NCBI GenBank assembly: GCA_977862235.1
Contig: OZ374557.1
Span: forward strand, 1,922,001 to 1,986,000
Source of the DNA: Dudresnaya verticillata
Lineage: Eukaryota
Length of the DNA: 64,000 nt
Direction: 5' to 3'
Shown: in pieces, positions 1-64,000 of the stretch
Numbering within the stretch: position 1 is the first letter of the stretch
Layout: each line of letters starts with the position of its first letter
The notes under the pieces: model-generated
The model's input: the letters and a program-made list of their open reading frames with translations, nothing else
What the model was told of the DNA's origin: nothing
The model's database searches: none
Program-made: the position numbers and the translations under genes

Positions 1-41
1 ATCTCGTCCATGTGACTATAATCCTCGAGGGGTTCGATATC

Positions 42-2588
42 TCACGCCTCTAGGGGCTCTATTTTGGTGGGTCTATCCGTGAACACCATTGTCCCCGCTG
101 AAGGCATTCGGTCTGGACCGTCTTCCTCCTCGACTATGAAGCAAGGTATCTCGAGATCCGGCTCCTTGTGGGTATGTCCCCATGTCGGGAGGCGTGACAC
201 CGCGGCCGCAATCTGGTTCTTACGCCCCGTCCGGTATTGGACCGTAAATTCATATTCCAAAAGGCGAAGCCTCCATCTCGCCAGGCGTCCTGACGCGTCA
301 GACATACTCATGATCCAGCGTAACGCTTGATGATCCGTGAAAAGATCGAAGTGAGACCGCTCCAAATAGGGTCGCAATATCTGTACTGCCCATACGACGG
401 CGAGACACTCTTTCTCTCCGACTGAGTAGTTCTTCTCAGCTTTCGTTAGCGAACGGCTCCAGAAACCAATAGGGTGCCGATCACCATTCTCATCGGTCTG
501 CATCAGGTCACAGCCCAATTGATAGTCGCACGCGTCGGTGTCGACCGATAATTGACGTCCCACTTGCGGCAGTTGGAGTATGGGCGGAGCCCTGAGTGCT
601 TTCTTCAGAAGCGAGAAGGAATCTCTTTGTTCCTCGTTGAACGTTGGGAGGTTGAAATCTACTGTCTTCTGCGGTAATGCGTTAAGCGGCGCAGCGACTC
701 TCGCAAAGTTCGGCACGAACCGTCTATAAACGTTGCACAAGCCAAAGAAAGAGCGTAGCTGCGTTTGCGTCTTTGGTTCCCTAAACCCGCCGATGGCTTG
801 TGTGTTCTTTCAGGCGACCTCCAGGAGGCCAGGGCGGACCACGTGTCCCAGGTAATCAACGCTCTTCGCGAAGAAGTTACATTTCTTCAACTTCAGCGAT
901 ACTCCTGCGTTCTGGAGCACCTCCAGGATTTCCTTTACGTGAGCAAGGTGCTCTTTGACGCTTTTGGAGAAGATGATGATATCATCCAGATATACCAAGC
1001 AAGACTTCCGTCTGAATCCAGACAGGAGAATGCCGACCGTTCGCTGGAACGTGGCTGGTGCATTACATTGCCCAAAGGGCATGTGGCAAAATTGGAAGCA
1101 TCCATCGTGACAAGTGAACGCCGTCTTCGACTGGTCTTCCTTGGCGACCGGTATCTGCCAGTAGGCAGAATTACAATCAAGCGTTGTGAAGAATTGGGCA
1201 TCTCCCAGAGAGTCCAGACACTCGTCCATACGAGGTGAAGGATAGAAATCCTTGATCGTTACTGCATTAAGCTTTCGATAGTCGACGCAAAGGAGCCATC
1301 AGGCTTATTGACCAGCACGACTGGGCTCGCGAATTCCGACCGTGCGGGTTGTATGACCCCTGCTTCCAACATCTTGGTTACTTCCGCTTGTTCAGCTTGT
1401 CGAGCTTTGGGACCTGCCCTGTAGGGTTGTGAGAAGACAGGTTTCGTCCCTGGCTTAAGCTCGATACGGTGCTCCGTGACTTTGATTGTCCCGAGTTTAC
1501 CACTCCACATTTCCGAGAATAGCCGGAGCATCTTGCGTACTCGACGCTGATCCTTGGGTTCCAGGTGTGAAAGGTTTAGGTCTTCGACCGTTATGTTGGC
1601 GACGGAGGCCTTAATGCCTGGTTTTGGATCCGTATCCGGAGAAAAGGCAGCAGCAAGCCCTGCCCCCCCACATCGAACGACGGCTCGTCGGATTTGTGAG
1701 GAGCAGATGGGGCTTCCTCGAAGGACAGAGCGTAAACTGGAGTTGTGGAAGGAGCCGGAATGGCGTGTCCAATCTTCTGGCGTTTGGCCAGTCGCTTCGG
1801 GCCTCGAGAGAAATTGGCGACCTTGACCCGGAACGGCCGGTTAGGTTGCACATCGATGATGCCATTTGTGGTAACCATACCCTGGCGGTCGTAGAGCCGC
1901 TGGAATGACTCCATGAAGTGCAAACCTCGCGCCGGGCACGTGACCGTGGCCCAGGCTTCGGACGCCGCGGGTATAACAACCGAATGTGCCACGCGCAGGT
2001 GTCGCGGTTCGGGAGGACCTGTGGGGACATCTGGTGATTCCTCGGGGCGCGAAGCGCGAGTATAAGTCCGCATCGTCGGCGTAATATCGGGTGTATGGAC
2101 CCATCACACAAGACGGCGCGTTGGCGCTTGATTCTTAACTTATCGATATGGTGGTCGATGAAGGTACAACCCAGGATCAAATCCACGGCGAGTGCTTGGA
2201 CGACAATGAAAGGTTGTTGGACCGTGTAGGTTCCGATTCGAATGTACAGGGAGATAGTCCCTAAGGTAGTTATTTTGTGCCGTGAGGCGGAAGTTAGATT
2301 CACGATGGACCGGCCAGAAGCGATCTTCTTTTGATCCTCCGAGGAAAGGGCACCAGCTCGTATGAGGTTGGGGCCTGCCCCTGTATCCAGGACCGAAAGG
2401 ACGCGAGAGAGTTCGTCAAGAGATGTCCCAATGGACGCTGCCACTTTGTAGTTATATCGCGACAGCGCGCATATGGGATCCTTACAATACTCATCAAAAG
2501 TGCGTCCTCGAGGAAGCCCTAGAGGGCGAGGTAAGATCTTCCTTGGGAGGCGGTTTGCGTCGGATTCTGGTTCCGGCCGATCCGCCAA
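42..2588 (-). pseudogene. pol: pol of element A: aspartic protease, RT, RNase H (fragmented)
   Basis: ORFs 1611-2588 (DTG protease), 1591-2073, 1259-1531, 810-1229 (LDCNSAYWQ...MPFG...YLDD) and 42-740 (RNase H). Confidence 0.93.
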
Positions 2589-2681
2589 TGACGGGGACGG
2601 GTGGCCGTCCTCGCTCGATCGGTCGGGGGACCGGGTCCCATAGCAAGAGCTGCGGTTCGACGGGGTCCAAGGTCCCCCAGT

Positions 2682-5448
2682 CTAGTTTTTCGGCACACGG
2701 CCATGTCTTGCTGGTGGGGATGCCGGTAAGGGCGGAGGAGGTGGGAACGGTCTGCCACTCGGGCGAGGAGAGCGGGGGTTACTCCGCGGCCTATCCACAG
2801 GATGGTTGAGCGCGTCGGCGAACTGCACCTGGGGAATTGCCGGTCGGGGTGCCCCCCTGTTCTCCGGGTTCGTGCTGGCCGTGCCCTCGTTGAAATGTCG
2901 GCGTGAATTCTGAGGACCTGGATCCGAGGGACTCATCTCATTCGCGAATGATGGCGAACGGCCCGCGATGGACAGCCATTCCCGTTGCTCCCTGGAGAGT
3001 TGGGCGTAGTGGTTACGTAGTATCTGTGAGAAGCCACGCTCGTCTGGTCGTGCCAGATATGGGCAATTGGGCTTTTTATGCCCGATACCCAGACATTCGA
3101 AGCAGATGTCATTCGGCCTATCCTCCACCACTAGCCAGCCGGGACGCTGTGTGCGAGATGGTTGGGCCCACGAGGGAAGCCTCGGATTCTGGTTGGATAG
3201 TACCGCACTGACGGAGTCATAATAGCTGTCCGTAGCGTCAGACGGGGCTGTGGACCAGCCTCCCGAAGTTGTTACGGACGAATCCGGCGCTTGGCTGTCG
3301 ATGGCCGCCACCACGGCGTCCTCAGAATCGGAGTTAGTCCTTGTAGAGCCACCACCGTCACTTGACGCGACCTCAGTGTTGGGACGTCCCTGCCTGACCA
3401 GCAGCACCCGGCCGGCCTTCTTGGATTTAACGGAGGACTTTCGTCGCAACAGTGAAGTACCAGAGACACGCTCTCAACGACCAGCGCCCATGAGGGCCCG
3501 GTGTGAGTCACCTTGGACAGTAGCCAGTTCCACATAGTCGGCAAGCCTTGCCGTTCGTGGGTCCAAACCCGAATTACTCAGTAACGGCTTTGTGGCCGGC
3601 AAGAGTCCACGGATGAACCGGGTAATCCAATCCTGCTCTGTATACACACCCGCGACCTTTCGAGCCTTATTCTGGAGGCGTCGTGAGAAGGTCACCTCGT
3701 CCTCATCCTCGGCTTGTGCCATACGGTCCATTTCCGAGGCTATCCTCTCGATGTACACATCCTTCGCATATGTGCGTAGGAGGTAATTGACGGCCTCGGG
3801 CCACTCGGAGAATCCTCCATTACCATCCCCGGCCACGTCGAAGTTGGCTTCGAACATGTCTCGCGCATCCTTATCCAGGAACTCGGGAAGCACAAGTATT
3901 GCTGCTCCTTCGCTTATCCTGGCTTGGTCCAGTTGGCGTTTCAAAGCGGCTAAGAAGCCAATGATCGCAACTGGTTCGCTTCCGTCGAACTTGCGACTCT
4001 TCATTACGGACTTGATCCTCTTGATCTTTTTCGACGTGTCCTCCGTGACTTCTGGACCCCTGTATTGGTCCAGGTGGAACAGACGATAGCATCGATAAGA
4101 GAAACCCTGAATGAAACCGGTTCTGCGGAGCAAGCTCCTTAACGTCCGAGCGTCTAGGTCCTCGCCAAGAGGGGCGCGATGAACTCCTCGATGGGGAACT
4201 ATCCTTTTCGGAGTACTGCGGCTGACGCCGCTGCGCCGACCGATGTGGTTCATCCCGGTTTCGACGGGATTCAGCCCCTTGGCCAGTACGGCAGGTCCTG
4301 CAACCTGAATGCGCAGCGCGCGGATTGTCAACGTCCGAATGGTTGTGTACCGATTCCTCATCGGACTCTCGCCTAGGCGAATGACGTCGTCGGTCTCGAG
4401 TCCCTTTTGGCACTGGGCTCCGGCGTCGCTCCACTTCAGGAGATAAGTTCTTCTCAAGAAGGCATAACTGGAGACGAGTCTCGATTATGTTGACCCGACG
4501 CCGTTCGTCGTCTAGCTCCTTCCTTAAGAGCGCAATAGCTCGGTCCTGTTCTACGCAAGTGGCGTCATTCCCATCGAGACGAAGGGTCCGAACTGCTTCG
4601 GATGCTTCTTCCCATGAGAGGTCCACTACTCGAGTGAGGGACTCAAAATCTCCGTGGATCGTTTCCATCCGCTCCACGAGCGATTCTATCCTCGCGTCGA
4701 GGGATTCCATTTCATCCGCCACTCTCTGTCCTGTATCGGAGTGGCGGATGCGGCCTGTCATTTCCTCTTGACACAAGGTCAGTATCCGCTCATCTCGGCG
4801 AGCGTCTGACTCATCAATGTAGCGTTTTACACGCGTGAGTGTTTCATCAGCCTGTGCTGTGGCAAGCGGCCTAATCTGGGTCGCCAAGAGGTGACCAACA
4901 CCATCAGCGACCATTCGGTGAATCTCCGATTCCGTAAAGCATCGGACATCCTCCGAATTGGTATTCGTTCGGGTCGGCTGCCCATATCCAGGCGCCGAGT
5001 CGACCTCTGTCGGTGCCGCGTAATCGGTCGATCGTCCACTGGGGAGTCGCCCTGATTGAGGCATCACTTCTGGGCCCTGGTCCTCATTCCAGTCCACTTG
5101 TGTGGATGCTTGCGGTTCTGACCGGGTCATTTTTCCTTCTAACGAGGCCGAATCCCTTCCAGGGTTCGGCATTAAACCAGCAGTAGTCCCGGGAACAAGG
5201 TCGGGCCTAGAATGTCCAACCAATGGCGGTCGTTCGCGGTTCGATCTTGGTTCGGGACCGTCTTCGTCGGGGGCGTCGCCGTTGAATTGGCGCTGCCCCA
5301 ATCGTCCGTCCGAAGGGCTGCGCCTTAGCGCGGCAGCCCCCGAACGGGTGGTAACGCCCGAAATACGGACTGAGGAAAGACTTCTGGCACGACTGCCACC
5401 ACGGCCGATGAGGTTCGGCCTGGCTGTATCGCCATTCGATGTCGGCAT
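2682..5448 (-). pseudogene. gag: gag of element A (frameshifted)
   Basis: ORFs 3871-5448, 3474-4457 (capsid-like FDGSEPVAIIGFL...YLLRTYA) and 2682-3449 (zinc knuckle). Clearly homologous to the gag of D at 47405-50202. Confidence 0.85.
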
Positions 5449-6018
5449 CCTTCCGATAGTAGGGGACTAATAACCCGTCCCAAAATAGGTAATAATTCCG
5501 GAAGAACCGGTGGGTCGATGGGACTTTTTCCCGATGCGCCAACCGGCGTTCCGTACATGGTTCTTGCACGAGACGATGCTTCGAAGGGGAGTCCTTTCCA
5601 GCTTGAGCACGGTGCTCGTACGTAAGCCTTGGTAGACTTCAGGGCTACCAGCGATTTCTCCAAGAGGACTCTCCAACTTGTGCGCTGGCACGGCCTGTAC
5701 AAAGGGACGGTGTTTTACCAGGATGCACCGATAACCTGTCGAAGCAGTCTTGAGGGGGGCGTCAGTCACGCCCTCAACGGCAACTTCTAAATGGCCACTA
5801 GGGCCGGTTGTAATTCCAAGAATAAACGTGCTCGCCACTGATTGGACGCTACTCAGCGGCTTGAGATGGAGCGTAGAAACCGTCAACAATCCTGACTGTG
5901 GTTTCAACGCCGGTTGGCCGGGAAACTCGTCCTTAACACGACACAACGTCTTGAGTCTTGTACTCGTTGAGTTAACCAACCAGGGTTGAGGAAAAAAGGG
6001 GAAACCAACCCAGAACAG

Positions 6019-6036
6019 TTCTAGGTCGGGAGACTA
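6019..6036 (-). promoter_or_regulatory. Primer binding site of element A (TAGTCTCCCGACCTAGAA; TGG mutated to TAG)
   Basis: Lies 1 nt inside the LTR end and matches the PBS of B, C, E and G. Confidence 0.85.
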
Positions 6037-6037
6037 A

Positions 6038-6637
6038 TGTAGCACAACGGGTCCAGCCCAGGAAGAGAAAAAAGAACAAAGGACACCAGTCCGGAACCGT
6101 CGTGCTCACGGGTAGCTCGGGTGTGGTAGAGGCTTGGTAGAATGGCGCTAGGCCAGGAAAAAGGAAAAGGGAAAGGGGGACGCGACCCGGTATTCCGCAG
6201 GGAACCTGCCGTACGGTGACGAGCCTGTAGTTGGCGTCCAAAAAAGGGAACGGGAAGCACCCGGAATCCAGAAAATGGTCAAGACCGAGAAACGCCTCGT
6301 GGGCTTCAATCAGGGGTGCCCTGCTATTCAGGGGACCAATAAATAGGGCTTGTGCCCGTGCTAATACTAACTACTACAGTGTACTGTACACGAATTACAT
6401 TAAGCAATGGGAGGCGGATCTACGCCCCTGTGGCGGCGTATAATCGGGAAATATCCCAGCGCCGCACCAATGATCAGGCGCCAATTGCGTGTCTGAGGCG
6501 CAGATGATTTCGCGCTTGGCGCCAATCACGTGTCGCATCATGGCGCAGCCCAGCAATGACAGCTTCTTACAGGGCATTGGCCCGTTACGACTTACAGCGT
6601 CGAAGGCCCATTTGGCGCAAATCGCCGTTGTGCCACA
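6038..6637 (-). repeat. 5' LTR of element A (600 bp)
   Basis: TG...CA ends with a 13-bp terminal inverted repeat (TGTAGCACAACGG / CCGTTGTGCCACA, 1 mismatch). Adjacent to the PBS. Confidence 0.8.
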
Positions 6638-6813
6638 GTAGAGCAGTTCGTCGTAGACTACGGGGCTTGTAGACGCCCAAGGGGGTTTGTAGCGGTAGCA
6701 CCGCAAGTATCCAAAAAGGAGAAAACCCAAGACACAGACCGCTACCGGTTTAGTGCCGGGCTCCTGCTACTCAGGGGCCCTATAAATACGGCGAGAGCCG
6801 AAAAGGTGTTACT
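6638..6813 (-). repeat. LTR fragment X of another family, interrupted on both sides
   Basis: Starts with GTAGAGC, the reverse complement of the U5 motif shared by the LTRs in this window, and has a similar purine/pyrimidine skew. Bounded by two other LTR ends. Confidence 0.45.
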
Positions 6814-7611
6814 TGTGGTACAAGAACCCGGGGGAAAGCCCCGTTTTATATCGCTACACCCGCTCGCGCGGTGAGTGGAGGACAGTACACGCGGGTCGCC
6901 CGCGACTATAGCCTACGCCGATAACCGGCAGCTTGGATGGGCCTGCGCGCGGATGCCGCGCGTGCAAGATCCGGCCAATGGGCAACGCGCCCTTGGCACG
7001 GTCTGCGCGCACATGCAGCACGCGCCAACAGCACACACGGGCGACACGAACCCACGTGTACACGTGTATATGCGCGCCACATATATCCGAGGGAGTCCTC
7101 GACCGGGTCCGCGCCAGCAATGCGCATCCTTAGATTACACTGATTTACAGTGCGGTGCCAGTATTTCTACGCTAGGTATTTTTTGTGCGATATTTTAGTG
7201 AGCTCGCGGTACGTGCGCATGCCAAGTGTCAACCGCACGGCGCCACACACGCGCACGCATCTCCCGCGGGGGATACTTAGTGTACGGGGTGATCCCCTCT
7301 CACAGTAAAGCGCCAAGCTGGCTTTGGGACCTGAGGATACCCCCAACTTCGCTCGCGGTGACAACACCGTGTGTGACCTGGGTCTACGTACCCTGTTCCA
7401 TTGCTTGTCTTCACGACATTCGCCGACGCAACCGCCATTACCGTTCTACGTGCGCTACAGAACTCCTATGTGGGCCGGGGGTTTACAGTCGACCCCGTCC
7501 AGGTTTCAACTATCCGGGGCACACCCCGTGTCCCTAGCTCTACCCCCATCCGGCGTCGGCCTCACCGCTGTCGCCTGCTACCAACCCGTGGGAGGACCAC
7601 TCGGACTCTGG
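6814..7611 (+). repeat. Partial LTR Y, truncated by element B
   Basis: Begins TGTGGTACAA and contains the shared U5 motifs TTTACAGTC (7482) and GCTCTACC (7537). Confidence 0.6.
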
Positions 7612-8286
7612 TGTGGTGATGCGGCCATTGTGGAGTGCCGACGACGGTTGAGCCGACTCGCGACCGGCGCACCGGTGAGCTGGCGCCAAACACCGAACGG
7701 GAGTGCAGCGACACAGTAGCACTGTACGCCTTGCTGGAGTCTGCGCGCACCACCAATAGGAGCCAAGTAGTTGATTTATTTTTAATTAGGTAATTGTAAT
7801 GATGCTGTACAGTACGTAGTGTCAGCCGGCCAATGAGAATGCCGAGCATGTCCGCAACGGTGACCGGGACCAGTAGGGCCGGACCCACCTGGTGGACCAG
7901 ACCCATTGGGGTCTGGCCCACACGGACCGGACCGCGGGGCGTATCTCCAAGTATATTAATGGGTGGCCACCGCGAGTCCTACAGTAAACAGGTACGCAAC
8001 CCTGGGCAAAGTGACTTACCCTAAGCCCTACCCTCATACTCCTTTACGGTTTCCCCTCGCCAGCCCCGTGCACGGATTCCTCTTACCTCCGTCCCGGTGT
8101 AGCTGTCCTGGCACTGTACCGTCCCCCTTGTCTGTTGCGTCCCTTTACTCCTTACAGGTATTGCCGCTCGAGGTACTCCCTTCGGTCTACGAACTAAGCT
8201 CTACCACCCCGGTGCCGTGTGAGATCACTCCTTATTGGGATTGCCTGATCAGCTCTCCTTACAGGTGTGCCTTTCACTTCACCACA
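7612..8286 (+). repeat. 5' LTR of element B
   Basis: Direct repeat of 18679-19353 (offset 11067, about 19 mismatches counted by eye). Ends TGTGGTGA...TCACCACA. Confidence 0.96.
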
Positions 8287-8292
8287 TCTTTT

Positions 8293-8310
8293 TGGTCTCC
8301 CGACCTAGAA
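8293..8310 (+). promoter_or_regulatory. PBS of element B (TGGTCTCCCGACCTAGAA)
   Basis: TGG-starting 18-mer 6 nt after the LTR end. Confidence 0.9.
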
Positions 8311-8450
8311 GACCGTCAAGGTAGAAGAATCTCCGTTGGACTCCGCTTCGGTAGGAGGTCAGCTTCGTGACAACTCCGTATTGGTGTAAAGGCAGGACAA
8401 GGCAAAACACTCGTTGACTCCATTTTGGTAACCTAAGAATAGAAGAACAC

Positions 8451-11020
8451 ATGGACCCTACCGCATCGGATCAAGGTGAGGTGCCGTCAACCGCGAGATC
8501 ACGCCGCGGTGACGATAACACCGTCCCGGAGGTGCCCTCTACTGCGAGAACACGCCGCAGTGAGCCCACCGAACCGGAGGTAGCCTCAGCCACGAGAACA
8601 CGCCGTGGCGATGCTGCCGACCTGAACCCCGGTATGGAGAACCCCGAAGAACTCCTTAAAGGTGTAACCAGTAAGCTTGCTAGATCCCGACCTGGTTCAG
8701 ACACTTCCCGAAAGGGTGTATCCGAGCCAGGTGACTCCAATCGTGTCCATTGGATACTTTCTGAGGTCATCCCACGGGTATTGGAGCATCTCCGTATAGA
8801 GGTGCAACCCAACATGGTCAAGGAGGTTGAGACCACGCTCGCCGACACCGTTCCGGTTATTGTTAGCTCCTACCTGGAGAAACACCTTTCGGAGTTGGTA
8901 CAGACGCTCATCCGTCAGGAGCGTCAGGCGTCGGAGATCGAGCAGATGCTCATCCCCAGACAACCCCTACCGGGACCCAAGGAGCAGCCCTTTTTTGGAC
9001 CTACACCGATACGGAATAACTTCCCGGTCAAGGGAGAAACGAAGTATATGCCAGAAATCCCCACTCAGGTGTTTCCGCCCGATCCAGTAAGGGCAGCGGC
9101 AGCCCCTGGGTTACCTACCCAAACTCAATACACCGAATTGGATCCAACACACCAACCCCAACCGAATCGGAGTACGGTCCCTGGACCCGGAGAAGTGCCT
9201 GCGGGGGAACGTATCACCGTGCCGGTGGCTTCGCGTGGAGGCAGTGAGCACTCCGATGGTGACTCCAAGAAAACCAAGACCGGAGTGGTAGAGACAGTGC
9301 TGACAGAAAGGCCAAGGACTCCCACTCCGATAAGGAACGTGACCGTTTGCAACGGAGCAAACGGGCTTCGCGACGGGACAAAGAACACTCCGGTACGGAA
9401 TCTGATGATAGCCAACACCGCAATAGGAAGAATAATAAGCGCAAGTCGCGCCATAGGCGCCGAAAAGGGCATGACTCCTCCCATTACTCCGGCTCTGATA
9501 CGAGCTACTCTGATACGGATAGGGACGAGCGGCGTCGGGCCAGAAAACACGACGCTAAACACCGAGAGGTCGACAGGCCACTCCCAAAGGTGTTCCGGCC
9601 CCTGAACGACAGGTTCGTGAAGGCGCTGGATTTCCGAACATACCGACTGGAGAAAAAGAGTTCGTACTACAGCTCTAGCTTGTCCCAGAATATGGGACGT
9701 ATCCGCAAAAAGCTGGAGGTGCAAATGAAGTCCCACTCCTTTAATGGTACAGACCCCATCACGGTCCTTGGATTTCTCGCGAAGTTCAAGGATACGTGTA
9801 ACATCAACTCCATTTCGGAAGGAACCGCACTGTGGTGTTTCCAGTTTTTCTTGAATGGACAGGCTGAAGCTTTGCTTCAGGCCCGTCTCGTTGGTGGCAC
9901 CATGGCGGTCGACGAGGAGCAAGCAGATATGCTTCGCACCTATGCCGAAGTGGTGAACCTTTTGCTAAGGACTTATGCTACCGATGAGGTGATTGCTGAA
10001 GGGTATTCGGACGTAACGTCGTTTAGACAAACGTCTGCCTTAACGGAAGAGCAATTCTCCAACCAACTTTGGACTAAGGCACTCCGATGCGGTACAGTAT
10101 TCTCCGACAGGTCCCTCAAGTCGCTGTTCGGGAACGTGTCAGCAGATGCGCAATTATCTGGCAACACACCCCCATATGGATTACCAAGCCATCACCCGCT
10201 ACGCTAAAGGGCTTGGAGAATCCCATCGGGCAACCAGACGCCAAACCTCAGGGGTGCACGTCTTCGATGGAAAACCTAAGAGTCAGTCACGACGTTCTGG
10301 CGTTCTGTCGATTGGTTCTCCATCGGAGTACACCTACTCGGAGTATCCCGCTGAATCGGAGGATCATGTGCTCGCCCTGGAAGGTGGCGCGGGTCGAAGC
10401 GCCGGCACCTCGTCGGGGGTTACGTTTACTACAGTGTACTCTTCCCCACCGAGTAGTGTCTACCCTACTCCGCCTCGGACTCCCACCTTTCGCCTACCAG
10501 CGCCACGGATGCCACCACCCCGTCAACCCCGCTACGGACCGGCTGATAGCCGCTACGGCCCCGCCACACACCGCCAGGGGACCACCGGGCAGCATCCCAG
10601 CCATATTGGACACCCCCACGGCGACACGCCTCCCCGTCAAGGGCAGGGCGAACACCGTATTGGAAAACAATCCCCTGTCGCAGAGCATACGGATCACACC
10701 TCACCGGATGTCAGACGCCTCTATGGAAGCGGCTACTGTTGCTTTGCCTCTCCCCGGACCATGTAATTTGTCCGTATCTGAGCGACATCGAAAGGGGTCC
10801 CCTGATGGAAGAGCGCGAGCGCAACTATCAAGCGATCCTCCTCAAGCGGCAGGCCTTCGCCAACTCCAATACGGGAAGTCGTCCGCCAGGTAAGTACCAG
10901 CAACGCCCAGCTCGGGTGCTGACTGTCGATGGTGGTGCGGTTGGCGAGCCCCCAGCTCAAATGGTGGAGGAGGCACTCATGGTGCACCCCGACTCGGAAA
11001 ACGTCGCAGGAGACGTGTAA
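8451..11020 (+). pseudogene. gag: gag of element B (frameshifted)
   Basis: ORFs 8451-9605, 9347-10207 (FNGTDPITVLGFL...LLRTYATDE), 10146-10766 and 10739-11020. Short N-terminal repeats of the type EVPSTAR(S/T)RR. Confidence 0.87.
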
Positions 11021-14000
11021 GGGCGTCCCCGTCTCCTCAATGCGACGTGGTACGCCCACCAGCACGGGCTTTGCCGGACTGTCAGTCCGCCACCATTACG
11101 GAGTACCCCCTTGATTTTGTTCCAGAAATCCCCTTGAATTTCCACCACCCGGTGATTCTGTCTGTGTTCTACAACGGCAGAATTATAAAATCCAGATTAC
11201 CGTGGGAAGGAGAAATGACCTCATGTTACCTCTCATCACCGTATTGGATTCTGGTGCTGGGCCAAATCCTATTAACGCCAGACGGCTTCCACGCCACTAG
11301 TTGTCTTTGATTCGCCCCGCTGCCAGTCCACCTTTACGGGATGCGTCCAATAGGTCGATACGCCCTCTTGGTGCCATTCAACTTTTTGTCCGTATCGGAG
11401 AATTGCGTACTCGAGTCCACTTTCTGGTGGTCGCGAACCTCGCTGCTCCGTGTATTCTGGGAACCAGTTTTATTGATCGCCATGTCAAGGCGATCCTCCC
11501 TCCGGCACGGAAAGTTGTTTTTCATCACCACTCTCCGGTTTCGCTAATGGGACAAACCAGACACTCCAAAACGGTGGCTGCTTCTACTGTTCAGGGCCCC
11601 CCCTGTGTCATCCGCTTCGGTATCGCAAAAGCTCCGACTAGCAAAATCCCTTATTACCCCCGCCTATGACCCAATCCCTTGCATTAGACACCACTCCTAC
11701 CGGTGGTTTGTGTTTTCTTCAAAACAATCCCAAGCCCATCCATGAGCACCTCACCGTTATGGCTAACGGGGTTATGGATATAATCCCTAACAAACCCTTT
11801 AAGGTGTGGCTGACTAATGTTCCCCCCAAACCGGTGCGGTTACCCACGTCTACCGTCCTGGGCCTCGCTACTGCTTCTCCCTCTGCCATCCTCACCGTCA
11901 ACGGTGTACCTCCATTTAAGGAGGGGGGAGTACATATTAATTCCTTCCCTACTCCTCCTAATGAAAGCAGCAAGGCTACACCCCAAGATGGATTGAAAGG
12001 AAACACCGTGTCGGAATCAACTGCAACCCCTGACACCGACTGGAAAGATAACATCCATATTGGTCCCAAGGGTGAAAAACTCCGCGCTAAGGTGGTTACA
12101 CTCCTCGAGGAGTTCAGCACTATGTGGAACGGCGAGTTAGGAAATATAACTGCCGCGAAACACCGTATTGAATTAATGCCTGGTACCAAACCAGTGTATC
12201 AAGCACCATATCGGGCAGGACATAAACAGCGTGAGCTGGAGAAGGCAGAAGTGGATCGTATGTTGTCCGCTAAGGTGATCGAGCCATCCGCTTCGGAGTG
12301 GGCCAGCCCTGTGGTCTTCGTTCCTAAAAAGGACGGCTCCATGCGGTTTTGTGTCGATTACAGGCGACTTAACGCTGTCACCGTTCGGGATTCATACCCT
12401 TTACCCCGGATGGATGAATGTATCGACTCCCTTGGAGAAGCTACAGTATTCACCACTCTGGATTGTAATAGTGGCTACTGGCAAGTAGAGATCCCCGAGG
12501 AGGAGCGTGACAAAGCTACCTTCACCAGTCATTATGGATTATACCGCTTCCGAAGAATGTCTTTTGGGCTGAAGAACGCACCCGCTACTTTCCAACGGGC
12601 GGTTGACATCATCCTATCTACGGTGAAATGGCAATTTGCCTTAGTCTACCTGGATGATGTGATTGTATATTCTAACACCGTCACGGAGCACTTCGAACAC
12701 CTTAAGGAAGTCCTCACGCTACTCCGTTCCGCAGGTGTAACTCTGAAATTATCAAAGTGTGCCTTCTTCGACACCTCCGTGCAGTATCTGGGCCACATAG
12801 TCCGCCCGGGCCAACTGGAAGTGGAACGGAAGAATATTCTCGCCGTTAAGGAGGCTAAGCCACCTACAAACCAAACGGAGTTGCGCTCTTTTCTAGGATT
12901 GTGTAACGTCTATCGACGCTTCGTTCCCAATTTCGCACGCTTTGCTTCGCCACTCAATAAGAAAACCGGCAAGGGTCTGGTATTCGAGTTTGGAACTCTC
13001 ACCGAAACGGAGTTTAACGCCTGTGAGGAGTTAAAGAGACACCTAATCTCTCCTCCAATATTGGCTTTACCCCGCCATGGTTTCAAGTATACATTGGATA
13101 CCGACGCTTGTGATTACCAAGTTGGGTGTGTCCTTCTCCGGGAGCAACCTAGTGGAGATAATCTACCAGTGGGTTACTGGAGCCGAAGCCTAACCGATGC
13201 GGAGAAGAATTACACAACCACTGAAAAGGAGTGCCTTGCTGTAGTTTGGAGTATGCTAACGCTACGCCCCTACCTTTATGGTGAAAAGTTTATACTCCGT
13301 ACGGATCACGACGAATTACGCTGGATATTGAGTTTAGCCAATGCGTCTGGACGCTTAGCAAGATGGCGACTACGCCTATCGGAATTTGAGTTCGAAGTAC
13401 AATACCGCCCTGTTATCAAGCACCAACTCGCAGACGGTATGTCAAGACTCCGAACAGGTGGTGCTGACAAAGCTGAATTGGATGAAGAAGTGCCTTGCTT
13501 CGTTATGGAATCGACTCGTAATGGTGTAGTGCAACATGGTGTGCGACTAACCAATTGGAAACAGATTCAGAAGCCTGATGCCGCAAGCAGCCTTGTCCTA
13601 GGCGTTGAAAGTGGAGACACCGAAACGGATACTACGCCTGAAAAGGATACAGTACCACCCACTCCACTCCAGCAAACGGTCATCCGACAAGAGGATATGC
13701 GCAATGAGACCCTTACCCGTGAGGAGTTCATAGCCGCGCAAGCAACAGATACTTTCTGCAAGCTTAAAGCCGAATCGGTGGGATCCCCTGGATCACAATT
13801 TGACTACGACCGACATGGGTTTCTTGTGCGCAAGTCTGCCCTCGACGGCGCACTCCAAGAGGTGGTACCACAACAGATGCGCGGTAGGGTCCTGTATCTT
13901 GCCCACTACACCTTGATGTCGGGACACCCTGGTGGAATTAAGATGTATTACACCTTACGGAGAGACTACTATTGGCCACATATGGCTAACGATGTATTCT

Positions 14001-15402
14001 AGACCGTTTGGAGTTGCCGCTCATGTGTCAAAACCAAGGGCACGCGGTTTAAGCATCAGAAGTTCATGAAGCTATTTCCCGCGAGTGGCCCACTGGAGTT
14101 TGTCGCTACGGACATATTGGGCCCGCTGCCGAAAACCAAACGGGGATATGTCTTTGTACTGGTCATCACCGATCGGTTTTCTAAGCTAACACGGTGCCTT
14201 CCGCTACGGAGGATTACAGCCGTTGTGGTGGCGAACGCATTTTTAGACCATTGGGTGTATGCGTATGGCGCACCTAAATTTGTACTCACCGACAATGGAA
14301 GACAGTTCAAGGCGAAGTTCTTCGACGCTGTCTGTGCCCTACTCGGAGTGCGGCATTTGCTGACCGCTGCCTACCACCCGCAAACCAACGGGCAAGCCGA
14401 GCGGTTTAACAAACCCATCGCGCAGCGCCTTCGACACTATGTCGAGGATCACCACACCGATTGGATTTATACCTACAGCCGTTAACCTACTCCTACAATA
14501 TGCAGGTACACCGGATTACGGATACTACTCCTTTTGACTTGGTGTTAACTCGACACCCATCGGATATTATTGTGCGTGGCACCCCTGTGGAGTTGGGAGA
14601 AACCGTTACGGCGGGGCGTATGATGCCCGTACTCCAAAAACGGGGAACCATGCGGCGTTTGCGTTATGCCCTACAGAAGGCACAGACCAAACAGACTACA
14701 GCCCAGTTGAAGTCCAAGGCCCTATTCGACCGTAAGGTGCGTTTCCGACCGGTGGTCCGCGGTGGCGGTCAAGTCTACGTAGATCGCCCGCCACATAATC
14801 TACGACCCACCGAACGGAAGGAACGCGACCGATTGGGTCAAGGCCCTGACCACGTCGGTGAATTTGCGGAGCAAATGAAGAAGCTCCTCCCAAGATCGAC
14901 GGGCCCCTACGAGGTGCACACCGCAACGGATACTGTAGTCACTATCAAGAAGGATGGCGTCCTGATTCCCATCAGCATCGATCGCATCACTAAGGTACCA
15001 ATTGGAGTTCCCGTGCACCCTGCGCTGCTATTGGCATTGGCTCCGCCGGTTACGCCACACACCGACATGAACGGTACAGTATCCCAGCAGGCGGGAGGCA
15101 CCACAGTAGTACCCCAAACACCAGGTGGTATTACTGTAACGCCCCAAACGCCAGGCGGTATTTCTGCCCCCGTGCCGGAGACAATTGATGCCGACACGGA
15201 GTATGTCATCGAGCAGATCGTGGGACACCGCGAAGAACCCACGAGCATGACCTACAAGGTGCGTTGGTACGGCTACCCACCAGACCAGGACACGTATGAA
15301 CCCGCTGAGGAGTTGCCGCAAAACTTCATACACCGCTATTGGAATAGAAAGCGCATGGCAGCCGCTGCAGCTCGACGTCGCAGAGCTCCCACGAGTCGAT
15401 AA
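11003..15402 (+). pseudogene. pol: pol of element B: PR, RT, RNase H, integrase, C-terminal chromodomain
   Basis: LDSGAGPN at about 11245; RT YLDD and RNase H in 11666-14002; stop at 14000; integrase DDE core in 14066-14485; chromodomain EYVIEQIVGHR...YKVRWYGYPPDQDTYEP in 14461-15402. Confidence 0.95.
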
Positions 15403-15785
15403 CCAGTCGCTACTCACCCACGCAGTAGGGGTTTTGGCAAAATCGGGCATGACCTGTGGACTCCGTGTTCACAGAACCCTTGCCCAAGGGGCCCTACTCC
15501 GTATTGGTGACTTGGCGTTGGTAAAAAATGGGCATGATCTCTGGACTCTGGAACCACAGAACCATTGTCCAAGGGGCTCTACTCCATATTGGTGAATCGC
15601 CGGCAAGCGAACAACCACTTCTGGTATCAGGTGGTCGTCAACCAGACGCAAAGCCCTGCATAGTGGAGAGTATCCCCGCCACTTCGGGACTCACTCCACA
15701 GTGGTGTTATTCCACTTACCCTCCGCCAGTGGAAGGGGAGCTCACAAAAGTCACAAGATTTTATTGACAAGTGGCATTTCTACGC

Positions 15786-18391
15786 TTACACCGCATTTCG
15801 TGGACGCTTCGCTGGTGGCGCCAGGTCAGCCTCCGTATCCTCCTCTTTTGCTGCACTCTCCTCCAAGTCGGGAATATCCTCACCATACACCCTTGCGGTA
15901 ATCATGGTGAGTCTCTTACCGGTGTCTGCCATGCGTCGACGCAAAGCGCAAATGGTACGCCGTAGGCGCACCAGACGCCCGACCCACAGCACGGCGGTGT
16001 TAATGGCCTCGTTCGCCGACGCTGGAAGGGGCATGCCCGCATCTCTACACCCTTCGCGGAGTCGCTGCATGGCAGCCCCATCTACGCGCAACTCCGCTTC
16101 GGTCCAACTCGTCATCTCCTTCGGGGCATCCTTTTCTTGTTTCACCACCACGGGGTCGACATTACGGGGTGGCCCTCCACCTGGACCCGCAGCGGTCACA
16201 AACGTCACGGAGTCACTCGACGCGGGCGGCACCAGTTTGGCAGCTTCACCCCGCTTCGGTACAGGGGTCTTCACTGCTACTCCAGGCCGTGTGATCGCGA
16301 GTGCCTCCACTTGGTCGATCCCCGCCGGTGTAGCGTCCTCTTCCATTTCGGAGTCTTCGTGTTCCCCGACGGGGCCCAACTTCGTCGCGGCTGCAGCTAC
16401 TACCGTTGGCTTCTGACAAACTACCGCTACGGTATTCGCCGCCTTGTCCAACTTGGTGTTATTGTTGACCCCCGGCGAGACAGCCAGTTTCGAAGCCCCG
16501 ATTGGTGTGGATGCTGCGGCCACCCCCGACAAACCCCCTGCGCCTCGATCTCCGCTCCTACAGGAGGAGACTCTGTTACGGTCTTCTTGGGCGACGAAGT
16601 CGTGCGGTCGCCCCACACCTTTATGGCTTCTCCACCAGGGGATTCCCTTGGCACGGGGACCCTTGGGTCCCCGCGCACCTTCTCAATCTCGTCAACCCCC
16701 ACTGGCGTAATCTCGTCAGCAGGGGGATTGTCGAGGCGTCCCTGTTGACGCGGCACACCGGATGGAGTACCCCACTCGCGTGACGGCGGAGCCCTTGATG
16801 GCCCCTCCGTCATGGGGTAGAACCTTGAGCGGGAGCGCATCGCGTGCCAGCTTGACATCTTCTCGTCGATTAACCACGCCGGCTCGGGGTCTTCTTCCGA
16901 TAGGAAATACGCCATGCCACACCCGGGGTTGAGCGGCGGCACCGATAACACGCGGTCGTCATCCCAATGATAACCGATGAACCCCGGCGTTCGCTCCCAG
17001 TTGGTGTCTGCGTGAACCGCGAAGAGACGCTCCTCACGCGCCAAGGGGTATTCGGTCCCCTCAACCAACCGGTCTACTCCAACGTGGTGTATAAGGGTAA
17101 CCACCGGCCCGGGTAGCTTGAATAGGCGCCCGCACTCGCCACCTTCTGGATCCGTTCTGCTCCGCGGGTACGCCCTCCAGTCGGTCATCTTGGTATTGGC
17201 TCTAACACCCCGGTAGGTGACCTGTAACCAGGAGAAGAGGACCAACATGGCCCATTCCGCTCGGAGTATCCGACCCAACACCGTCATCAGCGGATGGTCG
17301 ACTGACTTCTCTCCGCCTCGGTGTGCAGCTTGCCAGTCACGATGCTGAATGAACCGATTGGAGAAGTACGCCACCACCGTCGGCGTTGGCACTGACAACC
17401 AACGGGTGACTTCATACTCAGCCCACCAATCCGGAGCGGTGCAGTACAAGCGGCGATGCGCTCCCGGCGGCATCTGGAAGAATTCGTTGGTCCAAGTGTG
17501 TAGTATCGCCCTTCCGAGGCGGCGTCCATCTCTACTCCGCAACCGGAGTCGATGCTCTTTCGCTGCGTCGTCAGCCCACCGTTGCGGATTCCCAAAGCAG
17601 TGAACACCTTGGTCGTATGGTTTGCCATAGCACAGGAAATCGACACCAACCGGATGATCTCGCAGTCGATGGGCCATGGCCAACAATCGACACACCTTAT
17701 CGGGATAGCCTTCTTCTTCCTGACACCTCAACCACACGATGTCACACCCGGTTGGAGTTTGCACTCTACAGTTTGAGTGAATCCACCTGGCTCTCCATAT
17801 CTCCTCACGCCGATTCGGGAACCACTTATTGTTGATTAACCCACCGGCGTCGGTAACAGCACTGTATCGACGCCCCTCGAGGGTGCCACCATAGTTGGAA
17901 ACGAACACCGATACGGGCATGGGGAGACGCACCATATCGCGCTCCTCTTGGATACGCTGACGCCGCCCGGTGCGGTGATCATATTCCCGGCCAGGCCAAG
18001 TTCCCTCATCGGTGTACCCCGTCGAGTCCACACGCCCGTGGCAACTCCCCGGTGTCCCCGGTGTGTATGGCAGTGAACCCGACGGTCCGCCGCCGACACC
18101 CAAGTGGAGTGGGGGTGAGGTTACTCCACCTCCAACCTGATCAACCTGGGGACTTTGCGCGTACGCCTCATATCGCCCATGCGGAGTTGCGCGACGATAC
18201 CTCCCAAGCTCCATCTCGGTTTTGGCCACAGTTGCCTTTTGAAGGACCGGGCCGTTGTGCCCCCGACCACACCTGTCGATCCGGAAGCGGAGTAGACGCC
18301 TGTCGAGCCTCGCAGCCATTGCGCCGTCGCGGCACCCTCGAGCGTCCCGCGCGTGCTGGCAGTGTCGGCGTTGCGCCCGCTGCCGCCGCAA
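15786..18391 (-). CDS. Antisense extra ORF of element B (654-aa ORF plus a frameshifted 276-aa low-complexity tail), unknown function
   Basis: Long ORFs 16427-18391 and 15786-16616 between pol and the PPT. The Trp-rich core aligns by eye with the antisense ORF of element C. Confidence 0.7.
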
Positions 18392-18666
18392 CTCCCGCTA
18401 TGGTGTCCGAGAACCGCCGCCTCCTCCCTCTTCTGCCTCCGGCGCCGGAGCCGCTCCCACCGACGATGCACGCCGTGTCGGTTGGAAGGGGCTCCGTGTG
18501 CGGTCGGTGTTACCGCCGGCCAACGCTAGCGGTACACCGGTTTGGACTTGCCCGTTGATCGACTTGCCTGAAGTGGAGTGCACCGATAAGGCTCGCTCCG
18601 TTGTTGGGTACACGTGAGCGGAGTTGTAGAAGACGTGCTGTGGCGCCCGAGAACGTGTCGCCATTT

Positions 18667-18676
18667 AAGGAGGGGG
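18667..18676 (+). promoter_or_regulatory. Polypurine tract of element B
   Basis: AAGGAGGGGG, 2 nt before the 3' LTR. Confidence 0.85.
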
Positions 18677-18678
18677 TC

Positions 18679-19353
18679 TGCGGTGAAGCGGCCGTTGTGG
18701 AGTGCCGACGACGGTTGAGCCGACTCGCGACCGGCGCACCGGTGAGCTGGCGCCAAACACCGAACGGGAGTGCAGCGACACAGTAGCACTGTACGCCTTG
18801 CTGGAGTCTGCGCGCACCACCAATAGGAGCCAAGTAGTTGATTTATTTGTAATTAGGTAATTGTAATGATGCTGTACAGTACGTAGTGTCAGCCGGCCAA
18901 TGAGAATGCCGAGCATGTCCGCAACGGTGACCGGGACCAGTAGGGCCGGACCCACCTGGTAGACCAGACCCATTGGGGTCTGGCCCACACGGACCGGACG
19001 GCGGGGTGTATCTCCCAGTATATTAATGGGTGGCCACCGCGAGTCCTACAGTAAACGGGCACGCAACCCTGGGCAAAGTGACTTACCGTAAGCCTTACCC
19101 TCATACTCCTTTACGGTTTCCCCTCGCCAGCCCCGTGCACGGATTTCTCTTACCTCCGTCCCGGTGTAGCTGTCCTGGCACTGTACCGTCCCCCTTGTCT
19201 GTTGCGTCCCTTTACTCCTTACAGGTGTTGCCGCTCGAGGTACTCCCTTCGGTCTACGAACTAAGCGCTACCACCCCGGTGCCGTGTGAGAAAACTCCTT
19301 ATTGGGATTGCCTGATCAGCTCTTCATACAGGTGTGCCTTTCACTTCACCACA
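18679..19353 (+). repeat. 3' LTR of element B
   Basis: Direct repeat of 7612-8286. Confidence 0.96.
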
Positions 19354-20433
19354 GCATTCACGGAATCACTTCGAAATTCGTATTTCTCGATTATTCTCAC
19401 ATAATAGAACCGGATTTTCATTGCGCCCATCAGCTTGGGCAGCTCGGGCCTATTACCCAACAAGCTAATTTCCGACGTTCCAATAAACCATTGTTATTCT
19501 GTCCGGCCGACAGTAATTTGGGCAATTGCTGTGGCTTCCATTTGTTTTTTACCCGTTACAATACAATGGATTGGATTGATTTCAGCTCTGCATCGAACCA
19601 ATCATGGAAGATACCAAGCTGTACCGCAATTTGCAAAAACGACCCTCCCAAATTTAATGATAATAGTACTAAAGTAAAACGGCTTTCTCTTCTTCATTAG
19701 CGAATTACTACATGCACCGTGTGACATGCGCCGTGTCACATTTTGCAGACCCAGTTCCCCTGTGAGAGCTCCGCAATGAGATAGGATCGCAAGGATAGCT
19801 TCTCATATTCTCGTCGGGGCAACTTTACCGGTGCCGGTACGGTCTGTTCAGTTCATGTGGGGGTTTCTCGTGGGCATCACGCTTTCGCATCGGAAACCAA
19901 CGCCCCAGGGGCATCCTACAAGGCGTGCGAGGGCTACCATTGACCCAAACTCCCGGGAACCTCTAATAGGCGAACCTCCGAGGGGTACCCTTTGGGTAGC
20001 GCTAACGGGATTGGTATGCCATGAATGCCATGCTCTTCTTCCCTTTGCCCAAGGCCGTTATCGCAGCGCCGCACCAGCGGAGTGCACTGCAAAATTTGCA
20101 TTGGGACATATCTCGGCGACCGTCGGTTCAGCAACCTCCGGACGCCCTGTATGGTCAAATCTCCGAAACGGCACATCTTCATTCATATCGCGATATTTAT
20201 TCGTTGTGGCCAATCAAATCGATGCGTACCGCTTCGGGGTTTAATGCCTTCATGTCTCACCATCTCCCAGATATATCTCCATTCGGTTCAATATTGTTGC
20301 ACGTTGTGCTATCACCACCGTCTCTACAAAAGCTTTTAGCAGCTAGCTGCCCCAGACACACAGATTTCCGTTGCCGTGCCTTCCGACACAGCATCGATCA
20401 CCTCAGCACCTTGCTTTCTTCCCCGTCAGGACC

Positions 20434-22155
20434 ATGCTGAGGACAATGGCACACAACACCCGAGACCAGAAAGCAACGCAGAGTATCCCGTCCGCACCCC
20501 AGCCCTCAACACACCATCTCTGCTCTGCCAAGGCCCCCACCCCGCCACATGCATCCGCTGCACGTCCTCCCGCCGGCTCCTTTTCCTCAATAACCCCTCC
20601 TCTATTCCATGCACCCCCGACGCAGCAGCAGTCTCCGTCTTTCCACACACATATTTCCTCGCCGATATCCAAAGCCCAGCATCACCACTACCCACCGGCC
20701 ACTCCGGACCTTGTACCACCGCCAGCTCCTGCTGCGCAATCTAAGTGGCGTGTCACTCCCTTGCAGAAAGAAACGCTACTTGCTGCGTTTGCTGAAGACG
20801 CTTATCCGGAGCTGGCGAGAAAGACACAACTCGCTGAGCAGCTCGGTGTCACTACCACACAGATATCCAAGTGGTTTCAGCATCGCCGGGAGAGCCTTAC
20901 CCGATTGGGACAGTTTAAGGCCCAGTACAACCGCACAAGGCGCACCCCGGAGGAGCTCGATGTTTTGCAAAACGCATTTGATATCGATCGGTACCCAACA
21001 GCGGAACGTTTGGCAGAGCTCGAAACGCAACTAACGGGCGTTACGGCTAAGCAAATCAAGCTATGGTTTAAACATAGAAGAAAGCAGGTACAAAAACGCA
21101 ATCGGGCGGTTGCAACGTCCCCTAATCACAGCCCCCTGCTACCGTCCGGGAGCGGCCCTCCCTCAGAGCAGCATTTACAGTCTATGTCGGTTCTGGCACG
21201 CCCAGCTAGCAACCTGCCCATGGTCTCAGAGTGGCAGTCTGCATCATCTGCTCCTGCGAATGTAGTCCCATTGCCTACCCTGCACCATTCTGCAGCCATT
21301 CCAGCTGCTGGTATAATGCAATCAGCTCCTGTTGCTGTGGCGGCGGCGGCAGCCGCAGGAGCCGCTCCCGGTCACAACCCGTACGGCTTCGCTCCACAGT
21401 CATACTACGCCTTCAAAGGTCCACAAGTGCTGTTCGCGACGACTTCACAGTTCTCTGAAGTTGAGTACATGGCGCTAAGGGGAGCATTTGCGGTATCCCA
21501 AGGCATACCCCCAACAGAGGCTGTAATCCGTTTGAGTCAATTATTGAATCGCCCTCAAGCAACTATTACTGAATGGTTTCGGCAAGAAAGCGGAAGAGCA
21601 CAAGATGGTAACCTCGCTGAAGTGCACAACACAATCTTTGCCGCTGCACCCTACGTCCAGCCAGATCAAGGAGGAAGAGCACATGTTGCGAGTGCCTACA
21701 GCGCCCAGCCATTACCAACCGCACAATATAACACGTCAAGCACAGGTGGGCATACCATACTGCAAGGCGAGAATGGGACTAACCTCACCCCCCCGCTGCC
21801 CAGCATCCCAGGTGGCATCCAGTTTGACGCTCAGAAGACATCCACTCCGCGCGAGATTGAAGGAAAAGGTCATGAACATATTTCGGGTACGTCTGCAGCG
21901 AAACAACTACCCGAGAAATACGAAGGTCCTCCGTCAGAAGTCACGCAGCCGGTACCGACTGGAATGTACTCCTCGTATGTCTATCCAGCCGCTATGGCAT
22001 CGCATCCAACGGTACCATTCCCGACAACCCCGTGTTCTGCTTCGCTGTCGGCGCCCATGCTGGCACCACTCCGGTGTATTCCTACTAGCTCGGCAATGCC
22101 GACGTATCCAACAGGATGGTACAGCGCGGCCCCGGCTGGACCTTCCAAGGGCTAA
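20434..22155 (+). CDS. Multi-homeodomain transcription factor (two tandem homeodomains plus a degenerate third), apparently intact and intronless
   Basis: HD1 ...AYPELARKTQLAEQLGVTTTQISKWFQHRR; HD2 RTRRTPEELDVLQNAFDIDRYP...QIKLWFKHRR; HD3-like QFSEVEYMALRGAF...ITEWFRQES. First ATG at 20434 (alternative 20446). Confidence 0.9.
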   Translation: MLRTMAHNTRDQKATQSIPSAPQPSTHHLCSAKAPTPPHASAARPPAGSFSSITPPLFHAPPTQQQSPSFHTHISSPISKAQHHHYPPATPDLVPPPAPAAQSKWRVTPLQKETLLAAFAEDAYPELARKTQLAEQLGVTTTQISKWFQHRRESLTRLGQFKAQYNRTRRTPEELDVLQNAFDIDRYPTAERLAELETQLTGVTAKQIKLWFKHRRKQVQKRNRAVATSPNHSPLLPSGSGPPSEQHLQSMSVLARPASNLPMVSEWQSASSAPANVVPLPTLHHSAAIPAAGIMQSAPVAVAAAAAAGAAPGHNPYGFAPQSYYAFKGPQVLFATTSQFSEVEYMALRGAFAVSQGIPPTEAVIRLSQLLNRPQATITEWFRQESGRAQDGNLAEVHNTIFAAAPYVQPDQGGRAHVASAYSAQPLPTAQYNTSSTGGHTILQGENGTNLTPPLPSIPGGIQFDAQKTSTPREIEGKGHEHISGTSAAKQLPEKYEGPPSEVTQPVPTGMYSSYVYPAAMASHPTVPFPTTPCSASLSAPMLAPLRCIPTSSAMPTYPTGWYSAAPAGPSKG

Positions 22156-22329
22156 TTTCACGAGTGTCTGCAAATATGCAGCCATGCGTCTGTGCCCCAC
22201 CAATCATCAGCATCACTGGCGCACCTTCATTTACTGCACATCATATGATATGCATCGTGACATCGGGATGCGCAACAGGCTGTTGGAAGGACGAATGTGG
22301 CAAATACCGGACAGACAGACATAGGTTGA

Positions 22330-22359
22330 GGGCCTGTCGGAACAGCGAGCTTTTTGCGC
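22330..22359 (+). repeat. Left TIR of the Harbinger element
   Basis: Reverse complement of 44020-44049 with one mismatch. The GGGCC start is typical of PIF TIRs. Confidence 0.92.
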
Positions 22360-23242
22360 GCCCCTCCCCCCTTGCGACTTGGCACAATGCCACTGGTGCG
22401 CCGGCACTTTGCCGGTGATGCGCCAATGTTAAAATAATCAACGCTCGAACCGCGCTCGAGGCGCAAAGCTTACAGTCCTGCGCAGGGACAGCAGTCCGTC
22501 CGGACACTTGTCGCGCTCAGAGGCAATGCCCTCCACGCTCCGTGACCATGCGCAGACACTTGTCGGGTTTCCGTGCGAACACCGGATCCAGATCGAGTGT
22601 TCAAAAAATACAAAAAGTGCGCTCCCCTTCTCGGAAGCTCTTGAAGCCCCGCTCCGGCAAACACAAAGCAACCCACGCCCCCAACCCGCGACGACATTCT
22701 GCAAGACCCCACATTCCTACCTGCCTTCTACTTTTTGCTCGCGGATGCCCCGCGGTTATAACCGCAAGCGTCTTTATCCTTCCGCTTGTCCGCAAAATGT
22801 CGCGTCGCGACGAAGCGCCCGAAGAGCTACATGGCGACACGGCTTCCTCTCCACTTCCCAGACGATCCCCACGACTAACCCGCAAGCGCCCGCGAGATGA
22901 TACTAACTCTCTAGACGAACATCCAGGTCCTGTGTCCCCGATTAAGTATGGTTCTATTGATCAAGGTGCAGTTGTCATTGAGGGACCGCCCTCCATTTCT
23001 GGAGATCCAACTATTGCCCATGTGTACAAAGCCCTCACCGAGCTCACAAAACATGACCTCAGATCTATTGCAAGGCTATGGAATCGAAAGATCAGTGGTG
23101 CAAAGAAAATACTCGTCTACCGGCTTTACCGCTACGTACAGTATCAGGCTCAAGAACTTCAGCGCAATATTTCAGTCGTGGTGCTCAGCCACAAATTCTT
23201 CCCAGACCTCAACGAGCACATGAAGGCATGGGCAGAACAATG

Positions 23243-24144
23243 TATGGTGCAAACGTCAGTGACGATGGACCGACGAGCAGTTCGGGGCTCGGTGGGTAGC
23301 TGCGCCCTTGGCGGTGTGTGGTCCCGCCGTGGGCGACTTGTTGGTAGAGCAAAGGGGCACGCCTTGGGCGGACTGTAAACGCCCGAGGCGGAAAGGAAGG
23401 GAAAAGGAAGAGAAAGGGAACACGTCAAGGACGATGGTAGACGTGGAAGCACGGGAGGTAGACGCTTGAGGCGTAGGCAGCGGTAGAATGCGCGCGTGCG
23501 GAACGGGGAGGTCTGGACCAAGGCCGGCTTGCCCGGGCGTTTACTGTTACGTCTGGGACGGCTTACCTAAGTATAGTACGGCGGTGCGGCGGCGGCGGTG
23601 CGTGCGCGTAGCGCGGGAACTCGGGACACGTGTCTTCCCGAGGCGCGTCTGACAGATCACGCGTTGCATGCAGCCGCGCGCCTGACAGATTACCGTACGA
23701 CCCCCTGTGTGGGTGCTTACACGTACACGTGGACGCGTGTGTCTTACAGCCGTGCGTGCGCGCGCACTGTAGAGCGTGCGCCTTAGATCTAATCCGATAC
23801 TTGTCCGATCCCGATCCTATCCGGATCGGGCCCGCAATGCGAGCACCCGCAGCCTTACAGGCGCGTATCTTACAGCTTAGGCGATCCAGATAGCCAATCT
23901 AGATGCCGGATCCGGATCGCATCCGGATCCGTGTTACAGTGCCCCGGGGCGCCATGTCGGCCCATCACCGTACAGTGCCCGCGTGGCGCGCAGCGCGCAG
24001 TGCGCGCGCGCGCCCCAGTAAGCCGTCGATGACGTGTTCGCGCGCCAACGGCGGTGGTGAACGCCGGTGGCGGTTTCTCCGTCGGTCGACGTATATGGTC
24101 TGCCCGCTTTCAGCGAAAAAGAACTCGCCTCCCCTTGCACCACA
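23243..24144 (-). repeat. Solo LTR of family C (902 bp), inverted, TSD CAATG
   Basis: Reverse complement of 24901-25801. CAATG at 23238-23242 and 24145-24149. Confidence 0.95.
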
Positions 24145-24900
24145 CAATGCGATGAGCTACAAACCCCTCCGTCCGACGAGGCCATCGAATTCGAGCTGGA
24201 GAAGAGCGGCGACCCGGCCGAGAGCTCCTTTCAGCCATCTCCAACTCCAGATGCTTTACCGTCACAACCTGGGCGGTCTGAAGATGCGGAAGAATTGCTG
24301 AACCAGCCCGGCCCTGGGCAAGGTGAGGAGACCCCCAATCTAACTGGCGACGCAGCGACTCCTGACTTTTCTATTTCTGAATTTGCTCGTTTGATGGTGG
24401 CTATTAGGGAAGACGCAGTGGCTCGGCGAGCATTGTTTTGACTTTCGCAGGAGCTGAGCCGGTTGCAGTTGGATGCAGGCGTCTCGCGGGACGACTTCTG
24501 GGCAACAATAGCAGGTCGTTTCAACGACTCCTCTTTGCGCCCGCGCTTTTCGTTTTCAGGTTCTGTGGACGAAGCAGATCCGTCTATTTTGCCCCTCGCA
24601 GAGCGCAGCGCTGGGATCTTGAAGTCCTATTTTCAACCGGCGAGATCTAAATTCATTTTGTTTAAGGAAAGGTGGGCAGTATCAGGGAACAACGACCCGG
24701 CAACGTTCCCAAACTTTCTAGTAAGGACTGGGCAAAGGCTCACAACGATGTCAAAAAGGGTATGGATTGTTTTCGTTGTCGCGCGCGTAGGGACTGCAAA
24801 CGAAGACGGGGAATTTCTACAGAGCACATCTAAGGCTATGGCCCCAGGAGTGGGCTATGAAGAAGGTGTGGAGATGCGAACAAGTGACGAGGACCGTCAC

Positions 24901-25801
24901 TGTGGTGCAAGGGGAGGCGAGCCCTTTTTCGCTGAAAGCGGGCAGACCATATACGCCGACCGACGGAGAAACCGCCACCGGCGCTCACCACTGCCGTTGG
25001 CGCGCAAACACGTCATCGACGGCTACTGGGGCGCGCGCGCGCACTGCGCGCCGCGCGCCACGCGGGCACTGTACGGTGATGCGCCGACATGGCGCCCCGG
25101 GGCACTGCAACACGGATCCGGATGCGATCCGGATCCGGCATCTAGATTGGCTATCTGGATCGCCTAAGCTGTAAGATACGCACCTGTAAGGCTGCGGGTG
25201 CTCGCATTGCTGGCCCGATCCGGATAGGATCGGGATCGGACAAGTACCGGATTAGATCCAAGGCGCACGCTCTACAGTGCGCGCGCACGCACGGCTGTAA
25301 GACACACGCGTCCACGTGTACGTGTAAGCACCCACACAGGGGGTCGTACGGTAATCTGTCAGGCGCGCGGCTGCATGCAACGCGTGATCTGTCAGACGCG
25401 CCTCGGGAAGACACGTGTCCCGAGTTCCCGCGCTACGCGCACGCACCGCCGCCGCCGCACCGCCGTACTATACTTAGGTAAGCCGTCCCAGACGTAACAG
25501 TAAACGCCCGGGCAAGCCGGCCTTGGTCCAGACCTCCCCGTTCCGCACGCGCGCATTCTACCGCTGCCTACGCCTCAAGCGTCTACCTCCCGTGCTTCCA
25601 CGTCTACCATCGTCCTTGACGTGTTCCCTTTCTCTTCCTTTTCCCTTCCTTTCCGCCTCGGGCGTTTACAGTCCGCCCAAGGCGTGCCCCTTTGCTCTAC
25701 CAACAAGTCGCCCACGGCGGGACCACACGTCGCCAAGGGCGCAGCTACCCACCGAGCCCCGAACTGCTCGGCGGTCCATCGTCACCGACGTTTGCACCAC
25801 A
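24901..25801 (+). repeat. 5' LTR of element C
   Basis: Ends TGTGGTGCAA...TTGCACCACA. Near-identical to 37218-38112. Confidence 0.96.
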
Positions 25802-25803
25802 TC

Positions 25804-25821
25804 TGGTCTCCCGACCTGGAA
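25804..25821 (+). promoter_or_regulatory. PBS of element C (TGGTCTCCCGACCTGGAA)
   Basis: 2 nt after the LTR. Its complement reads as a tRNA T-stem and acceptor 3' end: TT CCAGG TCGGGAG A CCA. Confidence 0.92.
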
Positions 25822-26023
25822 TTGTGCTACGTTTCAACGAGTTACTCCGTCGTGCGACGTCCGACTCTCCGTCTTCAGACGTTTGTCGCTAATCGTCCAC
25901 GACGTTCAAGCAACTGTACGATTGTATCATGGCCTCACGACCGCCGCCGTCGCGAGGCCCAAGTTCAAGAAGACCGTCTTCGACGCCTGGGAGTGTACCC
26001 GCGCAGAGACGTCGCTACAGCGG

Positions 26024-28489
26024 ATGACAACGAGGTCTGGGCGCCTCGTGAGCGCCGAGATCGCATCGGCGTTCCCGACGCTACCCCCAGGACATGGCCA
26101 CGCAGGCTCCCACGCGTCGCTCAACGGAGGAGAGTTACCTCCCCCGCCGACGCGCAACCCCGTCGTCGTCCGCACCTCCGTCCCCGAGGGATCGGCCCTC
26201 CGCACCTACCGCTCCTACGTTGACTCGGCTGATACAGTACAAGCCGAGCAACAGGACGTCGTAGACGGAACACAAGCCGACATCGTCGCGGGACAACCGG
26301 AACTTCCGGATCAACCAACCATCCCCGTCAACGACGATCAAGCGCACTCCGCGGAGCGCAACGTCGCTGACGAACCAATGACACATGGGGCATGTCGCCC
26401 CACTCCCCACGGCAGTGCCGGTTGTTCGCCGGCTAAGCCGAATTCGCCAAGTCAAAGGGCGCAAGGGACGCCAGACCGGTCAAACCGCGAAAGCCAACCG
26501 CCAACGGCGTCACCCTCGGCCGTCCGCGTGAGTAACTTAACGATACCACGCGAACGGATTCGAGAGCTGTGCGTCTTGGAGGACGATGCGATGCTCGCTA
26601 AATTCGCCGGGTTGCTGGACGACAGTGTCGGAGGAATCGCAAGTCGTCTACAGACGTTGGAAGAGGATCGGAACGGCGCCCTACAGGGGCTTCGATCTGA
26701 CCTCGACCGTCTATTGACGAACCAAAACGCGCAAGGCGAGGGTACACAACCACCGCCGGCAGTAACGGTTCATTCGCATTCTGAGCTTAGCTCGCGCGAA
26801 CGCTTTCAGCGACTTGCGACTCGCTTAGAGCGTCTCGAAACCGCCAAGTGGCGCAATGGTCCACCGTCGGGTGACGAGAGCTCATGCGAAGATCGTCACA
26901 GACGTAAGGATCGGAAGAGACGCCGTCGTAAGCTGCGTCAGAGACGGAAGAAGAATCGTCATCGACGTGGGGACTCATCCTCGTCCTCTTCGGACTCGTC
27001 AAGTGACGAAGAGTCATCAGACTCTTCGTCTGAGGACGACGACTTCCCAACTACCGGCAGTGCCACAAGACCTCGCGGAAAGCGGTTCAAGGGGTTGAAG
27101 GAGCTACGCCCCTCCAACCCCCTTTTCGATCAGTTATTATCGTACCGGACGTACCGTCTCAAAGACGTAGGGCGAAAACGCTCAGGGCGCGATACGGGTA
27201 AGGTCAAGGACCATATTAAGCGCTTGGAGCTCACCATGAAGGACGCCGCCTTCAACAGCAGCGACCCCGTCATGGTCCTCGAGTTCCTGACGCGTTGCGC
27301 GGATGAAGCCAATACGCTGGAGATGAGCGAAGCCCAAGCGTTCGTTGCACTGCCGTACTTCTTGCGAGGTACGGCAGCCACGCAATTCCGCTCCGTCAAG
27401 TCGACGTCTTCTCGCCATCGTGGCGGGGTGTCCTCGTATCCAGAGGCGGCACAGTACCTCCTCCGTACGTATGCTACGCCAGCGGCGATCAGGGACGCTG
27501 TCCTCGCCCTACGGTCGACGGCCCAGAAGAAAGGCGAGGACGAGACGACCTATGGGATGCGGCTAGCCGGTGCATGTATTCGTTGCGGTAACGTATATCC
27601 CGACTGGGAAAAGATGACGCTGTACATCGACGGGTTAGACCCGTCGATCAGGTCCCTGGTCGCTCGCTTCCGAGAAGAAACGCCAAGGGCGGAGTTGTCA
27701 TTTGAGCGGCTGGTCCACTTCGCACAGGACGAAGGGGATGCCAACCGCGCACGACACGGCAGGGCCGGTTCCGCGTCAGCACGACGTGACCTACTGACAC
27801 CGGCTCAAGCCGTACGCACATCGCGACCCGCCATCGGCGATGCCCGAGGGGTACTGCGTCCACAGACGAGAGGCGCCAAGCCTGGAGCGCGCGCTATGAT
27901 AGCGGAGTCCTCCGTCGAGTTCCGAGACGTTAGCCGCCCTGTCGATGACATGGAAACACACGCCGAAGGCGATCTGTACTTGGCAGACGAGCAAGCGTCG
28001 GTGCCAACCTCGGCTCTACCGACGGACAGCTACGTCGACGACGAAGAAGAAGGGGATACGGACCCTGCTCTCGCCTTTGGGCGCTCGGTCGTACCCGCGC
28101 CACGCGTCCCCTATTCCGAGTATGCTTCTCACGTCCACCGAGCAAGGCCCGGATGGCAGGACAGAGGCCCGCCCCGTCAAGACGCGCGTCGGCAGCTGGT
28201 ATGCCACCAATGCTACGCCCGCGGACACATCGCGCCGGACTGCTTCCTCCGCATGAGCGACTTCATGAAGGTTATCACCAACTATGAAGGACTAACCGAG
28301 GCCGAGAAGGCTGGTGTCCCCGCTGATGCGTATGTACGTTGCAAGGAACGCGCGACCCGCGACGCTGCTCGCCGTGCTGCACGACGACAATCGCCACGAG
28401 GCGGACCCATGCCGCACGCGGCAGAACGTCACCCGACGATGATCAACCGCTATGTAGCGCCACAACCACCGCCGCAGGCGAAAAACTAA
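26024..28489 (+). CDS. gag: gag of element C (open frame; likely start MTTRSGR)
   Basis: Capsid-like FNSSDPVMVLEFL...YLLRTYA and knuckle CHQCYARGHIAPDC. The ORF-track start at 25523 lies inside the LTR. Confidence 0.88.
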   Translation: MTTRSGRLVSAEIASAFPTLPPGHGHAGSHASLNGGELPPPPTRNPVVVRTSVPEGSALRTYRSYVDSADTVQAEQQDVVDGTQADIVAGQPELPDQPTIPVNDDQAHSAERNVADEPMTHGACRPTPHGSAGCSPAKPNSPSQRAQGTPDRSNRESQPPTASPSAVRVSNLTIPRERIRELCVLEDDAMLAKFAGLLDDSVGGIASRLQTLEEDRNGALQGLRSDLDRLLTNQNAQGEGTQPPPAVTVHSHSELSSRERFQRLATRLERLETAKWRNGPPSGDESSCEDRHRRKDRKRRRRKLRQRRKKNRHRRGDSSSSSSDSSSDEESSDSSSEDDDFPTTGSATRPRGKRFKGLKELRPSNPLFDQLLSYRTYRLKDVGRKRSGRDTGKVKDHIKRLELTMKDAAFNSSDPVMVLEFLTRCADEANTLEMSEAQAFVALPYFLRGTAATQFRSVKSTSSRHRGGVSSYPEAAQYLLRTYATPAAIRDAVLALRSTAQKKGEDETTYGMRLAGACIRCGNVYPDWEKMTLYIDGLDPSIRSLVARFREETPRAELSFERLVHFAQDEGDANRARHGRAGSASARRDLLTPAQAVRTSRPAIGDARGVLRPQTRGAKPGARAMIAESSVEFRDVSRPVDDMETHAEGDLYLADEQASVPTSALPTDSYVDDEEEGDTDPALAFGRSVVPAPRVPYSEYASHVHRARPGWQDRGPPRQDARRQLVCHQCYARGHIAPDCFLRMSDFMKVITNYEGLTEAEKAGVPADAYVRCKERATRDAARRAARRQSPRGGPMPHAAERHPTMINRYVAPQPPPQAKN

Positions 28490-31400
28490 CTCGGGCACCA
28501 AATCCTGGCACTGGGGTGTCGCACCGCGAAGAGAGGCCTAGCCCTCGGGTGCTGACAGGGAAGGAGGGCCCGAAGTTAGTTACTGATGACGCCAACGGGC
28601 GGGTAGAGTCCTCGCAGATGTCATTAAAACGCCCATGGCGAAGGTACCAGCCCCCCCAGGCGCGAGGGCAGTTGTTCGTAATGACCAAGAGGAACTATAA
28701 GGTGTACGCCGATTTGGGCGCAACCGTTAGTACCTTGGCCCGTAAACGCACTGTCCTCGACACGGGGGCTGGTCCGAATTTCATTCGCATCGACGACATT
28801 CCGCTGGAAGCGCGATCGCGCATCGTGGTAAAGAGCCTCCCCGTCATAGCCGACGCCAACAATAAGGCGATCCAGACAAGAGGCACCAACGACCTGGTCG
28901 TTCGCCTAGGACGGAGAGTCGTCAAGTTGGAACTGATCGTTTTGCGAACGACTCGCTGCGCCGGTTATACTCGGCTGCGACTTTTGCGACCGCTTCGTCG
29001 AAGCAATATATCCGCGGAGTCGCGAGGTTGAATTGGATGACGGGACTCGTTTCCCTATAACGCGCCGCCCGCTGCGCCGACCCCCGTCGTACCCTCCGTT
29101 ACCAACGGAACAGGAATACGGCAAGGCCGAAGGGAGGACGTCACCCAAGATCCGAGTCGCCGAGCGCGCGATCATCCCGCCTAAGGCGCAGCAATGGGTA
29201 TCGGTGACCACCGAGCGCACCGGCATCATCACAATTCAACCGTTCGGAACGCTGTACGACAAACAAGGTCTGGCCGTTACGAACGGGATTGCTCAAGTGG
29301 AGCCGCTAAAAGCGTTTCGAATTCTGGTTGCCAACTTCTCTCCCCGCCCGCAGGCGCTGGCCAAGGGCCAAGTCGTCGCGACGGCGTTACCACATCCGAC
29401 AGCAGTGTTCCCCAGTCACGTAAGTCTAGCTGATGTTTTGGGCCTCACAGAGAAACAGGCCGAGGAAGAGAAGGCGAACCAAGATTTCCGTTTTGAAGCG
29501 AATGATAACACAGCGGCACAGCCGGATACTTTCACGAAGTCTATCGAGGGAACCACTGCCAAACCTCCGTCAGTAGACGATTTAGACCTGGGACATCTCC
29601 CCGCCGAGCATCAAGGCCGGCTCAAGGAGATGTTGCGCAAGTATTCATCTATGTGGGACGGGTCGTTGGGAGAAATCTCAACCACGGAGCACTACATCGA
29701 CTTGCTTCCCGGCTCTAGACCGATACCTTCCCCGCCCTACCAGCGGGGCCGAAGCAGAGACAACTCGCTCAAGCGGAAGTGGACCGCATGCTGCGTCAAG
29801 GGGTTATCGAACCGGCACAATCGCCGTGGGCGTCACCAGTGGTCTTCGCCCCCAAGAAGGACGGGACCCTCCGCTTCTGCGTAGACTACCGTCGTTTAAA
29901 CGCAGTAACCGTACGGGACACGTACCGGCTGCCGCGTATCGACGAATTCATTGGCAGTCTAGGAGAAGCAAACGTCTTCACCACCCTAGACTGTAACAGT
30001 GGGTACTGGCAGGTGCCGATCAATCCGCGAGACCGCGATAAGACTGCGTTCACGTGCCACGCCGGGCTGTTCCGCTATAAGCGTATGCCATTCGGTCTCA
30101 CGAACGCGCCCACTACGTTTCAAAGAACGTTGGACATACTACGCGCTGGTTACAAGTGGCGTTCGTGCCTCGTCTACCTCGATGACGTAATAATCTTCTC
30201 CAGCGACATCGACAGTCACTTCCGTCATGTTGACGAGATCCTTTCGACATTGAACCGTGCCGGGGTGACTCTGAAATTGACCAAGTGTGACTTCTTCACC
30301 CCGACCGTCAACTACTTAGGACACGTCATACGTCCAGGACGGTTAGAAGTTGACCGAACTGTCACTGCCGCGCTACGCGAAGCCAAGCATCCACGGGATC
30401 AGAAGGAGCTACGGAGTTTCCTCGGTCTTTTTAACGTCTACAGACGGTTCGTCTCGCGATACGCGCATGTCGCTGCCCCCCTCAACAAGTTGCTGAGGAA
30501 GGAATAGGACTTCCGGTTACAACCGTTTGATGAGACACAAGCCAAAGCGTTCAGTACGCTCGTCGAGGCCGTGACTCATCCGCCTATACTGGCGCTACCA
30601 CAGCAGGGTCTCCCCTATTCCTTCGACTGTGACGCAAGCGAGTATCAGGTCGGCTGCGCTCTCTTTCAAACGCAGTCCGACGGGGAACGTAAGCCACTCG
30701 GCTTCTGGTCCCGCTCGCTCACCGCTCCAGAGAGTAACTACTCTGTCTCCGAAAAGGAGTGCCTCGCAGTAGTATGATCCGTCATGACGCTGCGACCTTA
30801 CCTCCAGATGGAGTCGTTCACAGTCCATACGTACCATTCGTCATTGAGGTGGCTGATGGAAATCAGCGACCCCTCTGGACGGTTGATGCGGTGGCGCCTT
30901 CGCCTTTCCGAGTTCGACTTTGTCGTGAAGTACAAAAAGGGGTACCTGAATACTCAGGCAGATGCCCTTTCGCGTCTACAGACGAAGGGAGAAACCGTCG
31001 AACCCATTGACGATGATATACCATGCTATCACGGAAGCTACGTCGAAGACGGCCATCAAACGTCGCAAGACGATCTGTCAGACGCCGAAGGCGAGGTCGA
31101 CTTCGCCGAACGAGAGTTCGAAGAGTTCGACCAAGTGTTGATCAACAACACGCCACCGGCGGACGAGGTACTCCTTCGTCAAGTGACGCATGAAGAGTTG
31201 GTACACGCCCAAGGCGATGACAAATACTGTAGCGATGTCAGGAAACGTCTGGATGACGGGATCATCTTACCGTTCGCAACGGATTAACAGCGCCTGTTGG
31301 TCCGAACAGTGGAAGTCCGTCCGCAAGTGGTCGTACCATCCGCGTTACGCGCTCGCGTACTCCACCTCCGGCACCACGCCAAGTTGGCAGGACACCCAGG

Positions 31401-33218
31401 GGGCGTAAGTTGTATCATACGCTTCGACAGGAATACTATTGGCCATCGATGCCAGTGGACTGCTATGCGACCGTCCGCAACTGCGTAACCTGCGCTAAGA
31501 ATCGCGTATTGCTGCGAAAGAACGCCAAGAAATTGAAGTTATTTCCGGCAACCGAGCCTCTCGAGTTCGTATCGATCGACATCCTGGGCGAACGCATACG
31601 CACGAAGCGAGGAAATAAGTTCCTACTCGTCATTGTGGACCGCTTCTCGAAGCTGGTCCGGACGGTCCCACTGCGTAGTATTACGGCATTGGAAATCGCT
31701 AAGGCGTTTGTACGACATTGGGTCTTCGTGTACGGTCCTTCCAAGAAACTGTTGTCCGACAACGGACCACAGTTTGTGGCTAAGCTGTTTCAGGATATCT
31801 GCCGTCTTTTAGGAGTGGAGAATCTCTTCACCACGACGTACCATCCAAAATGCAATGGCCAGGTAGAACGATTTAATCGAACTGTCCTGGCCTCGCTGCG
31901 TCACTACGTTGCGGATCATCCGAGAGACTGGGACCTGTTCACGGATGCCTTGACGTTCGCATACAACACACAGTTGCATTCGTCTACGCATCTCGCTCCG
32001 TTTGAACTGGTGCTATCTAAGCCACCACGGCCATTGTCGCTCGAGGCGGAACCGTCGCTCGAAAGCGTACCCACCGCGGGACAATACTACACCAAGTGGC
32101 GAACCTGGCTGGCCGCACTGATGGGAACCGCTAAGGCGTCGTTAGAGAAAACTGAAGCACGTTACAAACGAAACTTCGATACCCGATTAAGGAAATCGAA
32201 GGAAGCAATCGCCATAGGCGAATTCGTATTCGTACGTAAGGAACACTTCGCCCGAGGCGGGAGCACGGATCGCGCAGAGCGTAAGCATAAGCTGGCGCCA
32301 GTGGCGGACGGACCATACCGGGTAACCCATGTTGATAACGAGACGGTAACCGTCGACAAGGGACGTGACGAGCGGGAACGTTTGTCCCGAGACCGCGTGG
32401 TCTGGGCACCGACCCCACCGGGTCAGGTAGCCCCTCCAATCGTCGTACCACCAGGCCCGCCTGAGGGGCAGGAAGCAGTCGCCCCCACGTCACAAGACGA
32501 AGGGATGACTACCCCAAGCACGCCACCAGCGGACCCGGAGGGGAACGAAGAGACTTCGCATACTGCGGGAGATCCGCAAGAGCGCACAATCACCGCGTCA
32601 CGCAGTCGTAGGTTGGCAGAGCTTTCGCCCTTCGCCGCCGATCCCGACGACCGCGCTTCGCAATCCGTCTCCAACGACGACAGTACCCCAGGGGTCCGAA
32701 CCCGTTTGGAACACGTCGCTACGGCACCGCCGAATGAGAACAATGACTCCGCTGAAATTGCGTCCAATAACGAAGACGTTAACCGTGCAAGCACGAAGCA
32801 AGGCGCTGCAAGCAATGACCTCGTCTCAAAACTCGTCTCAAGACGCAACAACCCACTGACCGCTGATCGAGCGTCCGAGGCCCAAGGCCAACGCCTTCGG
32901 CGATCAACTCGTCGAGTACGTTTCGCCGAACCGGAACAGACGCCCATCACGCAACGAGACAAACCGCCAAAGGCGCTGGACAGGCCCACGTCCAAACCGA
33001 ACGCTGTGAGCGGGAAAGAATACGTGATTGAACGCATCGAGTCGCACGCGTACGCGGATAATGGGGAGATCCTCTACCGCGTCAAGTGGTTTGGATACCC
33101 CGCTTCAGCGAACACCTGGGAGCCAGTCTCCAGTTTGCCTCGATCCCACGTCACACGATACCACCGTCGAAAACGAACGCAGCTGCCGCCAAACGTCAAC
33201 GACGCGCAGCGCGGCTAA
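28480..33218 (+). pseudogene. pol: pol of element C: PR, RT, RNase H, integrase, chromodomain (stops and frameshifts)
   Basis: VLDTGAGPNF; YLDD; stops at 30505, 30775 and 31285; integrase in 31410-33218 ending in EYVIERIESH...YRVKWFGYPASANTWEP. Confidence 0.95.
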
Positions 33219-34406
33219 CCCTAATCCGCAAACACCGCTGGAAGCGAATGGACGCGTGCACGTGTGCACGCCAGGGACGAACGCGGACGCAAGTCGTTGC
33301 GTCATAGACAGCCTCGCGCACGCCACCTCGCAGCAGCCCCCATACGGAACCTCTGGATGGGTGCGCTGTTCACAGTGGATCCAGATCGCAAATGGAGATC
33401 CCCCGCCGGCGCCCCTCGGGTAATAGGCGGCAGTAATTGGTCAAATTCTAATTTCCAAACACGGCAGCGCGCACCACCCCGCCGTCAACGCACGACGAAC
33501 GCAATCATACCAAGTGGCTGAGCAGGTGCTACGAGCCCCAGCGACGACAGGCGCAAGTGGCAGCGCACAACCACCGTCTCCGACGTCGAGACGGGCACTC
33601 GCCCCACGGCCAAGTCTCTGGGACCGCCACACCGCCACCTCGCCGGCCACGGTCTCGCGCGCAAGACCCATCGAACGTCTCCGACATAACTCGCCAAGAA
33701 GGGGCGCACCGACAAACCCACCCCCGAAGGGGGGGAAGGTGGTCGAAGACGCAGTTGCTGCGGGTTCCGTGCACGACGCGCCAACAAATCGCCAACGACT
33801 CCGCCGCTGCCTGCGGCCGCCGCGTTGCAGTTGCGCGAGCGCGACCGACAACTCTACCCTACCCCCAAGGAGGAACGTCGAAGACGAAAGGAACGGCAAC
33901 GCCAAGGCGTCAACACCTACCTCACCGCCTTCGCGACTCTCGTCGGGGACGCCGACAAACCACGCCCAAGGCGCAGTGCGACACATGCATTACAAAAACG
34001 CTAAGTAAGCGGAAATACGCCACCGCCGCACGCGAAACACGAAGAGCAACGCTACTACAGCGGACACTACCAGCCAAACACAGCCGAAGCGCAACGCACG
34101 GCCAAGGCTAAATGCATCAAACGCCAACGCTACTGTAGCGGGCAACCAAGAACACGACGCAAAGTCGAAAGTGGATCACAGGTTACACCATAAGGCTAAC
34201 GCGAAACGCGACACACAAAGACGCTGGCAATGGCCGAAGTTTACTGGGCTGAAAAAATGGGGACAACCCCTCGCCGTAGCGATCGACCACTACAGCTACC
34301 TTAATCGTCAAAGACGAAGGGGAATACCCCGCGCATCGGTCCCGCAAGGGAGCCGAAGGGCAACACAAGGGGCAACTCGCGTCCGCTATCCGTTTCTGAA
34401 ACGACA

Positions 34407-36708
34407 TCAAGACTCTTTCGTCGCAGACGAACCGGCTGGCACATCCTCGACGCCTTCGGCGGACTCGCGCAACGCCTCTTCGTAGAGGTCGTCCTCCGTC
34501 GTCGACGGTACACTCACGGCAGGAGCCGGGGCGGACCGCAAAGGCCTTGCCACCGCAACTGCCGGAGTGGCTGCAACAGGCGCCGCAGGCGAAAGGGGCG
34601 ACTTATCAATCGCCTTCGGCGTCGTCGCGACGATATCCGCCAAAGGCGATGAAGCAATAACACCCGCCACAGGCGCAGCGCTCAAGCTATCGTCCGCCTT
34701 AGGCGTGGGCACAGCCCCATCCGCTTTAAGCGTAGTCAACGACTCGTCAACCACCTTTGGCGTCAGTTCAGAAACTGTCTTGATGGGCGTCGCCTCTTCA
34801 CTCGCCTTCGGCGTTGTTAATCCGACACCCGTCAATGACGCAGGAGCACCTAGCCCCTTTGGAACCGTCAACGACGCTATAGCGGCATTCGCCTCGCTCG
34901 CCGCAGGCGGTACAGGCATACTAACGTCTTTAGACGCCGGACCATTCGCCTTAGGCGACGAAGGCTTCTCTGCCACACCTTCCTTCGACGCAGAACCTAC
35001 GACACTAGTCGACTTTGGCGCGGCCCACCCTGAGGTGGGACCGCAGCCGACAACGATTGGCTCATCCACTCAGTGGGTGAGCCGCTCAGACCGCTAGTAG
35101 CGACGCCTGCCGCCTGCAATAACTCAAGCACGGTGCGGCGCTGCTCTTCAGTCCAAGCTGGCACCGCAGCTGAACCCCCCGAACCATCTACGACGTTGGA
35201 TACCCCGCCTTGAGGCGTCACGGTCGGCGGAGCCGACTCCAACATTGGCGTCGCCATAACGGCATCGCCATCATCGTCAGCGACGGGAGCCGCAAGGTCA
35301 AGAGGCGCAACAGCTGGCAGTCCAGCTGGCACCCCATCGCCACCGGCAGCACCTCCGGGCAAAGCCGAAGACGCGGGCGCAGGCTCGGCAGTCGACTCAA
35401 CCGCCATAGGCGTAGCGATATCCGTCCCAGACGGGTTCTCCGGTCCGCCATCGGCGTTAAACGCATCCTCCTCGGCCATTAAGGCACGCAAATGCGGAGG
35501 ATAATCACCGACAAAGTCGCAGCTCTTACGCAAACCACGCGGGTGATTACCCGGGGTGAAGCGGTCTGTTTTGCGATGGCGCTCCGCAACGTTCTTCGTC
35601 GTACGACGTTTAGTCCATGGATTATAATGGACCCAATCGCCACAGGCGGAGTGAGTCCGACTCATCGCGAATCGCGGACAGTTCGCCTTACGGCGGTTGT
35701 TTGCATACGGCACCATTGCCGGGTCGTTCCAATCGATCTCATCCGCCACAGCGCGTAGGTTCCAGAACTCCTCGGCGTTCCGGGACCGCCAAATATTTCG
35801 ACTAAGTCGAGGCTGCCAAGCTGAGCCACCACACGCGGGGGTAAGTGGTACATACGGAAGGTGTCATACACCTCCCATAGCCACGCATACGCCACGTTGG
35901 CAACCCACTCCGTGTAAAACACGATCCAGTACCTGGAATATGGGTCGGTTATCAGCTCGGAACCGAGATACGTGACACACGGAGGAAGCTCTACGGAGAA
36001 ACCCTCGCATATCTTAAACTCGCGCCACACCAGCGGTACCTTCAGGAAACAAAACGGTAACTTACTACGCTCAATGCGATCAACCTGTATGTCCTGGTAA
36101 GGCACGAATACGCCCTTTCGGCGACGCGTCTCGCACTCCCACCGGATACAACGCTCCCAAAATAACGTACCCGTACGATGCAAGTAACGAAAATCCGCTT
36201 TCAAGAGTACGCCTAATAGGTAGGCCTCTCCCAACACACGGGGCTCAATTGATACGCTCATATGTTTGAGCGATAGCGTCCCGAGACGATCACCATACTC
36301 GGCTTCGCCGGCTGTGCGGTACTGTCCCGCATCATAATTGAACAGGGGCGGCGTTAACGTCGACCCCGGATAACGCGTGAAGCGACGATACACGTCTGAG
36401 ACGAACTGCGCGTGGACATCCGCACGCGACTGCCCCGCTCGCACCCACAGCCATTCGGCAGGCACGGCACAGCGCAACTTCCATTCCAACGTCGAGAAGA
36501 CGCCGAGGGGCAGATCCCCCGGTAAGAAACCGCTAGCAGCGTAATGGGCGACCAATTCTTCCTCGCGCAAGGCCTCCTGGTCAAACCAGGGGGCCCGCGC
36601 GAAGAAATGCGCGTGATCGCGAGGGTTCTTTCCGACGAAGTCGACCGGCGAAGCGTACACCGGCGCGGCCGAGGGCGCCGCCACTTGCATGCCATTGAAC
36701 ATAGGCAT
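34407..36708 (-). CDS. Antisense extra ORF of element C (348-aa core plus frameshifted 250-aa and 220-aa segments), unknown function
   Basis: Overlapping minus-strand ORFs 35662-36708, 34997-35749 and 34407-35069. The core is homologous to the B antisense ORF and to 63767-64000. Confidence 0.72.
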
Positions 36709-37205
36709 GACGTCAACGACGCGAATACGTTAACGCCAGCGGCGATGTCTCTACAAACGTCAAAGACGGCTCGTGTTCTGCGCCACTGGCGAAAGCTTCA
36801 AGAAGCGTGCGTCGAAGACGATGCCTGTTGTAACGCCTTAGGCGGCGAAAAGAAACTCACGTCAATGACGTTCAACTGCTGCGCCACAGGCGATGCCAAA
36901 GGCAAACGACGTCGATGACGGTTAAGTTGCGACGCCCCAGTCGAGGGATATACAATAGACGTCAGCGACGGAGAACGTTGCGCGCCACGGGCGGTGATGT
37001 CGGGGCAGCGCCAACGCAGTCGCACGAACACAAAAACGCAACATGAGCGGAGTCTTACGGCGCAGCCGAGGTCGCACCGCGCACGTGGGCGCACCAACAC
37101 AATACGCGAAGGCGCGGGGACTCGCTCGCAAGGCGCGAGAGTGGACAGGAACGCAACGGGAGCGCGCACGGCAGCTGGTTGATGGTCGGGTCGTGTTCGC
37201 GTTTT

Positions 37206-37214
37206 GGAGGGGGG
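37206..37214 (+). promoter_or_regulatory. Polypurine tract of element C
   Basis: GGAGGGGGG, 3 nt before the 3' LTR. Confidence 0.85.
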
Positions 37215-37217
37215 TCG

Positions 37218-38112
37218 TGTGGTGCAAGGGGAGGCGAGCCCTTTTTCGCTGAAAGCGGGCAGACCAAATACGTCGACCGACGGAGAAACCGCCACCGGCG
37301 CTCACCACCGCCGTTGGCGCGCGAACACGTCATCGACGGCTTACTGGGGCACGCGCGCGCACTGCGCGCCACGCGGGCACTGTACGGTGATGGGCCGACA
37401 TGGCGCCCCGGGGCACTGTAACACGGATCCGGATGGGATCCGGATCCGGCATCTAGATTGGCTATCTGGATCGCCTAAGCTGTAAGATACGCGCCTGTAA
37501 GGCTGCGGGTGCTCGCATTGCTGGCCCGATCCGGATAGGATCGGGATCGGACAAGTACCGGATTAGATCCAAGGCACACGCTCTACAGTGCGCGCGCACG
37601 CACGGCTGTAAGACACACGCGTCCACGTGTACGTGTAAGCACCCACACAGGGGGTCGTACGGTAATCTGTCAGGCGCGCGGCTGCATGCAACGCGTGATC
37701 TGTCAGACGCGCCTCGGGACGACGCGTGTCCCGAGTTCCCGCGCTACGCGCACGCACCGCCGCCGCCGCACCACCGTACTATACTTAGGTAAGCCGTCCC
37801 AGACGTAACAGTAAACGCCCGGGCAAGCCGGCCTTGGTCCAGACTTCCCCGTTCCGCACGCGCGCATTCTACCGCTGCCTACGGCTCAAGCGTCTACCTC
37901 CCGTGCTTCCACGTCTACCATCGTCCTTGACGTGTTCCCTTTCTCTTCCTTTTCCCTTCCTTTCCGCCTCGGGCGTTTACAGTCCGCCCAAGGCGTGCCC
38001 CTTTGCTCTACCAACAAGTCGCCCACGGCGGGACCACACACCGCCAAGGGCGCAGCTACCCACCGAGCCCCGAACTGCTCGGCGGTCCATCGTCACCGAC
38101 GTTTGCACCACA
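37218..38112 (+). repeat. 3' LTR of element C
   Basis: Direct repeat of 24901-25801 (6 bp shorter net). Confidence 0.96.
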
Positions 38113-38654
38113 CAGTCACAGGCGGCGAAGCAAGTCAAAGGATTCTCCCCCGTTGGGGGATTTGTGCGGTGAGATGAAGACGGTCGCGAGCGCAGTCGAG
38201 GAAATGGTCAACAACGACGCAATGAGCATGCGTGTATCCGGGATATCCACTGATATCCAAGAAGAGGAGGACCTGGAAAAGCTGCTTGACATGGTTGTTA
38301 AAGCGGAAGACAGGCTCGCAAAGATGAGGGAGAGGTCTTCATCCGCACTTCAGAATCAGCTCGTCGCACTCGCTAACGAACGCTATGAGCGCGTACTGCA
38401 GAAGTACATGAAGCGCTCAGCTGTTCCAGAAGTCCCTGCTGCTGCAATGTCGCAACAGCAGTGACACTGACTCATAGTACTAGACTACTTCTATGTTTGT
38501 GTTTGTTTGTTTTTGTCTACTTTGCGTTCTTCTACAGATTTGATCTACAAGAGAAGCTGAGCGCGGCGTCGCTGCATGCATAGCAGACGCCGGGTGGTGG
38601 TGGGATAAGCTCGCGGCAGCGTGCCGTGAGCTCGCTCGACTTTCTCAGTCCCCT

Positions 38655-39740
38655 TTACTGTGGCAAGATATTGTAAGAAAGAAGTATACCGCTGCTAAAA
38701 AGGTTCGTTCTCAACTGCACACACGTTCGTTGCACTTCTCGCGCGCGTAGCACTCGCGCTTTTTGTCCATCGCGCGGCGGCACCACTATGTGTTTGTTTC
38801 TCCTATTTATCTTCTCCTGCGACACCTTGATGCCATGCTTGCGAGACTGGAGGTGCTTGCTCCAGGGGTCGGGGCCGGTACACACGAAGTTGCACAAGTG
38901 GCATTGAAACGTCTCAAACCCTGGCTCCACCAGCGAGGGCAGCAGCCCTATGTTACGAAGCTTCCGACGCTGGCGAGCCAATCGCTTTCTAATGAAGGGA
39001 AGTGTACCCTCCGGAGCATACCAGGAAGCTGAAGAGTGCATCGCCATATCTATGGCGTCTGCAATCGCTGTGTCTTCACCGTCGACGGCGTTGGCAACGA
39101 TTGCATGACCCTCGCTACTTCCATTTTCATTTGTAACTAAAAGCGGCTCCTGCTTCTCCACATCCGTTTCCAATCGCAGCTCTCTCTTGCCGTGATGCTC
39201 CTCCTCCTTCAATACCGCCTTCCCCTCACACATCGCGATCGCGCCGCGCTCCTCAACAGGGGCGACGGCAATTGCCGCTTTAAGGCGGAAGCTTCCGGGC
39301 CTTCCATCGGGCTGCGTGAGCGGTGGCGCGACTGTCCCGTGCGATGGCACAGCTTGCGCGGGCGATCGCCTGAAGATCGCCATCGATGGCGCAGCTTTCG
39401 CGGGATATGGTGTAGCTTGCGCGGGAAATGGTGTAGCTTGCGCGGGCGATGGCGCAGCTGCGGCTTGAGAGGGCGGTGGGGCAGCTTGCGAGGGCGGGGG
39501 CGCAGCTTGCGCGGGCGATGGCGCAGATGCAGCTTGAGAGGGCGGTGGGGCAGCTTGCGAGGGCGGGGGCGCAGCTTGCGCGGGAGATGGCGCAGCTTGC
39601 GCAGCTTGCCGCTCCGGAGCATCGGCAAACCGTGACTTTCGTCTGCGCCCCATCTTGCTTGGCGCGTCGGAAAATCGCGATGGGCGCTTGTGGCGCCTTT
39701 GACCTGGAGATGGGTCGTTAGATTCCATGGCAGAAGGCAT
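38655..39740 (-). CDS. Harbinger-borne ORF with Pro/Ala/Gln tandem repeats and a U1/matrin-type C2H2 zinc finger (361 aa)
   Basis: ATG-initiated ORF containing FQCHLCNFVCTGPDPWSKHLQSRKH (CX2CX12HX5H) and repeats of the type SPAQAAPPPSQAA. Confidence 0.62.
   Translation of the reverse strand: MPSAMESNDPSPGQRRHKRPSRFSDAPSKMGRRRKSRFADAPERQAAQAAPSPAQAAPPPSQAAPPPSQAASAPSPAQAAPPPSQAAPPPSQAAAAPSPAQATPFPAQATPYPAKAAPSMAIFRRSPAQAVPSHGTVAPPLTQPDGRPGSFRLKAAIAVAPVEERGAIAMCEGKAVLKEEEHHGKRELRLETDVEKQEPLLVTNENGSSEGHAIVANAVDGEDTAIADAIDMAMHSSASWYAPEGTLPFIRKRLARQRRKLRNIGLLPSLVEPGFETFQCHLCNFVCTGPDPWSKHLQSRKHGIKVSQEKINRRNKHIVVPPRDGQKARVLRAREVQRTCVQLRTNLFSSGILLSYNILPQ
39340..39610. repeat. Coding minisatellite (about 21-27-bp units, GCAGCTTGCGCGGGCGATGGC-like; a 69-bp block is duplicated)
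   Basis: Visible directly in the sequence. Encodes PSPAQAA/PPSQAA repeats. Confidence 0.85.
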
Positions 39741-40102
39741 CGAAGGCGCGTCTTCGCAACGCGTTGCCTGGACAAAGCGGTCCGCGGGATTGTCTGTCCG
39801 GTAATTTCGGACTTAGCGGATTTCATGCAAGATCATTGCATGCCAATAGCGGCACCATTCTCTAATGCATTTTAATCAAAATAGTACCTCCGAATTAAAA
39901 AAGTTACCTAACGTAAGAGCCACGGCCACCAATGCATCGTGACGCAATCACGGCCGGGGAGATAAAGATCTCTATCTTCATCTTCGAAGATGCTTTAACG
40001 ATTGCACTTTTAGCTTTTACTGATGGGCGTGCCTGGATGCTGCAGCCTCCGGCATGCTAGCAGCTAACGCGTATACCCGTACGGGACGTCCTTGTGGAAC
40101 AG

Positions 40103-41866
40103 TCATGCCGACGAACGCCCGGCCCAGGCCGCCATGCCATGGGTCTTCTTCGCGGAGGGCCAATCGTCGCCGTGGGTCTTCTTCGCGGAGGCCCAATCGT
40201 CGCGACGATCAGGCGCGCCTGATGGGCGCGCCCTGCCATCCGAGCGCCCTGTCCTTCTTCGCCATGCACGACATGCCTGCCCAAGCAAATTCACAACATC
40301 TTCACGCTTATTCCTCTCAGCCTTGAGTGCTGCCGAGAGCCTGGCGTTCTCGCCCTCTAACTCTTCGATAGCTTCCGTCCGTGCATTCTCTTGTAGAGCA
40401 ACCTGTCTTGGAGAGCTGTTCGCCTCCTCATTGACCTTTCTCAATGCTTCAATTTCTTCGCGCGCAGTCTTCAATTCTTCCTGCAGCGATTCCGAGCGCT
40501 GAGTTGCGTTAGCAGTCACCACCTCAACAGATTCCCGCTCCTTTGACTGGGCTTCTTCCAACTCTCTCAATTGGGCTTCCACATCTTCTTTTGCACCTCG
40601 CAGCTCATCAAGCTGCTTCTGATGACTTTCCTCGACGGTTCCGACCTCTGTTTCGCGCTCCTTGGCAACAGTTGTATCACTCTGCTCAAGGGCCGACTTC
40701 TCGCTCTCAACAGTTTGAAGCTTGTCTTCAGCCGTCTTCACAGCAGCTTCCAAATCTTGGGCAGCCTTTCCAGACTCTTGTGCAGCAACCTGAGCCTTTT
40801 CGTCATACTCTTGCTGCAAAGAGGCAAGATCTTGCTCGTCCCTGGCCTGTTCTTCCTCCTTGATTTGTTTACGCACATTCGCAATCTCAAGGGCGTGCGC
40901 ATTTCGCAAATTTGCAGTCTCGCGCTCCAGGGCGGCTTCTCCTGCGCTTACAGACTCTTGCAACGCCTTTTGCGCTTCTTCTTCGTGCATCTTCTTTAAA
41001 CGTTCTATTTATTCATTCGCAGCGCTCTTGGCCTGCTCAGCGGCCTCCGCCCTAGCCTGCCGAATGTCTTCAGCGTGAGCTATATCCAATTCCCTCACGG
41101 CCGCATCCCTCTTCGACAGCTCCGCTGACCTCTCGCGAACCAGCTTGTCCCTTTCCGCCAACTGGGTTTTTAACTTTTCAAGCACATCTTCCAAGGCCTG
41201 AACGCGCTGGGACTTCTCCTCCGAGCTTTTCTGAGTGGCGACCAAGGTCCCCTGAGCCGACTCCCATTCTTCACGTAGCTCAGCCATGGTGCGTTCCTTG
41301 ACCTCCAAAAGCTGGGAATTGCGCGAGTGTATCTCCTTCTTCTCGGTTCGCTCAAGTTCCAGTATCTGCTGAAGTTGGTCACACTCTTTCTCCAGACGTT
41401 TGTAGTCGGCCTCGTGGGTGGTGGCAGCTCCCGTGGGGCGGTCGCGGGTGGGGTCGGAGGGCCCCTCTGATTCTGGGAGCTTGCTGCGTAGCTCAGAGTG
41501 CTCCTCGCGCAGGTTGTTGTACCAGGCGGCAAGCTGGTTGTAGGCCTGTTTAATCTTGGCAGCATGGGCGACATGGGCCGAGACTTTGCGCTCGGCCTCT
41601 GCACGCTCGCGGTCTGCAACGACAAGCTGCTTCTCTAGGGACGCGATGCGGACATTGGAGGCTGCGAGATCGGCAGCCGGGACGGCGGTTTCGGCGTGAC
41701 GGGTGGTCTGTTGAACGGAGTCATCGAGGCGGTCCGTGGCGCGTTCGAGGCGCTCGAGACGCCCCTCGCGCTCGCGGACATCCGCACGTAGGCGCTCGAG
41801 CTCGAGCGCGGGGCGCGAGCGGGGGCAGGAATATCCGGCGGTGCGACGTACGGGGCGAGATGGTTT
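40103..41866 (-). pseudogene. Long coiled-coil protein fragment inside the Harbinger element
   Basis: One frame is open from 41866 (...LELERLRADVREREGRLERL...) through ORF 41009-41308, a single TAA at 41009, then ORF 40103-40990. E/K/Q/A-rich heptads; no start codon at the 5' end. Confidence 0.7.
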
Positions 41867-42219
41867 TCACCGATGGCCTTGATGGCATCCCGCCCGCCCT
41901 GTACGCCCCAACCCCAATAAAGTCCCCGCGCGCGCTTGCCCGCATGCCGCGAGGTTAGTTTCTCGTTCTCACTAAACATAAATCACTTACCTTGTTAGAG
42001 CTGCTGTCCCACCTCCACCCGGTACCCATCTGCGGGTACCGCAGCAGTTTCTTTTCGCAAGAGAGCGCAAGACGAGCAGAAGAAAAAGGTTTGCAATAAA
42101 CAATTAGATTCGGTACTTGAGTGTAGAGCAATCGCCAACTTACCAGAATTCATCGCTCTTGCACACTTTGCGCACGATCGTGCGCAAGCACGATCGTGCG
42201 CTTTCGAAAGCGAATACCC

Positions 42220-43549
42220 CTAAGCCGATATAACATCAGGTCGCGCCAATCCCATATCCTTCACAATGTCCACCATTCGATCCCTCAATTTTGACAGAGT
42301 CGTACGACTTGTTCTAGCCGTTTCCAACCGCGACCCTGAGGCCTGTGTTCGGTTCGCAATAATTCCCCTCATCTCCTCAATATACTCCTTCGCTTTCACA
42401 TACCAGTCTTCGGATTGTGAAATAGCGCGAACCATTTCAGAGTAGTCAGTAGAGCGAGGGTTAGACGACCGTTCCTCCATTTCTTCGTCAATAACGAAGT
42501 TGTAAAGCTTCATTGCGAGGCATATGACTCTGCAGTCGACATCAACAGTAAACGCAAGCTTCTGTAGTAGCCTCCATTTAGCAACAAGCATCCCAAAAGC
42601 CTGTTTAACATGCACGCGAAGCGAAGAGTGCCAGAAGTTAAAAGAGTCGTGCCAAAAAGACGCCACAGCTGAAAAAATGGAGTTATGAGCCACTCCGTGC
42701 AGATATATGCCTCATCACCAGCTATCCAAAAGCCAAGCTGTAGAAGTCCAGACGCTAAGCATTGGCCGAGCTTAGAAACAGCGTGCGGAAGGGAGTCGTG
42801 TGTGCTTCCAACGCAAGTCGCAGAGAAAGATAAAAACCGATAGTTAGCATCTACAGTAGCCTGCACCGGAATCGCATAGTAGGCCTTCCTGCACCAGTAT
42901 GCCGCAGGGCTCAGATCGCTTTCCGGTTTCCTTATTTTCACCGCAATCCCGTCCAAGGCACCAATGCATCCAGTTAGCGGACTGGCCGGCTTTCGAGACA
43001 TTGTAAATGCTTCTGAAGCTTCACAAAGGGCATCAGGGCATCATAAGAAGAAGGTAGACCAGGTAGCTGTAAACGCTTGTTAAGACTAATGCAGGTAGAG
43101 TGGAAAACATCATAGACTGTGGATTTGTGGACCTGGAAGAGCGGTACTAAATCCAAATAGCTTGCACCTGACATCATGCGCAAAGTAATACCTAGGCGCA
43201 TTCAGGGGCTTATCGTCGTCCTCCTTGACCGTCTTCCCATCTCAACACTGCGCTGCAGATCGTGCTGCACGACTGCTAACAGCTTGTAGAAGCATCTTCT
43301 TGTCATACGGTAGGCACTGCGAAACATTTCATCACTGTAGAAAGAGGATATCGATTCGAACGTGATGTCAGGGCGTAAAGGATACGGAACGGTGATGTTG
43401 CGTCTGCCCTTCTTGAAGGCCCGAGTGTTTCCCAAGTGTTTGACAACCTTGGCACAAATCGAAAGGACGCTGACTGCGACAAAAATGCGCCTCAAACGTT
43501 TGCTGCGCGCATTTGCATACAGTTCACGCGGAGTTCCCGAGGGGTTCAT
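42220..43549 (-). pseudogene. PIF/Harbinger DDE transposase (HARBI1-like), inactivated
   Basis: YRMTRRCFYKL, HTH-like LRMMSGASY...VHKSTV, CIGALDG, YWCRK, VQATVD, GSTHDS, GDEAY, FNFWHSSLRVHVKQAFG (catalytic E read as K). One stop and two frameshifts. Confidence 0.93.
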
Positions 43550-44019
43550 AGAGACAGGAGGTAGATAAAGTTAGTGAAAGCCGTAGGAGAAACCGTAGAC
43601 GCTTTCCGCGCGGCGCGAGTCTAGGTTCGGCAAAAGAAGGAAGATGGGGACGCTGGTCGTCCCCCTTGTTTTCTCCATGGCCGTCGCGTGCTGTGGCTGC
43701 ACATTTTGCGCTGTTTGCAGCGCGTGGTGCTGCTGATGGATCAAGAGCGGCGGTGGCATTTCGGATGCCTGTGCAGAGCGAACGGGGTTCGCAATCGTTG
43801 CGAGGGCGCCAACGAGGGTTTACAGAGATGGGTCGGTGAGCGGCGGAGGGGGGTTCGTGAAAATAATCTCGCGCCGAAGGGGCGCCGACAGCACAGAAAT
43901 ACGAATCCGGATTAGCACGGTGGGCGGCTTTTCAATACCTGCGCATTACAGCAGCGGAGCGCCGTGGCACTAGAGGGTTTTTTGCAACACTCAACATAAG
44001 ACGGGGGAGGGGGGGCGGG

Positions 44020-44049
44020 GCGCAAAAAGCTGGCTGTTCCGACAGGCCC
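44020..44049 (-). repeat. Right TIR of the Harbinger element
   Basis: Reverse complement of 22330-22359, followed by the TSD TGA. Confidence 0.92.
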
Positions 44050-44218
44050 TGAAACGATGATTCTTTTACGTGCGGACGGTGTGCGGGCCACCTCTAGATA
44101 AGCTAGAGTGCCCTGTCAGCGCGGCGCACAAAATTAACAACTAAACAACAATTATGCAAAAGAAAAGTGCAGACGGCTAGACGCCCCGGCGGGACTCGAA
44201 CTGACGGCACGGCTTGGG

Positions 44219-44380
44219 CAGGGGGAAGACACCCCAACTCCCCCCGCGCCTTCGACCCCTCCGCCCATGTGAGCCACGATGTCTTCTGTTTTCCGGGTGC
44301 AGGGGGAAGACACCCCAACTCCCCCCGCGCTTTCGACCCCTCCGCCCATGTGAGCCACGATGTCTTCTGTTTTCCGGGTG
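44219..44380. repeat. 81-bp tandem duplication (2 copies)
   Basis: CAGGGGGAAGACACCCCAAC...TTTTCCGGGTG occurs twice with 1 mismatch. Confidence 0.9.
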
Positions 44381-45422
44381 TACCGGATCAGAATGTTTGT
44401 GGTTATTTAAACCAGGCATGTTCCCGCCATGATCATCCAGCACCGAAGCAGCGCGCGCGGAAAGAGAATCAGAACAAATCAACCATAGAAAGAAAGAGGC
44501 ATGTGTCGAAGACAGGCGGGCGGGCGGGAGAAAGAGAGAGGCATACCCAGGTCTCCTGGGTGGTGTGCCACCTCTGCCCCCAAATACGGAATGTGGCCGA
44601 GTGCCGAGCGCGACGGCGGCGGGTGATACAATCACATACCGATCCGGATCCCATCATACGCGTCGTGAAAAGCCAATCGTGGCATTGCCAACCTCGCTAT
44701 CCAATCCAATGTGTTTCATCCGCATAAATATCCTGTCTACACCAGACGAAGTTCACAGTTTTTTCTGTTGCTCGCAGCTGTATATTCTGCAGTTGCAAGC
44801 GTGTGCGGCTATGCTCAAACAATGAACAGCGCCGGTAGGGGTACTGTAGCATGTGATGCCTGGCAAGGTTTATACTGTATCACTCCGTCACTTTCCCTGA
44901 GGCTTTCTACGGTGCTTTTGCAAATGCTTGCGTGCCCTTGCAAATGCTTGCACAACAAAAAAAGAGAAGGTTGCATATGGGGGTGACAGGGTCCACTTTT
45001 ATGGCAAACTGTCGCGTTGAGCCCTCTTCACGGCAGTGACGCAACCGTCACTGCACGATAACTTACAGTGGACCGCCGACGCCGTCGTCCGACCGCCGCG
45101 CGCCCAAGCCGAAGCCTACTTCAAGCACCCCAGGCGCGCCCGGCTGGACCGCACAGGCACGACGAAGAAGAGAGGTATCGTAGCGTAGAAGCGAGCCCGC
45201 TACATCAGCTGTGGAGGACTTCCACAACCCCTCTCTACTAGCCGTAAACGCCCGCTCCGCTCGCTCCATTCGGTCCGCTCCCACGTCTCCACCGACCCTT
45301 CGCCCCGTCATCGCGCACGGTCCTCGCGCACGGTCCTCGCAGGAGTTCGTTGCAGACTCTCCTGACTGCGCGTGTGCGTGTCTACCGCTGACCAGACGAC
45401 AATTCGGGTTCCTGGACGCTAG

Positions 45423-45797
45423 TGTGGTGTAGTGAAAACCCACGAACTCCGTAACGGACAGCTGGCCTAACTTTCCTACACGGGACGAGAGCGACACTAC
45501 CTCCACGGAGTGGTAGAGCAGTTCACACCGAGACGGGAGAACAGCGAGCGGCTAACCGAAACGGATATTGGGAAGCAACAGAAAAGGGGGTGGTACAAGT
45601 GCCGGAACGGAATTCGTAACGGTGGTGGTGGTAGACCGCAACGGGCTCAGCGCGGGGAAATGGTGAAGGAAAGAGCTACGAGGGGATTGAGGCTCAAGGG
45701 TTGCTTGCCCGTTTATCTTAGGAGCCAGTGCCGCTGATATACAAGGCCGGGAGGCACCGAGTGGTCCAGTCCGTGTGGGCCAGACTCTAGTGGTCTG
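45423..45797 (-). repeat. Partial LTR of family E (possibly the 3' LTR of element E)
   Basis: Direct repeat of 57845 to about 58227. Homology stops abruptly at a new TGTGGTACAA terminus. Confidence 0.85.
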
Positions 45798-46552
45798 TGT
45801 GGTACAACGAGCGTTGACACCCTGTAAGGAGCTACGTGGACACGAGTCCTCTGTAAGTAATGGCAGGCGCACAACTGCCCGGGTGATATGGCTGGCTCTC
45901 AAATTGATTTAATTCCTGGAGCGCTCCTGCGCTGTAAGGCAACACGTGTACAGCTTTAATCTTTAAGGCGTACGGTGTGGTATAACGAAGTCCACGGAGA
46001 CGCGGGGAACTCTCGCACTGTAAGGAATGGCCTCGGAGCCTAACGAAGGGCCTCGTAGCCTAACGAAGAAATGAAAAGGGGTGGTAGCGTGGTAGAGCGG
46101 AGCGACCAACACGAAGGACCACGGTGTCAACGTATTCGTGTGCGGAAGGGAGAACTGGAGCGATCGATCACCAGGGATGACTCCGGGTGCGCGGGGCTAT
46201 CGAAAGCGAGGCTCGACCGTATCCGCGGTCACGAAGACGAAGACACCGAACTCGAAGAAACAGGCGTTTACCGAAGACTCCGAGGTCCGGGCGCTAGTCG
46301 CTTACTGGAAACCCTCGGAGGTTGTTTCAGACGACTGGCTAAGTAATACTACGTGAGCACGAATACACGTCAACGCGGGAGATGGTTCGTACTCGAATGA
46401 TTCGTAACGGCCTCGGTGCCAACGAACGGTCGTCTCACGTATGGTTGCGGTTGCGAAGTGATGCATACGGAGGTACACGCGCGACCTGGGTTTCGGTTCC
46501 GTTACGCGCGGGAAACAACGGGAAGATCACGAAGGTGTCAGCGATTTCGTAT
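45798..46552 (-). repeat. Probable LTR fragment Z nested in the E-family LTR
   Basis: TGTGG terminus at the breakpoint. TGGTAGAGCGGAG at 46090 is the reverse-strand form of the shared U5 motif. Confidence 0.5.
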
Positions 46553-47271
46553 TGTGGCGCAAATCGCCTCCGCACCCTACTGAAGAATTCTTCATAATGG
46601 GCGTCGCCCGCGGCTCACGCGACTGCGGACGACGGGCCGCAACGGCCGATACACGCAGATCATCCCCTGCTCTCATTTTTGAGCTCGGAGCCAATTTCGC
46701 TGCCGCAACGGGCTCCCCCGACACGCGCGAGCACCAACAATGACATTGGGGAAATTCCCCTGTAAGCCGTCCCGACGGACAGCTCCCGACACCGGCCGCC
46801 AGCAAGGATGGCCCCTCGACACTACAACTCGCACTCGTGTGCGCGTGCGCTCCTTCAGCGCATGCTGCCAGACCACGCTGTCAAGAGGCTGACAGTTGAT
46901 ATTTTAGTAATTATAGATTTTGTGCACCACGCGATGCCAAGTGGCGCGGCCCCCTTTCACTATTACAATCCGCCACCAAGGCGCACCCGCCTTGTATATA
47001 GTATATTAGGGCCCTGAGGTGCGCCCTCATACAATAAACAGCCAAGCTTGGGCCCAGCGCGAGATATCCTCCTACCCTATCGACTCCGTCACTGGACTGG
47101 ACTCCAGTACGTACGCTACCCTTCTTCATCGTACAGAATCCTGTTTTCTCTTACTTTTCCTTTGTTTTCTTCCCTTTCTAGGGTAACCCCCTTTTCTTGG
47201 TCTTGTAGTGTTTTACAGTCGCGCTACGGGGCTATTCCCCTGCTCTACCGCTACCTCTACCTCACGCTACA
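46553..47271 (+). repeat. LTR F (719 bp), same family as the LTR of element H; no PBS and no TSD
   Basis: Ends TGTGGCG...CGCTACA. Inverted homolog at about 62908-63601. Confidence 0.82.
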
Positions 47272-47404
47272 CCCGGGGAAGACTGTCCCCCGCCCTCATC
47301 GGCACATCCGAAAGCTACTGCTCGTTCAGCTGTCCGTCCGGAACGGTATACTCCCACGGGCAGCTATCAAGCCGACGACGGGCGAGTAAGTGTACTCAGG
47401 CGCC

Positions 47405-50202
47405 ATGCCTACCTGAAATGGCGAAACCACGCGACCTGGCCTCACAGGCCGTCGCACCAACAGCCGAACGGCGAGCTTATCTTCCGTCCGGTTGACCGGG
47501 GTGACCACCCGTGCAAATACGGCAGCAACCGCTTTAGTTCGCAGCCCCTCAGCGGGTACCCTGGGACGTCCTCCCCGTGACCAAGCGGGAAGCGTCCCTG
47601 AAGAAATGGAGTTATCGGCTCGGATAGCTCAAGAAGAACTGCCCGGCTCCGGCGGAGACCAGGCCTTGAATGAAGAAGAACGGGTTGCAACCCTTACATC
47701 TCGAGTAGGAGCGAGTACGAAAGTCTCGAGTGAAAGTATGGATCGCAATCCCAGAACGAGTGAGTCTACGCGCATGTTACGTCATCAGTAAACACCTGAG
47801 GATTCACTCCAACCGAGTCAAGCCTTTCCCCGGACATTGGGATGCCTATCCGGACGAAGGCCAATTCTTCCGACGAACGGTGCTTCACGGAGCGAGAGAT
47901 CGGAAGGATGATGCAAGATGGAATAGAACGGACAGTCGGTCCCGAGCTGGCAGCAGCTTTAGACGTCCAGGTGCACGAGTCACTCTCGAGAATCAAACGT
48001 TATATCGATGAGTCGGCCGTTCGCCAGAATGAGGAAGTACTGACCAGATGTCAGGAGGAGATCTCGTCTCGAATTCGTCTTGGAAACCCCGGCATCCCGC
48101 AAGAGGAAGGACTCGCGACGCTTCGCGTTCGAGTTAATTCCCTGGTCGAGCGTGTCGAGGAACTCCACGATACTGTGGGAACGCTTTCCAGAGAAGTTGA
48201 CCAGTCGAGGAACGACGCCCTTGTGGCATTAACAGGCGTTGATCATAACGCAGACGGCGCGCGGTGCGCAGAACAGAATGAAGCCATCGAGCTCCTCCGT
48301 AAGGAACTCGATGAAGAAAGGCGAAGAGTCGCGACCTTGGATGCTCGCGTCAGGCGACTGATGCGTGAACGGGATGAATCCCCTGCAATCCAGAGAGGTT
48401 GGTCCCCTGTCCCGCGAGGGACGCGTGACCGATGCCGACTTTCGCCGCATCGGGATGGAAGAAGGGGTGACGACCCGTACCATCGCGAGTAAAGGTATCC
48501 TCCTAGACAGCCGGACACGCACAGTCAGTGCCCCTGCAGTGCCAGACATGGCGATAACCCATGTATGGGACGAAGTCAAGGTGGATATCGGGACAGCTCC
48601 CCGTCACGAGATTATCGGTCGCGACCCATAACGCCGCATGGCCGACAAGTGGACAGCCAGCAACGGATATCCTGGCATCGTAACGCCGAGCCGGAGGGTG
48701 CATACGGAGCGGACTCCCGAAGCCAGCCAAGGTCCTCTTGGATAGGACCACGCCGGTCAGGTCTGAAGGCGTTGGTACCACGGAACCCAGCGTTCGCTAA
48801 CGTGCTTTCGTATCGACGATACCGGTTGTTAAACCTTGACCCGTACCGGGGACCCGAGGTAACGGAATCGACGTCCCGAAAGATTAAGCGGATCAAGTCC
48901 GTGATGCGCAGTCGACGCTTCGACGGTAGTGACCCGGTATCAATCATCGGCTTTCTAGCCACGCTGAAGCGTAAATTAGACCAAGCGCATGCACGCGAGG
49001 GAGCCGCGATCCTGGTGATACCGGAGTTTCTCGAGAAGGACGCCAAGGATCTCTTCGCGGCGAACTTCGACGTCGCGGGCGACGATAATGGGGGATTCTC
49101 CGAATGGCCGGAGGCAGTGAACTACCTGCTGCAAAGATTCGCGAAGGACGTGTATATCGAACGCATAGCTGCCGAAATGGACCGTATGTCCCAGGAGCCC
49201 GACGAGGATGAGGTATCATTCTCAAGGAGGCGCCAGAATAACGCGCGAAGAGTCGCCGGAGTGTACTCGGAGCAGGACCTCATCACACGGTTCATCCGGG
49301 GGTTGCTACCCGCAGTCAAGCCATTGCTGAGTACCACCTCACTGGACCCCGCAACGGCCCGACTCGCGGACTACGTGGAGCTAGCCACCGCCCAAGGTGA
49401 TTCCCACCGCGCGCTCGTCGGAGCCAGTCGAAGGAAGGAGAAGTGCTCAAGGCTGCTGCCCAGAAAGAGGTTGACGACACGCGCCGTCCCTGGCAAGTCG
49501 AGCCGAACTATTCTGGTTCGACAAGGGCAGTCGGTCGCTCGGGTAACATCCCACTCCTATTCGGATAGTGACGCTTCGAGTAGTGACTCAGATGCCAACG
49601 GGCAGGCAGTTGCTGCATTCGAACGCGATGCGGGCCCGTCCTCGGTGTCGCCGACGGATACATGGTCCGGAGAGCCTAGTGAGGGCAGAAGCCGTTATGA
49701 AGCAGTTCAAGCGGTTCTGTCTAACCAAAACCCAAGGCTCCCCGCATGGGCACAACCATGCAATGCACAGCGCCCCGTATGGGTAACAGGCGATGATCTC
49801 CCGAAAAATATTTGCTTTGAGTGCTTTGGCGTGGGCCACAAGAAGCCCAACTGCCCTCATTTAGGTCGTACAGACGATTTGGAATTTTCCACGCTGATAC
49901 GCCAGAATTTCTATGCGCTGTCGCGGCAACAAAAAGACTGGCTTGCCGTCGTTGGCCGTCTCCCGAAGTTCGCCAAGGAGTCACCTCCTCCAACCTGGAC
50001 AGGGCCAGACAACGCCGGAAGGCCGGGAAATCAGTTCCATCAAAATCGCCAAGTGAATTTCAAGGCGGGATTGAACCACCCGATCTACAGTCCGTGGCCT
50101 CACTCTCCCAGATCACCTCGCATGGGCGGACGCGCCTTTCCTGCACCACCCCCTGTGCCACATTCCTCGGCTAGCAAGCCCGGCTTACAGCCGAAAAACT
50201 AG
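47405..50202 (+). pseudogene. gag: gag of element D
   Basis: MPT*NGETTRPGLTGR matches the start of A gag. ORFs 47842-48492 and 48565-50202, with knuckle CFECFGVGHKKPNC. Confidence 0.87.
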
Positions 50203-50275
50203 CTAGGGGGACTGGGGTTCCACCCCGGAGCCCCCCGAGCATCCGAAAACTGAGGGTAGCAACCCCCTTGGCGCG

Positions 50276-51080
50276 TTGCCAACTCCCGGTTCATCGGAAC
50301 GGTCGAAAGTCGAGACAACTCTCGTTCTACCCAAGAAGGTATTAGCTCGCCCGATGGGCCTCCCTCCAGGGCGTACGTTCGAAGAGTATTGTAGGAATCC
50401 CGTATGCGCGCTGTCACGCTACAAGTATAAAGTGGTTGCGGCCGTCGGGACTTCCACTGAAAAACTCACTTGCGTATTATCCGTACTGGATTCTGGAGCA
50501 GGTCCCAACCTCATCAGAGCTAATGTCCTGTCGAAGGCAGAATTGAAGAAGGTGTCGACTTCACGACCAATCTGTAATTTAGTGTCGGCCAGCCGACACA
50601 AACTAACTACCCTTGGAAGTATCTCTCTCCTGGTCCGGATTGGAAATTACACGGTACCACAACCATTTGTTGTTGCACACACGTTAGCGGTCGACATCAT
50701 TCTCGGATGTACCTTTATCGATAATCACGTCGACACGCTGCGCGTGCGCAACCAGACGGTGATACTCCGTGACGGGTCAGAACACCCCATTCTACGACGC
50801 CATTGTGGTCCACTCCGTCCCGAAAAGACAAACCGAAACTACGGAGATGCCTCCTCGCCCCGTGCAGCGGCATATCCGCGTCGCTCACGCTACTCTACTA
50901 CCGCCGGAATCGGAAACCTGGGTTGCGTTTACATGCCCAGCACAGGCCACCCACTTCATGGATGCATTCCAACCTTTATACAAGACACAAGGAGTCGTCC
51001 TGTCCAACGGCATCACCGAGATCACACCGAACCGCCTGTTCCATGTCAAGGTAGGGCATTTTTCGCGGAAGCACCTCCAT
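50276..51080 (+). pseudogene. pol: Protease region of element D (truncated pol)
   Basis: VLDSGAGPNLI...DIILGCTFI. Homology to A pol ends at about 51080. Confidence 0.85.
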
Positions 51081-52542
51081 CGCCAGACGGCGCGTCACCC
51101 TCCTGGACACACATGTCCTCTTCCTCAAGCTCCTCCTTGAGCAGCAGCTCCGTTTTCACAATGATCTCTTGGGGCTCAGCCGCCGCCGGAGGAGCCTCAA
51201 CGGCGCTAGCAGGAAGGGTCACCTCGAGCTGCCAAGCATGGCCCGCGGGAACTTCTGGCACGGGTAAGTCGACCGTCACCTCCATGGGTGAAGCCGGCGG
51301 AGCGCTCTCCTCAGGGGCCCCTAATGCCAGCTGAGAAGCTGCAGTGGCTGGACCAGTGGTCGGGGGACCCGAAGTAGCGACGGAGGAGCTCTCCCGAGGA
51401 TATCGGCAAGCGTGCCTTCGCGCGGATCCGCGCCCTGCACACCACCACTTGATGCCACGGGAGCACCCGCACTTGGAAGCGAGCTAGCGCGACGGTCATG
51501 ATGACCCAATTCCCCGACGGGAGCGGCTCGCTAGCCTCGGATTTCTAGTTATGGAGGCAGACGCTCTCACGCTTGGTGCGCTCGCCGCCGCTGGAGTACC
51601 CGCCGGCGTGGCATGTGACGGAGCTTCTTGAGCTTGCTCCGATTCCCCGTTGGGCGCGGAAACGCTCACCAAGGAGATTGCGTATTCGGAAACCACCAAT
51701 CATAGCCTCGCGGGCCGCTTCGGTCTTCAGAGGGGGGCTGTGTGGCAGTATGGACGCTGTCAGCAGAAGGGCTTACAGGAGCGCTCTCCTTTTGCGGGAC
51801 AGACTGTCCCTTAACAAGGACAGCTGTCCTTTCATCGCTGTACACGTGGGTGACACGTGGGAATACGTGGACGACAAGTGGCACACGTGGGACACGTGGA
51901 CGAAACGTGGCGCCAACTGGACGCCTTGTATTGGCTGATTTACGACGCGCCGCTGCGCTTCTACTCACGAACGAGGAGCGCCTCTGCGCTCAGGGTATCG
52001 ACAGTGCAGCTGAGACCCCGGCTTGCGCACCGGCGTATCCGCCACCAAGTCCCCGTACCGGGACGCATTCCCCTATTTACATTGTACTGACTGTACTAAT
52101 CTTCGTAACTATAATCACAGGCTAACTTAGACCCCCTTACGGGCTGATAGACTTTTCGGCTGTCAAGCCCTACTTATGGGCGCCGGAATAGCCGGCGCCC
52201 TCAAAATAAACACTCAGCGGAGTTGTTCGGAAAGTATTCACCTTTTGGTCGTTCGGACGCTCCGCGCCTGCAGGGGTCGCCCAGTACATGCCCGGACATT
52301 GTACGACAAGTACTCTACGAAATACCGGGTCGCAACCTCTATATCTTCCCTCAGTCAGTCGCGCCGAGTCTTTACCATGCTTCCGCACCCCCCCTTTCGG
52401 GTCATCAGGGCCCGCCTCCTTCCAAGCCTCTACCAAACCTCCTTCGAGCTACCACCCATTAGCGTGTGATATCGGCCAGCTGTCTTTTCTTGTTCTTTGC
52501 TGTTCCTGGCCGGTGCCATACTGCTACACCGTTCACGGCGTT

Positions 52543-55130
52543 CTACAGGCCGCAAGTTATGGGCGGCCGGTCGACGTATACTTGATCTCCGCCACGGATA
52601 ATGCGCCTAAAGCGTACCTTGCAGTCAAACAGTGCCTTGGCCTTTTGTTGGGACACTGTCTTTTTCGTGCGCGCTGTCTGGAGCGCATACCGTAAACGGC
52701 GTATGGTGCTCCGCTTCTGTAGCACCGGGGTCATACGCCCTTCCGTAACGGTTTCTTGATGCTTGACAGGAGCCCCTCGTACAACAATGTCCGATGGATA
52801 GCGTGTCAATACCAAATCAAATGGCGTTGTTTTCGTAATACAATGTACCTGCATGTTGTACGCATACTTCAACGGTTGCAGGTACAAATCCCAATCGGAG
52901 TAATGATCCTCAACGTAATGGCGCAAACGCTGGGCGATTGTCTTATTGAATAGCTCAGCTTGCCCATTTGTCCGCGGATGGTAGGCAGCGGTGAGTAGAT
53001 GCCTGATTCCGAGTAAGGAACACACCGCATCAAAGAATTTAGCAGTAAACTGCGATCCGTTATCGGTTATGACAAATTGGGGTGCGCCATACGCATACAC
53101 CCAAAAGTCTAGAAAGGCATTAGCCATTCTTGGAATACAGTAAACCGTGGCGGTATTGCGTCGGGCTTGTCAGGGGAGGCGGATGCACTTCCACTGGCGA
53201 GCTCCACGGCGCATATTACGTTATTTTCCGTAGCGGTTTCTTGTGATGTGGCCCAATCGGTTAAATAGACTCCATGCTCATATAATCCGTCGACGGTATT
53301 TTCGGCGACAAAGCAGGGTATCTCTTCATCCAAAAGTCTATCGTCACCGCCATCCGTTTGGAATCGCGACATCCCATCGGCAAGTTGATGCTTAATTCCT
53401 GAACGGTATTGCACCTCAAATTCAAATTCCAATAGGCGGAGCCTCCACCTGGCCAGGCGGCCAGATGAGTCTGCGAGGTTCAGGATCCACCACAGGGCAT
53501 CGTGATCCGTTCGGAGAATAAACTTGTCACCGTAAAGGTATGGTCGGAGTGTTAACATGCTCCAGACCACGGCTAAGCATTCCTTTTCGGTTGTAGCATA
53601 ATTTTTCTCCGCATCGGTGCGGCTCCGGCTCCAGTATCCAATAGGGGGTGATCGCCATTCGGTTGTTCCTGCAGAAGGACACAGCCGATTTATGGTCACA
53701 TGTGTCAGTGTCCAACGTATATTTATATCCGTGACGGGGTAGAGCCAATATAGGTGGAGGGATAAGGCGTCTCTTCAGTTCCTCAAAGGCTTCGTATTCC
53801 GTATCGGATAATATACCAAACTCAAAGGGTGAGCACTTGCCGGTTTTCTTATTCAGCGGTGCTGAAATCCGAGCGAAGTTGGGTACAAAGCGACGATACA
53901 CGTTGCACATTCCCAAGAAGGATCGTACTTCCGTTTGGTTAGTCGGCTGCTTCGCGACCTTAACGGATTGCATATTCCGATTATCCACCTCTTATTTTCC
54001 GGGACGGATAGCATGCCCCAGGTATTGTACAGACGAGTTGCAGAAGTCACACTTTGACTACTTCAACGTTACCCCAGCGGATCGAAAAAGCGTAAGGACT
54101 TCCTTGAGGTGGTGGAAATGTTCCATAACGGTTTTTGAGTAGACAATTACATCGTCTAGGCAGACGAGGGCGAATTGCCATTTAACCGTAGAAAGGATTA
54201 TATCCATTGCCCGTTGGAAGGTTGCCGGAGCATTCTTCAATCCGAATGTCATGCTCCGAAAACGTTATAAGCCAAAATGGCTAGTAAAGATATTTTTGTC
54301 CATTTCCTCTTCCGGAATCTCGACTTGCCAATATCCGGTGTTGCAATCCAGAGCGGTAAATACAGTAGCTTCCCCAAGGGAATCTATGTACTCATCCATC
54401 CTCGGCAAGGGGTATGAGTCCCTAACCGTTACCGAATTGAGCCTTCTCTAGTCAACACAGAACCGCATGGTGCCGTCCTTTTTTGGAACGAAAACCACGG
54501 GACTGGCCCACTCCGATGAGGCTGGCTCAATTACCTTAGCGGAAAGCATGCGATCGATCTCTGTCTTTTCGAGATCTCGCTGCTTATGTCCGGAACGGTA
54601 TGGGGCTTGATATACTGGCTTAGCTCTGGGAGTTAACTCGATGCGGTGCTTGGCAGCTGTAATGTTGCCAAGATCGCCACTACACATCGACTGGTATTCC
54701 TCGAGTAGGGTTAAAATCCGTTTACGGAGCGATGCTTCTTCTTCACCGATCTGGACTTGATCCTTCCGGTCGGTAGTATTTGTAGTTTCCGTTACGGGTT
54801 TGCGTACTTCACTGTCGTCAGGGGAGATTCTGCTGGCCTTTTCGGAGGGATTCTGCTGGCCTTTTCGGAGGTAAGGTTAGAATTAAATGATTGAATAATT
54901 CCTCCCCCTCCTTAAATGGAGGTATACCGTCAACGGTAAAAACAGCAGAAGGGGCAGCAGTAGCGAGTCCCAAGACAGCAGATTTGGGCAACCGTACCAG
55001 CTTTTTAGAAACATTAGAGACCCAGATCCGAAACGGTTTGTTAGGTACAACATCCATAATACCATTAGCCATTAACATAAGGTGCTTAAAACCCGGCTTA
55101 GGATCAGTTTTTAGAATAGGAGTTCCGTAA
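52543..55130 (-). pseudogene. pol: pol remnants of element E (RT, RNase H, partial integrase)
   Basis: ORFs 54818-55078, 54448-54687, 54058-54252 (CLDD), 53527-53988, 53109-53699 and 52543-53127, all closely similar to B pol. Confidence 0.92.
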
Positions 55131-55205
55131 CGGTGTCTTGCCGATCCCCGGGCGATTCCACGCTCACGAGAGGTGGAACGCCGTGAGGCGGGGATGGTGG
55201 GGCCC

Positions 55206-57583
55206 TTACGCGTCCCCCCTTGAGTTTTTCGAAATCAAGGGTGCACTAGTCGGATCTGCCTCCATGGGCTCGCGCAATTCTGCGTATTCCACCCGGTCAT
55301 GGTCCTCCACCGTTAATATCCGGGCATGCCGTTGCGGAGGGGGCGTTTGCGGCTCGCCCCGATACCCTTGCGGATTGGAACTGGTTCCCACGACAATCCC
55401 GCGGCCTACAGGGTAGTGCCTCGGGAAGTTGCGCTCACGCTCTTCCATGGGCTTAACCCGATCGACGTCGTTTATCCACGGGCAAACGAAATGTTCTGCG
55501 GAAAGGCATATGCGGCAATTGCCACTTCCGTAAAGGCGTCGGACCCGAGGATCCGACTCATCTCGTAGCGAAGGTGCTGGTTGCTGCTGTCCTCTCCCAT
55601 CTTGGGCATTATTTCCGTAACGGTGACTCGGCTGCTGTTGGGGGCCAGGAGCTGGGCGAGATCCACGATACGGGGGACCTTGCGCGCGTGGCATCCTGGG
55701 CGGCGCAGGGTGAACACTTTGCGGGGGTGAAGAGTACGGGGTTGAAAAGGTAACGCCCGTACTTGTTTCCGTATCGGCACCGTGGCCTCCCTCAACTGTT
55801 AGCACTTGATCATCCGTAGCGAAAAGATGTCCCTGTGGCTCGTAGTGTACATCCGATACGGAATCCAGCGATAACAGCTTAGACGGGCGTGCTTTAGTGC
55901 GCCCATCAAAGACGTGAACCGGAACGGTTTGGCGTCGAGCTGCCCGATGGGACTGATCCAGGCCAGTCGCGTAGCGAGTGATGGCCGGTAATCGTGGATA
56001 TAGTGATCCAGCTGGGAATGCGTTGCAAGATAATTTCGCATCTGTTGACGCGTCCCAGGTAGTAGCCCCTCGACGAGCAGTGACTTCAATGCCCGATCGG
56101 AATACAGTACCGCAGCGGAGAGCGTTTGCCCAGAGTTGGTTGGAGAACTGCTCTTCCGTCATGGCGGATGTTTGCCTGAAATTACTGACATCCGTATAGG
56201 CTTCAGCGATTACTTCATCCGTAGCGTAAGTCCTCAGTAGGAAATTCACCACCTCGGAGTAAGAGTGGAGCGTCTCAGCCTGCTCCACATCAGCCGCCAT
56301 GGTACCTCTAGCAAGCCTAGCCTGTAGAAGGGCTTCGGCCTGTCCTTTTAGGAAGAACTGGAAGACCAGACGGCAACCCCTTCGGCGATGCCATTGATAT
56401 TACAACCGTCACGGAACTTGGCCAGAAATCCCAAGACGGTAATAGGGTCCGTCCCATGGAATGTATGGGATGAAATCGGGACGTCGAGTTTCTTCCGTAT
56501 ACGGCTCATATTCTGTGAGAACTTAGAACCGTACGTCTTACTCCTTTTATCCAATCGGTAGTTGTGGTAGTCCAGCGCCTTGACAAACTTTTCATGTAGC
56601 GGCCGGATTACTTTCACCTTTCCGGATTTGGAACCGCGTTTTCTGGCCCTGTGCCTGTTCTCTCTATCCATTACGGAAGAACCCTCTGAGTCTGAATCTA
56701 TAGAGGAAGAGGAGTCATGCCCTTTTTCGCGTTTCCGCGATCTTCTATTTATCCTCTTTCGGCGGCGGTGTTGGCTATCCTCTGAGCCGCTCTCATTAGA
56801 TTCCGTACCGGATTGATTGCGTCATCGCTGGGTGTGGACGCCCATGTGCGACCAACGAGGCGGGCCAGAGCAGGAGTGTCGGGCATCTCGATTATGCCGA
56901 CCTCGACCGGTCCTCCGACTCAGGTGAGCTGGGCGCATCGCTGAGATGTTCGCTGCCTCCACCTGATCGAACCGGAACGGTATAGCGCTCTTGCTGATAG
57001 CGCTCTGTCGTAGGCACATCTACGTGTCCGGGAGAATACTGCAACGGAGTCTGAGTACGTCTTGGTCCCGTAGGGGCGTATTGATGTTGAGAATCCGTTA
57101 CTGGAGCCTGTGGCAGTGGCCCAGAGGGTACCGTACCCGGCTGTAATCCCATAACGGGGGTTGTTGTGGCTGCTGCGTTCTTCCCTCGACCGGGAATTCA
57201 TTCCGTAACGATGGTTTCTCAGTAAACGTTTCCGTAGCGGGAGGCCTTGCCATGCCCGTAGCAATCTGGCTCTCGAGCTCGGTGGCCACCTTTTCCTGTA
57301 GGATCAAAGCTTGCAACATCCGAGGAAGGTGCCGCTCCAGATAGGAATTAGCCAAAGGCGGAACAGTTTCCGAGAGGGATATCTCCACCTCTTTTACCAT
57401 TCCAAGTTGTACTTCCAATCGGAGATGCTCTAACACTCTAGCAAGGACCTCCGACAGGACCCAGTGGACCCGATGGGATTCCGGCTTGGGTTGCGGAGCT
57501 GTCGTCTTCGAGGCGTCTGATCTGACACGGGAACGGGGAACTTTACCAGCAGCACCCTTTAGGATGTCTTCTGGGTTCTCCAC
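55206..57583 (-). pseudogene. gag: gag remnants of element E
   Basis: ORFs 57098-57583, 56348-56671 and 55206-56300 are homologous to B gag (MENPE..., FHGTDPITVLGFL, LLRTYATDE). Confidence 0.86.
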
Positions 57584-57821
57584 TCCGGAACGGATTTCAC
57601 CTCCTTCACAGCGCGAACTGCGCGCAGCGGGGGTAGTGTCACCCGCTTTAGGTTCCGTAACTGGAGGGTCCTTGTGTTCTTCTTTTCTTTTTGCATGATA
57701 CCTTAACGGAACACAACGGTTGTTCTTGCCTGTCTATCCAATATTCCGTAACGGGTTGTCGGTACAGCCGAATTCTTACCGTAGCGGATTTCGACGGCTG
57801 TTTCTTCCAACCGTGACGGTG

Positions 57822-57839
57822 TTCTAGGTTGGGAGACCA
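57822..57839 (-). promoter_or_regulatory. PBS of element E (TGGTCTCCCAACCTAGAA)
   Basis: 5 nt inside the LTR end at 57845. Confidence 0.88.
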
Positions 57840-57844
57840 AAAGA

Positions 57845-58380
57845 TGTGGTGTAGTGAAAACCCACGAACTCCGTAACGGACAGCTGCCTTCACTTTCCTA
57901 CACGGGACGAGAGCGACACTACCTCCACGGGGTGGTAGGGCAGTTCGCACCGAGACGGGAGAACAGCGAGTGGCCAACCGAAACCGATATTGGGAAGCAA
58001 CAGACAAGGGGGTGGTACATGTGCCGGGACGGACTCCGTAACGGTGGTGGTGGTAGACCGTAACGGCCTCGGCGCGGGGAAAACTGTAAAGGAAAGAGCT
58101 AAAGGGGGATTGAGGCTGAAAGGTTGCTTGGCCGTTTACCTTAGGAGCCGCTGCGGTGCCGCCCTGATATACAAGTCAGGGTGGCACCGATCGGTCCGGT
58201 CCGTGTGGGCCAGACCCTAGTGGTCTGGACCCATGGTGGAATCGGCCCCGCTGTCCCAATCTCCGACACGGACATGCGCAGAATTCTCATTGGCTGGCGC
58301 GCTACTCTACAAACTGTGCACAGAGTCACTAAAAATAAGGTATAAATACTAGAAATACTTCGCTACAGTTGGTGCGCTCC
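57845..58380 (-). repeat. 5' LTR of element E (outer end not found)
   Basis: Repeat of 45423-45797. Shares blocks with the B LTR (CCAATGAGAAT, GGTCTGGCCCACACGGACCGGAC). Confidence 0.8.
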
Positions 58381-58731
58381 ACTGCTGCATAGCAATGTAC
58401 GCCAGCACACAACAGTGCACCCAAGACCGACATGGGTACACGTGAACACATCCCACAACGGTTCAGGCCACACTAGATGCATTTCCACCGTTTCGGATGC
58501 CGAATCGCACTTCACAACAGCTAACACGCGCTTCCGATCGCTGAAGCAACTCCCCAGCTCGTTACAATTGTAACAACATTTCAAGTCTCTGCAATTCAAG
58601 ATGCCGCTCACCCGTGCCCAGTTCAATACACCGTCGATATCTCGTTCGAACTCTGTATACTAGAATGATCGTCGGGTCAGGTAGAAGGGTAGAAACCCCC
58701 AGAATACTGTCCCATACTCACTAATAGCTTT

Positions 58732-59493
58732 TGTAGTGCAAAGATATTGCCCCTTTTCGTGTTACCACATGATCAGCGCGTTACTCGCGAAGGCGTACAC
58801 ACGTGTGCTCGTTAGGTAGCACACGTGGCCACGCCGGCCCACTTCGGATGTGCGCAGCCCATTCTGGGCCTGCCCGCGCGCGCTCCTATTATTTACATTT
58901 CCCTTTACAGTATTCGACACCCAGTGTACACTAGGTACATTGAGGTGTCAGTGTTAGTTTATTTTGGGTAGTCTATGGTAGCCCTAGCTATCCTACCGCC
59001 GTGGCCAGGGACTTAAGGCGAGTAGCGCCGGCCACCCTCAGTAAACCAACCTGAAGCATGGGCTCTGCAGCTGAGTTCCCCCGCGCCTGACCCACGAGCT
59101 CGTTGCTCGGCGTCACCGCGGGCTAAGGCTAGCGCAACCCGTACCAACCGCCTGCCCGACGCTCCCTCCGCGAACCTCCCTGCTGCTCCTCCCCGCGCCG
59201 CGCTCGGCTCCCTTCATTTCCCCGTTTCTACCTCTCCAGCACACCCCTTCCGATCCTCCCCTTATCCCTTCATCCTCCCTTCACCTTTGGCGTCTACGCC
59301 CCTACACTGGTGTTTACACCTACTTTTGGCGCCCACGCCCACACACAACCCGACTGTGTTTACAGTCCGCCGCCGGATTGCTTCCTAGCTCTACCACCGC
59401 GTTTACGCGATACTCACGCGTGATCGCGCAGCTACCCTCCCAAGCCCGAACTCTCGGGGGTGTTCTACAGCCGCGTACGGCCATTGCACCATA
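58732..59493 (+). repeat. 5' LTR of element G (762 bp)
   Basis: Ends TGTAGTGCAA...TTGCACCATA, carries the shared U5 motifs and is followed by a PBS. Confidence 0.78.
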
Positions 59494-59495
59494 TC

Positions 59496-59513
59496 TGGTC
59501 TCCCGACCTAGAA
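59496..59513 (+). promoter_or_regulatory. PBS of element G (TGGTCTCCCGACCTAGAA)
   Basis: 2 nt after the LTR end. Confidence 0.9.
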
Positions 59514-59573
59514 GGTGTTTGGCGAAATCGCCCTTTGTTTGAAGTTCACTTCATTTCTAGTGGTTAACCACAA

Positions 59574-61405
59574 TTGATGGACCTGTCTTCGCGAGAAGAC
59601 AGTTGCCACGTTAAGGGGATTACCTCAGATTCTATGGGCTCAACCCCATCTTATGCAGATCACCGCCTAGCCGATTGGCTGGATGTTTCCCGGCGGCGGC
59701 AAGGGAGGTTATTGACTTTGGTCGCCCCTACCTCGGAAACGGGCTGGTCCGCGCCCATGAGAGAGTCTGAGACCCTCGCGGTACCATCGAGAACTTCCTC
59801 ATGGTGTTCAGACACCTCTTTGGAGACGTTTGCGTCAGGCGGGTCGTTCACCGACAACTCCAGCAGGTGCTTTACACCATCCGAGTCAACCGACTCATCA
59901 CTGAGGTCAGCCTCCTGCTCGTCCACGAGGACATCCACGTCGCCGGACCTTCCCAACCCCTGGTCCGACGACGATAACGAGTCAAGCCCGATAGCCTCCC
60001 GACGCAGTGCTGGGTCTCGCGACCCGCACAATACGACGCGGGTTGCAGAGGATCACCTCCTGGCAACCGAACGGGATTACCCGACTTATTCTGTTGACAG
60101 GCTCACATTCGCTCTGTCGCGGGGAAAAGGAGACGCAAGTACCCCAGCAACTGCGAGAAGGAGAAGAGCTCCAGAATCAGGGGATTACCCCAGCAAGCGT
60201 AAAAAGGTTTCCATTGCACAACCTTTGGAGATCGGTCGCTCCCGAAGGATGGAAGCCGCCTTCCCCGCACGCAAAAATGAGGAAAGCCTCCAGTTCCGTC
60301 TGCTGACACGCAGGGACGCTAGCAGTTCAGCTGCATTGGCCAGGGACTACTCCCTGCGTCGGCCTTGGAGACGTTCTCCGGTCGACGCGACGGGATGCAT
60401 TCGCATCCTACAGGGGCGTAATCCCACAATATATGCCGACCTCGGCCTTACGAAGTCGTCCATGGGGCGCTTCGTCTCGGTGTTAGACACTTGTGCAGCC
60501 CCAAACTTCATTCGAAGTTCGGATCTGCAACGGGTAGTCCCGAATAATGGGTCCCCGCAAGAGGACCCAGTGCGGTTTGGACCGCTGGCGGATATCCGCA
60601 ATCAATGTGGACGACCACTGGATACGCGGGGCATCGTTCCACTTCTCGTTGCTGTCGGCGATGCCCAGGTGGAAGCTGACTTCATCGTTGTAGGAATCTC
60701 TCCGTGCCCGCCGTTCTCGGCGCAGGCTTTTGTGACCTGCACATTGAGGCCATTCTGCCCGCGCAAAGATGCGTGGAACTGGCCTCCGGGCTTACGCTCC
60801 CCATCGTTCGCAAGATGCGTGGACGCACGCGCAGGGGACCGCCCCTTCCGGAATCTTTGGAGTTCACTCCGCTTCGTGGGCGCATGTCGCCAAAGGTGCG
60901 CGTCACCCGCCCAGTCTGGTTGCTTCCGCAATCGACGACTTGGGTTGAGGTCATGACCAAGCGTCATGGGCTCCAGATGCTTACACCCCATCCCCGGCTC
61001 GACCGCGACCATTTGTGCTCTGCTGAGCCCGGCTTGGTTCAGGTTGAGCTATGGGTTCCATTCATGGTGCTTGTCACCAACTTCGGCACTTGCCGGCAGA
61101 GGCTTTCTCCTCAGCAAGTCGTGGGCACGCTGGCCCCTCATCCGAGCAAGCGCTTGGATGTGGGGCGCTCGCTCGTGGACCCTTTCGACGAAATGGGATT
61201 ACCCAGCGTTCGAGTTATCTCGCGTGGCGGGTCGGCCCTCGACGGGTTCGATTACCGGAATGTCGGAGTAGAGTCACCACTAGGCTTGGGCCTTCAACAA
61301 GACCAGCTTTACGCGTTAACGCGATATCACGATGGGCTCACCCAATTGAAAAGCGATCATGCTACTGTGTCCTCTTCGGCGTCTGCCCCCACTGACAAAG
61401 TATGA
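59574..61405 (+). pseudogene. Element G ORF: Ser-rich leader fused to a C-like protease and post-protease domain; no capsid or RT
   Basis: IYADLG...VLDTCAAPNFIR and PAVLGAGFCD...SPKVRV...FMVLVTNF align with the PR region of element C. Confidence 0.78.
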
Positions 61406-61423
61406 GGACTCGCCTTAGGGATT

Positions 61424-62137
61424 GTGGATCACCACTTCAAGTCTTCCGAACCGAGCACGCGTTCGGAAGCATCGCGGTCAACCGCAGTGAATAGGGGAAC
61501 CTCCCCTCCTGCATACGCGCAAGTCGCACGGGCGGGTGAGATTGGGCAGGCATCCCCCCTCGAGAAGGCCTGCCACTCCGCCCCGCAGCCACCCGGACCA
61601 CCGGCTGAAGAAACGGGATATCCCGATAGGAATTTGGGCGTTAGAACACTCGCACCTTCCGAAATACGGGATAGCCCGACGACGCTTGGGATTGCCTACT
61701 CATACGCAAGCCGCGCGGTAATTCCGAGTGATGCGGTGCGCGCGGCCGATGCGTATGGCGCTGCTGATATGGAGTTGACTCCTAAGAATGCGTATGCATC
61801 ATTGGGGATCACCCCTTCTCCTGCTCGAGCGGTGGGCCAAGTTGACTTGTGGCACCGCGTGCTCGAGCAGGTTGGTTGCCGAGGAACGGCCGTCCCGGGA
61901 CTTAGACGTGAATTCACGCAAACAAAGCCCGGACCGGAGGCTGGGTACTGTACGCCACACTTCGGGCTGGGATTGGCCGCCGCTATGGTGCAAAATAATT
62001 TTGGCCAATCAGGTGCCAGAATTTGGCAGCGGCCTCCCCTGAACCCAGGGAGTGTTTCCAGTCTTGCGTCTTCGACGCAAAGTCGAGTGGCGACTAAGTC
62101 CCCGACGGGTTATCCCGAAAACCGATCTCCGGCCTAA
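61424..62137 (+). CDS. Unassigned 237-codon ORF downstream of the G protease
   Basis: Open frame only, with a GTG start and no recognisable motif. Confidence 0.25.
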   Translation: MDHHFKSSEPSTRSEASRSTAVNRGTSPPAYAQVARAGEIGQASPLEKACHSAPQPPGPPAEETGYPDRNLGVRTLAPSEIRDSPTTLGIAYSYASRAVIPSDAVRAADAYGAADMELTPKNAYASLGITPSPARAVGQVDLWHRVLEQVGCRGTAVPGLRREFTQTKPGPEAGYCTPHFGLGLAAAMVQNNFGQSGARIWQRPPLNPGSVSSLASSTQSRVATKSPTGYPENRSPA

Positions 62138-62907
62138 CAGCCCGTAGCCGAACACGGCCAGATCAGGGGACATCCCCAGTGGGTGTGGAACATCCTCCAG
62201 CAGGCCAATTCGGGAACCCACTTGTGGTTACCGAATAGCGTGTGAGTTTCCGCACCTCCTTCGGGTTGACCCGCCAGCGGTGTTACCACCTCAGGATATT
62301 GAGTCCGAATGGGGTCCTCCCCAGGCTCCCCAGACCTCGCCCTACGCGAGGGCGGAAACCAATAGGCGAAATCGCCACGCATTGGGGATGACCTCTTTTG
62401 GTTCCCCAACTTGGGCTATTCCCGTCAACATTCTGGCTCCAAACCCAGTACTGGTGGCACCGTTGCGACTTGGGCGCTCACGCCATTGCTGGTCGCGAAA
62501 ATCGCGTTTGGGGTACTTTGCAGTGCCCCGAGACGAGTTAGCTCGATTCTGGGCGCGCAGGGGACTAGCAATATACCCGTCCTCGTTCCCCTTCACGCGC
62601 CCAGGGTTTAGTTGGGTTTGACCCGACTGGGTCATAGCGGTCCTGACGCGGTATGAAGGGTTTGCATCGCCTGTGGCACCAGGGACGTTCTACTGGCGAG
62701 TTAAGGTGAAGGCACCAGGGGAATGACGTGCACCGTCTTCAAAACGCGTGAAGGCGAGAAAATGGTGAATGCACCTATTGCGCGGGCGGTGCGTCCGTCT
62801 ACTGCACGCACCCCCGCAATATTAACGTGTTCACACGAGCTGCACCGTGTGGTGCAATCCACTTGGTAGAATCGAGGATGCACCTCAGGCGGCTCGGGGG
62901 CCTGGCG

Positions 62908-64000
62908 GTAGCAGGTGAGGTAGTAGCGGTAGAGCAGGGGAGTAGCCCCGTAGTGCGACTGTAAAACACTACAAGACCGAGAAAGGGGGTTACCCTAGAA
63001 AGAAAGAGAAAACAAAGAAAAAATAAGAGAAAAACAGGATTCTGTACGATGAAGAAGGGTAGTGGATGTACTGGAGTCCAGCCTAGAGAGGGAGTCGATA
63101 GGGTAGGAGGGTACGTCTCACTGGGCCCAAGCTTGGCCGTTTACTGTACGAGGGCGCACCTCAGGGCCCTAATATACTATGTAGGAGGCGGGTGCGCCTT
63201 GGTGGCGGATTAAGGTAGTGGAAGGGGGGCGCGCCACTTGGCATTACGTGGCGTGGGCAAGTCTATAATTATCTACTAAAATATCAACTGTCAGCCTGTT
63301 GGTAGTGTGGCTTGACAGTGTGCGTGTACGCGTTGTCGCCTTGCGGGGCCATCCTTGCTGGCAGGGGGCGTCGGGCACTGTCAGGCCGGGTGCCTTACAG
63401 GGGCACTTCCCCAGTGTCATTGCTGGTGTATACGCGTGGTGCCAGAGCTTATTACAGGAATTGGCTCTAAGCTCAGACATCCGCACAGCGGTTGATCCGC
63501 AGGAACCGGCCACTGGGCGTCCGTCGTCCGCAGTCGCGTGAGCCGCGGGTACGGCATTATGAAGAATTCTTCAGAAGGGCGCGAAGGCGATTTGCGCCAC
63601 ATCTCCCCCCCGTTAAGCGGCGAGTACTCGCACGAGCCCACACGAGCAGACCCACCCTTCGCAGGTCGGAGCTCCGGTGCCTGTTTCCGGCGCTACTGCG
63701 GTGGCAGCGTGTTTTTTTGCGGAGTCCCGCGTGTCGGCCCCGTTACACGGCATCCTACGTCGGGCAATGCCGCCGAACGTCTCACTGGCGGAGCTAGACC
63801 GCGTGCTTTTGCGCGCCCCGCAGACATCTCCATCTTATCCAACACCAGCCGAGTTTGAAGGCAAGACGCCTTGGCGCGACCTTATTGAGTTCGCGAACGC
63901 CCCGTGGATGTTCCACAATAATTTTGGGAACCATGCTCTCATCGAGCAGTATGTCTCGGAAGACGGCTTCCTTCCTGGGAAGCTTCCCCTGCGCGTATTA
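62908..64000 (-). mobile_element. 3' end of Gypsy element H: 3' LTR (about 62908-63601), PPT (63602-63611) and 3' internal region running off the window
   Basis: The LTR is homologous to 46553-47271. On the minus strand GGGGGGGAGA directly precedes TGTGGCGC. Confidence 0.85.
63767..64000 (+). pseudogene. Start of the antisense extra ORF of element H (partial, one frameshift)
   Basis: My translation, SYPTPAEFEGKTPWRDLIEFANAPW / LIEQYVSEDGFLPGKLPLRV, matches the N-terminus of the C antisense ORF. Confidence 0.72.

Follow-up and report, generated by a model that had tools for sequence, protein, structure and literature searches.

The long terminal repeats (LTRs) of chromodomain retrotransposons from Dudresnaya verticillata contain, upstream of a primer-binding site (PBS) of tRNA-Tyr type, two short words antisense to the conserved core of tRNA-Tyr: a D box facing positions ~17-27 and an anticodon box facing positions 29-38. 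The first-pass annotation had proposed this complementarity; the words recur in families picked by their PBS alone and are specific in strand and position, as judged with proxy tRNAs. On this pattern we consider it probable that the boxes pair with the primer tRNA-Tyr and, with a little less assurance, rather likely that they act in primer placement, i.e. that they capture, unfold and position tRNA-Tyr for reverse transcription. The comparisons below argue that the boxes are a real, selected feature like the known extended primer contacts, with an anatomy of their own. The modules are optional and their order is variable.

The window, i.e. the whole 64-kb stretch of DNA analysed, is a cluster of LTR retrotransposons with reverse transcriptase (RT), RNase H, integrase and chromodomain. 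Elements B and C match the Pfam families RVT_1, RT_RNaseH, rve and Chromo, with a pol order of RT, RNase H, integrase and C-terminal chromodomain; the elements of the window are Ty3/gypsy LTR retrotransposons with a chromodomain. Element C has an LTR pair with TG...CA ends, a PBS after the 5′ LTR and a purine tract before the 3′ LTR. The 5-bp target duplication is clear at a solo LTR of family C and is offset by 2 nt at the full-length element. In an RT tree from which named chromovirus reference elements are absent and in which a Chondrus crispus protein is present, sequences of the window, of the records G001 and JADWZK01 (see below) and of Chondrus crispus form one clade (15 of 30 rows, support 93). 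Of the best 120 RT homologues, a single one is named, and it comes from Chondrus crispus. Searches of the viral contigs for relatives of the RT gave 0 and 1. Between pol and the 3′ LTR, elements B and C carry long antisense open reading frames (16427-18397 and 34997-36729, minus strand; 656 aa, and 355 and 288 aa), which have no Pfam match and are mutually dissimilar. LTR F (46553-47270) ends after its D box and is followed by an A-like gag (47800-51334) without LTR end or PBS, a junction whose sequence reads as a deletion or a recombinant. A host gene with two homeodomain stretches lies amid the retrotransposons (20347-22155, plus strand); its named homologues come from Gracilaria domingensis and Agarophyton chilense (Gracilariales). 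Together with the Chondrus crispus homologue, they point to a florideophyte red alga as host. The window also contains 51-nt inverted repeats (22320-22370 and 44009-44059), an open reading frame that we take to resemble a piece of a Harbinger-type transposase (42510-43040, minus strand) and, in the gag region of A, a palindrome (4894-4978) with a sub-threshold Rfam microRNA match on both strands, probably by chance.

The 18-nt PBS is kept in five elements of the window (A, B, C, E and G; Table 1). By complementarity, it implies a tRNA 3′ end bearing A73 and G72, which we take to be the eukaryotic Tyr identity set. Its first 10 nt are common to a probe for yeast tRNA-Tyr positions 59-76 (PMC12168002, excerpt); the supplement of that paper lists no red-algal names. 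There are no tRNA genes within the window, and no tRNA gene with a 3′ end matching the PBS was found in the viral contigs, the genome contigs, 257 + 85 + 3 genomes or the 47 PBS loci described below. A core-pattern search of the viral contigs, in which the pattern itself fixed the core, gave 50 tRNA-Tyr genes, 48 with U20 and 2 with C20. G001 contains one nuclear-type tRNA-Tyr gene (L241) with an intron at 37/38, which was rejected as the primer because its acceptor stem differs and was kept as a proxy. Since none of these genes matches the PBS, they are proxies only, and all pairing was computed with proxy tRNA-Tyr genes whose acceptor stems mismatch this PBS. The core sequence of tRNA-Tyr has been given as a plant tRNA probe (PMC2475607, excerpt).

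All positions reported earlier for the two boxes hold: the anticodon box TTTACAGTC at 7482, 25665, 47212 and 59359 on the plus and at 62957 on the minus strand, the D box GCTCTACC at 7537, 8198, 25694, 47242 and 59388 (plus) and at 45512, 46091 and 62928 (minus), and the motif of LTR Z, TGGTAGAGCGGAG, at 46090-46102. Two more LTR copies of C, missed in the first pass, carry both boxes (37976/38005, plus; 23371/23343, minus). Raw totals for the window, 8 TTTACAGTC against 0.39 expected and 12 GCTCTACC against 1.74 expected, are inflated by the extra copies of C and by the related LTRs F and H, which are 79-94% alike; three box-word matches (21174, 28013, 53738) lie within coding DNA. After clustering to six window families, the D box was present in 6/6 as CTCTACC and in 5/6 as GCTCTAC, and TACAGTC in 3/6. 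The D box has a mismatch in the 3′ LTR copy of B (19265) and in the PBS-adjacent 5′ LTR copy of E (57934). The description of these LTRs as unrelated is correct for most pairs, whose U5 identities are near the shuffled level; it fails for B-E (0.71) and C-G (0.62), and C-H shows a weak excess (0.59 against ~0.53 shuffled).

Table 1. Positions of LTR, primer-binding and box features in the window
Feature	Position	Strand	Basis or remark
5′ LTR of element C, TG...CA ends	24901..25801	+	97% identity to 3′ LTR 37218-38112
TATA-like box of LTR C	25469..25476	+	sequence; function putative
CAGTAAA of LTR C, likely start site and UAAA poly(A) signal	25498..25504	+	putative
Anticodon hairpin of C, 5-bp stem GGGCG/CGCCC	25660..25678	+	loop 25665-25673 = TTTACAGTC, antisense to tRNA-Tyr 30-38
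D box of C, 16 nt	25689..25704	+	could pair with tRNA-Tyr ~15-30, 2 G-U; core GCTCTACC 25694-25701
PBS of C, 18 nt, Tyr type, self-folding as 4-bp hairpin	25804..25821	+	A73/G72 match
Anticodon and D box in 3′ LTR of C	37976..38012	+	sequence match
Both boxes in solo LTR of family C, 5-bp target duplication	23343..23379	-	sequence match
Boxes of element G	59359..59395	+	anticodon box 59359-59367, D box 59388-59395
PBS of G	59496..59513	+	sequence match
Hairpin of LTR F, 13-14 bp, with D box	47199..47249	+	loop 47212-47220 = TTTACAGTC
D box of LTR F	47242-47249	+	sequence match
Hairpin of LTR H, 13 bp, with D box	62928..62978	-	loop 62957-62965
D box of LTR H	62928-62935	-	sequence match
Hairpin and D box of LTR Y	7478..7544	+	looped anticodon box 7482-7490
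D box of LTR Y	7537-7544	+	sequence match
D box of element B, 5′ LTR	8198..8205	+	sequence match
PBS of B	8293..8310	+	sequence match
D box of E, 3′ LTR	45512..45519	-	sequence match
PBS of E, one mismatch	57822..57839	-	sequence match
D box of LTR Z, 13 nt	46090..46102	-	perfect antisense to tRNA-Tyr ~17-29
Partial D boxes of element A, two of 8 nt	6125..6144	-	absent from first-pass annotation
PBS of A, one mismatch	6019..6036	-	sequence match

A metagenome scan by PBS alone yielded 47 loci, of which 33 from JADWZK01 and 2 from OFEW01 were kept; the remaining 12 were in other records, lacked protein likeness to the set and were dropped as chance matches. Eight kept loci without a protein match (L006, L010, L013, L018, L028, L040, L033 and L044) were assigned by source record and LTR-like end. 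With L002, L006 and L040 set aside as too short, clustering gave 13 JADWZK01 and 2 OFEW01 families. G001 has ten contigs with close RT relatives and five with the PBS, which gave two further families (L235 and L237 were too short). The longest member represented each family regardless of motifs, and the total was 23 families, 17 of them outside the window. G001 is a bacterial species bin with many eukaryotic contigs (L149-L159, L241, L263-L273), among them contigs with Gypsy elements, with Copia elements and with a tRNA cluster of nuclear type. One of its Copia elements (L265, G001:C142) has a PBS like an initiator-Met half-tRNA site, AGTAAA after a TATA box and a CTAC-rich leader.

Outside the window, the D box in the form GCTCT[AG]C, whose G variant was defined post hoc from the same data, as were GAT[CT]TAC and CTA[AG]GGA, was found in 7/17 families against 0.96 expected (0/400 shuffles). 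TACAGTC occurred in 3/17 (0.21 expected; 1/400 shuffles), and 12/17 had a D box or an anticodon-type word (1.37 expected). The D box was confined to positions -140 to -50 on the plus strand (5/6 window and 7/17 outside families), with no occurrence on the minus strand or in adjacent bins. De novo counting of 8-mers between -220 and -8 in 21 families returned TTACAGTC, GCTCTGCC and GCTCTACC in five families each (0.09, 0.15 and 0.15 expected). For the 13 JADWZK01 families, GCTCTGCC reached 4 and TACAGTCC 3, where some 8-mer reaches 4 in 5/300 shuffles. GAT[CT]TAC was enriched as well (5/17) but is kept only as a lead, since it forms part of a palindromic stem in the L005 family. When the U5 regions were compared for complementarity to 24 tRNAs, Tyr ranked first both for the window, with z 6.7, and for the outside families, where its z of 2.9 is only a little above the 2.5 of Asp, and the reverse strand and upstream regions gave no tRNA complementarity signal. 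The D box is not Tyr-specific, because tRNAs sharing the D-loop nearly equal Tyr in the window (Asn 6.2, Ala 6.1, Lys 6.0). By duplex energy, the anticodon-arm signal had a Stouffer score of 3.9 in JADWZK01 and of 2.9 in the window, where the upstream control reaches 2.4; it was absent in G001 (-1.0) and OFEW01 (-1.7).

The D box lies 50-140 nt upstream of the PBS on the sense strand (one at -204), the anticodon box 28-139 nt inside the LTR, and a TGG-type PBS follows the LTR. Matches to the tRNA extend in different directions family by family; perfect matches reach 13 nt in Z and in L013, while L239 has 12 nt and C has 16 nt with two G-U pairs. In several families the match runs over the 37/38 splice junction of the proxy gene, and L013 has a nearly contiguous antisense of tRNA-Tyr positions 18-45. 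The base opposite G26 is A in 6, U in 6 and C in 5 cases and never G, and that opposite G27 is U in 9, C in 6 and A in 2. A fixed order, anticodon box before D box, had been proposed together with conservation of the three-part arrangement across the clade, and neither proposal is supported in that form. The order holds in C, G, F/H, Y and L013, and L004/L042, L010 and Z have it the other way round; both boxes are present in only 6/23 families, and neither in 5/17 outside representatives. None of the 23 families has a T-loop box (anti-T-loop word), and downstream of the PBS there was no clear signal of boxes, with Tyr at z 2.1 and other tRNAs scoring as high as 2.3. Support was lacking for a third box facing tRNA positions 8-14, which occurred in only 1/23 families; where AGCT follows the D box, it extends the match over 14-17. 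The L231 family (G001:C50), which has no upstream anticodon box, contains an 11-nt perfect antisense to tRNA-Tyr 31-41, located 41 nt after the PBS start. Many U5s have the word GCTACC after the D box (e.g. 25744-25750 and 47250-47255; 6/17 outside families, 1.33 expected), which keeps its A in records whose D box has G and is possibly a packaging or dimer signal.

Predicted folds showed a further property of the anticodon box. In C the box is exactly the 9-nt loop of a hairpin. In local minimum free energy folds TACAGTC was located in a hairpin loop in 7/7 families against 0.66 expected with random flanks (P 5 × 10−8), and strict stems enclosed it in 5/7 (P 1 × 10−4); the four JADWZK01 cases were examined after the hairpin idea came from C. 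Of the other TACAGT words in the window, 4/48 were enclosed in a loop. The stems are built from different pairs in different families: where F has a U-G pair, H has U-A, and L018 retains the L004 hairpin with other pairs and one loop change. The stem of L013 is partly the complement of the tRNA stem. The best folds of G, with three closing pairs only, and of Z do not place the box in a loop, and a looser motif gave a weak loop signal (4/17 against 1.8 expected, 8/100 shuffles). Folding predicts that an 8-9-nt hairpin loop displays the anticodon box, which is centred on the Tyr codon UAC. The D box was a hairpin loop in 1/14 cases only and is predicted to be mostly single-stranded. Accessibility of the boxes was not taken as a separate line of support, since words low in G form few pairs in any case. 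Other hairpin loops with a UAC-centred word occur at the JADWZK01/OFEW01 loci L003, L014, L022, L028, L033 and L039 and are possible shorter anticodon modules.

The PBS is predicted to close on itself by 4 bp (-4.9 kcal/mol), with a pairing probability that averages 0.87 across 20 families, suggesting a need for help at the annealing step. Calculated for unmodified RNA with tertiary structure ignored, box duplexes with the proxy arms have energies of about -16 to -31 kcal/mol compared with -3.9 and -2.7 for the tRNA arms themselves. In the mechanism we propose, the loop of the anticodon box would make the first loop-loop contact with tRNA-Tyr's anticodon loop, and the D box would invade the D arm and break the L-shape of the tRNA. 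The freed 3′ end of the tRNA would then displace the PBS hairpin, probably with Gag as chaperone, and the box contacts would later be stripped by reverse transcriptase while it copies U5. Since full pairing of a nine-base loop would cause strain, the likely path would begin with loop-loop nucleation and continue with opening.

The same sequence evidence would be obtained if the boxes paired with tRNA-Tyr for packaging, or with a second tRNA that bridges two genomes into a dimer, and left initiation unaffected. Sites 50-140 nt upstream in variable order are easier to reach if the tRNA is untethered, many tRNAs fit the D box, and primer packaging in Ty1 reportedly requires a cis domain outside the PBS (work cited in PMC3592414, excerpt). 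The anticodon box, however, shares its specificity for this tRNA with the PBS, the self-closed PBS places the need at annealing, and the upstream contacts of HIV-1 act on initiation (PMC13191261, excerpt). We regard a role in packaging or dimerization of this kind as unlikely.

The tRNA-Tyr reading of the first-pass annotation gains support also from repeats with other primers. Among 25 of these, which are direct-repeat ends of other Ty3/gypsy loci from other hosts, some of them near-copies and a few not true LTRs, the D box was found in 0/25 and an anticodon-type word in 1/25. Two same-bin elements with another PBS also had no boxes (0/2), a same-host control that is small with just two elements. 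Three Leu-primed control families showed just 7-9-nt matches to their own primer and no common box. These comparisons bear on the possibility that the boxes are host signals unrelated to tRNA, in which case TTTACAG would serve as a protein site or a 3′ splice site and GCTCTACC would be one instance of a CTAC-rich leader element. Pyrimidine tracts do precede the box in C, F and H, TTACAG is present in U3 on both strands, and CTAC(C) is in general excess in the leaders here, with CTACC in excess in all leaders tested, including that of a same-bin Copia element with another primer. Y, L004 and L013 lack the preceding tract, however, and TC follows TACAG in 6/16 U5 cases compared with 1/15 and 0/22 in upstream DNA. 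Host signals would moreover leave unexplained the hairpin with unrelated stems in 7/7 families, the 11-13-nt extensions along the tRNA and the absence from other-primer repeats, which makes them an improbable explanation.

The base of the D box that faces tRNA position 20 differs between records. It is A in 6/6 window and 2/2 G001 families (one of the latter also has a G-type site) and G (GCTCTGC) in 6/13 JADWZK01 families, none of which has A, and in 1/2 OFEW01 families (A/G split by record, Fisher P 1.6 × 10−4). In a gag tree of 22 rows the JADWZK01 elements are scattered, and grouping of the four G-type rows, a group named from the motif, was rejected (AU P 0.002). Outside the box in JADWZK01, CTGCC was not enriched (8 vs 6.2), whereas CTACC was (12 vs 5.1). 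G pairs with C20 or, by wobble, with U20, and A pairs only with U20; both kinds of tRNA-Tyr gene exist in the viral contigs (48/50 and 2/50). The simplest reading is that the position-20 variant tracks the host tRNA across element lineages, which predicts a U20/C20 difference between tRNAs. The base at position 20 is frequently dihydrouridine, and pairing may be weaker for that reason. Position 20 is among the commonly modified tRNA positions (PMC13191261, excerpt).

A different origin would be a decayed antisense tRNA piece that was captured once in an ancestral LTR, as in Helenus, and was kept by descent or as a Pol III promoter. The nearly contiguous antisense of L013, the order and similar spacing common to C, G, F/H and Y, and the placement of all elements in one RT clade (support 93) are compatible with such a capture, and tRNA-like LTR segments have been described (PMC10886601, excerpt). 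But the order is reversed in several families and the spacing varies, the flanks have diverged to the shuffled level while the boxes persist, B-box-like words occur in just 2/23 families, and the partner of position 20 follows the record and not the lineage. A single capture is accordingly very improbable.

TATA-like words are located 32-34 nt before TAAA in B, C, H and Y, and CAGTAA[AG] is found in 5/6 window families at -299 to -332 from the PBS/LTR end. This site holds the sole TAAA in the last 420 nt of 6/8 window LTRs; A and G have none. C. merolae, also a red alga, uses UAAA as its poly(A) signal, on average 17 nt before the cut (PMC8831791, excerpt). The TAAA near -300 together with this signal suggests that R is probably short and that the boxes lie in U5, with less force outside the window. 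Regulation of Gag translation by tRNA-Tyr or its 5′ halves as a T-box-like ligand, or a function of the boxes as targets of host tRNA fragments, would suit their place in the 5′ untranslated leader and the Tyr codon in the predicted loop, but is highly unlikely, as an Rfam search of the window gave no relevant match and no T-box-like fold, the bound tRNA would be the primer species, and host silencing targets are expected to be lost and not kept.

Beyond primer placement, which we prefer for the boxes, this red-algal clade might repeatedly have evolved a modular, codon-displaying kissing hairpin and a D-loop invader, with lineages re-tuning the D box to host base 20. We offer this wider scenario tentatively and give it slightly less than an even chance; if it is true, primer co-adaptation can be read from genomes alone. 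Searches of the open-access literature yielded no description of such an arrangement in red algae or chromodomain elements. Primer-template contacts outside the PBS have been documented in few laboratory systems (HIV-1, RSV, FIV, Ty1 and Ty3), and some are disputed. Here, diverged families keep tRNA-complementary words, one in a loop with exchanged stems and the other varying by host, which amounts to a natural compensatory experiment. Confirmation would provide a simple natural model for the selection and opening of a primer by a retroelement, a yes/no prediction on a host tRNA base, and grounds to screen other retroelement clades for hidden primer contacts.

The arrangement shares features with several known primer systems and differs from each. 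In the half-tRNA priming of Copia, Ty5 and fungal Helenus, the complement of the anticodon loop is the PBS directly after the LTR; antisense of the spliced tRNA-Tyr anticodon loop near the LTR end is common to fungal Copia and Helenus and to the elements described here (PMC10886601, excerpt), in which it lies inside the LTR and a normal 3′-end PBS follows. Helenus and TRIMp3 likewise have tRNA-related sequence inside their LTRs, in Helenus as Pol III boxes A and B of non-autonomous elements (PMC10886601, excerpt), whereas our elements carry short separate antisense pieces, rarely have a B-box-like word (2/23 families) and encode gag and pol. Bipartite sites are used by Ty1 and Ty3, and RSV and FIV also pair outside the PBS (PMC5371799, excerpt). 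In Ty1, several short boxes (0, 1 and 2.1) pair with the primer outside the PBS (PMC3592414 and PMC5371799, excerpts), of which the predicted contact of box 2.1 was not confirmed inside particles (PMC3592414, excerpt). The Ty1 PBS comprises 10 nt, the primer is tRNA-iMet and the extra contacts are at and downstream of the PBS (same excerpts), in contrast to the 18-nt PBS and the upstream boxes within the LTR found here. Ty3 belongs to the same superfamily, and the T and D arms of its primer contact RNA outside the 5′ PBS; the second part of its site is ~4800 nt away in the 3′ untranslated end (PMC5371799, excerpt), while both boxes here probably lie in the 5′ U5 and the PBS is complete. A short or split PBS completed by T-arm pairing, as in Ty1 and Ty3, is not seen in these elements, given the full 18 nt and the lack of an anti-T-loop word in the 23 families. 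In HIV-1, an upstream A-rich loop faces the anticodon loop of tRNA-Lys3 and the PAS faces the T arm (PMC13191261, excerpt). Our elements differ as Ty3/gypsy elements with tRNA-Tyr, in the 8-10-nt anticodon-arm match within a dedicated hairpin with exchangeable stems, in a second contact to the D-loop with no T-loop match, in sites 30-200 nt upstream and in support that is computational only. With HIV-1 they share a full 18-nt PBS with upstream contacts and, as predicted with the proxy tRNA, a loop of the genomic RNA matched to the anticodon loop of the primer.

Follow-up and report, generated by a model that had tools for sequence, protein, structure and literature searches.

Extra genes lying antisense in the slot between the integrase and the polypurine tract, the position of the gene reported here, have been described in the LTR retrotransposons Grande, RIRE2, Retand, PvRetro13, and Boty, and their function is presented as an open question in the accounts we drew on (PMC7264820, PMC11963269). 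The product of Grande GENE23 is described as nuclear and as expressed from its own antisense promoter (PMC7264820). Among the Retand clusters, 97% are reported to carry TRP28 (PF04195), a domain predicted to bind DNA (PMC11963269). Outside plants, the brtn gene of the Botrytis Gypsy element Boty is also antisense and in the same slot, a likeness drawn from its description only (PMC7264820, PMC8365987). Among DNA transposons, the VANDAL accessory protein is described as an anti-silencing factor and offers a model for an element protein that binds its own element and lifts silencing, and the Plavaka elements of red algae carry the mobile accessory genes PAG1-3, of which PAG1 is described as having no detectable domain (10.1101/2025.02.11.637652).

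The window, i.e., the whole stretch of 64,000 nucleotides that was analysed, proved by self-comparison and Pfam searches to be a transposon-rich eukaryotic stretch. The same approaches delimited element B (7612-19353, + strand), element C (24901-38112, +), and element F (45423-58227, -), inside which the truncated element G is nested. Element A is cut by the left end of the window, outside which its 3' end lies, and only the 3' end of element H is present, cut by the right end. Element B comprises a 5' LTR (7612-8286, +), a broken gag-pol region encoding reverse transcriptase (RT), RNase H, integrase, and a chromodomain (8418-15402, +; Chromo, E 1.3e-11), a polypurine tract (18667-18676, +), and a 3' LTR (18679-19353, +; 97.2% identical to its 5' LTR). 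In element C, the 5' LTR (24901-25801, +) is followed by a primer-binding-site-like 13-mer (25804-25816, +), identical in B, and by the polypurine tract (37206-37214, +) and a 3' LTR (37218-38112, +; 97.2% identical to the 5' LTR) at the other end. Its gag-pol region (25478-33218, +) lies in several broken frames; the gag part is gag-like according to the ESM Atlas, and the remainder matched RVT_1, RT_RNaseH, rve, and a C-terminal Chromo domain (E 3.9e-10) in Pfam. The 3' LTR and polypurine tract of H (62908-63611, -; the LTR begins at 63601, the polypurine tract occupies 63602-63611) are present, and this LTR is 80% like the 5' LTR of G (46553-47270). B and C are Ty3/Gypsy elements by their paired LTRs, primer-binding site, polypurine tract, and RT-RNase H-integrase order. 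Several breaks interrupt the gag-pol frames of both, so that these copies are probably dead or contain assembly errors. The style of gag and protease and the scarcity of introns in the host genes resemble what is seen in red algae, a likeness for which an ESM Atlas query with gag gave no support.

Several further features were observed in the window. A third copy of the C LTR, inverted and 98% identical (23241-24145, -), lies 756 bases from the C 5' LTR and is likely a solo LTR. The flanks of C show a plausible 5-base target-site duplication; none was seen at the flanks of B (7590-7611 and 19354-19380), and B may be a recombinant or may have lost a flank. The integrase of C contains a low-complexity linker of ~200 residues before the chromodomain (32400-33000, +), much longer than that of B. 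An uninterrupted host gene of 573 residues with two homeodomains occupies 20434-22155 (+). An ORF at 38655-39812 (-) combines 21/27-base tandem repeats coding for Ala/Pro/Gln with a C2H2 zinc finger (zf-met, E 2e-4), and upstream of it lies a long coiled-coil-like protein (40103-41866, -). We also noted a broken DDE_Tnp_4 transposase remnant (42220-43040, -), presumably of Harbinger type, and a further Gypsy-like remnant (59568-62621, +) that has a protease-like motif, is without RT, and ends at the LTR of H.

The extra gene of element C is read from the minus strand in pieces. The first piece (35788-36708, -; profile E 1e-97) holds the initiator methionine and the first ~307 core residues, and its frame (36708-35665) continues past the break to 35665. 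The second (34997-35782, -, in the frame 35863-34997) matched the profile with E 2.5e-15 and an intact database relative, P0001, with E 3e-6; it comprises the last ~90 core residues, followed by an Ala/Pro/Gly/Asp-rich linker and a weak two-helix tail module. P0001 matched the first piece with 37% identity (E 1.7e-53), and since this match runs on into the second piece, the two represent one gene broken near 35785. A third frame, an Ala/Pro/Ser/Val-rich tail that reaches the stop codon (34407-35069, -), probably belongs to the same gene; it was assigned by position and composition and gave no match to the core profile. In element B, the first piece (16427-18319, -) is a divergent core with insertions, with a first methionine at 18319 and a core-proximal one at 17935, and a probable second piece (15786-16682, -) is a low-complexity tail ending in a basic motif like a nuclear localization signal (NLS), at residue ~290. 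Element H contributes the first 77 codons (63767-64000, +) before the window ends. A sequence-only reading of this DNA had placed an antisense ORF between integrase and polypurine tract in all three elements and had quoted 16 peptide blocks from them, every one of which was found (C, 36657-35135, -; B, 17437-16086, -; H, 63836-63997, +). The placement holds for B and C; for H it holds on the side of the polypurine tract, since the window includes only its 3' LTR, polypurine tract, and 77 codons. Across B, C, and H, the distance between start codon and 3' LTR is 166-510 bases (510 in C), so that the gene begins near the 3' LTR as in Grande gene23 (PMC7264820).

To collect relatives, a first profile made from P0001, C, and H was searched against 1.84 billion representatives, and matched 942 clusters (50% identity) at E<=0.001, 388 at 1e-10, and 100 at 1e-30. 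Further family analyses drew on the best 150 of the 942 clusters, and of 151 database proteins, the 82 with a coverage of at least 250 positions went into a second (core) profile. Word-index searches found one relative with C, none with B, and none among longer proteins; an ESM Atlas search with P0001 gave no usable match. No named member occurred among the 20 clusters looked up, and no genomic surroundings of relatives were found in the metagenome, viral, or prokaryote collections. The median core identity among 53 near-complete cores was 29% (22-38%), and Trp, Pro, Arg, Glu, and Tyr positions were nonetheless fixed across them, a combination that points to long selection on the protein. In a quick-search tree of 31 relatives with C and B, C grouped with P0012, and B sat unplaced on the longest branch. 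The wider family is probably Gypsy-borne. Searches of the freely accessible literature yielded no description of the protein. The protein family is apparently new and large, and its arrangement is of a known kind.

Homology among the three window copies was assessed both directly and through the core profile. Direct local alignment of C with H gave a score of 114, reached by 0/1000 shuffles, which bears out the N-terminal likeness claimed for this pair. The C-B score of 50 was reached by 19/1000 shuffles, a borderline result that leaves the quoted C-B blocks on their own barely above chance, and the B-H score of 27 was reached by 774/1000; the C-B similarity had E 0.74 by tblastn and E 0.45 with the three-sequence profile. 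In contrast, the profile of 82 database relatives, with B not in the query, matched the first piece of B with E 1.8e-15 (44.4 bits vs at most 3.8 bits in shuffles, 0/300 of which reached it). The same profile matched H with E 4e-13, and the next unrelated ORF of the window had E 0.61. As C and H had been in the first query, only the score of B is independent. The core profile aligned three of the four earlier C-B core blocks in the same register. The explanation by which the similarity of B, or else the gene as a whole, reflects chance or the shadow of a sense-strand gene draws on the borderline direct alignment; it is refuted by the profile score of B and by the stops in the sense frames, and we assign it a negligible probability. 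Over the core region, the antisense frame was the only open one of six, each other frame carrying 8-15 stops, and the codon-position GC content of the extra gene (0.60/0.44/0.67) resembled that of RT (0.59/0.44/0.65). These properties, together with the hundreds of diverged relatives, support the earlier claim of a conserved third, antisense, protein-coding gene. Each gene-bearing family is sampled by one copy in the window. A selected protein-coding gene is very probably common to B, C, and H.

The three LTRs were said to be dissimilar, and blastn indeed detected no similarity among them, nor among the DNA sequences of the three extra genes. Between B and C, the extra gene is less conserved (~21% identity over aligned blocks) than gag (32%), integrase (55%), and RT (65%), and this greater drift fits a host arms race or an exchange of the gene between lineages. 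The core profile gave no match in elements A, F, and G; of these, A has its 3' end beyond the window and G is a truncated copy, whereas both LTRs of F are present. F is 74% like B in pol, its LTRs are related to those of B, and it shows no trace of the extra gene, so the earlier description of the gene as lineage-wide is not borne out here. The extra gene of F may have been deleted or may never have been present. Element G is inserted where this gene would lie. A Pro/Ala/Glu-rich frame (51046-51483, -), starting where the protease region of G ends, matched no relative and could be the tail of an extra gene of the H/G family after an internal deletion.

In members of the family, a variable extension at the N-terminus (median 44 residues) precedes a core of ~390 residues, which is followed by a low-complexity tail (median 120 residues). 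AlphaFold2, supplied with 104 sequences, predicted a mostly helical core with a pLDDT of ~97 over residues 25-410 and a pTM of 0.86; the C-half folded on its own scored 90. Predicting the structure and running Foldseek had been suggested with the earlier claims, and against this confident model Foldseek returned no match at E<=0.001 from the PDB and viral libraries. In a wide structure search (VIA), the whole model reached at best Z 2.3 (50 aligned at rmsd 3.4), and the C-half Z 3.0 (54 aligned at rmsd 3.8). The modelled core is possibly a new fold, this comparison with solved and viral structures being no proof. Columns conserved at 70% or more include nine Arg and ten Asp/Glu, and none of His, Cys, or Ser among the 53 near-complete relatives. 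With a median net charge of -2, the core as a whole is not basic. The highest 19-residue hydropathy was 1.11-1.51 in the window's pieces; it exceeded 1.6 in 11/53 relatives and 2 in only one of 53. The protein is thus predicted to be soluble and mostly helical, with no membrane anchor.

About half of the tails contain a 37-residue helix-Gly-loop-helix module, the shape of which we take to resemble a helix-extension-helix domain. The module pattern matched 25/64 tails compared to 0.4 in shuffles, and a module profile (21 rows) matched 33/64 tails, including 12/43 among the held-out ones. Element C has a weak copy at ~35039-35152, directly after the WTE tripeptide (6.3 bits, 0/300 shuffles); none was detected in the B tail, where 45/300 shuffles reach the score. 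Residues ~520-600 of P0068 seemingly hold two such modules in tandem. Comparison of the module with HeH (E 0.12) and with Ish1 (E 0.16) gave values that are not significant, each being one of 23 rows, and no match of HeH, LEM, or SAP type was obtained among PDB sequences. The WTE motif, which had been singled out as conserved in the tails of C and B, was rejected as a family motif, being present in 0/64 tails of relatives. NLS-like motifs outside the core were found in 9/53 relatives vs 3.6 in shuffles (2/500 shuffles reach this number); the remaining 44/53 relatives and C had none.

Searches for described families left the protein unassigned, in agreement with the statement that it was not recognised. 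No described domain was matched in Pfam, NCBIfam, and PHROGs, where the 104 proteins gave only single-member, sub-threshold matches, and PDB sequences gave no significant match to the family. One such match, to MBD, occurred in 1/104 proteins at E 0.004, below the cut-off and as chance would give; the matching part is the C-terminal hairpin-helix of the core, and MBD is absent among the listed structural matches of the C-half, which barely cover this part. TRP28 (PF04195) was rejected, with 0/104 proteins matching at E up to 10 and 0/5 window pieces. Membership in Tat/Retand was likewise rejected, given the C-terminal chromodomain of the integrase in both B and C (Pfam); a chromodomain is also present in Boty. 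The Tat/Retand ORFs, as described, share with those of B and C the antisense orientation, the position between pol and the 3' LTR, and the occurrence in several families, whereas Retand elements are non-chromodomain elements of flowering plants, and the genes of B and C encode a larger, different core without PF04195 (PMC11963269). In their RT-RNase H-integrase-chromodomain order, B and C resemble the chromoviruses, Chronos, and the Ectocarpus lineages as these are described (PMC5348765, PMC12477816); a chromodomain alone does not define a chromovirus, since other lineages have it, and Pfam showed no second RNase H, such as Chronos has, in the window elements. With regard to the DNA transposons, no sequence or fold likeness was seen between the extra gene and the VANDAL accessory protein, PAG1 of Plavaka is likened to the extra gene by description only, and the methylase, SET, or oxygenase domains described for PAG2/PAG3 are absent from it (10.1101/2025.02.11.637652).

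Our tentative main reading, to which we give a probability of roughly 35%, is that the extra gene encodes a nuclear accessory factor that binds the DNA or chromatin of its element and keeps it transcribed against host silencing. An LTR-to-LTR RNA cannot encode the gene in sense, so the gene needs a transcript of its own; an antisense promoter within the 3' LTR or close to it would drive it, and the protein would be located in the nucleus, bind the element's own DNA or chromatin, and help the element rather than the host by opposing silencing. An element gene is suggested by its occurrence at one position and on one strand in three families whose LTRs are unrelated, and a nuclear role by the nine conserved Arg columns, the excess of NLS-like motifs, and the tail module as leads toward nucleic acid or chromatin. 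Grande GENE23, TRP28, and the VANDAL accessory protein serve as precedents. Against it stand the non-basic core, the small number of NLS-like motifs, the insignificant HeH and Ish1 comparisons, the lack of a detected module in B, the absence of the gene from F, and the divergence of the B copy beyond that of gag, integrase, and RT. The conserved Arg and aromatic residues would suit an RNA-binding protein no less than a DNA-binding one, and the gag-like fast divergence fits co-evolution with a partner. A helper that binds Gag, integrase, or the genomic RNA and assists in RNA export, small-RNA protection, nuclear entry, or target choice is therefore conceivable; PMC7264820 draws the analogy with accessory proteins of retroviruses. 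We consider such a helper doubtful, since the integrase chromodomain already serves targeting and a separate antisense transcript would uncouple the amount of protein from Gag.

The rigid domain of ~390 residues with its conserved Asp/Glu and Arg columns would also suit a modifying enzyme of new fold, with nucleic acid, chromatin, or a host protein as its substrate, and the accessory genes described in red-algal DNA transposons are enzyme-like (10.1101/2025.02.11.637652). However, the conserved charges may serve as salt bridges in the structure, no motif or family match was found in Pfam and NCBIfam, and His, Cys, and Ser fall short of the 70% level, which makes an enzyme rather unlikely. A different explanation concerns origin and is compatible with any of the mechanisms proposed: the gene could be a mobile accessory gene of several transposon kinds, perhaps PAG1 of red-algal Plavaka, and not Gypsy-specific. 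PAG1 is described as lacking a known domain and PAG genes as moving between transposon families (10.1101/2025.02.11.637652), and the RT sequences of B and C are close, in contrast to their extra genes, which are far apart; F has no such gene. We regard this as improbable, because the three window copies all lie in Gypsy elements, in one slot and one orientation; in addition, 3/7 members of one relative's cluster are on contigs of 10.6-11.1 kb, about as long as B, which is no more than suggestive. Finally, the gene occupies the env position, and plant elements have env-like genes, so that an env-like or movement protein for cell-to-cell spread was considered; it was rejected on the antisense orientation and the missing membrane-spanning stretch in the window's copies (highest hydropathy window 1.51), and with a single relative above 2 we hold it to be highly improbable.

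The anti-silencing factor of the main reading and a chromatin-modifying enzyme can be stated together in a bolder form: the extra gene would be an ancient third gene with a new fold in a widespread, probably red-algal lineage of chromodomain Gypsy elements, acting as one or the other. We think this unlikely in its full extent. If it is true, the gene would be an LTR-element counterpart of the VANDAL accessory proteins, which are called VANC. The finding adds an unnamed protein family, possibly with a new fold, and the extra gene can serve as a marker for such elements in poorly annotated genomes. Since the family comprises hundreds of diverged proteins and comes with a confident model and a few near-invariant residues, tests of binding, location, and mutation are straightforward.
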